DNA of 64,000 bases from Asterias rubens (Eukaryota): assembly GCF_902459465.1 (NCBI RefSeq), contig NC_047075.1:310001-374000 (forward strand), read 5' to 3'. The translations under genes and the position numbers were made by a program. Within the stretch, counting starts at the first letter, position 1. Each line of letters begins with the position of its first letter. The notes under the pieces are model-generated. The model was not told the origin of the DNA. It ran no database searches and was given only the letters and a program-made list of their open reading frames with translations. Of the stretch, positions 1 through 64,000 are shown piece after piece.

Positions 1-889
1 TTGCATAATGACATAAATGTCAAGACCAGGACTCAAACCCACACTCTTCTGATCAGAAACAACAAAGTCTTGAGTCTAGTGTGTATCAACCGACAGTCAC
101 AACACCAAGTACGTACATTCAAGCGTGTCCTCCGCAACCCCCCCCCCCCCAAATAAAAAAAGTTAAAAAAATTAAAACAGTTTGAAATCTGCCTGATGAT
201 TGCACTGTCTATGATAGATCACAAGCCTTGAATTTCATCTTTGAGACCTCTGGCAAGGCATTTTTAATTTTGCACTGGAAAAATGGGCACCAACATGACC
301 AAGGCCAAGACCAGGGGCAACAGAGGCCATGTCCTACACGTGACCTCCAGGTACATCCAGACCTGACATCAGGGCATTCACAATGGCAGTTGTAATGCCA
401 CAGTAATGTTTTAGTGCCACATAAATATTCCCTGATCGCCTCTTAAAGTGAGTATCTGTATGAAGTTCTTAAGAGTTCTTAAGAGGCTGAGTTGGAAACC
501 TCCTTAGGGAATTTCGTCAGTGATATTTACATTATAAATTAGCCGATTCCAACAGCTATGAATTTCATAAATATTAAATAACAGTAGAGGCCTTCTGTGT
601 TGCTGACGTACATCAGGCACCCTACATGTATGACTTGTGATCTTGTGCGACATTTCTATCTTTGTTTGATGGAATACAAAAATATGTTTTTACCGTAATC
701 AAATTCCATGTTACTGTTATAAATTCTGAGTCATCCTCACACATGCTTGGATGTACACTGTACACATTCATGTAACATAGATAGAGTAGCGTCAGTAGCC
801 TATATGTGTAGGCCCCTACTGAGACAGATATTTTCCTTCTGGATTTGTTTCATTATTTTTTCAAGCATGTTAAGGGAACTTCCCATTGT

Positions 890-1830
890 CAGCTGATACT
901 TCACAGAGGCAGAGGGGCAATGGAGGCACTTGTCATTGCCTTGATGCCCCTTGAAAGTTTCAGGCCCGTTACTTCACAGAAGCAACCAAGAAAATGCCTC
1001 CATGTCCCAGGTCATTGCATTGATGCACCAGTTTCAGGTTTATTACTTCACAGAGGCAATTGCCTCCATGCCATTGGTCATTGCCTTGGTGCACCAGTTT
1101 CAGGTCTGATACTTCACAGAGGCAATTGCCTCCATGCCCCTTGGTCATTGCCTTGGTGCACCAGTTTCAGGTTTATTACTTCACAGAGGCAATTGCCTCC
1201 ATGCCCTTGGTCATTGCCTTGGTGCCCTTGAAATATTCCAGTTTCAGGTCTAATACTTCACAGAGGCAATTGCCTCCATGCCCCTTGGTCATTGCCTTGA
1301 TGCACCAGTTTCAGGTTTATTACTTCACAGAGGCAATTGCCTCCATGCCCTTGGTCATTGCCTCCATGCCCCTGGTCATTGCCCCTTGAATGTTCCAGTT
1401 TCAGGCCTGATACTTCACAGTGACAATTGCCTCCACGATCTTGGTCATTGCCTTGATGCACCAGTTTCAGGTCTGATACTTCACAGAGGCAATTGTCTCC
1501 ATGCCCCCTGGTCATTGCCTTAGTGCCCTTGAAATGTTCCAGTTTCAGGCCTGATACTTCACAGTGACAATTATCTCCATGCCCTTGGTCATTGCCTTGG
1601 TGCACCAGTTTCAGGTCTGATACTTCACAGAGCAATTGCCTCCATGCCGCTTGGTCATTGCCTTGGTGCCCTTGAAATATTCCAGTTTAAGGTCTGATAC
1701 TTCACAGAGGCAATTGCCTCCATGCCCCTGGTCATTGCCCCTTGAATGTTCTTGTTTCAGGTCTGATACTTCACAGTGACAATTGCCTCAATTCTCCTTG
1801 TCATTGCCTAGGTACCCCCTTGAAACATCC
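890..1830 (+). repeat. Tandem array of about 40-65 bp variable units derived from a MITE left end
   Basis: Repeated tttcaggtctgatacttcacagaggcaattgcctccatgccc(c)tggtcattgccttggtgc...; homologous to the dispersed copies at 13855-14020 and 18645-18810. Confidence 0.9.
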
Positions 1831-3289
1831 CTAGATAGAAGTTTACAATATTCCTCATTCGAATGCGTTGTCCAATGGAGAAACCCTTTCAAGAACGAAG
1901 CATCACGCCTGCTTTGTGATTGTACCAAGTCAGTGTAAACATGCAATTGATTTGTACATCTGCAATCTGCATTCTGTGATACTGTTCCAGCCATTTTAAT
2001 TCTGTCCTACATCCATCCCTGATCATCCAGACACTGCAAACTACAACGAACAACAACGTACTAAAGGTGACTGTAGCTTAGCCCTTGAAATAAAGTAGGA
2101 ATACTTTATTGATTACAAGGTCTAGATGTGCAATACGTACACATGTTGTATGCTCTTTTTACACTTCAGGCAATTTATTCACAAATTTCCAGATTTTTCC
2201 CAAGGGCTAAAACAAAATTGGAAAACAGACATTTAAAATCATGTCTGCTGAAGGATGTGTGCATGCGAGGACTATCCAAATGTAAGTCTTTTACAATTAC
2301 ACATGTCTGTGGAGGACTCAACAACAAATTATATGGACATGTAATTAATTTAACAATGATCAGAATTGTTTAATGCATGATTATTTCTTTTTTACACGTA
2401 GTTTCAGCGTCATTTTGGATACCCCCCCATACGTGTGTGTATATGACATTTAACCACGTCACGTTCATACAGAAAATTTTACTTTATCACTGTTAAAATA
2501 TCAGGGGTTAAAGAGTCGCTGCTGATGATCCAAATTGGAATCTGAGATCCAGATCTTAAGAGTCATACAGATTGTACAAACTGGCTGTCTTGCCACCTTT
2601 TGGTAACACATAAAATTATAGATTCCAATGAGCTTTTAGGGCATGTACTTTTTGTACGTATCTGCCCGCGCCCAGGCTTGTTTCCTCAGTACTTTGCTTA
2701 GTGTTTTTACATTATTTGTAATCTTTTTAAAACTATTGTATTGCTTTAAAAGCAAATTTGTTGCTTAAGCAGCTCTATGAAATTGGCCCCAGTTGTTATG
2801 CTTACATGCTTAGAGCTGCTAAAGCAGAAAATGTTGCATATAAAGTTTCTGCTTAGCAAAATTAATCAGGATACCAGTCACAGATTGTACATAATGTGAT
2901 ATGACATTTTGGCTGGTAACCTTATTCTGGTAAGCATAGTTTTTGTGTGCTTAGCTAAATTGTGTACCTAAGCATCTCTATCAAATTGGGGCCAGGTTGT
3001 AGTGGATTTGTGTCCCCTTGATGTACCTTGAGCATCTCAGCTAGTCCTTTAATTTAAGCTTTTTTGAATTTGGACACAGCTTGGCTGGTAAGCCAAGTTC
3101 TTTATATTTTGGTGCTGTTGCCCTGGTTTACTATAGTCTTCACCAGGACACTAGCACCATGCGCTTAGAAACGTAGTATTAAGCGCGGTATAAATTTGTA
3201 TTATTATTATTATTATTAGGCAATTTCTGCTATTTCTGTGCTTAGCAAGTTTATGCTCTATGGAATTGGGGCCAGTGGATCTAACACAC

Positions 3290-6200
3290 CTTAAGCATCT
3301 CAGCCAGTCCTTTAGTACTCTGTATAGCCATTACATTCTGCACTTTCTTAGGTAGTTCCTTCAAGATGAGATCCTCGGCAATCAGCGCTCTAAAGCCATA
3401 CATATGGACGAGGTCATCAACGATGCGACCCTTCTTGGATCCTGGACCGCCTGCAGGGTGACAAGGGAGGTTGAGAATGGAAACAAGTTATTGCTATAGA
3501 GCATTAATATCAAGGGTATGATGGACGGATCTGGATGTTTTAAAGGGATAGTTGAGTACACTCACTTGGTTAACAGTAGTATTTCAGTGTGCACAAACCA
3601 TTCAGAGGTTTTTAATAGTACTTTTAATGTGTAATTGTTTTCTTTAAATATGAGAAAATAGAATTAGCTGTTCCAAACTGCTTACCAACCAAAGGAACCA
3701 ATGGTACATGTTTAAATGCATACAAAAGTGGCCTGGATACACTTTTGCAAGGGATTATATCAGGGCTCCAACACGTGTACACTGGACCACAGGCCAACCC
3801 AAGGTCTGTGAGTTTAGGGTTGGGCAAGTGAACTGACGACTGACCAAGTCCAGTTGGTCTTTTGTTTGTAAATTGAATTAATACGGAAATACCCCACAGT
3901 TGAGTGAATTTTTATAATTAAAAAAAAAACCTTCTTTGAAGTGTAAAAAAAAATCAAAATAATGAATATTCCATATATTATTCTTGTATATTTTATTTGA
4001 TGATCTGCCTGCCATTAGTAATAGTACTATTGTTTTGTTCATACAGTAGAGGCTGAAATTCTCCCACATTGTCTCCTCAATAATCCACTCTGTGCATTGA
4101 AATTATCCCAATAATGGTCTCAATAAGCCACTCTGTGAATTGAAACTCCCCAAATAACGTTCTTGATAAAGCTAGCCAGCGCAATGAAATTCCCTTAATA
4201 TTGTTCTTGATATAGCTAGCTAGCGCATTGAAATTCTCCTAAATATTGTTCTTGATAAAGCTAGCCAGCGCATTGAAAGGAAAACCCTGCATAAAAGTCA
4301 ACATAATATTAGAATAGACTGGCCTCCAGGCCAACAATCCCCACTCAAGCATAATAAAGCCAACATCTGCAAATCAATGGCACAATATGCAGTTCGAAAA
4401 TTATAAAAACATAATATTAAACAGATTTAGGGGAAGATTTGTTTTAAGTAGCGCTATGGAATTTTAACTGGATTTAATTTGAAGGATTTTTTCAACACAT
4501 ATGTGGGGAGATTTAATTAAAGGTACAACTTTTAAAACAAATTGTTTGAAAGATCATGGGGGTACATACGCGTACAACATCATGAATACATTAATATTCC
4601 AACCTTCAAAAACAACACACAAACAAACCAACAATGTTTAAAGATTTTATCAAATTTTCAGATCATTGTTTGTTTTTGTTTGTTTAGATGATCTTCCCAA
4701 CAACAACGCTAACGCTCCCGCAAGGGGTGTTAACACCTGTCAATAGACAATCTCTCTCAATACAAACATTCGTTTATCATCTACATGTATGATTATAAGT
4801 GGCACAAATCAATAAGTTGTGATTCAATTACTAAATGCAATGCACTGAGTTTGAGCATGCTCGTATCAGGCTTTTGTACATCTATCACAACTTACATGTA
4901 GTCAGTGTAAAAATCTGAAATAGCACTAAAGTTGCGTGCAAATTACACATAAAAAAGCACACAGCGACAAAAATGATGTACTAGTACAATAGACATTACA
5001 CAAGGGATGGCAACTGTGTACTCTGTTCATTTCCCCCTGGAAAAATCGCAAAAAGCATAAATTGAACATGGGTAGAGGTGGGGAAAAGTTCCCCAGCAAT
5101 TTCCAGAGTTTCATTTCTTGCGAACATAGCTATTTGTTTACAAATTATTTAATAACACACCGATACATAAAAAGGAAAATAAAAACTCAAAGAAGGGATC
5201 TTCTAAACAACGTTTACAGATCTATATTAAATATATGTTTATGTTGTATTTTCTCCATTGGTTATCGTCTTTAAAAGTCTTAAGTGTGGAAACGGTTGTA
5301 CATCTTTTCTGTATGCTATTTTGGTTCTGCCCGTATTCCAAACTTGAAATTCCAATCAGACAACACTTGGTCAATCGTAGAAAATGAAGTCTCTCTACTG
5401 ACTCCATGTGATGTCATTTCTGTATTTAATACTCAGCCTTGAAAACACCATGCTGCATAATTAAATTCCATCTTCGGTGAAAGCATTAACATAATATTGT
5501 TATAATAAAACAATAAAGTACAGGGTGTTGTACGAATACAGACCTGCAATATACTTGAATAACATTTTCAATGTAATTCAAACAGAACTGAGTTCTCCTT
5601 TCGTAACGAAAAAATGTAGGTAATGTAATGTCGATTTCTATTGGAGCATCTTAGGGGGCATCAAGGCACAAGCAGGAGCAACAAGGAAATTGCCTCCAGT
5701 GCCTTGAAGAAGTAAGTTTGGTAATGTGATGTGGATTTCTATTGGATCACCTTAAGGGGCATCAAGGCACAAGCAGGAGCAACAAGGAAATTGCCTCCAG
5801 TGCCTTGAAGAAGTAAGTTTGGTAATGTGATGTGGATTTCTATTGGACCACCTTAGGGGGCATCAAGGCACAAGCAGGAGCAACAAGGAAATTGCCTCCA
5901 GTGCCTTGAAGAAGTAAGTTTGGTAATGTGATGTGGATTTCTATTGGACCACCTTAGGGTGCATCAAGGCACAAGCAGGAGCAACAAGGAAATTGCCTCC
6001 AGTGCCTTGAAGAAGTAAGTTTCAATAGGTAATGTGATGTGGATTTCTATTGGACCACCTTAGGGGGCATCAAGGCACAAGCAGTGAGCAACAAGGAAAT
6101 TGCCTCCAGTGCCTTGAAGAAGTAAGTTTCAATAGGTAATGTGATGCGGATTTCTATTGGACCACCTTAGGGGGCATCAAGGCACAAGCAGGAGCAACAA

Positions 6201-9200
6201 GGAAATTGCCTCCAGTGCCTTGAAGAAGTAAGTTTGGTAATGTGATGTGGATTTCTATTAGAGCACCTTAGGGGGCATCAAGGCACAAGCAGGAGCAACA
6301 AGGAAATTGCCTCCAGTGCCTTGAAGAAATAAGTTTGGTAATGTGATGTGGATTTCTATTGGAGCACCTTAGGGGGCATCAAGGCACAAGCAGGAGCAAC
6401 AAGGAAATTGCCTCCAGTGCCTTGAAGAAGTAAGTTTCAATAGGTAATGTGATGTGGATTTCTATTGGACCACCTTAGGGGGCATCAAGGCACAAGCAGG
6501 AGCAACAAGGAAATTGCCTCCAGTGCCTTGAAGAAATAAGTTTGGTAATGTGATGTGGATTTCTATTGGACCACCTTAGGGGGCATCAAGGCACAAGCAG
6601 GAGCAACAAGGAAATTGCCTCCAGTGCCTTGAAGAAGTAAGTTTCAATAGGTAATGTGATGTGGATTTCTATTGGACCACCTTAAGGGGCATCAAGGCAC
6701 AAGCAGGAGCAACAAGGAAATTGCCTCCAGTGCCTTGATGAAGTAAGTTTCAAGCCCTTCAGGCCCGGGCCCGATTTTATAAGGTTTCTTAGCAAAAAAT
6801 GCTCTTCAGCAAATTGCTCAGCTCAACAATATGAGTGGGGCACCAGTGGTAACAGAAACGTTGGCTTGTAACCTGTTTCTGCTAAGTACATGTAGCATTT
6901 TTCTCTGTTAAGCAAGATTTTGTGATTACAGGGCCCAATTTCACAGAGCTGCTTAAACACAAAATTCTGCTTTTAAAAGCAAAATAATCCATGCTTAGTA
7001 AAATCAGAATACTAGCCAAGACTCCACTCATTTGTTAATGCTAAGTAAACAATAGCTAAATACCAGTCACAAGCAATGTCTATGGCATGAAATTTTGGCC
7101 AGTAACATGTGTAAAATAAGCAAGCTATTTTCGTGCTTAAGCGACTCTATTAAATTGGCACCTGGGCTGCTTCACAGGGTGCCATGTAATGTGCACGCAT
7201 AAAGCACTATCAATGTATTGGCCTCTGCTCACTCTCATCAAGCTCACTGTCTGATTAATACTATGTGAAAATGATGTGTTGATTACAAAACAGGATGTTT
7301 TTATTATTCTGTGACTGATAGTTGATAAACACTTTCATTACAATACCCTTTAATTTAATATTCCGCTCAGTCTTACCCAACGGATTCCACACTGTCCATG
7401 TCTAATGAACATTGTGCATTTTAATCAGCCACTTTCCAATAAAGTGTTATTAATGTATTCATATGCGCGCACACGCACGTTAGTAAACAAAGTGTGTTTT
7501 CAACTCCTAACATGCCTAAGTCTTTTTTGTGTGGGAAGCTACGGTCCAATGGTTGGCACACGAGAATAAAATGTGGACGGCCTGGTCTACAGATTAAAGC
7601 TATAGGGCAGTCTGCCAATATAAATCATTTCAAAACATTCCAATTTCTCTTGAAAATAACAGCTGGATACTAAGGGATGGTCCTTATTTGCTTTTTTTAT
7701 GGGAATGTGAATCATTGGTCTACATACAGATCACAAAATATTTAATCATTAGTTTTAAAAAATGTTTTCATTTTTAACTTCAATTCTTTTTAATAATAAT
7801 AAGACCTGCACATTTGTGTATTAAATACCAAAACTATTCATGCAATATGTACGAGGTGAGAACAGACTTTACATTATAATAGATGTTAAATTTGCATCGG
7901 GGATAAAGAATATTAATTTTGGTTTTTAGCCATACATCAGGGCTCAAGACTTTACATACTCAGGGCTTGAGGCCAGTGTGTCTAGCTCCAGGTCAGTAAA
8001 CTTTATGAACAGACAAGTCCGGCAGAAGTCAAAGACTTAAATGAGAATTTTAAATATTCTCTCAGTGCTTGTTAAAAAAGAAATTCTTCTAAACATTCAT
8101 TGACAACCACATTGCTACCGCAAACTAAATATACATTGATACCTCACCATGCAATGCCTCAAATCCTGTACACATTGCAATTGCACTAGATTCTACAAAC
8201 TGTACATAAACTTCACATGTTTTATTTTATTTGATGTTGCCATCCAATTGAAAATGAAGGCATTAAATGATTAGTGTTGGGATGGGGTGGAGGGGTCGGA
8301 TCCTTAGTGCATTACTTTCTTCTTTATTTCTTCTACACGTACTTTGGTACTTGGCATAGTCCTTCAGTCAGGATGCAAACGCCATTGTTTGTTTACAAAC
8401 ACGAGACCTGACAGACAGTAAGGTTGGGGGGGGGGGGTAACACTAACAAATTTACAGTACTAGAAATACAACTTTTTATGAACAATTATTTTGTATGTTT
8501 TGTAGGAGCAAGACAAATCTTAACTCTAATGGTCACTTCTTCGTCATGACAATAAGGGATCGACAATAACCAGTCAAAGATTATAAACATAGGGTTTTAA
8601 AATAAAATATTGTATGCTATTTAAATAAATTATTCAAGCAATCGCACAACATCTGTAAACAGTATTGCCCAAAGGCCCACAACTTTTATATAAAATAACA
8701 AACCTGTGAACATTTAGGCTCAATCGGTCATCGGAGTCGGGAGAAATAAACGGGAAAACCCACCCTTGTTTCCGCAAGTTTCGCCATGTCATGACATGTG
8801 TTTTAAAGTGTGGTTAACATTTTATTGCTCAAATTGCAAGATGTCAGTGCAAGTAATAAATTAATAACGGAGCGTCCCACCCACACACGTCACCAGCCAG
8901 GGCTAAATATGATATGAGCTATTTATTTGTATTATGTTTGTTTACTTTAAAAAATAAAATGACAATCATTATCATTGCATCAATGCAATGTTAATGTTAT
9001 TAACTTAGCAAAGGATGGCTCAACTTTTTGTTTTAACTTAAAACTTTTATATTTCAAGTTATTCAAGTTCAACATGTTAAAATGCAACAAGCATGACTCA
9101 TGCACGACTGTGCCAAGAGACTGAGCTGTTCTGTTGAGTCAAAATCAAGACAAACAATTATTTATTTGGATTTTGGTAACTGAACATTATATAACTAATT

Positions 9201-9387
9201 TGTCTTCGAGCATGTCGAGTAAAATGTAATGTATGTACTTACCAAACACGAAGACAACGAGTGTTTCATCCTTGGAGACTTCTTCAACATGTTGACCGAC
9301 CCGAATGCTCACTTTTGGACGGCGGTGAAAAAAACCGTGCTCCTCCTCCTTCCGCCCCTCGGTTTCCGAGCTATTTCCACAACCCAT
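3290..9387 (-). CDS. Adenylate kinase (NMP kinase)-like protein with an N-terminal MGCxxS acylation motif; 5' two coding exons only
   Basis: Exon 1 is 9387-9243 (MGCGNSSETEGRKEEEHGFFHRRPKVSIRVGQHVEEVSKDETLVVFVF, donor G|GTAAGT, phase 1). It joins in frame to exon 2, 3450-3290 (acceptor TGCAG; GGPGSKKGRIVDDLVHMYGFRALIAEDLILKELPKKVQNVMAIQSTKGLAEMLK; donor AAG|GTGTGT). VVFVFGGPGS.KG followed by a helix and YGF matches the NMP-kinase beta1/P-loop region. I could not find downstream exons with confidence; they probably lie left of the window. Confidence 0.8.
4063..4280. repeat. Degenerate tandem repeat, about 44 bp x5
   Basis: Units such as ctagccagcgcattgaaattcccttaatattgttcttgataaag, diverging toward the left. 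Confidence 0.75.
5620..6760 (-). repeat. Tandem array of 101-107 bp units, about 11 copies
   Basis: Unit gtaatgtgatgtggatttctattggaccaccttagggggcatcaaggcacaagcaggagcaacaaggaaattgcctccagtgccttgaagaagtaagttt(g/caatag); unit starts at 5721, 5822, 5923, 6029, 6136 and so on. Confidence 0.95.
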
Positions 9388-9597
9388 TTCTTGACAAAGT
9401 CTCAGATTTGCAGAGCAAAAAACATCACTAAACAACTTTTTAAGAACTTTAGACGATCAATTCGGAAGAGCTTTCGTGTAATTTTAAAGCAATTAGCTAG
9501 AACACCGTTGTATTTGCCGTGATGTTTAGAAGAGGATCGCCCACTTTTACGGACGGTGCAAGTTCAGAGCGCAGCAGACATCTCATTTTAATTTTTC

Positions 9598-9609
9598 CAA
9601 AATGGCGGC
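9598..9609 (+). promoter_or_regulatory. YY1-type motif near the 5' end of the AK-like gene
   Basis: CAAAATGGCGGC about 210 bp upstream of the ATG at 9387, in a locally CpG-rich stretch. Confidence 0.35.
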
Positions 9610-10769
9610 TTCGTGTTGCCATGAGGCTCGTTCCAACGTGATATTTTGTCATACATTATCCATTAAAAATTAACAACTATGTTTGTACAAATTAATAAAA
9701 AAAAAATAACAAGGGGCATTGGATTTTTTATGTAGTAAAATTAAATAAACAAGTTTGTTTTGTTATACATTAATGACAAAAATATAACCAGGCCGAGGAG
9801 AGTACCAATTTGTAAATACCGCAAACGAACGTCATGCAATATTCGTCAAATACCGTCAACTACCGTTACTCACTAACCACACAATCCTATCCACACTACA
9901 CTTGTTTTTCTTCTGCAAACCTGTGCATTTTAATAATATCCCGGGTCGCTTAATATGTTTTTACTTAAGGTAATCAATATTGGTCAATCACTAACTATTA
10001 GTCAAGCTATTATGAATACATATATCTTCCAATTTGGTTTAAAGTCTTGAACTTGCTTGAAGGGGTGGGGTGGGTTGTATTCTACAAGGAGCTCTTTCAA
10101 AGGTCTTTTCCAAATTGCAAAATATTTTCCATAAAACAAAACCCAAACAGTGAAATCAAGAGATAATACAATCTTACATAAGTGATGGGCAGCACTCCAA
10201 TTAATAAATAAATCACAGCACAAAAATTAATTTAAAGTCTTTCGTTTATTTTCCAACAACCAATTGTTAAATTTTCCATCATGATTTTCTTCTAATATCA
10301 CCACTAAACAAAAGTGAATATTTTAGTTTACAGGGCAGTTATTGAACACTACTAAATTTGAATGAGCTTACAGCTACACAAAGCCTAGTTGCGATAACTT
10401 AACCCTCTTGCCGTCGGTAGGAGGGTTACGTTATCGCAACTACACAAAGCCATGATCAACCATAGCTTCCTTTAAAGAACACTTGTTATTTAGGTTTAAT
10501 AGCTTTCACAACTCCTAGTGAAAGATGAAAACTTGCTTAAACAGCTGATCTATGTGTACGTGTAATAAAGATTTGCATTTATTAGGTATTTTTAACCCAT
10601 ATCATGTGCATATCTTACACTATTACTACCCACTGTTCATTGGGTTTCTGCAACACTCTCAACTCCTTTGGAGTATGCAGCCCGGGCAGCGGAATTATCA
10701 CACAGGTTGCTATTAATAAAACATCAACTATCTCTGCCCTCACAGGTACCCATTTACCCCTGGGTGAAG

Positions 10770-11050
10770 AGAAGCAATAATAGTTTTAGTCTTGGTCAGG
10801 GACACAATGGTCACTACCGGGATTCAAACTCTGCTGAACAGAAGCACCAGAGCTTGAGTTCGGTGCTCTTATATCCTCTCGGCCACGACACCCTACAGAT
10901 ACCCATTTACCCCTGGGTGATGAGAAGCAATCATAGTAAGTGTCTTGCCAAGAACACAAGTGTCAAGACCAGGATTCGAACCCTCACTCTGACGACTCAG
11001 CCAGCAGAGCTCGAGTTTGAAGCTCTAGAACGCTCCGCCATGACGCCCTA
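10770..11050 (-). mobile_element. Two tandem tRNA-like SINE fragments
   Basis: Repeated cagataccc atttacccctgggtga.gagaagcaat...gtctt...caggacacaa...gggattc(a/g)aac; similar sequence at 1-100 and 17652-17720. Confidence 0.6.
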
Positions 11051-12325
11051 CAAATCACTTCAGCATTGAATTGCACTGAGAGAAATAACTTAAATATTAC
11101 AATAAAAAAACACACAAAGAAAATAAATACATACAATTCAGCAGCATGTTTTCAACTATGATAAAAGTTCCTATTTAGCAGGAAACCAATTCAGTTGAAC
11201 ACAGCCAACGATACATGATTTGAATACATGAGCAAATACAGTAACTTTCAATAAATGTTGATATCAACGCTTAGATAAATAAGTATCTAGTAAAAGATTA
11301 TATGAGGTTATTAAACAAAATTTTGTAGAGTACTCTTTGTAAAATGAAAATTAATAAATCCTTATGCTCATGATATGATGATCAATGAACACCAGGAAAG
11401 AAAGTCACCAAATACAAACATCATGCAGCGGTTCAGACATTTTTAAGTGTGCTCTGATACTTTCGGAGTCTTCTCAGGACCTATGTACGCAAACTGGATC
11501 AATCTAGCGACCTCAACATGGAAACGGCGTGAGCTCAATAGAGAATGTCCAAACTGCTACAGAGATTACTCTTTAGTGCCTTTCGGAAACATTGCGACGA
11601 GCCATTGCGCATTTGAGTGTAATAGACAGAAAATAACAAATTCGTATTGAATATAGTAATTATGTCAACTTGTTGAAACTGGAAACTGGAAAATTGAATC
11701 ATGCTAATTAGTAAAATATTTTTTCAGAAGAAAATGGCATACCTCATCATAATTCATCTTCAGTTTTAACAAGTTACTGGGAGCAAGACATGGGAGTATA
11801 GTGAAGGTGTATACATTCATAATAATAAATTCACTACAATATTTAATAAGAAGTACTGCAACTGTCGCTATTTTGAACAAGCCGTTCTAGCGGCTGTGAC
11901 TTGTGGCTTGATCACCATGTCAACATGTATTGAAGTATACAAGTGGGCTGCCCTTAACAACATCCCAAGCAACAGCCACAGCCACCAATTCAGAAACAAC
12001 ATTAGTTTCAATAAATAAAAACAAAGATGGCTACCACACCACGATATAAAAGTCCATAGCAAATAATGGAAAATATTTCAATAATATTCACTCAAAAGTT
12101 AGAATAGTTAAAGGGAGTGTAGTAGGTTACCGATCCTAATAAATATATGTACATAAACTCCACTAACTTCAAGCACACAACTAGTTCTATAATACTATTA
12201 CAAATTATTAAAAACACTTAGCGTTTTTTGTGGAGAAATTCACAGATTTGCTTCTCCCATCAAAGTCTCATAAACCTGTATTCATAAAAACCTCAGACAG
12301 TTGACCGAAAAAGTATTTATGAATG

Positions 12326-12488
12326 GGAATCAAAGTGTGTTGAATCGTTTCAACCAGTGGTTTAAACCCGCCAAGGCCTGGTTCTTGATAATTTACCTCG
12401 ACTTCGTCTCGGTAAAATTATCAAGAACCAGACTACGTTGGGATTAAACCACTAGTTGGAAACCTCTTCACCACACATTGATTCCCTT
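12326..12488. mobile_element. Palindromic MITE
   Basis: gggaatcaaagtgtg...tggttcttgataatttacc / ggtaaaattatcaagaacca...cacacattgattccc. Confidence 0.7.
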
Positions 12489-13433
12489 AATTGTGGTTTC
12501 ACTCCTACACCGAGGTGTTTTGATCTTGTTATTCTAACCAAAAGATTTCAGAGTGCCAAAGTCGTAAGATGGGGCACTGGAGCTGTATCTATTGTTGGAA
12601 TGCAAAACTTTCAGTAAGCAAATGTTTCAGCAATGGCCACAATGTTCATAGTCTGCACTGATCAATTGTTGCATCAAGAAAGACGCTTGCTGAAATTGCG
12701 TCTGGTGCACATTTCACATTTCAGCCAAAGTGCCCCCATCGGGCGTCTTCAATTTTAGCACTTTATAACCTTGAGTTAATTGAAACAAAGTCAACTTCTT
12801 TGTCCTGGATGCTAGTACTCACTCATAGTACTACATCAATCAACCTTTAAAGTTGTTATCGATCTACATACTACTGCCGATAAACATAAAAACAAAAAAT
12901 TCAAAGCCAAGACTTTTCTTCAGTAAGATTTGGTTACACAGTATACAATTGTTGATTGGCGACTTCAAGACACCAGGTGGCAGTAGACACACCAGTTTAT
13001 GACAGATAGCATCTGTGTTAGTTATAAATTGCGTTCTTATTGCAGACCATTCTTATTGGATTGGATAAGTATTAAAGTTCTGGCGGTTCAATGAATTGGG
13101 AGAGTGTGCCCACAGGAACCTTCTTTTGCACATTGGTACTTTTGAATATCTACCTAAGGGTTAGGGCGCGATGTAAAGGCCCGGTCGCACATGCCCTGAT
13201 AACAAGAACGATAACGAGAACGTTAAAAATGCATGCCCTCGATTGAATGAATAAGCCGGGGCGCATTCTGCGTGGAGCAATTCAACCAATAGAATGCGTT
13301 CTCTTTGCATCGTTTTAGTTTTCATTATCGCTGCAGTGTGACTCGGCCTTAAGGTTAAAAACTTAGAACCATAGAGCAGGTAGTTTTAATGTAAAAGAGA
13401 GAGAAAACTCCAAGAACAAACCCTGAAAGCATG

Positions 13434-16400
13434 TTAGCTTTCTCCACTGATAGCAGATACTACTCTCCTTCTCACAGATTCAAGCTCTTGTAAACCGACC
13501 CCTCCGATGATTTCCACATCTTCGTTGTCTCCGTCATCGTTGGAGTCGTCTCCTCTCCCTTCGTAGCTTTTCGTCAAGTCCACATCGGGTAGACAGTCCT
13601 CCTCAGAATCCAGGTCAGAGTTCGGGAACTCTTCACTTGACCTTTGACCTCCTTCGTTGCTTTCCTCATCGTCAGTGTCAACCTCCTCCTCATGGGTTGG
13701 GGTATTGAGGGAGTTAGTCAAGCCAGTTGGTACAGTACCTGGGCATTAGGGATATTTTACACAATTAGGCTTTGCTACACACATAGTTCAAGAAACGCGG
13801 GTAGCTGAACAACCAAGGGTAGATTTTTCATGTTAAGATTAGTCGTCAGTATTCAGGCCCACAGAGGCAACGAAGGCGATTGCCTCCATGCCCCCTGGTC
13901 ATTGCCTTTGTGCCCTTGAAATGCTCCAATAGAAATTAACAATTTCCTCATAGGGTGCCCTTCACAAGGAGAGAATGCCTTGGTGCTTTTACCCTTTCAA
14001 AAACGAAGCATACAGGGCCGAGTATTATCACAGTGATTTGTGTTGTGACATCACATGTTGCTTGGCAATTAAGATTGATACACAGTTAAGACAAATCTTA
14101 AATTTTGGGAAATCGGCCCCTTGATGAGACCTGAATAAGCGGTTCTGAACCACAGACAATGGATCACCTACTCAGCTGCAGCAGAAATGTGAGGCTAGAG
14201 AACTGGCCAAGTTTAATCAAAGTAACCAAAGACTCTGCTCCACTCAGGCTGAAACACAATATCTAGTGTATGGGTAAAAACAAATTAAGACTTGAACCCT
14301 TTTCACAAGACAGCAACTTGGCAAGGGTCCCATGCTTAATTTTAGCATGGTTGCAAAATTGCACCTCGTGTGAAAGGATAACAATGCTTAGACTGTCCAT
14401 ATAGGTCAGTAAATTTGTGAAGATTTGACTAGGGACCTAAGACAGTCCATGCTGAAACTAAGCAAGGGTCCCCTGCTAAATTGCTTCCGTATGAATAAGG
14501 CTTTAGACTCACCAGTAAGCTGCTCAGTAACTTGACTCATAGCAATACCCATATTATTCATCATGTCCATCATACGCTGCATGGACCGTTCGGTATCTTC
14601 AAGACGTTTCTTAAGGGCAGTCATCTCATCTGGACTACCCTCAGATGCAGCTGAAAGGAAATAATCAATCTCAGGAATTACTAGTAGTCATACAATTGAG
14701 CGCTAAGGAAGGCCTCAAATTAACCCACAGCACCAAAAATGCCCAAGTTTTGCTGTGGTGCCCTTTCTAAAGTTCCAACACAAACTTACAATCCCGGTCG
14801 TGGCACTTGTGCCCTTGTGCAAGTCACTAAACCATAGATGTTTTTTTTTAATAGGATAGTATGTGTATTATGCTCTACCAGCCAGGCTCCTAGTGGATGA
14901 CACACATGCCTACAGCCTTACAGACTGTGAAGGGGGTAACCCTGTTTCAGCCCCAGGAGTAGGTGGCTCCTAGTGGATGATACCCATGCCTACATCCTTA
15001 CAGACTGTGAAGGGGGTAACCCTGTTTCAGCCCCAGGAGTAGGTGGCTCCTAGTGGATGACACACATGCCTACAGCCTTACAGACTGTGAAGGGGGTAAT
15101 CCCCAGGAGTAGGTGGCTCCTAGTGGATGATACCCATGCCTACATCCTTACAGACTGTGAAGGGGGTAACCCTGTTTCAGCCCCAGGAGTAGGTGGCTCC
15201 TAGTGGATGACACACATGCCTACAGCCTTACAGACTGTGAAGGGGGTAATCCCCAGGAGTAGGTGGCTCCTAGTGGATGATACCCATGCCTACATCCTTA
15301 CAGACTGTGAAGGGGGTAACCCTGTTTCAGCCCCAGGAGTAGGTGGCTCCTAGTGGATGACACACATGCCTACAGCCTTACAGACTGTGAAGGGGGTAAT
15401 CCCCAGGAGTAGGTGGCTCCTAGTGGATGACATACATGCCTACAGCCTTACAGACTGTGAAGGGGGTAACCCTGTTTCAGCCCCAGGAGTAGGTGGCTCC
15501 TAGTGGATGACATACATGCCTACAGCCTTACAGACTGTGAAGGGGGTAATCCCCAGGAGTAGCTGGCTCCTAGTGGATGACATACATGCCTACAGCCTTA
15601 CAGACTGTGAAGGGGGTGACCCTGTTTCAGCCCCAGGAGTAGGTGGCTCCTAGTGGATGACATACATGCCTACAGCCTTACAGACTGTGAAGGGGGTAAT
15701 CCCCAGGAGTAGCTGGCTCCTAGTGGATGACATACATGCCTACAGCCTTACAGACTGTGAAGGGGGTGACCCTGTTTCAGCCCCAGGAGTAGGTGGCTCC
15801 TAGTGGATGATACCCATGCCTACATCCTTACAGACTGTGAAGGGGGTAACCCTGTTTCAGCCCCAGGAGTAGGTGGCTCCTAGTGGATGATACCCATGCC
15901 TACATCCTTACAGACTGTGAAGGGGGTAACCCTGTTTCAGCCCCAGGAGTAGGTGGCTCCTAGTGGATGATACCCATGCCTACATCCTTACAGACTGTGA
16001 AGGGGGTAACCCTGTTTCAGCCCCAGGAGTAGGTGGCTCCTAGTGGATGATACCCATGCCTACATCCTTACAGACTGTGAAGGGGGTAACCCAGTTTCAG
16101 CCCCAGGAGTAGGTGGCTCCTAGTGGATGACATACATGCCTACAGCCTTACAGACTGTGAAGGGGGTAAACTTGTTTCAGCCCCAGGAGTAGGTGGCTCC
16201 TAGTGGATGACATACATGCCTACATCCTTACAGACTGTGAAGGGGGTAACCCTGTTTCAGCCCCAGGAGTAGGTGGCTCCTAGTGGATGACACACATGCC
16301 TACATCCTTACAGACTGTGAAGGGGGTAACCCTGTTTCAGCCCCAGGAGTAGCTGGCTCCTAGTGGATGACACACATGCCTACAGCCTTACAGACTGTGA

Positions 16401-19400
16401 AGGGGGTAACCCTGTTTCAGCCCCAGGAGTAGGTGGCTCCTAGTGGATGCTACCCATGCCTACATCCTTACATACTGTGAAGGGGATAAACTTGTTTCAG
16501 CCCCAGGAGTAGGTGGCTCCTAGTGGATGACACACATGCCTACATCCTTACAGACTGTGAAGGGGGTAACCCTGTTTCAGCCCCAGGAGTAGCTGGCTCC
16601 TAGTGGATGACACACATGCCTACAGCCTTACAGACTGTGAAGGGGGTAATCCCCAGGAGTAGGTGGCTCCTAGTGGATGACATACATGCCTACAGCCTTA
16701 CAGACTGTGAAGGGGGTAAACTTGTTTCAGCCCCAGGAGTAGGTGGCTCCTAGTGGATGACACACATGCCTACAGCCTTACAGACTGTGAAGGGGGTAAT
16801 CCCCAGGAGTAGGTGGCTCCTAGTGGATGACATACATGCCTACAGCCTTACAGACTGTGAAGGGGGTAATCCCCAGGAGTAGGTGGCTCCTAGTGGATGA
16901 TACCCATGCCTACAGCCTTACAGACTGTGAAGGGGGTAATCCCCAGGAGTAGGTGGCTCCTAGTGGATGACATACATGCCTACAGCCTTACAGACTGTGA
17001 AGGGGGTAATCCCCAGGAGTAGGTGGCAACATGCCCCTGGTGACAGTCGACCTGGTCGACAGCCCAAATCAAGTGTAGCCCTGACCTTGTAGTGTCCCTC
17101 CAACCTTGTGATGATAGGCAATATCATTTAAAATATTTTACAAATCCCAAAGAAAAATTTATGTGAATAGTCGGTTTTCTTCGTCTCGTAGAATTCCTTG
17201 AGACATGACCCTAAGATGACTTACCCTTGCTCTTAGTAACTGGTGCTGTAGTTCTCGTCTTAGGTGTTGTAGTCTTCCTACTCTTGATACCACTGTAGTT
17301 ATCAGCACGCAGTTGTTCTGATAGCTGTTTCTGAAGCTGTTCCTGTTGGACTCTGTGTAGGATTGCGCTGTCATCTTTCTCTGTTTCCCATGCAGCAGTA
17401 ATGTCTGGCTCATTCGGCTTGTTGGGTTTGTCCTTCAGGAATATCTGGAGTTAAGATAAGTTCAAGTTCAGGGCCAAATTTCATTGAGCTGCCTAATAAG
17501 CATAAAAAGTAGCTAAGCATAACAAAACTATGCTTACAAGAATAAGGTTACCAGCTCAGCTACCATGTCACATGTAGAATTTGTGACTGGTATCCTGCTC
17601 ATTTCTGCTTAGCAGGCAATACTTTCTGCTTCAGTAGCTCTTTTAAATTTGGCCCTGGTGGTTAGATCATCAGGGTGTGGGTTCAAATCCCAGTCATGTC
17701 ACTTGTGTCCTTCAGCAGAAACAATGATCGTAAATACTCCAATGGGAGACTTTTGGGGCGCTTGGTGGCAGCAGACTTACCAGGTAAAATCCATTGTTCT
17801 CGGTCATGTGTGCACGCTCAGAACTACGTAAACAATGGAAATTTACCTGGTAAGTCTGCTGCCACCTAGCGTCCCAAGGTCTCCCATTGCTTACTCTTCA
17901 CCCAGGTACCAGCGAAGGTAGAGCTTGGTGTTGTGTTTAAATAAGTCTTTTGAGCGCACCATGGCAGTCCGGGGCTGTATTCTATAGATACGATATGGAG
18001 GAAGGGAGGGTGTGTACATGTAGTGATTGGGTAAGAGTTTATAATTCAATGTACAGCCCAAGGCCAGTGTTAATCATGACGACACACCCCCTATAATCAT
18101 GATCAAGGGCTGTTGCAGGGAAGATTAACTCACCCTGTACATGATGTATGCAAAATATATCACAATGCCAACAGCATATAGAGGAAGTACTGAACCCATG
18201 ACCCCACGACCTTTAGATGCTTCCTGCTTCTGCTGGGCAAAGTAGGACGCAGGATCCCCAGCTGAAATGGAAAGACAAAAATAACAATCATAGATTATTT
18301 TGATACACAGAAGAAGCATCTCGATTCAGGTATTAATTTTGGTTTTCCCCTTAAACCAATATGTGTTAGCACCTACTCCTGATGCAAACAGCATCTATAA
18401 GACCTAAGAGGGCAAGACCGTTTCATTTCGCAAAGATGCTCCACAAGAAGAAAAAAAATTGTGGAAAGTCTTAGGGAAAATGAAAGTACAAGAACAGAGG
18501 GGAAAGAACAAAAGATGTCTCCATTCTCTAAGGAGATGCATATTTGAGAATGGGTTTTGTCCTTTGCTTCACAATGATGTACAATTAATGCCTAATGCAA
18601 AAATGAGGATGTGCCACTGTGCTTGGGTGGGGCGGGGGTAGTCAGGACTGAAACTTCACGGAGGCAACGAAGGCGATTGCCTATGAGCCCCCTGGTCATT
18701 GCCTTGGTGCCCTTGAAATGCTCCAGTTGAAATTTACAATTTTCTAATAGATACCCTTTACCATGGAGAAAATGCCTTGGTGCCCTTTCAAAGACAAAGC
18801 ATGCAGGCCTGGGTAGTTCTCCTTGGATAAGCTTAAGATTGTTGGGAGACCTTGGACAGTCCCTTACCATGTTTCATGTTACGTTGGGCAGTTCGTTCCA
18901 TCTCCATCCGCCTTGTTGCCCCAGCAGGACTACGCTGTGCGCCCCTCATCTGTGGTGGCATGTCTGTAGGTAAGAAAGACATTAAAGTATTCACTGGACT
19001 AGGGAAGAAACTGATGTTGACTGATTGCCACAGATAAAACAATTACCATATGTATGAGCTAAATGGTAACCCTACACTATAGAAAGTGACATAATTGTTA
19101 AGTTACACTCATTGCAGTTACACTACACTGTCTGTTGGAAAAAAAAGGAATGGAAATTTCCATGGCAGTATAACATTGCATTTGACCCAATAATTGCTGT
19201 ACATGAACAGTGCATATCAATATCATGTACACTTGTCTGCTTGTTGTAGGTCTGTATAGCCTAGATAGACACTTTGTAGAACCATAGAGCAAGATTGGAA
19301 TTTGCTGTAGAAGTTCTCTTTGATTGACTGAAATAGCAATAAATATTGTAAAAAAGCACTGAAGTGAACAGATGAACAAAACAGTTTTGTGTTTTTACAG

Positions 19401-20188
19401 TCTTGCTATTGGTGGAGATTGTGTCACGTGGGGGTGTTTAAACCTTTGATAATGACCAGTGTTAATAACCGGTTGTGAGAAACCCGGTTGTAGCATAGAG
19501 CAAGGAACACAAGGAGTTACAAATCAAGTATAAATCCCTGAAGATCAAATTAATCCGATTAGTGCTGCATCCACCTCCAATGGAAACACTTACACTATGG
19601 TATGGATGTGAACCGCAGCGCCTGTATTAAAAGGTTGTACACATTCCGACCGCAGCCCATGTACCCCATGTGTGTTACCGCATTTCGCTGCTGTTGTTGG
19701 TATAACATTGTTTTCCATTCATAATTATTGGAACGGTAAATAAAGTAGCAACACACAACACAATTAAAAAATATTGTATGCTTTGATCAAAGTTGTGTGT
19801 TGTTTTCCTTTACCCAACTACAGTACAATTCACCATATCATGGGGTAATCCGCAACCCCCCTGTACATTATTCATTAACACGTTACCCAACTTAGTTTAA
19901 TCAACAATAGTATTACTAATGTAACATAAATAAACACAAAGCATGGCAAGCATTTCAAAGAGAGAACACACAATAGTAAATACAATTGTTTTACAACAAA
20001 CGACGACAACAATAATGAGCATTTGTGATTGATTTTAACTCATATTTACCCGGTACTTCCTTCTTTTCGTCTGTCGGTTCTGATCCAAACCATTTTCTGA
20101 ATATATTGCTGAATATCGATGGATATAGGACTGCATTACATAGGACTAAAATGGTAAAAACAAAGCACATCGTATGATGGACCGCCAT
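13434..20188 (-). CDS. RIC3: RIC-3, nicotinic acetylcholine receptor chaperone (341 aa)
   Basis: Six exons with GT-AG boundaries and matching phases: 20188-20050, 18963-18868, 18261-18134, 17444-17225, 14650-14513, 13738-13434 (1026 nt). The protein has an N-terminal hydrophobic segment (MAVHHTMCFVFTILVLCNAVLYPSIF), a second TM with the RIC-3 signature GSVLPLYAVGIVIYFAYIMYRIF, a coiled coil (EMTALKKRLEDTERSMQRMM) and an acidic tail ending VRRR... Confidence 0.93.
13855..14020 (+). mobile_element. About 165-bp non-autonomous element (MITE-like); second copy at 18645-18810
   Basis: Two dispersed copies share gaggcaacgaaggcgattgcct...cctggtcattgcctt(g/t)gtgcccttgaaatgctcca...atgccttggtgc...ctttcaaa...aagcat, with cagg.../...ggcc(tg) ends. 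Confidence 0.7.
14885..17025. repeat. Minisatellite of 80-bp and 70-bp units, 28 copies, in RIC3 intron 4
   Basis: Unit ggctcctagtggatga(cac/tac)...catgcctacagccttacagactgtgaagggggtaa(ccctgtttcag/t)ccccaggagtaggt; ggctcc recurs every 80 or 70 bp. Confidence 0.97.
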
Positions 20189-20225
20189 CTTTATCAAATG
20201 ATTTTTGCTCAATGCTAAGGGAATC

Positions 20226-20540
20226 TAGTCTTGGGCCCAAGACTATAGTGCTTGATGTTGGATAGTGTACTACTACGCGCAGTTGTAAATCGCCAAAGCG
20301 CGCCATCTACGGTAAGATTCAATTTACTGGTCAGCTTGAAATCTAGACTATACTGCAAGTAGTTATAGTTGCTTGCCATTCACAGCATGCAGTTTATAAG
20401 AACTTTATGTTGCAGTATAGTCTAGATTTCAAGCTTGCCAGTAGTATTGAATCATACCGTAGAGGGCGCGCTTTCGCGATTTACAACTGCGCGTAGTTCA
20501 CTTTCCAATATCGAGCACTATAGTCTTGGGCCAAGACTAT
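20226..20540. mobile_element. Foldback element/MITE with about 128-bp inverted arms
   Basis: The left arm (20226-20353) is the reverse complement of the right arm (20411-20540) at roughly 85-90% identity. Both ends carry the palindrome tagtcttgg(g)cccaagacta. Confidence 0.85.
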
Positions 20541-21897
20541 GAGGAATCACGTACAAACCCTACCGGTTACATCGACCCCATCCGATGTACAACGTAATTC
20601 TAAATGCATAGTTAGGGGCGCCAAAATAAATCGTATCTCTGGGGACGGTGATAACAACACTGCGTTGTCGCGTTCTTTGCGTTCCCACGCTTGAAAGACA
20701 TAGAGTTGAAAGAATGGAACCTGACATTTCCCTTCTTGCCTCGTTTTGGGTTGCCTTGCTTTATTGTAAGAAAATCAGACCTCATGAAATTAAATTTAAT
20801 TTCATAAGTCTGTGTGTTGCAATTTCTATCTATGGTAGAAATGTTAAATAATCTAGGCTTGAAGCGGTCAATGTGGTAGGCGAGGCTGCAAATTCATCAG
20901 GAGTTCAGATGGTTAATGATTTAAGAAGAGGATAAGCATTATGTTGAATATTCTTGGTGAAATGTGTAATTTCAGAAAAAAAAGTCATAGAAAAATATTG
21001 AAGGGGTCTAGAAACTTAATTCGTAAAAAAAAAAAATCAATGGGCCTAATAATAAACAAATGAAAATTGTTAGAAGAAACAAAATTGTTAGAAGGCCTAC
21101 AAAATAATTAATGCGAGGGGTGGGTCAGTCTTTTATATGTAGCAAGGTGAATATATCCAGTTATAACAAAAACAGGGAGGAAATTGTCTAAAGCAATGGC
21201 AGTTATGTAATACTTCCTTCATGAATAATACAAATTCTCTGATTTAATTAAATGCATGATTTACTTGATGTAGGTAGGTCGCTAATTAATTAAGAGCACT
21301 TGCATGGATAGATTAATGGTTTGGTACAATGAACGTGAATGTGTTTCAGATAATTGATTATGCCGGGAATAAAGTCAATACAGGCAGGCAACCGTCTGCC
21401 CATGATGTTAATTAATTGAAATGAACTCTGAATGAAACTGAGTAACTTGCAATGTAGAATGAACCGGTTATCTTTTAAATGTTTGTGGTTACTTGGTGTT
21501 GATTGGGGTTCTCTTTCCAAATATCTGTTTTAAAATGTTTTCTTTTCCCCAAATTCTTCTCTTTTGAACAATTTCATTCAGTCCGGTTATGTGCTTCTTT
21601 TATTATAAAACCATAAATTCATTTGTGGCTAGTTCCAAGTGTCAGTTAACTTTATAATTAATTGTAAACATTGCACAATGAGTCAAATTGTACACACAGA
21701 AATCGACCCTCAATCAAAAGAAACACAAGGAAAATCACAAAGTAACTGGTATAAAAACCTTATAACTTTTATTTACTTTGAAATTAACAAAATGCAGTCA
21801 TTTAAATATACATTTGTCTTCCCAGATGGCTGTGTAGGAAAAAACAACCTCTAGCCACCAGGATGGCTCGGTGGTGTAGTTGGTATAAAGACATCAG

Positions 21898-22138
21898 GGC
21901 CAAATTTCATGGAGCTGCTAAGCACAAAAATTTGCTTAGCATGAAATTTCTTCCTTGATAAAAACAGGATTATCAACCAAATATCAATTTGTTGCACATA
22001 GCTTGTTACTGGTATTCAGCCGTTGTTTGCTTATCCCCAAAACCATATGGAAGTTTGGTTGGTCATTTTGTTTTTATCAAGGCAAAAATTTCATGCTAAG
22101 CAAACTTTTGTGCTAGCAGCTCTCTATGAAATCGGGCC
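21898..22138. mobile_element. PIF/Harbinger-like MITE (TIR GGCCCAATTTCAT, CWG flanks) inserted into a tRNA-SINE
   Basis: TIRs ggccaaatttcatggagctgct / gcagctctctatgaaatcgggcc with cag/ctg flanks. The family recurs at about 2750-2995, 6932-7165, 17469-17655, 36773-36905, 41568-41806, 42650-42855, 43077-43324, 62590-62753. Confidence 0.75.
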
Positions 22139-22984
22139 CTGCTCTAGCAATGCAAAGGTAGTGAGGGTTGAATCCCACCCGAGTTATTTGCCTGTGTTTT
22201 TTTTTCACAGAACACCAAAAAGTTAAAACAAAGAAGAGATAATAAGATTGAACCAAAGATTGATGATCTCTCCAAACCATCATGTTGATTTAAGTCTGGG
22301 TGCCAGGGGACTGAGCATCTATCACATAACAGCTGTGGGTACAATCCCCTTTACAACCTCATACCCACAATGGGTTATTTCAGCTGCAACATTGGAATTT
22401 AAACTTCTAAAAGAACGCCCTCTATCAGACAATACATCATTTGAGAGTAAATATTTCAAGATATACCACAAACATTGATAGTGACGTATCGAACCAAGTC
22501 TTGTAGAATCAAAACAAGTTTAAAGATACTTTTTGATGTAGATGTTTATATCATTGTAGTAAACAAAACCCTCTCTATAACTCCTCATTGCCTAATTTGT
22601 TTCTCTTTAATTCCTCTAAAATAGACCCCTTACTATGGGAATCAAAACTGGTTCTTTTAGATGAAACCATGATTTAAAGGGAATGAATACATTTGGTTAC
22701 TTCTCCAAAATTGGGTAAAAGCACTGCAGCTGTTGATAATGTGTAACATGTATAATTAATATTTTGGGCACCAATTCCATTTACAGAATGTGGTTTTGAA
22801 GAAGAGCCAAAACTATTTTGAATGAGGAAAATGTTTAAATTGTTTTGGAACTTTGCAAAGGACATCACAGCAAAAGCACAAAGCACCACTGCAATAGCTG
22901 TGGGTTTCGTGGCCGTGGGTTATTTTGAGGCCCGGGATAAGGCCTTTGAAGGAGTCTACAAAAATAAACAGAGGTCAAGTTTCT

Positions 22985-25900
22985 TTATCTCATAATATTT
23001 GACCTAATGGTCTCCTTATCATTCATTGGATAACCATCTACTGAATATTCATTAGTTTGCATAATATCAATGACATCACTATCAGTTACTTCCATTGATG
23101 TAAAACTCTGTGTATTGAACCCACTATCTGCCTGCATTGGTGTGACCTCTCGCTGGATGACCTTTGACCTTGGACTTGCTGCCGGGAACCCTCCAAGTGT
23201 AACAGACTTTTGATGTATAAACTTTCCATCAGGTTCTGGGCTGGAACCATCTAAGTCGAGGTGGGTACCATCTAAGCCAAGGTGGGATTTTGATGTTGTA
23301 GGAATAGCGCTGAGTACCGATGAAGTATTACTGGGTACCAGTTTTAAGGTGGAAGTGAGTTGCTTTCGGGATGTGAATAACTGGTGCCGCATGCTCTCAT
23401 CAACTTGAAATGATGGGATATCGTCGGAACTGTACATGCTACTGCCAACTGGGTTGAGCATCTCCTGGTCATCGTCAAGGAACAGATGGTCCTCCGATGG
23501 TTGAGTACCACTACAGGTTAAATCATCAGAACACTTGCTGGGGTTGAATACATACGACTGCTCCATACTACACATGGAAGAGGAAGCTGCGTCTGGGCTG
23601 GATGATTCAGAATCGATGGAATCACTGTGATCATTGGAATCACTAAGATCAGTTGGGTCTCTTACTGTCAATAAATCACTCGCTTGAAGGAAGTCAGTCA
23701 TGGGTACATCATCTATGAATAAAATATATACAACAAAATCAATCAAATTGATGTATCCAAATTGGCTGTTACAGCTATGGTTACGACTGTTGCTATGGGT
23801 GTTGTTAAAGAAATACTCTACTTCAATGCAATAGCGGAAACCTGGCTGCCTAGAGAAGACTGGTGCTTCACTCCCTGATGACCCAGCACCCCACAACTCT
23901 TGTGGGAGACAAGGATCAAGCCTTGTGGGAGATGAAGATAAAGACAATACCAACTTAAAATCGGAGTTGGCGGCTACAGCTACGACTCTTGCCAAGATTG
24001 TTGCTAAGGGTATCATTTCAATGTTGTTGTTGTTGTTTCGTTTTTATTTTATTTTTTATAATCTCCAGTCAAGGGAAATCATCAAACTCCCACAAGGGGA
24101 TATAAACACCAAGCTGGCAACATCAAATCTCTCTCATACAAACATTGGTTTTAACTTCAATGATGAATTGCACAAATCTAGAAATTGAGATTCAGTAACT
24201 ATAGATGACAATAGTTACTCCAGTCTTTGCTGAATGAGTGATTAGCTTGGACATTTGAACCAACAACTTTGTAATTGTAATTTCGGCTGTCCAACCACTG
24301 GATCCATGTATGATGACGCACAAATCTAGACTTAGCCGGCAATTCAGATAAAGGATTTCTACAAACTTTATCGTACCAATTTTGTCTGCCACAGATGTAG
24401 GGTTTTTCTCAAACTCGACATCACTTGCGCAGAATGACATTGCCATTATCTCTTCACTCGAGGGCGCTAGAAGCATCTCGCTGGACTTGGATTGAGGATT
24501 TGCAAAGATGGGTGAGGCTTCTGGTAGTAATAAACCACTAGAGGGCGCTCCACTTGTGTTGGAAGAGTTCAATACTAGCTGGGGAGAATCTATCAAATCA
24601 AATGTTTCATTATTATTGTTATTTATTTGACAAAGAAAAACCAAAAGGAGCAAAAACAAGAAGATGAATAAAAAAGTAATCCAAACGAAAATAATAACAG
24701 GGAAACAACAGAAAGGAACAAATAGGTAAGAAGGCCCTGAAGAATTAATAAAAAGTGTGAACAAATATTTGACCTTTGTTATCTTTTCTTAGTCAAGTCA
24801 GGGTTTTATTGTGGCAACAATTTTTTTAAATGAAACCGATAACTCCAGTAGTTCTTAAAAGTAAACAAAAATAAATAAATACCGCACATGAGTGCAGAAT
24901 TTGGTTATCTTCGGCAAGGATTTTCTAGTTTAAGAAAGTTCTGTGCTTATAAATGATGTAAACTCTGACGTCACTCGAAAACCATAACATGATTCGTGCG
25001 CATACCGCCCGAAACCTCTGTGTTTTGGCAGCCAGCTAGAAAGTGTATGCAATCTTACCATGACTACGCGTCTTTTTGCCCGGCGAAACATGATGTATAC
25101 ATTGTTTTGTCAACAGAGGGCGGTTTGAATGTAAACATAGGTCACATCGTCTATAAGCAGCTCTATGACCTTGGACCCAGTACCTGTTGCTGGTGAGTAT
25201 ACACTGCCTGAGATGGGAGAGAAAGCTGGAGAGCACATGAGACCAGTGGATGTAGAGCCTTGACGACAAGGTGTCCAACGTCCAGGCGTCATCTTACTAG
25301 AGATAGGACTCGATGAAAACTGACTCTGTAGAGAAATTCAACAGCAATTTACAATCAGTAATAACCAACATGTTTTATGGAAGGTCTAAGTCTTGACTCT
25401 TAACATCTCCAACATCTCGTCTAACATCTCCAAAATTTGCAATCGCTGGTTGCCATAGTTTATTCTGTAGAGCTTCTGCTTCATAGGGTGCTTTTGATTA
25501 GCTTCCCTGTGTTGACCCTGCTGTGCTCACTCAGGTGAGCCCCTGACAAGAGGTAATCGAACGATCACACTCGCCCTTTCATGGTGACGTGATGCAACTT
25601 AGGCCAGCCCCAAGTGACCCGTTCCACAAGCAGGGCACTTGGGACTGACCCGGTTGAGCCCCTGGGGAAGCTAATTGAACGCACCCATTAATACCTTTAA
25701 ACAGTGGATTTGAATTTCCACTCATGAAGCATGTGTACACGCTACTTGAGACAATTTAACTTTTGGCAAACGAATCAGGGAAGTGAATTTGACAAGATAA
25801 ACAATAAACCTTTGAACTTACTTGCACTGATTCTGGAGTATTGACAAGACTAATATCTGAACTTGATAATGTAGAGTCATCTACTTGTCTAATGGGAGAA

Positions 25901-28900
25901 ACCTAATGGGTTTAAAACAACAAAGACATGATGAGTTTATAAAAACATTTATAGAGCGCATTATTCGAGGGGCCTCAAGGTGCTTCAAGGATAAAAACAG
26001 AAGCAAAAAAAACAAAACAAAGTTAAAACATGTTCACTCAATGCTTTTTTTTACAAGTGAAGAACAAAGGAATGTCCACAGAGTGTAGAGATTTGAACAC
26101 TATGTGGACTTACACAAATGTTTGGAGGGATAGGGTTTTTCTTAAGTGTACAGGGGTCGATTTCACAAAGAGATAAGACTAGTCTTTCTGAAGTTAGGAC
26201 CAGTAACTGGTTTTATCTCTTATACAGCATTGCCTAGGACTAGTCCTAAGTTAAGAAGAGTTTTGTGAAATCGACCCCAGAACAAATGAATGTACACAGA
26301 GTGTTTGCAACTTATAGTGGGTTTGTATGGCCTACCCTCCGAGGACATTTTTTCGATATGGACAATAGAGGCCTTCATCAAACCTTGGCTTAGGCTCCAG
26401 CTCAGGCTCTGCGTGCAATACGCGCTGCTCCAAAGTGCAGGTTAAAGGCCGAGCTGCGTACACAGCCCGCGGAGCCTAAGCCTGAGCCGGAGCCCAAGCG
26501 AAAGGCCCCAGGTCCTCACTAGTCGGTTCTTTGTTTGCATGGATCCTCACTAGTCATTTGTGTACAAAACCAATAGGGATTGCTTCAATACAGGAACAAC
26601 AGAAAGAACAATAGGTGTCCTCTAATGTAATGGTTAAACACGACTGTGTGTGTACGCACCTGTGGTGATGGGATATCTGGTATTGTTTCTGGAGAGTGTT
26701 CATCATTGAGCCCTCCTCTAGCTGCAGTTACAGTTGGGCTGGATTCTCCGATACTAAACAGCTTACGACGTAGGGTAGAAGTACTAAGCTCATTACACTC
26801 ATCCGCTTCCTTGTCTTCTTGGTTAAATCTGTCTCCTTAGAAAATAAAGTTTATATTGATGATTAGCAAAATCATCATTCTTGGTATCAAACCTATTTTA
26901 TATCAATGGTTTGTAGTATCCGCTGCTAAAACATAGGATTTGGACTGCCTCTAGCCACCGGGCAATCTCAGTGGTCTAGTTGGTATGACACTGCTCTAGA
27001 ATTGCAAAGGTTGTGGGTTCGAATCCCACCCAAATAATATGCCTGTGATTTTTTTCACAGGGTTCGGGTAAGTACTGAGTATACAGTGCTAACACACATC
27101 GATGTTTGACCTCTTCCACGCGCGTCACATGCAGCGACTGTTCCACCCTCACCATTTTGGTGGTCAATAGGTTTATGTGTAAACGCCCTGTCACCTTAAA
27201 ACGCACTTCACCAAATAACACACGTTGACAGTCTACCCATCAAGTACACATGGTGTTACCACAAACCAAATACTACACTTTTAATTTATCAAAAACAGAA
27301 TTTACCGAGAACAGCTAGAAGATCAAAATCCATCGGCAATGACACGGTGGTCTGACAAGACACTAGGAAGAAAAATAAATAAGAAATGCAAAAACATTTG
27401 AAATTCTTCAATAAATGACTGACTTTTCATGTCTTTACAAATAAAAATTTTGCTTAACAGGAATCAAAAGAATACCAGTCAGAAAGTGTACATAAGACAT
27501 GGTAGTTTGGCCGGTAACCTATTCTAATAAGTAAAATTTGGTTATGCTGAGTAGTTCAATGAAATTGGTCTCTGTGCTTAATAGATAGGTTGCAATACGC
27601 GCACACCTGTGCACTTGTCCCTTGTTAACACATCAAAGATGGCGGCCGATGACAAGTACATGTATCGCAATCCATTATCTACTGTAAAACTTGCTGGAAA
27701 ATGCAATATTAGTGGGAGGGTTAATGTTCAGCCTAGAATTGGACGTACCTTCAACTCTATCCTGTTGTCTTGTACTCATATTAACTTGAGGAGGCAATAT
27801 TAGTGGGAGGGTTAATGTTCAGCCTAGAATTGGACTTACCTTCAACTCTATCCTGTTGTCTTGTACTCATATTAACTTGAGGAGGCAATATTAGTGGGAG
27901 GGTTAATGTTCAGCCTAGAATTGGACGTACCTTCAACTCTATCCTGTTGTCTTGTACTCATATTAACTTGAGGAGGCAATATTAGTGGGAGGGTTAATGT
28001 TCAGCCTAGAATTGGACGTATCTTCAACTCTATCCTGTTGTCTTGTACTCATATTAACTTGAGGAGGCAATATTAGTGGGAGGGTTAATGTTCAGCCTAG
28101 AATTGGACTTACCTGCAACTCTATCCTGTTGTCTTGTACTCATATTAACTTGAGGAGGCAATATAAGTGGGAGGGTTAATGTTCAGCCTAGAATTGGACT
28201 TACCTGCAACTCTATCCTGTTGTCTTGTACTCATATTAACTTGAGGAGGCAATATTAGTGGGAGGGTTAATGTTCAGCCTAGAATTGGACTTACCTGCAA
28301 CTCTATCCTGTTGTCTTGTACTCATATTAACTTGAGGAGGCAATATTAGTGGGAGGGTTAATGTTCAGCCTAGAATTGGACTTACCTTCAACTCTATCCT
28401 GTTGTCTTGTACTCATATTAACTTGAGGAGGCAATATTAGTGGGAGGGTTAATGTTCAGCCTAGAATTGGACGTACCTTCAACTCTATCCTGTTGTCTTG
28501 TACTCATATTAACTTGAGGAGGCAATATTAGTGGGAGGGTTAATGTTCAGCCTAGAATTGGACATACCTTCAACTCTATCCTGTTGTCTTGTACTCATAT
28601 TAACTTGAGGAGGCAACATTAGTGGGAGGGTTAATGTTCAGCCTAGAATTGGACTTACCTTCAACTCTATCCTGTTGTCTTGTACTCATATTAACTTGAG
28701 GAGGCAATATTAGTGGGAGGGTTAATGTTCAGCCTAGAATTGGACTTACCTTCAACTCTATCCTGTTGTCTTGTACTCATATTAACTTGAGGAGGCAACA
28801 TTAGTGGGAGGGTTAATGTTCAGCCTAGAATTGGACTTACCTTCAACTCTATCCTGTTGTCTTGTACTCATATTAACTTGAGGACTGCACTCAACACTGT

Positions 28901-29291
28901 CTTCTGCAAATAAATCATTAAAATGGAAACATTGTCGTTTGAAGTTAAAATATTTAGGTGTTCGTAAATGCTTAGTGCATCAAGCATTTCTTATTATTTC
29001 TAACAAATCCCACAGTTCTCGCAATCTACGTTCTTTTTCTACTCCCAATTTGTGCTTGTCTCCTGCACCCCGCACCTACACCCGGTATGGCCAACGAGCC
29101 TACATTATGGAACAATCTCCCTCTTCACATCTGTCAGGCTTCATCTCATGAATCCTTCAAAGCCCAAACCATTTTAAAAACTCATATACTTTTATAGTAA
29201 GCTGAGTTTTTATAATTTGTGTTTTTTTGTAGTTACTGTACAGCGCTTAGTAACTTTTGTAAAAGGCGCTTTTAAAAATATTATTTATTAC

Positions 29292-29340
<49 letters not shown>

Positions 29341-30878
29341 ATTGTTTAATTGTATTAATAAACACCTCACAGAGTTTATGAAAATTCAACTGCCTAAAGA
29401 ATTGCCCTTGAGAATAATTCAAAAAGAAATTCAACTAAAGGAAAACCACAAATTCTTGTTCACATTTCTTTGTCATGAACAGTATTTTTAGTGGCAATAA
29501 TAGTGTGAGGGGTCGGACACTGTGTATAAGTGACCCATAAACTTACCTGATATTGTTGGTGGATTGGGGGAAAAAGTCACATGCTTCAATGGTTTCTTGA
29601 CCGACCACGGTGATGGCACAATATGTTGCTGTGAGAAAAACTGTACACAAATAACAAAATATAAATCAATGAATTATTCTGACTTATAACAAGTTTTTTT
29701 TATCATTTAGAAATTACTTTTGAGCTTGTCAAACCTCACTCCATAAGTAACCAGTGGGTTTGTCAAAAGTTATCAACGACAATATCACAGAAACAAGAGG
29801 AAATGTAAGTGTGGTTTGGTACAATGGAGTAAGAAAACAAGATACTGGTAAAATGAAACGTGTTGTGAAACAAGCATCGAAAATCCTAGGGATAGACATT
29901 GATCTTGATGAAACTTGCAAAGATAAGGTTCAATCTAAAGCAGAGGCAGTAACACCAACCATCCATTGAACAAATTGTTCATTAAAACTAAGGAGTGGTA
30001 GGAGATGGCAGTTATTTTGATGCAAAACAAACAGGTACCTCAACTCCTTCATACCATACTCTGTCCGTCTCCTCAATCATCAACCCAGACATGAACTACA
30101 TTCTTTACTTTTTGCTAAGATGTTATATGAATTTTCATCCATGGTAGGACCATTAAAGATAAATTGAATTGAATTGGAATCAGGGTTTGTGGTTAATAAT
30201 AACTACTACCAATGTCTCTCCGTAATCAACAATCTGTCAATGTGTTCAAAACACTGCTCAAAACTCACCTGTTCTGTTAACAACATCTCTGCCAAGCGCA
30301 TTTGAACATGGAAAATGCGCTATATAAATACATTATTATTATTATTACCTGATCTATAGCTTGCTGAGCTCTTTCTTCAGTGTCGCTATCGAACGTACTC
30401 TCTTGTTGTACTGGATACTCATCAATGTCCGCTGGATGAAGGACTGCAAGATGATCTATTGACCAACGGAATTTACCTTTACTCTAGAAAATAAACAATA
30501 CAAAGTGATTTACATCAAAAACAGTTATAGGCCTCAAAATAATCCATGTCACTCACAGCAGTAGGGGACTTTCGGGACGCTTGGTGGCAGCAGACTTACC
30601 AGGTAAAATCCCTTGTTCCCGGTAATGTGCGCGTGCTCAGAACTACGTAAACAATGGACATTTCTAGGAGTAGGGATGGGGTTAAGTGTGGGGAGGAGCT
30701 GAGGGTGATGAAAATACCATACCTGTGAACTGGAAGGGGTCAACACACTTTTAGAAAACACAGATGGACTAAACTGCGTCAGATGAAGGCTGTCCACACT
30801 GTCTGCTTCAAATGGATTCAATGTTGTGTTTTTGCTCGACATACTCGAATCGGGGGGCACTTTTTGTTGACAATCCAT
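22985..30878 (-). CDS. BORA: Protein aurora borealis (Bora), Aurora A/Plk1 cofactor (566 aa)
   Basis: Eight in-phase exons: 30878-30723, 30483-30349, 29640-29547, 27362-27306, 26835-26660, 25325-25184, 24589-24377, 23712-22985 (1701 nt). Bora motifs are present: LNPFE...SPSVF, GKFRWSIDHLAVLHPADID, FF...IVPSPW, CQTTVSLPMDFDL, STLRRKLF, QFSSSP, and a beta-TrCP-type degron DSGFNT (23111-23128). Confidence 0.95.
26965..27075 (+). mobile_element. tRNA-derived SINE
   Basis: Box A tggtctagttgg and box B ggttcgaatcc, followed by a non-tRNA tail; a related, interrupted copy is at 21860-22200. Confidence 0.75.
27703..28883. repeat. 91-bp tandem array, 13 near-identical copies, in a BORA intron
   Basis: Unit gcaatattagtgggagggttaatgttcagcctagaattggac(g/t)taccttcaactctatcctgttgtcttgtactcatattaacttgaggag; starts at 27703, 27794, 27885 and so on. 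Confidence 0.97.
29290..29340. repeat. (ATT)n microsatellite forming a retroposon 3' tail
   Basis: About 16 ATT units preceded by a gcgc...ggcgct stem typical of the LINE/SINE tails seen elsewhere in the window. Confidence 0.85.
29790..30180 (+). mobile_element. 5'-truncated non-LTR retrotransposon remnant (CR1/L2/Rex-like ORF2 3' end)
   Basis: The degenerate frame reads VVWYNGVRKQDTGKMKRVVKQASKILG...LRSGRR...KTNRYLNSFIPYSVRLLN, followed by an (ttgaa)n tail. This matches the C-terminus of CR1-group ORF2 proteins. Confidence 0.75.
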
Positions 30879-32426
30879 TCTGTTGTTCGTTGCACGTAAA
30901 AAACTAAGAAGAAAAGGAAAAAAAGGCATCATTGTAACTTCATAAAGTAATTTCTATGAACAGCACTACAGGCAGGCAGGAATGTAAGAATGTAGCTAAG
31001 ATGAGAAAGCCTAGTTAATTGCGATAACGTAACCCTCTTCACCGCAGGTAGGAGCGAGGGTTACGTTATCGCAACTAAAGTAAAGAAAGCCTTGGTCGTG
31101 TTGGTTCATGTAGTGTAGATGTAGGTTTGACTTGTTTATAAAATTATGCCTGTTGGGTTGGGGCATAATGGCTATCAGGCTATGGCCACTCCTAGCCCCT
31201 AGAATAAGTAGAACTATGCGGTTTCGTTTTGCTATCGTCTCCCGTAACCTCATACATAATCATACTAGACGTACATCTCTCCTGACAATAACGATACTGG
31301 TTCATTCAATAAATTTTGGAATCGCAAATCTCTTTATTTTTTATCTAGCCAAAATTAGGCTCTATATGTATGTGTTCTTTGAACTCTCATTGGCCCTGGG
31401 GCGACAGAAAATCCACTTTAATCTCTTAATTATTAAAATGATAAATTCTTACCGTAAAAATTCAGTCCCCCAACTTCAACTAAAGAACTACTCTTACCAC
31501 ACCTAGACTGCCACTAAATGCCGATAAGTTTTTGGTCAAATATTTTATAATATAATGATCCAATACAAACATGACAACTATTCCATTACCGGTGTAGGAT
31601 TTCTACCTCCGCCAACCATTAAATTGACGATGTGTGTAATAATAATATTCTGTACACACACCGACCGCCGACGGATTGGAAATCGAATTTGTCGAACTCG
31701 AAAAGTCACTCGTCAACCAACGAATAAACAACCCCCCACTACCACTAAAACTATCCAGTGATTAAATAGACTGGTCGAGCCAGTATCTCTGTCCTTACTC
31801 TATGCTCCAATAAAATGCCAACAATGTTAATAAGAACTGATTTACCAAAACATTCCGGAAGTTCATTTTATAATAACCACTTACCTTTAGCTAAATTTAA
31901 AAACATCAAAGTTGCAGATTGAGATTGTACTTTTAAATTTCTCAAAGCACTGCGCCTATTTTGGTGTTAGTGTGGTCTCAGTCTAACGAACGTTTCATTC
32001 TAGATACCAGGGAGGCCGATACTAGACTAGTTAATTGTACCTGGGTACCAGATCAGGGAACGCAGAAATTGGCGTGCAGAGTACAGCCAGTGAGCACCAC
32101 ACTAAACTACGGAGGCTTAAAGATGCCATGCTGATTATCGAAAGTGGAGGGCGGGGCGCGGGCGGGGGGGGGGGCTTTTAGCTACAGTTATGATTCAAGG
32201 TAACGAAGACGAGCGAACAAGACTGCATGAAGTTATGTTAATAATAACTTGAATGTTGCATATTTACCCAAATAAAAAGTTGTGCATATGTGGGGCCCAG
32301 CTGAACCGAAACAATTTCAATGGCCTTCAGTAGTGTACAATCTTGGGCCTTAATTCGATTAATGGACATAACGCACTTAGATCAAACCTTCTTAGTTTTT
32401 TCAAACTTTGGGAACTATGTGGGCGT

Positions 32427-32803
32427 TTAAAGACACTGGACACTATTGGTAATTGTCAAAGACCAGTCCTCTCACTTGGTATCGCAACAATATGCAGAAA
32501 ATAACAAACATGTAAAAATTTGAGCTTATGATTGGTCGTCGAAGTTGCGAGAGCTAATAATGAAAGAAAAAACACGAAGTTGTGTGCTTTCAGAAGCTTT
32601 ATTTCGAGACCTCAAAATCTAATTCGAAGTCTCGAAATCAAATTCGTGGAAAATTACTTCCTTCTTAAAAACTACGTCACCTCAGAGAGAGCCGTTTCTC
32701 TCAGTGTTTTATACTACCAACCTCTCCCCATTACTCGTTACAAAATAAGGTTTTATGCCAATAATTATTTTGAGTAATTACCAATAGTGACCACTGCCTT
32801 TAA
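32427..32803. mobile_element. TTAA-flanked non-autonomous DNA transposon (Kolobok/piggyBac-type ends)
   Basis: TIR ttaaagacactggacactattggtaatt / aattaccaatagtgaccactgcctttaa. Family copies are at 49009-49387 and 59674-60020, with partial copies at about 8680-8800, 34990-35263, 36525-36660 and 53372-53945. Confidence 0.8.
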
Positions 32804-34391
32804 TCTTATGAGATTTCATTAAGCATAACAAGTAAAGAGTTTCGCATAATTTGGGGAACTTAGTGGGCGTTTAAATCCGCTAAAGGGTTGGGACAGGCAG
32901 GCCGAACCCATTTTAATTCAATGCAGTGTATATAAACAAACCCCAGGTCAACTGTGTTTGATCTAATGATCTAATTATGTGTATATACCTAATTAAAACT
33001 TTGATTAAACTGACTGTTCCTGTCTGGGACTGTTTACTATCGATCATTGATAAGGAACTAACAACATAGGAATGTTAAATGAGTCTTATGGTTCGAGCAT
33101 AATTATTATACCAACTTTATACATTAGGAAACAGGTACAGAGCACTTTGGGGCACACACATGAGGCGTTTTAAAAAAAAAAAACCGTGTAAATTACGTTT
33201 GGTAAAATTGACATTAATGGAGATTACTTAGATATCTATAAAACTTTTGACATTGCACTCAAAAGTTAAACTTTTGTTAAAGCTGTCAGCGTAAACTACC
33301 ATGCCAAGAAAACTATCAAAACTTTCTGAAACTAAAATAAGTGATCAAAGATGCTCCTCTGGTTTATGTAGACATAATAAGGGACACTGGGTTTGTGAGA
33401 GCAGATGAAATATCTACATGCATGCATGCGGGACAGGGAGATCTTGGGACAACTCAGCCGTAACATCAATGGCCGAGGACAACACTCGAAAATATTTTTG
33501 TTTTGAACAGAGCTTTGATCATTGCTGAGTAGAGTTATGATATTTATAGTCATAGTAACACCATGTTTGCGTCATTGTACATCACTGGTAGAAGGAACAG
33601 GGTGGTGCGGTCTGTTGAGTTTAAGAATTAAAACATCTCCAAACTAATTACATTGATCTTAGACATGGGCTGGTCCATTTCATCATAGGGGGATTTGTTT
33701 GCACTAAAATAAAAGCTAATAGCTGTGCGAGGTGAACGTTGAAAATGAATGCTCATTAATTTAACTGATTTAGCTTCAATAAATGCAAATAATGAATAAA
33801 ATTATGTATTTTGTTGTTACATGCTTCTCTTTTCCTTTCACTGATTCTGCGTCCGTTTGGCCCATTTTTGAGTCATTATACAGGACAGAATTTCTGAATC
33901 ATTCTGACTCAGAATGGGCTAGGCCAATCAGGGAAATCTGTCCTCCGTAGATTCTCATCAGTGTCCTCCATATTATTTTTATGGTCATGAGCTGTGGGAG
34001 GATGATTCAAAAGAGGGTGATATCTGAAGAAGTTTTTACACAGTTTGCCATTATGAGGGGGGGGGGACAGCATCTCCTGCCACATCACCGCATGACCGGT
34101 TCAATTCCGACTAAGGAGTTTCTTAAATGTAAAAGAATACATCCTCCGTTTATTTGGTTAATCCCTTGGTTCAGAGTCGACGAGTCCATGACTTACCAAT
34201 ATTGGTTCAAAAACACTCGTGAAACAAAAGTGACCTGATACAAAACGGCACCAACTCCTAAACGAGATTTAAGTCACAACAGAATTAAAGTAATAAAAGA
34301 ATTAAAGAAACACATTATGAACTACTTTATCAAAGTGTGGATTTGTTTGATTAAGGGATAAGGATTTAGTTTGGCAAGTTTCAAAGTGGGA

Positions 34392-34474
34392 TATAAAAGA
34401 AGATGGGATTTGGGTTAAGAGCAGAACACTGGTGACAGATTGCGATAGCTTGATTCTGCAGGACTTCACTTCGG
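34392..34474 (+). promoter_or_regulatory. TATA box and probable noncoding first exon of the repeat-protein gene
   Basis: TATAAAA at 34392-34398, about 75 nt upstream of a donor CGG|GTGAGT (34475). The next acceptor (TTTTTCAG, 35373) lies 16 nt before the ATG at 35389. Confidence 0.55.
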
Positions 34475-35388
34475 GTGAGTTAGTATTTTTCTTTAAAGCG
34501 GTATTTTTTTTCAAAGTAGGCTCAAAAGATTGATTCTTCATTCAGAAGCCTTGTTTACAGTTTTTGTAACAATTTTAGAGCTCTACAAGTGAGATGAGAG
34601 GATAGCCCTAATTTAAACAATTTTAGGCAGTGTTTTCTTTCAAAGACATAATAGTACAACAAATTACAAAGGTAAAATATGCAAAGATGAACAATGAAAG
34701 CTAAAATCGTAACAAATACGCATTAGAAAACATTATTGTTTCAATTTTGAATAAAACAATCATAGGATACCATTCGCAGTAAAAAGGTTTTGTGTATAAC
34801 CAATGGCGTCTCTTATGTTAGGATTCCTTTCGTTTTTATTCGCTTTAACGAAGCTCAACGAGCCTTTTGCTGCCATAATCATTCAAATTCCCTCAGAGGG
34901 AAAGAGGGGTGGGGCTGTAATCAATTACTCCTTTTTAAGTCTGTATATATTAGAAGTTTCTTATTCATGAACAAAATAATGGAATTTCGTTCCCGGATTC
35001 TGGTGTGATTATTTTGCGATAGTCGTTTGGTTGAATGCCAGTCATCTCGCCCCCCCCCCCCCACGTTGAGTTCGAAACCTCAGCCGAGGTCTCGAATTCA
35101 TGGCATCTGAAAGCACAAAACTTATGCGGAAAGGGTGTTTTTTCTTCCATTATTCTCCCGCACTTTCGACACCCAATTGAGCTCAAATTTTCACAGGTTT
35201 GTTATTTTTATGCATGTTGAGATACACCAAGTGGAAAGACTGGTCTTTATTGCCTTTAAGTCTCATCTAGAACTTCTTTTGTTTCGTCAGTTTGTAAGAG
35301 TTGTGAGTCTCATTTGAAATGCTGACTCTAAACCTTATAAACAATTCAATTTGTATTTGTTTTGATTTTTCAGGGGAAACAATTCAAG

Positions 35389-36495
35389 ATGCTGAAATTC
35401 GCCCTTATTGTGGGCGTGGCTTGCCTCTTGGCTATCAGTGAGGGTCGACCAGCAACGAATGACCGTGAAGATGATTTAATGAACTTGATGAAAGAGGTTA
35501 TTGAGGATGAACTGAAGGAAGATCTAATGGCAAAACTAGAGATACTTGAGGAGTCCGCAAGTACGTCATAATTTATTGTCATAATCTAGGTTTCGCCACT
35601 GCCTTTATGGTTCAATGTAACAAAGCTAATACACTTCGATTACGACACAATCATAGTGTTGTTGATGTTTATGTTATTTGATGTCATTTCGATTTTTTCA
35701 GGTATAAGCTGGTCAGAGCGCCCAGAAGGCAGCAGACCACCACGCCCTGAAGGCAGCAGACCACCACGCCCAGACGGCAGCAGACCACCACGCCCAGACG
35801 GCAGCAGACCACCACGCCCAGAAGGCAGCAGACCACCACGCCCAGAAGGCAGCAGACCACCACGCCCAGAAGGCAGCAGACCACCACGCCCAGAAGGCAG
35901 CAGACCACCACCAGAAGAGGAGCGTGAGTTTAGGGAGGAACGCAAACCCAAAGAAGAAGACAGACCAGAGCGCCCTGAAGGCAGTAGACCACCACGCCCT
36001 GAAGGCAGCAGACAACCACGCCCAGAAGGCAGCAGACCACCACGCCCAGAAGGCAGCAGACCACCACGCCCAGAAGGCAGCAGACCACCACGCCCAGAAG
36101 GCAGCAGACCACCACGCCCAGAAGGCAGCAGACCACCACGCCCAGAAGGCAGCAGACCACCACCAGAAGAGGAGCGTGAGTTTAGGGAGGACCGCAAACC
36201 CGAGGAAGAAGACAGACCAGAGCGCCCAGAAGGCAGCAGACCACCACGCCCTGAAGGCAGCAGACCACCACGCCCAGAAGGCAGCAGACCACCACGCCCA
36301 GAAGGCAGCCGACCACCACGCCCAGAAGGCAGCAGACCACCACGCCCTGAAGGCAGCAGACCACCACGCCCAGAAGGCAGCAGACCACCACGCCCAGAAG
36401 GTAGCCAGGAACCTCCTCAAGATGAAGATCTTGTTGAGGAGTTGCGGGGGGACCGTAAGCTGATGAGTCTTTACCGTCGTCTCCTACGAGGTTAA
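35389..36495 (+). CDS. Uncharacterised secreted Arg/Pro-rich repeat protein (RPEGSRPP x24), 321 aa
   Basis: Exon 35389-35560 (signal peptide MLKFALIVGVACLLAISEG plus an acidic segment; donor A|GTACGT) splices in phase 1 to exon 35702-36495 (acceptor TTTTTTCAG; stop TAA). The ATG context is CAAGATGC. There is an upstream acceptor at 35373, a TATA box with a noncoding exon upstream, and AATAAA at 36735. Confidence 0.88.
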
Positions 36496-37232
36496 ACCAA
36501 AATCTTATAAACTAATATCGACAATGGAATCTTGTTTTAAAACTACGTTACTTCAGAGGGAACCTGTTCTCACAATGTTTTATCAACGGTTCCCCATTGC
36601 TCGTAATTATAATACTAACAATTATTTTGAGTGGACCAATAGTGTCAAAATGCCTTGAATGTGTGGTTAATTATTACTTCATTATAGGTCCGACTGCTAT
36701 ACTTTACCCTAAATTTGAAGATTTTTGATTGAACAATAAAATAAGACCCTTCTTCGATTGTTTACAAGCAGGGCCCAATTTCATAGCTCTGCTAAGCGTA
36801 TAAGCAAAGAATCGGCGCTTGCCCTGCAAGCGTAGAATGGTGATCGTAAGCGCAGAATTCAGCACTAAGCAGAGGGCTATGAATATGGGTTCGGTTTGGG
36901 CCCATGGTGGAGCTATGACCCTATACCACTGTTACACGCGATAATGCCGGACACTCTCTCGCCGCCATTTTGTGACTCAATTTTGATAAGTGTGTAAAAC
37001 GCCACTTTGCCCCATAAAGTAATGTACACTAAAGTTGTTTAACTCCCAAACTGGTGCGAGCAAGGTTATTAAGTATTAGGATTTGAAACTTTGCATAGTG
37101 GTGGAAGTATAACCATGAGATCGAAACAAGATCTGTAAACCGCAGAACAAACACTACTCAAACAAAGATTATTCACATGGTGTTACCACAAACCTCTCTT
37201 TACTATGGGTTCTCTTTACTATGCGTTCGTTT

Positions 37233-37444
37233 AGCTTCCCTGGGTCGACCCCGGTCTGCCCCGGGACGTTCGGATAGCTTTGACGAGGCTCACCCGGGTC
37301 AGCCTCCAGTGCCCTGCTTGTGGAGTGGGTCACTTGGGGTGACCTTAGGTGCATGCCGTCACCACGAGAGGGTGAGTGATAGATCAATTAGCTCTTGTCA
37401 GGGGCTCACCCGAGTAAGCACCGCGGGGTCGACCAAGGGAAGCT
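37233..37444. mobile_element. GC-rich TIR element; diverged inverted copy at 25500-25672
   Basis: TIR agcttccctgggtcgacccc / ggggtcgaccaagggaagct; the interior aligns in reverse to 25500-25672. Confidence 0.7.
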
Positions 37445-40369
37445 TACCACAAGATTGAGATGATGATGACGTCATGTCAATAGGGTCTGACACTTCCTTA
37501 AAACAATGAAACAGAATGAGTTCATAATTACAGCAGACTTTGTAGACCTTTATTTTTATTCTTTAGATCGTATACCTAATTTTAAAGGGCAAAGTCAAAC
37601 GTAAAAATAAAAAGTTTTTTAAAATTTGAATTGCAGTTTTTAGCGTTTTAATAGTGGCTTGTTTGCAGTGTTGTGTTTTACAGTGTTTTAATTTCTACGC
37701 CCTATACTTTTTGTTCTTTTTCTCTCTTTATGTAAAAGAGTGAAAAACTACTCCGTTTGTCCACCAATATTATCACTCTTTAAGTAGGATTTGAAACTTT
37801 GCATGATAGAAATACGATATGGAAAGGTTTTCAGTAACACCATTGATGACTTTTGCTTGACTAAGAGTTGAAATCAACGGTGCTTTTCAGAACCACCCAA
37901 TTCATTGAGAGATAGTCATTACATGGTGTCACCGCAAACCTCCTTCCATAATGATCAAACATTAAACAATTTATGGCGGACAAATCTTTTTAGAGTGAAA
38001 GATGGGTAATACTTTCAGCTAGATTTAGAGTGAAGTTCGTTCTAATTTCACTCAAAAAGAGCGATAAAGATTGACCTTCACTCAAAACAGTGAACTTACA
38101 CCACTCGGACAATGGAGTTATTTTTCACTCTGTTACATATCTGAGAGTATGCTGTTATAAATAATTCCATGCTTGGAGAGCTAAACACACATTTTGGAAA
38201 TCATTTGACCCATGTGTCCAATTTAATAAAGTTGTTTAAAAGCAGAAAATATTGCCCGACTAATTTCTTTGCTTGGCAAAAATTGAGTGGGACTCCTGCC
38301 ACAACAATGAAAACTTAATTTATTTTGGCTGAACGAAACTGTTCTCTGCTTAGCAAGTTGTTGTGCTTTTTTACAGGCTTTGGGCCCAATTACATGGCGT
38401 TTCTGAACGTTTCGCTCGAACTGTAGCAGAAACAATAGACCTTTATCATGCTGTCTCCATCTTGGTCATGTTCCTCGTATCAAATATCAATAACGAATGC
38501 TAGTAATCATTTTGCAATTAGGAACCAGACTATTTTGTTCTTCCAGCCTCGGTTTGGTAACGTTGGTATTAATGCGAGAAATTCAAGATGACCGCACCAT
38601 GATAAAGGTCTGTTGCTTAAGCACAAGCGCATTTCACATGAATAACAAGAAAATGGGGCGACCATCTTGTGCATTCTTTCACCACTGATGTGTATTGTTA
38701 CGTCATTACTTGTTCATACAGAAGCACCAGAAAGTTAGCATGCTTATTCCTGTGCTTACGGATAGCAGCGCTAAATGCAATGGAAATTGTACAGTAAACT
38801 CGGCTGAAGCAGCTCTAAGAAATTGGACCATATCCATCATTAAGATAATGCAGATTTATTAGCAATAGGCCCTACACTATCAAGAAAAATACAGAGTTAC
38901 ATGTGAAAGTTACAGTTGAAAACCGTGTCGTCTATTTGCCTAGAAAACAGCAAAAAATCATCTTTGGACTGTGCAACCGCATGCAGACACCAACCCTCCT
39001 CACAAATCTTAGAAACAATTCATACATTGCTGTTTTTCACAATTTTCCAGGAAACGTAAAGTTTTATGGCAATTGTTCCCACGTCTCAAAAATAGCGAAA
39101 AATGGCTCTTGATTTGAAACAATGACCTTTTCTCGAATGCTGTTGATTGTTTCGTTAAACGTTATCTAATCTACTTCGGTATCGTATTTGTCATCGTCCT
39201 TAAAACCTTATGTTATTTTTTTGTACTGTCATTGTAGAGCGACATAGAAATGTTTACTTTTATTATTATTTTTTTAAAACCTGATGCTTAATAATTGATT
39301 CATTGTTTATTTTTGTCCAAGGCTTGTGTTGTTTGTGAACTTAGTTTATAGATATATAGGTTTCCAACAAAGCAAATAGACTAGAGGAATTCTGTGACCC
39401 GACTCTGTGTCTGTTTGACCCTCTTGGGGTCAGGTACTAGGTCCCTTTCCAGGTAAATTCTGATACTTTTTAGAGTGATGTACCAAAGATTTTTAAGTCG
39501 AATGACACTACTTATGCCACTTCAGCTTGCCTGAACAACTGCCCCTACTATTTTTGTTTTGCCACCATAGACCTTATGCACATGACGTCATTCAATTAGT
39601 AGTGCGCCCTCATCTAGAGGTCAAAAGAAGGTCGCTCATTGGCCCATCCTGCGCGCTGTGCATCGGTGTGCATGATTGCTATGGTTCCGTCATGACGCCA
39701 ATGCGTATAAGGTCCAATGCTAATAATTTATAATCTTCTTTTTGTCACGCAAAGAAAATAACTTAAAACACTCAAACGAGACATCTGCGTCCACGATGTC
39801 AGCACTTGTTTCCAAGTTTTGCATATCATCAATTTATTAAAGTGATTGACTTTGTCCTGGGTTAATTTGAACTTACTTATTTTGAATAAATTAAGTTATA
39901 AAATGGTTTCATACATAGTTTACAATTTGATGGACTGGTTATTTCACAACTTAAGATTCTGGTTAAGTTTAATCCTGACTGAAATAACTGACCGTTAATT
40001 GACAACCCTTCTCGGATGGTCTAGCTTTAACAGGACATCACGGCAGGATGAGCCAACTGGTATGTAAGATGTGGTTAAGACAATGTAACAAATAAACAGT
40101 CAGCAAGTGTTGACACGTAGCCATTGTTTAAAGGTTAACCAACCAATCTATTTCCATTATTTTGTTCAAAACCTATGTTCATGTTGGTTTTATTGACTAA
40201 TAACCATGTTTGTCGCAAATCAATATTATTCACAATCATTCCATGGCCTTTTTGACATTTTTAGACATGGCGGGGGTGCATCTCTTACGTCACTATTTGT
40301 TGTGGGCAAAAAGCAACGCGTATGTTTTAAAATCTATACCCAGATGTTTCCAACTCCGCCTACGGAGTA

Positions 40370-40480
40370 TAGACTTGACTCAAGTCCCAATCCCGTGTCA
40401 TCGCCAGAAAACTAGCTACATTTCGACGGCGGGTATGCTTAGGGACCTCTTCCATGAGAACGGGACTTGAATCAAGTCTA
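40370..40480. mobile_element. Short MITE
   Basis: TIR tagacttgactcaagtccc / gggacttgaatcaagtcta. Confidence 0.7.
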
Positions 40481-41567
40481 CCTAAGGAATGACCCCCATA
40501 ATCAACCATCACCATCAACAATTACTGGAGAAGAGATATCAGTATCACACAAACATCTACTTGCTTAGTCCTTCCGATCCGGTTCAGTCTTCAAAACATT
40601 CGATGTAACGCCTCTATTGTTATACTAATACACACAAAAACCAGGGTCGCCAATCGGGACCATTGCAAAATTAAAGATTTGCTGAAGTTACATTCAATTC
40701 AATTTAATTTAATGTGACTTTTATTTTCGAACTCACAATAGGGAAAGACAATATTAATTGAACAAAAATATAGTATAGTACAATATAAGCAAAGAGTAAA
40801 CATGACCAAAATGATAATGAGCTATAATGTTGACCTGTAAATAGGCTGCTCAAATAGGCTGGACAAAGTTAAACCAACACTTGTATACTTTTTTTTTGGG
40901 GGGGGGGTGGGGGTCTTATAATTACAAAAAGAAGTTGTTTGTGAGTAATGGAGAAGAGTTGTAGGAAAGACGAAGATAGAGAAGAACAAAAAACAAAAAC
41001 CAAGAGGAGTTCGTGCTTGTATTTCAGGAACACCCAATAAAAAGGTTTTTGTTGAAATGATCGTCTTTTCTTATTGTGAGTACAGAAATGAAGGTTTACA
41101 TTGATTGATTCATCTATTGAGAAAGCACTTCTCAGATTGTACCCTTGACCTTTGACACCTAATAAGAAGAGCCAAAGTGCAACACACAGAATGTATGTAC
41201 ATTATGCTGTACATTTATTGCCAAATCACTCAACCAAAATTTAAACATTAAGTGTGCTTTAAAGTCTACAAAAATCAAATGCATATAAAAAGCAAGATAA
41301 ACATTTGGTTAATAGAAAAGAAACATGAAATAATTTTGGTAAAATAGAAAAGAAAAGCTTAGCTTCAGATCTGGCCTAAGAGCCCAGTGCACTTATCGAA
41401 AAGAGAAGGGGTTCGCCCCTGTGTTCCTGGTTTGATTGGCGGCATATTGCACCACAGCACCTTGTAAACCATTACATGGTGCAGTGTAGGTATGAATGAA
41501 GTGAACTAGCTGGCCTCAGGCCACTAGTCTAGTGTACAATTTGAGCCTTGTGACCTCACCAAAACAG

Positions 41568-41806
41568 GGCCCAATTTCATTGAGCTGCTAAGCACAACCA
41601 ATTTGCTTAGCATGAAATGTCTTCCTTGATAAAAACAGAATTACCAACCAGGGTTGCATTTGTTGCATATTGCTTGTTATTGGTTTCAACTGCTGTTTGC
41701 TTTCCTGAAAATCACGTGGAAGTTTGGTTGGTAATCCTGTTTTTATCAAGGGAAAAATTCCATGCTGAGGAAATTTTTCTGCTCAGCAGCTCTATGAAAT
41801 TGGGTC
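41568..41806. mobile_element. PIF/Harbinger-like MITE with CAG target duplication
   Basis: cag|ggcccaatttcattgagctgct ... agcagctctatgaaattgggtc|cag. Confidence 0.8.
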
Positions 41807-43076
41807 CAGGCCATGACCAACTGTTGGAAGTTACGCAAAATGTGCAACTGTCGAGTTCTAAACCGTCACACACAATGCACTTATTTAAAATCCCCCCATT
41901 ACCACACAATGGGTAAGAGTTCAGCATTTTCTAATTGCCCAAACGATATTATTAACTTATGTCTATAACATATACATAACTTACATGCATTTAGTGCAGT
42001 GTTATGAATAGAAAGTTGGTAGAAAAAAAAAACATACTTTTTAAAGGTAAGCCCACTCAGTGTAAAACTTTTCCATTAAAGGTGACTCACATTGATACAA
42101 AAAATGTTTAAGGCCAAAATGGTATTTTTTAACATTAAATATCATTCACAAGCTCTATTGGGAACTATCTAGAAATGTGCTGAAGTGTGCAGCATAAACC
42201 ATGGTAGGCCCAGTACAGACCCCTGTGGCACAGTAGTTCAAAATAACAGGGTCTGATATCGCGGTGCCAATACATACATGTTGAGTTCTATTGTAGAGAT
42301 ACTATTTGCACCATGCTAGGGTTGTGTCCTCTATTAGGGATGTCAGGTGAAATTATAATGTTTTTTTCTTTGCTTTGCAATGTGGCTATAATGAAAGAAC
42401 ACAGTGATAGGAGTTGTTAGGTGGTAGTTTGAAGAAAATCGGTCAAGGGATTCCAAAGTTATGATTAATTTACAGGTCAAGTTCAACAAGGCCGTTGCTA
42501 ATAGCAACTAACGTAAACAATAAACAAACAAATAACAATGTTATCAGGGTCCTCTCAATAGATCTTTCTTGACATGGATGTTCTTGGCATCAGTCATAGC
42601 CCCAACAAATATGCCACTCAGCAAAATCACACAACTAGACAAGTCTAGGGCCCTATTTCATAGAGCTGCTAAGCACAACAAATTTGCTTAGCATCAAATT
42701 CCTTCCACGATAAAAATAGGATTACCAACCAATTTTTCATTTGTTGCATATTGCTTGATACTGGTATACATTTGGTTGGTACTCCTGTTTTTATCAAGAA
42801 AGAAATTTCATGCTAAGCAATATTTTTTGCTAAGCAGCTCTAGGAAATTGGGACCAGATGGTTTTCAAATTCAGTTTCTTAATCTCATAATAATTAATAT
42901 TGGTTTATACTAAACAGCACAAATTAAAGGCTAAGAATATGTAAAATGTCATTTAAGGCACTGGACACATTTGGTAACTACTCATTAAGTATAAATAAGC
43001 ATACAACTTGGTAATGAGCAACGGACAACAGATTTTTTTTGTATCGATATGTTGGTTACACCAAGTAGGACTACTG

Positions 43077-43324
43077 GGCCCAATTTCATGGCTCTGCTTA
43101 CCGCCAAATTCTGTGCTTACGATCGCGATTCCCCGCTTACGTGCAAGCGCCGAATTTCTGCGCTAGCCTTGTAAGCATAGAATGCCTAGTAACGTGGAGT
43201 ATGCACACGCAGAAGCCCAACTTCGCTGCTAACCCGTGAAATACGCTTGCCGTAAGCACAGAATTCCCTGCTTCCGTAAGCGCCGATTCTGTGCTTACGG
43301 TAAGCAGAGCCATGATATTGGGCC
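43077..43324. mobile_element. Harbinger-like MITE (CTG duplication) nested in a TTAA-flanked element (42953-43365)
   Basis: ctg|ggcccaatttcatggctctgcttaccg ... cggtaagcagagccatgatattgggcc|ctg, lying inside ttaaggcactggacac...gtgcccagtgccttttaa. Confidence 0.8.
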
Positions 43325-43825
43325 CTGGTCTTTGACAATTACCAAATGTGCCCAGTGCCTTTTAAAAAACACAATAGATGAGTAAAGGAAAGTTGCTACA
43401 TGTATTTGGAAGACTACTATACTAGAAGTAAGAAACCAGGTTACGATAAAAACTTTATTTTTCAACAACTCCAACGCTAAATATATCTTGTTGTAATATC
43501 AATCATTTCTTTACAGATTTACTTAAAAACCATTTGCCATTAAGGCCGAGTTATAGTCGGTCGCGTGACCATCGCGCAACCGACTATAAACCGACCTTTA
43601 GACAATGTACTGGTGCAGACCTTTCAACTACTTCAACGTGATCGAAGAGATACGTAGTCTGAAATTGATGACTTCCCAAACATGATCAGGGATAACACTG
43701 ACGTGACCTGTGAATAGAAGCTCGGTTGCGAATGCGTAATGATGATGCTGGTTGTAATAAATAATTAAATAACCTGGTTTCCACTTTCCAATGTATTTAA
43801 GTATCGAATCCTTCCTTAAACATCA

Positions 43826-46800
43826 TCATGTCTTAACTGATGTCTTTCCTTTAACACGTTCACTAAACAAACTACGGATCATTATAACTTGAATGAAAAA
43901 TGTCACCATCATAACGGCCACAGTAACAACAGACCAGAAGGTTACCCTTTCATAGTTACGCTCTGCCAAATAGCGATCTCGGAACTCTACGTTTCTTAGT
44001 AGTCGCTGATGCTGTACGCACTTATGCATGTTGTCTCTTACTACATCTAAGGAGGTCTGTGATGGAAGAACAAGCATAAACATATAAGAATACAAGCAGA
44101 CAATCAATCAATCAATCAATCAATAAAGAATTACAATCAATCAATCAATCAGTCAATAAGTCAATCAATAAGTAATAATAACAGATATTTCTTATATAGT
44201 GCATTTAACAACAATGAGAAAATGGTTAGTGCTCTGGTCATAAATAATAAATAAATCAATACACCATAAAACCATAAACCAATAGGTCAACTGATAAATC
44301 AATCAATATGTCATAAACCAATGTCATAAATCAACCAATCAATAAATTAATACATCATAAATCAGTCAATCTATGATTATTGAAAAAATCCAATCAATCA
44401 CACATGAAAGCAAGCAAGTAAAAGCACCAAACACTTAGTCAATAAGTCAAACTGGCAAGTAATATAGTAACAAATAACCAACCAATCAGTCGGCTAATTA
44501 AAATAAATCGGCCAACTAACGACACAAGCAGGTCATCAATAAATAATATAAATCAATCGATCATGAAAATATTAAACAGCGTATAAATAAAGATTAATTT
44601 AATCACTCGAACAAGCGACAGTCAATCGATCAATCAATATTATCAGAAACAATTCAAATGAGACATTTTACGTTAACCTCTTCATGAACTGATCAACAAT
44701 TGAGATTGTTCCCGTTCTTGGGTGCATTTCATCAGTCAAAACCAATACTTTTTTGGGTTGATTCGGCCATTTGTTAATCACTAGCCAATGTCTGAAACAG
44801 TTTCTGGTTACGACTGCCAAAATGCACCCCTAAATTAAAGTAACTACACCAAAGTCGGAAGGAGAAATAGTATGGTTCCTTTTTGTAAAATGAAAATCAG
44901 CATCCATTATTTATTTGATACAAGGAACTTGACCAAGATGGTAGGAGCTTTACCTGTATTTCTTCCAGTCGGACTTCAAGGAAGTCTGTTGTGGTTTCAC
45001 TTCCCAAGGCTTCCACCCAAGCCGGTTTCTTCAATTCTGCCTCGTCGTCATTGTAGTCAAGGGCAAGGTCAAAATAGACCAGCTGTAACATAAAAACAAA
45101 TTGAAAAATGCCTTTAAGAGCTGTTGATATTATAAAACATTGTTAGAAATGACACAAGTTTGAGAAAAAAATGTAGTTTTAGAAAATGAGGTATTTTTTT
45201 TCATAAATTAATTTTAATCTAAGAAAGGCTTCAACCATTGCAAAGTGCATTTTCATTGGGAAAATCTTAAAGACGTTGGGAAACTTTTTTGAAGGGGCAC
45301 CAATGCCAAAACAAGGGCCTGACCTCTGTGCCTGATACATAGTTTACTAACCTTTTCTGACATTCTGCTGAAGGAATTATCAAAACAAAATAGGTAGTCC
45401 CCTGTTTCATGAGTTCCAAATCTGCAAGAAAAATGAAATAGCTACAGCATCAGCAAAACGAATGAATGAATGAATGAAAACCTACTTTTCTTAAATGCCA
45501 AATTATTCTTCCTTTTTCAGATGTGAATGATACAATAAAACAAATTGTTCATTATTTTTAGCATGTGAACGGAACTTAATTGTTTTTGTTTTTTATGACA
45601 ATACATATTTAACATCTGGACTACTCTAACATCCTGGGGCAAGTATAATGCAGATTAAAAATCCAGTGCGTTGGCTACTTTACAAAAAGCTGAAGCACAT
45701 AGCCTGGGGAGTGACCTTAAAATAAGTTGAATCTCATTAACATACAGAAACAGATGTCAAGGCAAATCAATGACTTTTCATAATGTAACAGATGTCACAA
45801 CAAATTCAAATTATTATTATCAGTAATCGTGTTCAAGTGTAGATACCTTATGGAGACCAAGGACAAAACAAAAAGACTCCAAAAGGTTTATCATGATTCA
45901 GAACCGCAATGTGTCATGGGTAGGCAGAGGGGGCATTCAACGCCGCAGTGTTTGTTGTCATGCACAACACATGCGCACGTATGACCTTTCTCTCCCTATG
46001 GGTTCAACAGCGCCCTCTCTTGATATGTTGCTATTCGAGATAAGCCTTATAGAGGAATTCTAAAGACTGGGGTACTGTGCACAAGGAAATTTGTGTACAA
46101 AGTCTATGGGAAACTGCAGGGACACAAAAAAAACCATCAAGGATGAGTCAGCCTGAGAACAGAAGAGGTCCACACTGTGTAGGGATATGAAACACTTTGT
46201 GGATTAACAACTGTCCACAGTGTTTTTACAGTGCTGAAGTGTGCAGCATAAACCATGGTAGGCCCAGTACAGACCCCTGTGGCACAGTAGTTCAAAATAA
46301 CAGGGTCTGATATCGCGGTGCCAATACATACATGTTGAGTTCTATTGTAGAGATACTATTTGCACCATGCTAGGGTTGTGTCCTCTATGCCAAGGTGATT
46401 CTGGAGCCGAGAGAGAAGGATGTTGTGATCAACAGTGTCAAAGGGAGCACTCAAGTATAGGATAATGTATCGAACAAAAGGAATGTTCACAGAGTGACTG
46501 CAATGTTGACAGGGCTGGGTGTGCGTGTGTACTCACGTGTAAATGCCTTCTTGTTTACGTGCTTCCGTTGCTAATGCTTTATTGGTTGGAGACCTCAAGA
46601 TAAAATTTATATCCATCTCTCCTCCTTCTATTACCTGCAAATACACAGAGGTCATTCCAGGTCATCCCAGGGCAATCCAAAATATTTTAAAGAAGACCTT
46701 CAATCATTCACTGACACTTGTGACAGAGTTTAACTTAAATGAAACATACACAAAGTTCATTCTGTTCTGTGGTGGGCAGAGCGAATAAAAGCGACCATTT

Positions 46801-47709
46801 ATTTATTGCGTGTGTAGCATGTGTAACTGTACTGTAATCCTGTGTAAACTGTTAGCCAAAGCAAAATGGGTGGAAATGTGGTGGTGACACAGTCAAAAGT
46901 AGCATGAGGGCCAGGACCGCCCACCATTCCAACCCAAATCCACGGGTCCTACTACTTGCCGTCAACTCGCCGTCAAATCACTTGCGCCGTCAACTCGCCG
47001 TCAACTCCTCCAATATACATTTAAAATCCACAAAAGAAGCATAGAACTGTAAAGTATCAGCTCAAAGAGCATTCGCGTAAGTTTTAGGTCATATTTGGGA
47101 AAAAAAATTATTTTTTTTCTCGTGAAAAAAAATTCTCGAAGCCAAAAAACTGTCGGCCGCCATCTTGCTTTTTCACAATGATTAGTCTTGGCCCAAGATG
47201 TCAATGATTGGTACTTTTTTTTTATCAACACAAAGTCGTTTTTGTGAATGAATTTGTACCGAAAACCACATGAGAAATATGTAGTTTAGCCCAGACTTAA
47301 CACTTCCGTGCCCCCTTTTTATAGATTTTTCATGTAAATTTAATGAGTTGACGGCACGAAAATGAGTTGACGGCGAGTTGACGGCAAGTCTGCGAGCTGA
47401 CGGCAAGTAGTAGGACCGAAATCCACAAGTTATTCATTCACGACTGTATGGAAAACCGTATGGACAATTCGCCCCGAAGAGCCTCATATAAACCAACGTA
47501 TTCAACACTGAGTGGGGCGAAATTCATTTCCTTACCTGAAACTCGAAATCTAAAGTCTTCTTCTCTTTAATATGTTGATGAAAACATTCTCTTCTCCCGG
47601 CTGGTACGACGACAGTTAAATCATGCTCAATGCACAAACACCCTCTCAAGAACCCCAACAACACTATTAGTACACAGTGTCGCACAAGTACTGATGTAAA
47701 ATGAATCAT
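43826..47709 (-). CDS. TMED5: Transmembrane emp24 domain protein, p24-gamma subfamily (TMED1/TMED5-like, 233 aa)
   Basis: Five in-phase exons: 47709-47536, 46634-46537, 45421-45352, 45082-44954, 44056-43826 (702 nt). Signal peptide; GOLD domain (DLTVVVPAGRRECFHQ, EFQVIEGG, DYLFCFDNSFSRMSEKLVYFDL); coiled coil; RDRYLAERNYERVTFWS, then a TM segment and a short basic tail. It cannot be assigned to TMED5 rather than TMED1 without a tree. Confidence 0.9.
44100..44640. repeat. Degenerate (TCAA)n-rich low-complexity tract in a TMED intron
   Basis: Runs of caatcaatcaat and decayed variants. Confidence 0.7.
46944..47418. mobile_element. MITE with an 8-bp target-site duplication and subterminal gagttgacggc repeats, in TMED intron 1
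   Basis: TIR ggtcctactacttgccgtca / tgacggcaagtagtaggacc; aaatccac at 46936-46943 and 47419-47426. Confidence 0.85.
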
Positions 47710-48029
47710 TTTGACGATTTTTCTTGAGCACTTTTACAAAAGTTTGTACACAACTCGACCGAGCAACAGCCGACGACGTGTTCTTAGTGTGTCACTGGTA
47801 ATCGAAATTATTTACCGGTCAACGTGGCAAAATTGTTGGGTACCAGCAACGAACCAATTTTTGGTAGTGTGTGTTTTGTAAACTCCAGTTATTAGTTTCA
47901 GTCAGTCAGTTATTTGTATTGCACAATAGAGGGCGCTATGCTAAAAACGGTGACCCACAAGTGCGCAAAGTGTATGAGCAGTGATGGACCAATGATATGG
48001 CGTTATTCCTTTGGCCATTGCTTTCTGCA

Positions 48030-48650
48030 CAAAGTACGGTCTGTGCAAAAGCAATGGGTACAGGAATATTGCCATATCCCGGATCCACAGCACGTAAATG
48101 TAACGGTCTGTCTTCTCATATACTGTACACAAGCAATGGTACAGGAATATTTCCATATCCCGGGTCCACAGCACGTAAATGTAACGGTCTGTCTTCTCAT
48201 ATACTGTGCACAAGCAATGGGAGCAGGAATATTGCCATATCCCGGATCCACAGCACGTAAATGTAACGGTCTGTCTTCTCATATACTGTGCACAAGCAAT
48301 GGGTACAGGAATATTGCCATATCCCGGATCCACTAAGGCCCCATATTGTGCACAAGCAATGGGTACAGGAATATTGCCATATCCCGGGTCCACAGCACGA
48401 AAATGTAACGGTCTGTCTTCTCATATACTGTGCACAAGCAATGGGTACAGGAATATTGCCATATCTCGGATCCACTAAGGCCCCCATATTGTGCACAAGC
48501 AATGGGTGCAGGAATATTGCCATATCCCGGGTCCACAGCACGAAAATGTAACGGTCTGTCTTCTCATATACTGTGCACAAGCAATGGGAGCAGGAATATT
48601 GCCATATCCCGGGTCCAACCAAGGCCCATACACTGTACACAAAGCAACGG
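48030..48650. repeat. Tandem array of 82-bp and 60/61-bp units upstream of the TMED gene
   Basis: gcaatgg anchors at 48051, 48133, 48214, 48296, 48356, 48438, 48499, 48581; the shared core is tgtgcacaagcaatgggtacaggaatattgccatatcccgg. Confidence 0.95.
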
Positions 48651-48719
48651 ATATAGTTAGTCAATCTATGGTTTGACTAAGACAAAATCGCAACAGAAAT
48701 GTGTTTTTTTGCAAGCGTC

Positions 48720-50150
48720 TCTTGAAACCCTCTAAAAACAACATATCCAAAAAGTAGAAAAAATTAAGCAGGGGAAATATACATAATTTACATAAATTAA
48801 AAAGTTACCGTTTTTCCCCTAAAATTCGTATGCACACCCTATAATAAGTAGAAATTTTATTTGTTTCACATAATTATTTTCTGTTCATGGGAATGGTCAC
48901 TGCATTGTTTCTAAACATTGTGAATACAAAAAATTCAAGATGGCGGCCATTTTACCCGCCAAAATCGATTTAACGCTTTTATTAAAATGAATAGGATAAT
49001 AATCTGAGTTAAAGGCAGTGGACACTATTGGTAATTGTCAAAGACTAGCCTTCACAGTTGGTGTATCTCAACAAATAACAAACCTGTGAAAATTTGAGCT
49101 CAATCGGTCATCGAACTTGTAAGATAATAATGAAAGAAAAAAACACCCTTGTCACACGAAGTTGTGTGCGTTTAGATGGTTGATTTCGAGACCTCAAGTT
49201 CTAAATCTGAGGTATCGAAACCAAATTCGTGGGAAAATTACTTCTTTCTCGAAAACTATGGCACTTCAGAGGGAGCCGTTTCTCAAAATGTTTTATACCA
49301 TCAACCTCTCCCCATTACTCTTTACCAAGTAAGGTTTTATGCTAATAATTATTTTGAGTAATTACCAATAGTGTCCACTGCCTTTAAATAGGATAATAAT
49401 CTGAGTTAAATAACCCTACGTGGATGTACATGCTTTAGACTCCGTGGTAGGTTTAAATGTCCCTTTTAAAGTCGTGTGACAGTTCTTAACAGTTTTTATC
49501 ACTACAGAATCACATTTTACAAACTATACTTTTGACAATGGTATTTAAAAAAGAAACTATCAACTTGATACATTCCAAAGTATCTCTAACTTGCATGTAT
49601 GCAGTGTTTTACTGGAAAAGTTGCATGACCCCCAAATAGTATAATAATACCATTTTATTTATCCCAGATGCAAAAAAGACACAGTACGATGTTTTCATAC
49701 ATTTGAATTGGTATGCAATAGATTTTGATGTAACACTACCTCCAATACAATCGGTTTCAAGAGTTTGTAGAACTGAAATGGCGCAAACAAAACTGTCAGT
49801 GGCTACCTGAGGCGAATTCGTACAGTTTATTCCCTTGCATTTGCAACACACTACTGAGCATTCCAAGCATCACAGTCTGTTTTGCATTTGCATCGGATCG
49901 AATCACCTTTAAATTAATAGATTGTATAGTTATCTTAGGTTATGTTAACTGGCGATAAGGGTTTTGGTGGAAAAATGGCCGCCATCTTGGACTGTTCTTG
50001 CTCATGTGTTTGGAATGTTTAGCGACCATAAAAAATTCTACTTGAATTAGGGTGTAGTTTTGGGGGAAAACGGTTATATATATTATTTAATAATATATGC
50101 AAATTATCTACCAAGTTATCATCTGTCTTTAGCTTCTTTAGGGAACCATT
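48720..50150. mobile_element. Old internally deleted DNA transposon with long imperfect TIRs and a Cys-rich ORF remnant
   Basis: Inverted segments accgtttttcccc...caccct...agtagaa (48808-48852) versus 50030-50073, and caagatggcggccatttt (48937) versus aaaatggccgccatcttg (49973). The minus-strand remnant reads VIR..CKCKTDC / LECSVVCCKCKGINCTNS (about 49800-49905). Confidence 0.6.
49009..49387. mobile_element. TTAA-flanked non-autonomous DNA transposon, full-length copy
   Basis: ttaaaggcagtggacactattggtaatt ... aattaccaatagtgtccactgcctttaa (28-bp perfect TIR including the TTAA). Confidence 0.85.
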
Positions 50151-50257
50151 TGTTATCGTGGCACCCGGTGGGGGGGGGGGGGGTAGTATCTCTTTAGCAC
50201 TAAGGGTATCTGGCTATATTGTGAGCATAATACTACTTTTTAGGTAATGTATGTGAA

Positions 50258-50490
50258 ATTGGGCAAGGAGGTATTTTGGGTACGTAGTTGAAGTCATGGT
50301 TGTTGGAGAGGGAAATCAGACGTGAGATAAACGTTTCTTGATAATTATGCACGTTGCAAATTCACGTGACTAAAGATTTGCATAAAGTGAATAATTATAC
50401 CAAAACGTTTACTTCACGTCCGAGATTTCTGCAAACAATACTTGAGAGCCATGACTTCAAGTACGTACCCAAAATACCACTTTGCCAAAT
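50258..50490. mobile_element. Palindromic MITE
   Basis: gtattttgggtacgtagttgaagtcatgg versus ccatgacttcaagtacgtacccaaaatac (28/29 complementary). Confidence 0.75.
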
Positions 50491-52005
50491 TTCGGCAATA
50501 GTGAGTATATACTTGATGTAACTTTCAGCATTAAATAGAGCCTAGTGGATGAGCAAACCCGAATGGCTTATTCTAACGATTAAACCAATTGAACATCCAC
50601 CCTGGGAGCCATGAATAATAAAGTGGCTCTCTAAACAAGCTAAAGACAGAAGAAAATAATCCCATGTTGTAGAAGTGGTACTAACTGATAAGGGAATGAA
50701 AAATTATCTCACCATTAAGCGAGATACATTATGGTTCGCCTCAGAGGCAAAACCGATATGGAAGTAACTTGGCAGTTAATTCTGATTTCTAACTCCCAAA
50801 TCTGTTTACCAGACATTTTTAGCAAATTTACGAAGAGTATCAAACGTCATGACCCTCATTGGGGTTCAATGTCAGCAATTTTTTTTAAAGTTACCCACTT
50901 TTTAGTGTGTAGAACATGACCAAATTGTTATGATGACTCTTGCTTGCTATTGTTTTAACAAAACAGCGAGATGCACATTGACTCTTGATGTAAGATAGTT
51001 CATAGAGTAATGACAGCAACGACCGGCTTTGTTTAATATAAAAAGCTGTTCAAAACAGCTATACTTTTCAAAGAATGTCTCTGCTGTGCAAAAATAAGCA
51101 GGATACAATTCGCAAATTTAATATAATGTACTTGTGACGCGATATTTTGACTGATATAATCTGGTAGCATAACCATTGAGCTTAGCTACTTCTTTTGCTA
51201 AAACAAGTAGCTCTTTGATTTTTCCGGGGGGGGGGGGGGTTGGGGGACCAAAATGATGAAGTATTTCAATGTGATGTGACCTAGCTGGGGCACGTTGATA
51301 ATTTTCAATATTCTGAGAATTTAGCACAAGTTAAAAAAAACATGTGTTTCGGTGTTCCAAACTGTGTTACAGGAATGTGATTTCATGTAATCAAGCTTCA
51401 TTACAGGGGGCGTTCCCAGTTGGCATATCTCACAGTGGTACAAATCACTACCAACCAGATACAAGTATCTTTAGTTTTATGTGCTGAAAGTATTAAGATT
51501 ATTTTTATCAAAGTTTGGTTGTACAACTCCGAGTAAAGATCAACAAAAAACGTTAGACCTAAAGAGGTAGCGGTTAGAGCCGTTTCTGCTTTCTGCTCTC
51601 GTCACAAAATCTCACGACAACATTTCTTGGCTGTTTGCCGCTTGGACGAGTTGGACTAAGCCATGGATTTGTAGTTAAAGCTGGTCTGTTAGTCGAGGTC
51701 CAATCCAACACTTTAAAGAAAGAGCTTTGACTACTGACTTCTTACTGGTCTTTAAAACCTTTCATGGTGCCGACTTCTTTGGATCGTAACATAGCGTTAA
51801 AGCATAAACCTATGGACGGATTTACGTACTGTTGATGAACTTCTCTTCATCTTACGAATTAAACTTCCAAATCAAAACTGAAAGACTAATAGATTGTATC
51901 GAAGTATTTGCACATTTTTAGATAACAAAATATATTGTGGAATTGAGTTTTGGATTTTGGAAACGAGTCGCCTTTTGTGGATGAAGCTGATTTAGTGACG
52001 TCATA

Positions 52006-55000
52006 ATGGAGCCACTATGGCGCCGGTTCGCCGTTGGATTCACTGTGGCGTTACTGATATCTTGCAGTTGCGGTGAGTAGAATTTAAACTCAAACCGTTT
52101 AGGCTTTTAACATTTCAATTACATTAAAAAACTTAGTGCTGTTTGCAAGTTTTTGTTTAAACCACATTAAACATTACTTCACAGTAAGTAGCACCCTCAA
52201 GTAGGCCAACTAAAGAATTGCTAGCGATTATGTTTTTGTTTTGTTTATTTACAAAATGTTTCACTGTATAAAGTATAGGTCCCGATTTCCATATATACTC
52301 GTTCAGACAATTTGCTGAAATATTTCTCTGCTAAGCAAATCTAAGCAGGAAGCAATATCACAAAGCTACATGTCGTGTGGCATTTTGGCTTGGAATTCTA
52401 AGTTTTAGTTTAGCCGATTTGTCTTTTTTTAGCTATTTTTGGTGCATAGCAGCTCTTTGAATTTTAGGTTGTGGTAAAAGCACAATAAAGTTTGTTTTGG
52501 GAGTAAAAAGAAGGTCACGAACTCAGTTGTATTAAAGGCCTATAAATTACACTAAGAGAAGGTGGTTTGCCCGCTGGTGTTCCTGGCAGTGGCTGCTGAA
52601 TATTATGCCAGGGGCACTTTGTAACAAAAGGTGTTACATATGAGTCTCATAATTTCAAAGAAACTTCAAATACCCATACCGCAAAGCAAAGAGTTGACCC
52701 CATTATCAAAGACCAAAGCTTCAACAATACATTTTTAAAGAAGAAAAACTGTCAAAAAGCTCATTAAAAACGTTAACATTGCTTTCTCAGTTTACCATAA
52801 AGAGAGAGAAAACTTTTAACCGTACGGTTTCCATTAGGCCCTTTCAAGACAGACATTATGCGAATATTAGGCCTAAGGTTTTTCTCTCGCAAAATAGCTG
52901 CTCGCAGTAGACCCCATTTTCCACCAAACTTATGTAATAATTTCCATCTTTATGTAAAGGGAATAAGCCTAAAGTGATTTGTGATTATAGCGAGCCATAA
53001 ATACAACCTTTGAACGTGAAACATCTTAATCCATTTTATCAACAAATAATGATTTCAATCTTATCTAAGTCTAGGTCAGTTGTGATAAGACACCAAAAAA
53101 GGAAAAGAGACCGTACGTCCAGCCAAACTTTATTAACGATAAAAAAATCTGATTGATTTGCAATCTGTTTAAAATAGTTAAGTATTTTTTTAAACGAGAC
53201 CATACAAGCAAAGGCGAATCTTTGGCACACATTGCAGAATACCCCGCACCCCCGAAGTACCTTCGTTTTTTTTCGTTTGTTTTTCTTTCTTTTTTCTTTT
53301 TTTCTTTTTTGGGGGGGGAGGTGTTTTCTTTAATGGATTATTTTTATTCTTATGAAAATGTGTACATGGCCTTGAAGCGGTGGACACTATTGGTAATTAC
53401 TCAAAATAATTATAAGCATTATACTAATAATAATAATGAAAACTTATAAAGCGCACAAATCCACAGAAGTGCTCATGGCGCTAAAACACAAACAATAGCA
53501 TTAATTACTATACAATAACTACAACACAAATTGAAATGTAAACCTAAGTTGAGAGAAATCTAGAACATGTGGTATATAATACAATAATACAAATGCAATT
53601 ATTAAAGAAAAAACATCTTAAAAGGTAAAAAAAATAGCAATAATTAAAACCTTTCTTGGTGACGAGTAATGGGGAGAGGTTGATAGTATAAAACATTGTG
53701 AGAAACGGCCCACTCTGATGTGCCATAGTTTTCGAGAAAGAAGTAATTTTCCACGAATTTGATTTCGAGACCTCATATCAAGAACTTGAGGTCTCGAAAT
53801 CAACCATCCATACGCAAACAACTTCGTATGACAAGGGTGTTTTTTCTTTCATTTAATATAAGTTTGATGACCGATTGAGCTAAAATTTTCACAGGTTTGT
53901 TATTTTATGCATATGTTGAGATACACCAACTGTGAAGGCTAGTCTATGAAAATATTATTACACCCCAAAAAAGTCCCCGGCGGCCCTGCGCACCCTCCCC
54001 CTTCCCCCGCCCCTCCCTCTACCACGGATCGTGTATCATTGCATTGCCCGTCGTGTTTCGAAAAAGCCCATACTCTCTTCTTGCCACTTGGGGGCGCTGT
54101 GCAAAATCTGGGACTCTTTTTGCGTGCTTTTTTAAATCGGTGTCAAAAAAAGTGAAGAAATTACACATTTTGTGTTTGAATTATCTCGTCAAATTGCTAT
54201 CAAATGACATGAACATCAAAGCTAGTCATTTAACATAGATTACTAAAGGTAAGGCGAAGTTTAATGTGGTTTTAAATACATGTTGAGCGTTGCATTTTGA
54301 CTGACAGGCATTGCATTTATTTTGTTCACTTCATGAAGTTCATGGATGATGGAGGATCAGAGAAGAGTAAGGAGAGTTGTCGGGTTGTGTTAACACGTTA
54401 CCGTAACCGAAGACTAAATAGAGTGATAACTTTCCGTATGGCGCCACCACTTTTTCACTCATTTTTACAAAAAGGAATATATCAATCAGGTAAATTAGAT
54501 ACTTAATAATTCTATTTCGAATGAAATAGTGGTGGCGCCATACAGAAACTTTTCCATATCCTATTGTTCTTCTATCTACTAAAATACTATGTAGTATGTA
54601 GGGGAGTGCTACATTACGTTTACTCTTCAAAGCCAAAGTCCCACAACCTTTGCTTTAGAATTAGATCATTCATCATCGAGCTAGCCTGTATCTGTTTTGT
54701 ATTTTGTATTTATATTTTATTTATTTGTCGGTTTCTTTCTTTCCCAGTTCATCATGGAAATTGTCAAGGTTCAATCACTGTGGTACCTCCGGTTTCAAGC
54801 CGTAAGTATTGTTGGTCGGTAAACTAATAAGAGTACAACTGTGAGTGTGAAGTGAAGTTTTTGAAGACCTCATTCTAGTTCTAGAAGTAGTACAGATGGA
54901 AATAGGTTAATGATAGTTTTTTGTTGGGAGTGTATTTAAAAAATATATTTTGTGATAAAACATGAGGAAAACTTACTGGGCAAATTTTACATAATTTCGG

Positions 55001-58000
55001 TTGAACAAATAAAAATTGACTAGAGCAGGACTTGAACATGCAACCTTAGACATAATCACTGAATAATTTCAATAGTTTACTCTACAGACATTGGGCCCAT
55101 GCTCCAATGGATAGCTCCAGAGCCTAAGGTTCCGTAAGTAAATATCCAAAAGTTCTTAACTGGCACCCCGAACAAAGATATTAATAATAACACAAAATAG
55201 GGACACCGCCAACATAGGCTAGATAGCTCAAGTGGTAGAGTGCCGGCACAATAATCTGGAGGTCATTGGTTCCAATCCCACTCTAGTCAATTCTTTGTTC
55301 AACCCTAAAAATAAAACTGATATTTGTATTGGCCGTTTTTCAAATTCAGAGCCGACCGATTGGAATTGTGACTTTGAGCTCGATCTCTGTACGTACACCC
55401 AAGCTCTAGATGACAACTTTGATTGGACTAGGGACTTTGGTGGGACAGCTTCAACCAATACTGGACCCAGTGTGGACCACACAAAGGGAGATGGTAAGAG
55501 AAAGGTTTAGAAACTCAAACGTGTTATCACACCAAGCATGGAAAAATATAGCGCTTCTGCGTCCCATACCCAACAAGGCCGAAAAATTTACGAATTTATC
55601 TTCCAGCCTCATTAAGTCAATGAGGTTAGGTTATAAATGTTTTTGTTTTTAATTTTCCACGCGCAAAGTTTAGAATTTAATTTTTGCATTGACTGTATGC
55701 TGAGCTTGACGCATTGACACACTCACAATACACAGAGTGCAATATAAACACTAGGAGAAGGTTATGGCTTAATATCACACTCCGGTTGGAGCATCTGATT
55801 GGAGGATTAACGCGTACTGAAAAGGCTCCTTGCATAATGATGTCAAAATCTCAAAGAAATAGAACCAGGAGAGTGCTGAGCTCAACCAACCCGTGTGTCG
55901 TGCGTGGACGCGGCTTACCGCACTACGTGACACCCATGTTTGGCTAAATTATCATCAGATGACTCGCACATAGACCGTTTCTACGTGTTATCATTGCCCT
56001 CTCATCTGATAAAGTAGTTGCTACGAAAGCTCATTGTCACAGAAAAATGCAAATGCTTGGAGGTTTATGAATATTCATTCCTTTCCTTCAGAGATATTGC
56101 CTAAATTTATTCAAGTTCTTTTTAACTTTGTGTAAATATTCATGAAGGGCTTGGTGCCAGGACCCAATTGGCCATGGTTGTTTGGGGTCAATATTAATTA
56201 TTTAGTATGCACACTTTTGACCCAGAGGGGATACCCCAACATGAGGAGCAGTGAACCTCAAGTTTAACCTTTCAGCTTATTTGCATAATCTTGGGGGTAA
56301 GTGTATCATAACAAAGGATCAGGGTGTCGGCTCATAGATTGTAGATAGTAGTGTGTGTGTGAAGTATATGAGACAGGATAGTGGGAAGAATTCAGTTGAG
56401 TCTCCAGTGGTGAAGAGTACATGCCATTTTGTTCTGCTGCTCTGCTGTTCTGCTGCTATTTGTACAGATATAGGTACAAGCTGTTCCTTAAAACCCATAA
56501 TATTAAGGGAACATTTTCTGCGAGCCAGATTATATTTTGCAGCCAGATTAAATTTATGCCAGCTGAGTGCGGAGGGTTTGATTTATCCACCCAATATTTA
56601 ACTTTGGCAACAAGGGAGACAAGTTGGACGACCCGATCAACAACCATGGCCTTTATGGGAGTGTGAAGGGCGGGCGCAAGAAGGCGCACCCAAGTGTAAC
56701 TTTCAGCTGTGTTATATGAGCATCCCACCCCTGCATGGAGTGGAAGTGAGACGACGTGAGTCAGATTTGTACGACGAGGGGGAACGTACGCCCACCATCG
56801 TGAGAGAGGATTCGCTGGATGGGCAAGTTTCGAGTATACAGCAGAGAGTGAACTGTGAACAATAGTAATAATTCCCCTCGGCCAAGTAATTTATTGCGAG
56901 TAAAGTGGGCGTCCCAAGGTGTGGGGACAGACGACAAAAGGAAGTCAATGAGGAGACATTTTTGGGAAGTGACAAGCGAGATATTTTGAAGAACGGTGGT
57001 GGGGGATATTCATCCTCAGTTGGGAATTTATTTAACGCATTTAAGTTTGTATTGAGAATACTACTGTGGAAACAAGGTGCTTTTTTTTTCTTTAATTGTA
57101 CAGCCTAAGTGGGGCTTAAGATAATCGTGGGGTTTTACTCGAGCTCGAAGGAGATTTGGGGGTTGTAATTAGTAAATACGCAAGTGTGTATAGATTGATT
57201 GGTGCGGGAGTTGATTTGTTTTATAATAAAGTATAGTACCAATGCAAGAAATTGTCTTTCACGTATTATTTATTGTAGTTTGAATTCGGGAGGCGGATCG
57301 GTTACCCTTTGTTCTGACACTCATGCAGTTTCTTATGTAATTATTTAAATCTTTAAGTACTACCACTACCTTCTTTGTCCTCTCAATGATGAAATTCCAA
57401 GCCTGAAATTTACAATGTCAACCTCATTCTCATTTATCTCATCCCCTTACATTACAGCTACTGGTTTCTACATGTACATTGAGACTTCAAGCCCTCGTGT
57501 TCAGGACGAGGTTGCACGCCTTGAGAGCGGTCTTATACCCAACCCTAACAACCAGATGTGTGTGACGTTCTGGTATCACATGTTTGGAGACCATGTTCAA
57601 GATCTTAATATTTATACCAAGACGTTGAATGGACTCGGAACTGCTAAGTGGACGAGGTCTGGAACTAAGCTTGACCAGTGGTACCAAGGAGATTTTAGTG
57701 TCGTCCCTACCGCTGACTTTCAGGTGAAGATTGATATTTATTGACCCATAAGGCCGTGTCACACGAGGCATTGTAGAGGTAACCAGTTCCAGGTAATCTC
57801 AGAGAAGAGAAGCCATTCATGTTTGAATGATCACATCTTATTCTTGGGGATCGTGTTTGAAATATTACTCATGTGCTTCCAAGGTGGTCCTGTAGCAAAG
57901 AAAAGCGCAAGCCTGAGGAATCCTGGAAACGGGGGTGCTTGTTATGTGAACCTCCAAAACTGGGAGTTAACCATGATAAGTGTTCTGGGTTCTTAACGTC

Positions 58001-61000
58001 CTCTACCTTTCCATGGCCAGGTCTCAGATCTACACTCTGCTGATCTGAAACTAGAGCTTGAGTCCAGTGCTCTTATCCGCTCGACCACAAATGACAAAAA
58101 TTAAAACTTGAAATATTGAAGTTTATAACAGCCCTATATGTTTTTTACTTGTTTTTTTTTCTCAGGTTGTGTTCGAGGGAGTCGTCGGTTCTACGTACCT
58201 GTCAGATATCGCTATTGATGACATCACAGTAACCAATGACGATTGTCCTGGTAGGTTGCATTCAATACTTTGTTTAGATTCGCACTTGATTGGGAAAAAT
58301 GTAAGTCTGTATTTAGACCTTGCAGAGGGCGCCACAGCAAAAGCACAGGGAACCACGACAATATCTGTGGGTGTCGTTCATGCGGTGAGCAATTGACTCG
58401 GGTGCCCTTCCGACGGTGAGAGACATGCGTCCCACCACCACCAATCATCTCTAAAATGATGAGGATATTTGTTACTCGCACCTTGTAAAATACTGCACCT
58501 TCACGACCACACTACATGAGCACCCCTATACCACACCTTGGACAAGCAGTTAGCTTTCTAGGTGGTTATTCATCAAGCATCAAGCCATCGCTAATTTAGG
58601 CCTGCAATCCTGTATAAATTTTTGTCTAAAATGTCATTATTAATAACTGGTACAATTCATTTCTGTTTTTGTGAACAGCGAGAGACTTTTGTGAGTTCCA
58701 GGATTCAGGCATCTGTAACTTCGTCCAGGATGGCACGGATGATTTTGATTGGGTGCAGAACAGTGGATCAACAACATCAGCAAATACTGGACCCTCAGTT
58801 GATGTGTCGTATGGGACTGATTTTGGTAAGGGGCTATTGCAGCTGTCAACGCTCACTGATTCAATATAAACCACAAGGGAAACTGACTGGGTAAATTTTG
58901 AAAGGATTTTTGGGGTTGAACAAAGAATTGACTAGAGTGGGATTCGAACCAACGACCTCCGGCAAGTTAATTCGGAGGTCGTTGGTTCGAATCCCACTCT
59001 AGTCAATTCTTTGTTCAACCCCCATAATCCTCTCACTGATTCTGCAGAAAGTTCCCTGATGTGTAAACCAATCTTTCCATGTTCTGAAAAATCAAGTATT
59101 TTCCTACATTTTTGTAAAGGACCCCTGCATACAATTCCTGTTGCAAGACCGCATAAGACTGTACATGTGTGTACCGTACTTGATGATCACTATGTCAAAC
59201 ACCTAGGCTATATCCCAGCCAAAATGCTTGGGCCACCCATTCCTAACGTTAAATAAAACAATTCCCTGTCCACTCCCTGTTGCCTGTCAATGTTGACTGT
59301 AACGCAGAAGAAGATTGGCAATTGGAACCAACATTGAAAGGGGGTAGGGGGGTTAACGAGATATGGCCGGGATTATAGGTCCAAATTGGGGATACAATTT
59401 GGCTATGGCTGGGTTAACACTTGAACATGCATTGAGCCATAGGATGCCCCTAGTTACAGCAATAGCCGTAGCAGCAGCTACCAATTCGGACACAGGTTTT
59501 TTCTTCTTTTCTCACAAAAATAATAAACCACATAGGAAACTGACTGGGGAAGTTGATATAGTTTGGGTTTAAACACAGACAAAATGACTGGAATGGGACT
59601 TGAACCAAAGACTTCCGAATTAATGCACCCACCCTCTACTGACTGTTGGCGGTCAATATATTTGTTTTCCCCTTTAAAGGGAAGGTACATGTTTGGTAAT
59701 TGCTCAAAACAAATACTAACTTAAAAACTGACTTGGTAACGAACACTGGAGAGCTGTTGATAGTATAAAACATTGTGGGAAACGACTCCCTCTGAAGTAA
59801 CGTAGTTTTTGAGAAAGAGGTAATTTCGCACTAACTAGCTAGAAGTCTTTTATTCCTATCTGAAAGCACACAAATTCGTCCAACAAGGGTGTTAATTTTC
59901 TCGCAACTTCGATGACCAACTGAGCCCAAATTTTCACGGGCTTGTTATTTTATGCTTACGGGATACACCAAATTAGAACACTGGTCTTTGACAATTACCA
60001 AACGTGTACAGTGCCTTTAAGACATGGCCTAACAATAATTGGCTTTCTCTACTTTTTCCCGAAGGCAATTACATGTACATTGAAGCATCTGGACAGTCCG
60101 TAGGGTCAGTTGCTAGACTAATGACCTCTTCAGTGACCCCTAGTCCAGGCATTAGTAGCTACTGTTGGTTCTTCCAGTATCACATGTATGGAGATCAGAT
60201 GGGAACGTTGAATGTTAAGGTAAGTTTGGTCAGTCCATAGGGTCAGTTGCTAGACTATTGACCTCTACAGTGACCCCTGGTCCAGGCATTAGTAGCTACT
60301 GTTGGTTACTCCAATATCACATGTATGGAGATCAGATGGGAACGTTGAATGTTAAGGCAAGTCTGCTGACGAGGGCTAAGTTTCATGTAGAGATGCTTAA
60401 GCAAACAATAGTGCCAGACATTTTTGGTGAGCAGAAGAAAGCAGGATACTAATCACAACAATGTGAACTTTGGCTGATAAACCTATTACTGTTAAGCAAT
60501 ACTTTGCTGTGCTTAGCAAGTTTTTTTCTTGACAGGCTTTATGAATATTGAGGCCTGGGCCCAATTGAATGCAGTTTACTGGCTCAAGGCTAAAACACTG
60601 GCCTTAGGCTGGCAGTCCATGACCCCTGAGTGCACAAGAGTAAACATAAAACTCAGACATGTTCCATCTGCTGTGCCTCCAAACTAGCTTGTCAACTTCC
60701 AGTACCTTAAAAATCGACTCTCCAACTGTATTATATAAGTATGTAAAATGTCTGAACTGATTTGATTTCAGATTGCAAGCACTTCATCCCAGGCAGTCCT
60801 TTGGACTCGTAGTGGTAACCTAGGCAACCTATGGTCAGTGGGTTATGCCAGTGTGACTTCATTGGTGCCGTATCAGCTGGTGTTTGAAGGCATAGTGGGG
60901 ACCGGGGAACGCGGTGATATCGCTATTGATGATGTTGGTTTTACATTAGGAAGATGTTCTTATCAAGGTATGTAACCAGTAGAATTGCGCTTAAATCTTT

Positions 61001-63098
61001 CAAACTTAAATAAAGGTTGGCTTAGTCTATTGATTAAAAGTATTGGTTAAAGACAACTTGTGCAAGACAACTTGTTGCATGGTGTGGCAGAAACAGTTAA
61101 GAGCACCAGACTCAAGCTCTGCTGTTTGAGCAGAGTGTGGGTTTGAGTTTTGGTCGTCGCAACTTGGTTCTACAAAATAGCAGAACATGTTATTTCACGA
61201 AAGAAAGCCGACACAATTTCGTATTGATCATTATACTCTACTTTTTAAACATCTTTCATCTTCTTTTCATATAACAAAGACTTTTATAGCCCAATTCAAC
61301 TGAATATTGTTTTCCAGAGAGTTGTGATTTCGAGTCGGGAACCTGTCTGTGGACAAATGACATCACAGGTGATGTATTTGATTGGCTGCGTCTGAGTGGA
61401 ACGACTGCAAGCACATACACTGGACCCATTGTCGATCATACAACACTCAGTCAAAGCGGTAAGTAAAGTTACATCTCTACCCGACACTAGAGTGCGGTAT
61501 TCACAATCCATCACAATCCGTTGTGGTAACACTATGTTTATATCTTCTTGAAAGGTAGATTATGATCTTTTGAGAACTTTTCTGGATTTATATTTACTAT
61601 CCGTGGAGTAGATTTTTCAGTAGTAGAATATATAGCTAGACAAAAATCTACCTAGCAAGTAGATGCACACATGGTGTTACCGCAAACCAAATAAACATTG
61701 ATAGCTCACCATGCAATGCCTCAAATCCCATATAAAGAAATGAATCAAATTGTTTTTGCTTCTATATGTATGTATCCCCGTCTAGGTTTTTACATGTACA
61801 CAGAAACTAGCTCTCCTAGAGTAGTCGGAGAGAGCGCCATCTTCCGGAGCCCAGAGATTGTTCCTAGCGTCGGTGACGGTCCAATCTGCCTTACCTTCTG
61901 GTATCACATGTTTGGTACCGATATCGGTGAGCTTAGTGTTTCTGTGGTAACAGAGCCATCTACAGCCAATGAAGCAGTCACGTTGAGATGGCTGGTAAGC
62001 GGGCAGAAGAGTACCGATGAATATGACTGGCTGAGTGGGCAGTTTGAGGTGTCTGAGACTCTACCTTTTCAGGTTTGTTGATTATTTAGTAAACTTTCAA
62101 AAAAGGTAATCCAACAAGAATCTCAAACAAGATTCCTTGTGAGTTGGACAATGTTTTCTCAAGAAATATACTTATCTTTGATTTTGACTTGATTTTATAT
62201 TCTTCACCCTAATTCTCTTTCTTACAATTACACAGATGAGAAAACTAGACTAGAAATGTTGTTAGTTATTTCCTTCTTGGATGTTCAGACCATGGGGTGG
62301 AATGGTCTGAAGGCGCCTTATTCACAGTATCTCCTTACTCTGACGAGCAGTCTGTCTGTGGTTACATCGTGCCTCAACAGATATTTGATTTGATTTGTTA
62401 CAGGTTACCTTTGAAGGTATTGTTGGGATAACATATCTCGGAGACATCGCTATTGATGATATTGAACTCATCAGTGGAACCTGTACTAGTAAGTCACTTT
62501 AATATGACTGTTAATTATGAGTTTATCACAGTTATCCATAACCTTGTGGCGTGTAAAGGCCGAGCAGTTAAGAGAACCAGACTTGGTTTGATTTCATAGA
62601 GATACGCTTAAGCTTAAAACTCTGCTCACCAGAATAAGCTTACCAGCCCAAGTACATGTACCATGACCCTTGTCCCCTGTGCTAACTTTTTGCTTAGCAA
62701 CAATTTTGTAGGCAAAATTGACTGCTTATCAGCAGCGCTATAAAATTGGGCCCATGTGTTTTTAATTCATAGAGTATTGGTAGCAGAGACATTCTCTGCA
62801 CTGTCAGATTTCGCTCACTAAAAACATGAAAAATGTCCACCTAATTATACCATTGACACGTTTTTAAATTGATAAGTTTTTCTTCTTTTATTTATAAAAT
62901 TTCTTGAAATTTCTGTTGCCATTTTAGCACAACCGAGTGCAGCAGATCCTTTCCTCTATGTCAACAACTGCACATGTGACTTTGAATCCCTCTTGTGTTC
63001 ATGGACTCAAGATACAGCGGATGTATTTGATTGGACGTTAACAACAACCTCCACTCCCTCAGCGGGGACTGGACCAACATCAGAACACAACGCTGCTG
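52006..63098 (+). CDS. Multi-MAM-domain secreted/membrane protein (MALRD1/apical endosomal glycoprotein-like), 5' part; continues beyond the window
   Basis: Twelve in-phase exons: 52006-52072 (signal peptide [22 protein letters not shown]), 54748-54801, 55350-55493, 57458-57723, 58166-58250, 58679-58825, 60065-60219, 60772-60967, 61318-61458, 61786-62072, 62404-62488, 62928-63098. These give three complete MAM domains and the start of a fourth (C.FE...C...Q...D.FDW...G.T.S..TGP..DH, G.YMY.E.S, FWYHM.G, V.FEG.VG....DIAIDD). Confidence 0.93.
55219..55310 (+). mobile_element. tRNA-derived SINE (second family)
   Basis: tagctcaagtggtagag (box A) ... ggttccaatcccactctagtcaattctttgttcaaccc; the same tail appears at 58912-59022 and reversed at about 55010-55045 and 59560-59640. 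Confidence 0.75.
59674..60020. mobile_element. TTAA-flanked non-autonomous DNA transposon copy ending 45 bp before a MAM exon
   Basis: ttaaagggaaggtacatgtttggtaatt ... aattaccaaacgtgtacagtgcctttaa; the interior is homologous to the other copies. Confidence 0.75.
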
Positions 63099-63497
63099 GT
63101 AAGTATTGTTTACCTCGTTGAATATCACCATAGCAACTGCACAAGAAGACCTCCTGCATAGGCAACCAATGTAGAAGTCGACCAATGGAAACGTGTACGT
63201 GTGTACACTCCACGCACAGTGCTTTGCCAATGATAGGTGTTCATTTGACTCAGTGAGTGCGCTATGTGCAAGGGTCTGTAGGAAAATGAAGTAAATGTTT
63301 GCACCTAACAAGCTTTGCAAAATCCCCTCCCTTTACACTTTTTGTCAGTATCTCAATTGTCTGCTACAGTTATGGCTATGACTGTTGCTAAGCATGTCCT
63401 ATAACTTGATGCATGATGACACGACCATCTAGCCATTGCCGTAGCTGTAGCCGCTAATTCGGATTCAGCCTTAATACGCCATCATTTAGACCACTTA

Positions 63498-64000
63498 GTT
63501 GATGACAAATTGATTGTTTTACTGAGTCGTTACTAAGCCTGTTTTCTACTCGTAGTTGATGACAAATTGATTGTTTTACTGAGTCGTTACTAAGCCTGTT
63601 TTGTACTCGTAGTTGATGACAAATTTATTGTTTTACTGAGTCGTTTCTAAGCCTGTTTTCTACTCGTAGTTGATGACAAATTGATTGTTTTACTGAGTCG
63701 TTACTAAGCCTGTTTTCTACTCGTAGTTGATGACAAATTTATTGTTTTACTGAGTCGTTTCTAAGCCTGTTTTCTACTCGTAGTTGATGACAAATTTATT
63801 GTTTTACTGAGTCGTTTCTAAGCCTGTTTTCTACTCGTAGTTGATGACAAATTGATTGTTTTACTGAGTCGTTACTAAGCCTGTTTTCTACTCGTAGTTG
63901 ATGACAAATGGGTTGTTTTACTGAGTCGTTACTAAGCCTGTTTTCTACTCGTAGTTGATGACAAATTGATTGTTTTACTGAGTTGTTACTAAGCCTGTTT
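63498..64000. repeat. 57-bp tandem array, about 9 copies, running off the window edge
   Basis: Unit gttgatgacaaattgattgttttactgagtcgttactaagcctgttttctactcgta; starts at 63498, 63555 and so on. Confidence 0.95.

What the first reader, a model, noticed from the sequence alone, without database searches (positions are those of the whole stretch)
35389..36495. Unrecognised secreted precursor: signal peptide, acidic pro-region and 24 RPEGSRPP repeats
This is a compact TATA-driven gene with an intact splice structure and polyA signal. It encodes a 19-aa signal, an acidic probably helical segment (NDREDDLMNLMKEVIEDELKEDL...), and Arg/Pro-rich octamers in cationic blocks separated by acidic spacers, with no Cys in the mature part. 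I do not recognise it as a named family. The layout recalls multi-copy proline-arginine antimicrobial precursors (apidaecin type) and also polyampholyte adhesive, mucus or biomineral matrix proteins. It is the best candidate here for an undescribed system.
Basis: partly seen in the sequence, partly recalled or inferred. Interest (0 to 1): 0.8.

Follow-up and report, generated by a model that had tools for sequence, protein, structure and literature searches.

The report
Orphan secreted proline-arginine repeat protein gene
This sea star has a small two-exon gene for a secreted, floppy protein made mostly of 24 near-identical eight-residue repeats; it fits no named family, and it resembles the many lineage-specific repeat proteins of animals more than a new kind of system.

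Summary
Exon 1 (35389-35560) encodes a 19-aa signal peptide and a 33-residue acidic helix. A 141-nt GT..AG intron in phase 1 joins it to exon 2 (35702-36495). The product is 321 aa with 24 octamers (23 RP[ED]GSR[PQ]P and one degenerate) in three blocks of eight, two 20-aa acidic spacers and a cationic amphipathic C-terminal helix containing an RGD.

Pfam, PDB sequences and the paper library gave no named family. Only the leader has real relatives. It matches three marine metatranscriptome fragments (about 60% identity, E 1.8e-7 against 1.84 billion proteins), so the family is transcribed somewhere. It also matches same-species genomic contigs. I found no spliced transcript of this gene.

The repeat matches elsewhere are compositional: exact RPPRPEGS arrays occur in tails of bacterial S1-domain proteins.

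The apidaecin or peptide-precursor reading is not supported, because the array has no processing sites and every array Arg precedes Pro. The charge is well mixed, not blocky beyond shuffles.

Best reading: a taxonomically restricted secreted disordered protein, forming an extended protease-resistant polyproline-type linker between two terminal helices. Its array is a recently amplified coding minisatellite. Function is inferred only. Interest is modest.

The parts
35336..35341 (+). TATAAA, a candidate TATA box 53 nt upstream of the ATG (unverified)
   Evidence: Read directly from the sequence. There is no transcript evidence. The acceptor-like tract ending at 35373 is an alternative explanation for the 5' end.
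35389..35445 (+). Signal peptide, residues 1-19. It has a basic n-region (MLK), a 13-residue hydrophobic core and a small-residue c-region (S-E-G), with predicted cleavage before Arg-Pro-Ala.
   Evidence: Translation. AF2 predicts a helix at residues 3-17. The hydrophobic core and the RPA motif after the cleavage site are conserved in P0038, P0039 and P0041. SignalP was not available.
35446..35560 (+). Acidic amphipathic helix, the rest of exon 1 (the N-terminal segment, residues 20-63, has net charge -9). This is the only part with significant homologues.
   Evidence: AF2 predicts a helix at residues 24-56 with pLDDT about 80. The phmmer hits have E 1.8e-7 and 7.1e-4 against 1.84 billion proteins. 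The invariant residues are L, M, EVIED and the later Leu/Glu positions.
35561..35701 (+). Intron of 141 nt, GT..AG, phase 1
   Evidence: The donor is CAA|GTACGT and the acceptor is a polypyrimidine tract followed by CAG|G. Joining them gives a 966-nt uninterrupted CDS. Same-species genomic contigs read through into the intron and stop after 3 codons (P0037, P0040).
35719..35910 (+). Octamer block 1: 8 units of 24 bp, residues 64-127, net charge +8
   Evidence: TRF reports period 24, 8.0 copies and 97% matches.
35911..35970 (+). Acidic spacer 1, residues 128-147, net charge -4, with a short predicted helix
   Evidence: AF2 predicts a helix at exon-2 residues 71-77.
35971..36162 (+). Octamer block 2: 8 units, residues 148-211, net charge +8
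   Evidence: TRF and the unit table.
36163..36222 (+). Acidic spacer 2, residues 212-231, net charge -6
36223..36414 (+). Octamer block 3: 7 clean units plus one degenerate unit, residues 232-295
   Evidence: TRF reports 7.6 copies.
36424..36489 (+). C-terminal amphipathic, partly cationic helix, residues 299-320. RGD lies at residues 306-308 (36445-36453), and the protein ends in Gly followed by the stop codon.
   Evidence: AF2 predicts helices at exon-2 residues 241-249 and 251-262 with pLDDT 80-82. This segment has the highest hydrophobic moment in the protein, 0.69. One RGD is expected 0.22 times by chance.
36493..36495 (+). Stop codon TAA
36735..36740 (+). AATAAA, a candidate polyadenylation signal about 240 nt after the stop
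   Evidence: Read from the sequence. There is no transcript evidence.
35086..35248 (.). Dispersed repeat copy upstream of the gene; not part of the gene
   Evidence: blastn of the locus against the window finds 75-78% identical copies at 49040-49195, 32458-32613, 53788-53945 and 59895-59989.
36539..36659 (.). Dispersed repeat fragment inside the presumed 3' UTR
   Evidence: blastn finds copies at 49252-49387, 59739-59809 and 53662-53732.

Best explanation
This is a real two-exon gene of a sea star. It encodes a 321-aa secreted, intrinsically disordered protein of a small, taxonomically restricted family. The family is recognisable only by its leader, a signal peptide followed by a conserved acidic amphipathic helix.

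The body of the protein is a coding minisatellite. A 24-bp unit encoding RPEGSRPP was amplified to eight copies, and that block plus a 60-bp spacer was then amplified about three-fold. This happened so recently, or is so strongly homogenised, that the units are 95-100% identical at the DNA level.

Inferred mechanism: after signal cleavage, the mature 302-aa chain is a nearly neutral, well-mixed strong polyampholyte with 26% proline. Such a chain should stay soluble and extended, with polyproline-II-like segments of roughly 20 nm per block if fully extended. It should also resist trypsin-like and convertase-type proteases, because every Arg in the arrays precedes Pro.

The two folded elements are the N-terminal acidic helix and the C-terminal cationic amphipathic helix with its RGD. 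They are the likely binding or self-association modules. The protein would then act as a flexible extracellular spacer, tether or coating (mucus-like or matrix-like) rather than as a source of small peptides.

Shown here: the gene anatomy, the repeats, the leader homology, the predicted helices and disorder, and the lack of any family match. Inferred only: secretion, extended conformation, protease resistance in vivo, and the role of the helices.
For: Gene model:
- The phase-matched GT..AG intron gives one uninterrupted 966-nt CDS.
- Position -3 of the ATG is A, and the ATG aligns with the start of the homologues.

Leader homology:
- The exon-1 translation hits P0038 (63% identity, E 1.8e-7) and P0039 (E 7.1e-4) among 1.84 billion representatives.
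- A profile search adds P0041.
- All three come from marine metatranscriptome runs (source 'merc': ERR1711962, ERR1712198).
- Their reading frames continue past the position of our exon boundary into a K/R/E/P-rich sequence. So the family is transcribed, and its leader is followed by a charged, Pro-containing region.

Reading frame:
- Among variants between units, 7 of 10 are synonymous in the RPEGSRPP frame, against 1 of 10 and 3 of 10 in the other two + frames.

Structure:
- AF2 gives pLDDT 50-60 with no secondary structure across the arrays, and a confident C-terminal helix.
- The leader helix is predicted at residues 24-56.

Composition and charge:
- The fraction of charged residues is 0.45, net charge per residue 0.01 and Pro 26%. 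Charge mixing is no different from shuffles.
- 51 of 69 basic residues precede Pro, and the limit tryptic peptides are 55-84 aa long.

No named family: Pfam, PDB and the Atlas (best scores 0.67-0.82, all generic small secreted disordered proteins).
Against: - No spliced transcript or protein of this gene itself was found. The protein collection holds only its exon-1 read-through ORF from genomic contigs.
- Four frames are open across the array, so the ORF alone proves nothing.
- Differences between super-repeats are about neutral (2 synonymous to 5 non-synonymous between copies 1 and 2). Constraint on the array is therefore not demonstrated.
- Similarity to the homologues downstream of the helix is not above composition: 153 of 500 shuffles reach the observed score.
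- The spacer, tether or coating function rests on physico-chemical inference only. Nothing localises the protein to a tissue or stage.
Confidence: 0.5

Rival explanations
1. It is a bioactive-peptide or host-defence precursor. Either the array is cut into many Pro/Arg-rich octapeptides (apidaecin-like), or the repeats act as a neutralising pro-region and the product is the C-terminal cationic amphipathic peptide. That peptide would be released at the Arg-Lys site (residues 309-310) and amidated using the terminal Gly.
For: - The layout of signal peptide plus acidic propiece recalls frog-skin and defensin prepro-regions. The Atlas lists FSAP_sig_propep and Defensin_propep clusters for exon 1, but only at scores of 0.65-0.67.
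- The C-terminal 18 residues have the highest hydrophobic moment in the protein (0.69) and are cationic. They are predicted helical with pLDDT 80.
- A dibasic RK precedes that helix, and the chain ends in Gly then the stop codon.
- A conserved leader with an unalignable downstream part is the pattern seen in fast-evolving defence peptide families.
Against: - There are no dibasic or dipeptidyl-spacer sites inside the arrays.
- R-x-x-R motifs are all followed by Pro, which, from my knowledge of convertase specificity, is a poor P1' residue.
- Each unit contains Glu and has net charge +1, unlike known Pro-rich antimicrobial peptides.
- Pfam families Apidaecin, FSAP_sig_propep and Defensin_propep do not match at E <= 1.
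- An internal RR (residues 316-317) would cut the putative C-terminal peptide.
- The homologues are truncated, so conservation of the C-terminus is unknown.
Confidence: 0.12
2. It is an adhesive, coacervating or biomineral-matrix polyampholyte, in which alternating cationic arrays and acidic spacers drive self-association or mineral or surface binding.
For: - Net charge alternates along the chain: -9, +8, -4, +8, -6, +7.
- Secreted, repetitive, fast-evolving disordered proteins are typical of matrices and glues (background in PMC5460417, and PMC9382459).
Against: - Charge segregation metrics are within the range of shuffled sequences.
- Charge density in the arrays is low (+1 per 8 residues).
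- There is no DOPA-type Tyr, no Cys, no Asp-rich or phospho-Ser (S-x-E) motifs (a single S-x-E), and no lectin, EGF or vWF domains.
- The sea star footprint proteins catalogued in PMC9382459 are described there as carrying recognisable domains such as EGF, vWF C, FAMeT and hyalin repeats, unlike this protein.
- The P. miniata skeleton proteome reports no repetitive matrix proteins.
Confidence: 0.13
3. It is not a functioning gene. A GC-rich minisatellite with period 24 expanded inside a decaying or silent gene, or next to a relic leader exon, and the open frame persists only because the unit lacks stop codons.
For: - The window is full of non-coding minisatellites.
- Four of six frames are open through the array.
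- Units are nearly identical, so they say little about selection.
- No transcript or annotated protein of this gene is in the collections searched.
Against: - Exon 1 is intact and 58-61% identical to expressed homologues.
- The intron has canonical sites, and its phase joins exactly the frame that also stays open through both non-repetitive spacers and the 29-aa tail. That tail ends in a confidently predicted helix.
- The unit period and the super-repeat period are both multiples of three.
- Unit variants are mostly synonymous in that frame.
- Repeat masking, and the breaking of short-read assemblies at the array, can explain the absence from protein sets. The ENA contigs end at 35698.
Confidence: 0.15

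Closest known systems
Unnamed leader-sharing transcripts from marine metatranscriptomes (P0038, P0039, P0041; source 'merc', runs ERR1711962 and ERR1712198)
   Same: They share the signal peptide, the Arg-Pro-Ala start of the mature chain and the acidic helix with its invariant EVIED core, at 58-61% identity to exon 1 (63% in the phmmer hit to P0038). The match is significant against 1.84 billion proteins. Downstream they are also charged and Pro-containing.
   Different: The downstream part is not alignable above composition and shows no octamer array in the 60-90 residues available. All three are fragments with no stop codon, so their full architecture, C-terminus and source organism are unknown.
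L002 / P0002, a secreted repeat protein from a JGI marine eukaryotic metatranscriptome (3300018965)
   Same: It has a signal peptide followed by an amphipathic helix, then octamers PEG[ST]RPP[KR] of the same period and almost the same sequence. These alternate with helix or spacer modules, and the protein ends in an amphipathic helix.
   Different: Its N-terminus has no detectable similarity to exon 1. Its spacers are long helices rather than short acidic linkers. The similarity is confined to the low-complexity repeat, so common descent cannot be separated from convergence.
Arg/Pro/Glu/Gly-rich C-terminal tails of bacterial S1-domain (Tex-like) proteins and pseudouridine synthases (for example P0001)
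   Same: They contain exact RPPRPEGS octamer arrays, up to 98% identical over the aligned stretch.
   Different: These are cytoplasmic bacterial nucleic-acid-binding proteins with folded domains and no signal peptide. The match is compositional convergence, and it shows that the repeat by itself carries no family information.
Apidaecin-type multi-copy Pro/Arg antimicrobial peptide precursors (Pfam PF00807)
   Same: Both have a signal peptide, a pro-region and many tandem Pro/Arg-containing units in one precursor.
   Different: There is no Pfam match. No RR or dipeptidyl-spacer processing sites lie between units. The units are 8 aa rather than about 18-20 aa, contain Glu, and have net charge +1.
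Sea urchin SpTransformer (Sp185/333) immune effector genes (compared from my own knowledge, not tested by sequence)
   Same: Both are small two-exon genes with a leader in exon 1 and a repeat-rich, intrinsically disordered secreted protein in exon 2, with an RGD motif and repeats embedded in repeat-rich DNA.
   Different: The composition differs (Gly- and His-rich versus Pro/Arg/Glu). There is no clustered gene family in this window. No homologue of the leader was found in any annotated echinoderm protein.
Extended Pro-rich polyampholyte spacers: the titin PEVK segment, the TonB (Glu-Pro)n(Lys-Pro)n rod, and the lubricin octamer mucin domain (functional analogies from my own knowledge)
   Same: All have a high Pro content with mixed acidic and basic residues in short tandem units. 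They are predicted or known to form extended polyproline-II-like chains that act as springs, rods or brushes.
   Different: There is no sequence relationship. PEVK and TonB are not secreted animal proteins. Lubricin relies on dense Thr O-glycosylation, whereas this protein has one Ser per unit and its glycosylation is untested.

Membership tests
Apidaecin-type multi-peptide precursor (PF00807) | Sequence match to the apidaecin family profile | tested here: not met
   hmmscan of both exon translations against Pfam-A at E <= 1 gave no Apidaecin hit. An Atlas 'apidaecins' cluster appears only at rank 30 with a score of 0.66, and for the homologue P0041.
Apidaecin-type multi-peptide precursor (PF00807) | Each repeated unit is flanked by processing signals (dibasic site plus X-Ala/X-Pro dipeptide spacer) | tested here: not met
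   Dibasic pairs occur only at residues 138, 222, 309 and 316, and none lies between octamers. All array Arg residues are followed by Pro.
Apidaecin-type multi-peptide precursor (PF00807) | Strongly cationic mature units of about 18-20 aa without acidic residues | tested here: not met
   The units are 8 aa long, contain one Glu or Asp, and have net charge +1. The mature protein has net charge +3.
Multi-copy neuropeptide or prohormone precursor | Repeated peptides bounded by KR/RR (or R-x-x-R) sites, often with a C-terminal Gly for amidation | tested here: not met
   No such sites bound the octamers. Only the extreme C-terminus has RK ... RR ... Gly-stop. The starfish neuropeptide precursor paper PMC4772807 contains none of the motif strings searched, although sequences shown only in figures are not held.
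Frog-skin active peptide type prepro-region (PF03032) / defensin propeptide (PF00879) | Profile match of the signal peptide plus acidic propiece | tested here: not met
   There was no Pfam hit at E <= 1. Atlas feature scores are only 0.65-0.67.
Echinoderm spicule-matrix proteins (SM30/SM50 type) | C-type lectin domain joined to Pro/Gly-rich acidic repeats | tested here: not met
   No lectin or any other Pfam domain was found. The repeats are Arg-rich and near neutral. A sea star skeleton proteome reports no such proteins (PMC5460417).
SpTransformer (Sp185/333) | Sequence elements of the family (Gly-rich and His-rich regions) and clustered paralogues | tested here: inconclusive
   No reference sequence was available to align. 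The composition clearly differs: Gly is 9% and His 0%. There is no paralogue in the 64-kb window. The leader search hit no annotated echinoderm protein.
Bindin (PF02084) | Conserved bindin core | tested here: not met
   There was no Pfam hit at E <= 1. The Atlas lists a bindin/collagen cluster only at a score of 0.65 (rank).
New leader-defined family (this gene plus P0038, P0039, P0041) | Signal peptide, Arg-Pro-Ala start and an acidic helix with an invariant EVIED core | tested here: met
   phmmer gave E 1.8e-7 and 7.1e-4. The profile search gave E 2e-26 to 7e-23 for the three fragments. The alignment has 27 invariant columns.
New leader-defined family (this gene plus P0038, P0039, P0041) | Octamer array downstream of the leader | tested here: inconclusive
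   The fragments end after 60-90 charged, Pro-containing residues and have no stop codon. Their similarity to the array is not above composition.

The most novel reading that the evidence does not exclude
The conserved leader (signal peptide plus acidic helix) marks an undescribed echinoderm family of secreted effectors in which a stable export and propiece module carries a hypervariable, rapidly expanding payload. This is the logic of frog-skin peptides or sea urchin SpTransformer proteins. In this sea star the payload would be a protease-proof Pro/Arg array and/or an amidated cationic C-terminal helix acting in host defence or surface coating.
Probability: 0.12. Interest if true: 0.65.

Novelty: new member of a known kind. 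Interest (0 to 1): 0.3.

Why it matters
If the gene is expressed, it adds an unannotated, lineage-restricted secreted protein to the sea star gene set. It also gives a clean example of a coding minisatellite with two levels of amplification (24 bp and 252 bp).

It shows why such genes are missed. Repeat masking hides them from gene predictors, and short-read assemblies break at the array. Trypsin cannot cut an array in which every Arg precedes Pro, so shotgun proteomics of mucus, coelomic fluid, adhesive or skeleton would not see it.

The practical value is a caution and a target list, not a new mechanism. The function can only be settled by expression and biochemical work.

Tried and rejected
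- **Word-indexed protein search with exon 2.** All 36 hits are low-complexity matches. Most are tails of bacterial Tex/S1, RluB-type and ProQ proteins, and a few are unrelated secreted repeat proteins. I rejected them as homologues.
- **Search restricted to the C-terminal 40 residues.** It found nothing.
- **Two scans of JGI metagenome contigs.** One used the leader alignment and one used exon 2. Pattern matches were found, but none was confirmed.
- **Exact look-ups.** The 279-aa exon-2 ORF is not on record, and neither are the 'merc' fragments.
- **Pfam, PDB sequences and the ESM Atlas.** No family emerged. The PDB hits are trypanosomatid eS21 tails.
- **Paper searches.** I searched for all rotations of the octamer, for leader words, and for starfish proline-rich, neuropeptide, adhesive and skeletal proteins. 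None describes this protein.
- **Paralogues in the window.** None was found by blastn or tblastn.
- **Homology of the post-helix region with P0041.** Rejected as unproven, because 153 of 500 shuffles reach the score.
- **Blocky-polyampholyte claim.** Rejected by the charge-patterning statistics.
- **Not attempted.** The two exons were searched separately instead.
Full report
**What is there.**
- An ATG at 35389, with A at -3, opens a 172-nt first coding exon. It ends at a CAA|GTACGT donor.
- A 141-nt intron (35561-35701) ends in a long T-rich tract and CAG.
- Exon 2 (35702-36495) continues in phase 1 to a TAA stop.
- Joined, they give a 966-nt CDS and a 321-aa product.
- TRF finds three arrays of period 24, each with about 8 copies at 95-97% identity. 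They sit inside a 252-bp super-repeat (2.7 copies, 96%).
- At the protein level there are 24 octamers. Twenty are exact RPEGSRPP, three are point variants and one is degenerate. They form three blocks of eight separated by two 20-aa acidic spacers.
- The single Cys lies in the signal peptide.
- TATAAA lies at 35336-35341 and AATAAA at 36735-36740.
The intron limits shift by one base at each end. An acceptor-like tract ends at 35373, just before the ATG, so an upstream non-coding exon is as likely as a TATA-proximal start.

**Is it more than chance?**
ORF length alone is not evidence, because four of the six frames are open across the whole array and the window is full of non-coding minisatellites. 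Four other observations support a gene.
- First, the canonical intron joins exon 1 in phase to the one frame that also stays open through the non-repetitive spacers and a 29-aa tail.
- Second, both repeat periods are multiples of three.
- Third, 7 of 10 variants among octamer units are synonymous in the RPEGSRPP frame, against 1 of 10 and 3 of 10 in the other + frames. The events are few, however, and super-repeat copies 1 and 2 differ by 2 synonymous and 5 non-synonymous changes. Constraint on the array is therefore not demonstrated.
- Fourth, and most important, exon 1 has significant relatives. A phmmer scan of 1.84 billion representatives returned only three hits.
  - One is a 60-aa read-through ORF of the same exon at 98% identity (P0037).
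  - The other two are fragments at 63% and 61% identity (P0038 with E 1.8e-7, P0039 with E 7.1e-4).
- A profile search added P0041.
- These three come from marine metatranscriptome runs (source 'merc': ERR1711962, ERR1712198).
- Their frames run on beyond the position of our exon boundary into a K/R/E/P-rich sequence.
- The leader family is therefore transcribed in some marine organism.

**What I could not show.**
No spliced transcript or annotated protein of this gene itself is in the collections.
- The exon-2 search returned no self-hit.
- The C-terminal search returned nothing.
- The 279-aa exon-2 ORF is not on record.
- The only same-species records are short genomic contigs from ENA 'SOLA' seawater metagenome assemblies.
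- One of these contigs (L001) is 99.8% identical to 35059-35698. It stops at the poly-C tract on one side and just short of the array on the other. This shows how short-read assemblies lose the gene.

**Anatomy of the product.**
- Residues 1-19 form a classical signal peptide with a small-residue S-E-G end. The mature chain starts Arg-Pro-Ala, and this start is conserved in the homologues.
- AF2 with the small alignment predicts one long helix at residues 24-56 with pLDDT about 80. It is acidic (the N-terminal segment has net charge -9) and contains the invariant EVIED core.
- AF2 on exon 2 gives pLDDT 50-60 with no secondary structure over the arrays, a short helix in spacer 1, and a confident C-terminal helix with pLDDT 80-82.
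- That C-terminal helix has the highest hydrophobic moment in the protein (0.69). It is cationic in its last 13 residues, contains RGD at 306-308, and ends in Gly then the stop codon.
- One RGD is expected 0.22 times by chance, so it is not evidence by itself.
- The mature protein has 69 basic and 66 acidic residues, giving a fraction of charged residues of 0.45 and a net charge per residue of 0.01. Pro makes up 26%.
- Net charge alternates by segment: -9, +8, -4, +8, -6, +7, -1.
- The Das-Pappu-type segregation measure and the sequence charge decoration are both within the range of shuffles (z = -1.2 and +0.3). The protein is a well-mixed polyampholyte, not a blocky one.
- 51 of 69 basic residues, including every Arg in the arrays, precede Pro. 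Limit tryptic peptides across the arrays are 55-84 residues long.

**Relatives and look-alikes.**
- Exon 2 finds many 'hits', but they are compositional.
  - Exact RPPRPEGS arrays occur in the C-terminal tails of bacterial S1-domain (Tex-like) proteins. Similar Arg/Pro/Glu/Gly-rich stretches occur in pseudouridine synthases and ProQ.
  - PDB hits are trypanosomatid eS21 tails.
  - This shows that the octamer carries no family information.
- One look-alike is more intriguing: L002/P0002, from a JGI marine eukaryotic metatranscriptome.
  - It has a signal peptide, an amphipathic helix and PEG[ST]RPP[KR] octamers alternating with helical modules, and it ends in an amphipathic helix.
  - Its N-terminus is not alignable to ours, so common descent and convergence cannot be separated.
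- Downstream of the leader helix, our protein and P0041 share composition and small motifs, but 153 of 500 shuffles reach the same alignment score.
- Homology is therefore established for the leader only.
- Pfam, a PDB profile search and the ESM Atlas give no named family. The best Atlas scores are 0.67-0.82, all for generic small secreted disordered proteins.
- No paper in the library contains the octamer in any rotation or the leader words.
- The starfish neuropeptide catalogue, the footprint-protein catalogue and the Patiria skeletal proteome do not describe anything like it.

**How it most likely works.**
I read it as a taxonomically restricted secreted disordered protein.
- The array is a young or homogenised coding minisatellite, amplified first at 24 bp and then at 252 bp.
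- A well-mixed, nearly neutral, 26%-Pro chain is expected to be soluble and extended, like polyproline II. This expectation follows from established polymer behaviour of such sequences and was not measured here.
- Arg-Pro bonds should make it refractory to trypsin-like proteases and prohormone convertases.
- The two confident helices at the ends are the plausible interaction modules. They have opposite net charge, so head-to-tail association is conceivable.
- This points to an extracellular spacer, tether or coating role, working like other Pro-rich polyampholyte rods and brushes (titin PEVK, the TonB rod, the lubricin octamer domain). None of these is related by descent.
- Confidence that this is a real gene for a secreted disordered repeat protein is about 0.75-0.8. 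Confidence in the spacer or coating function is about 0.3. Overall confidence is 0.5.

**Rivals.**
- **Peptide or antimicrobial precursor (0.12).**
  - The array lacks any processing sites, and its units are weakly cationic and contain Glu. The apidaecin analogy therefore fails its defining features.
  - The remaining version is a C-terminal amidated cationic helix released at Arg-Lys. It is not excluded but has no support beyond layout.
- **Adhesive, coacervate or biomineral matrix protein (0.13).** No charge blockiness beyond chance, no adhesive or mineral-binding chemistry and no domains were found.
- **Silent locus or expanded minisatellite in a decaying gene (0.15).** No transcript was found, but the intact leader, the phase-correct splice, the open non-repetitive parts and the synonymous bias argue against it.

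**Context.**
- Earlier notes of this scan call the genome a sea star. I did not verify the species.
- No paralogue lies in the window.
- The gene sits between Bora-like exons on the minus strand (22985-24016 and 30549-30932; weak BORA_N hit) and a MAM-domain exon at 61698-62081.
- It is flanked by dispersed repeat copies at 35086-35248 and 36539-36659.

**Verdict.**
'Unrecognised secreted protein' holds, while the apidaecin-type and coacervate analogies do not.
- It is a new member of a familiar kind, the lineage-specific secreted tandem-repeat disordered proteins. It has a small, newly delimited leader family.
- Interest is modest (0.3). It would rise if expression data placed it in an immune, adhesive or reproductive cell type.

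Noticed in passing
window 35700-36460: A second AG (35707-35708), 7 nt downstream of the acceptor, would join exon 1 in phase to another open frame. That frame has 251 codons of AQKAADHH-type His/Ala-rich octamers. Four of six frames are open across the array. Nothing indicates that the alternative frame is used, and unit variants are 1 synonymous to 9 non-synonymous in it.
   Followed up: partly
L001 (= window 35059-35698) and other ENA SOLA metagenome contigs: Genomic DNA of the same species (99.8% identical) was assembled independently in at least five coastal seawater metagenome assemblies (ERZ23498370, ERZ23498373, ERZ23498375, ERZ23498428, ERZ23498661). One carries a Lys-to-Asn polymorphism in the leader helix. 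L001, the one contig whose DNA could be read, ends at the poly-C tract and just short of the repeat array.
   Followed up: partly
L002 1-1335 (JGI 3300018965): This marine eukaryotic metatranscriptome contig encodes a secreted protein with PEG[ST]RPP[KR] octamers alternating with amphipathic helices. It has the same layout and nearly the same octamer as the sea star gene, but an unalignable N-terminus. The source organism is unknown, and the contig contains an N gap that I left as it is.
   Followed up: partly
P0009, P0010 (L003, L004; Logan SRR31540316, SRR30597361) and P0018: These are other small secreted proteins from unknown eukaryotes that carry PEGSRPPRP-like motifs in different repeat contexts. 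They suggest that this motif arises repeatedly in secreted Pro-rich proteins.
   Followed up: no
window 35049-35062: A run of 14 C residues lies about 330 nt upstream of the ATG. The metagenome contig L001 starts right after it.
   Followed up: no
window 22985-24016 and 30549-30932, minus strand: A large Ser-rich 343-aa ORF and a 127-aa ORF with a weak BORA_N (aurora borealis) Pfam match. They are probably exons of a Bora homologue, the upstream neighbour on the opposite strand.
   Followed up: partly
window 61698-62081, plus strand: An exon encoding a MAM domain (Pfam E 4.7e-13). It belongs to the downstream neighbour gene.
   Followed up: no
window 995-1817, 5617-6750, 14885-17027, 27703-28884, 48041-48627, 63496-64000: Six large non-coding minisatellite arrays, with periods of 57-150 bp and up to 28 copies, lie in one 64-kb window. 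The 14.9-17.0 kb array accounts for the local rise in GC.
   Followed up: no
window 26971-27030 and 55217-55289: Rfam tRNA matches just above threshold (39 and 34 bits) that ARAGORN does not call. They are probably tRNA-derived repeat (SINE-like) fragments.
   Followed up: no
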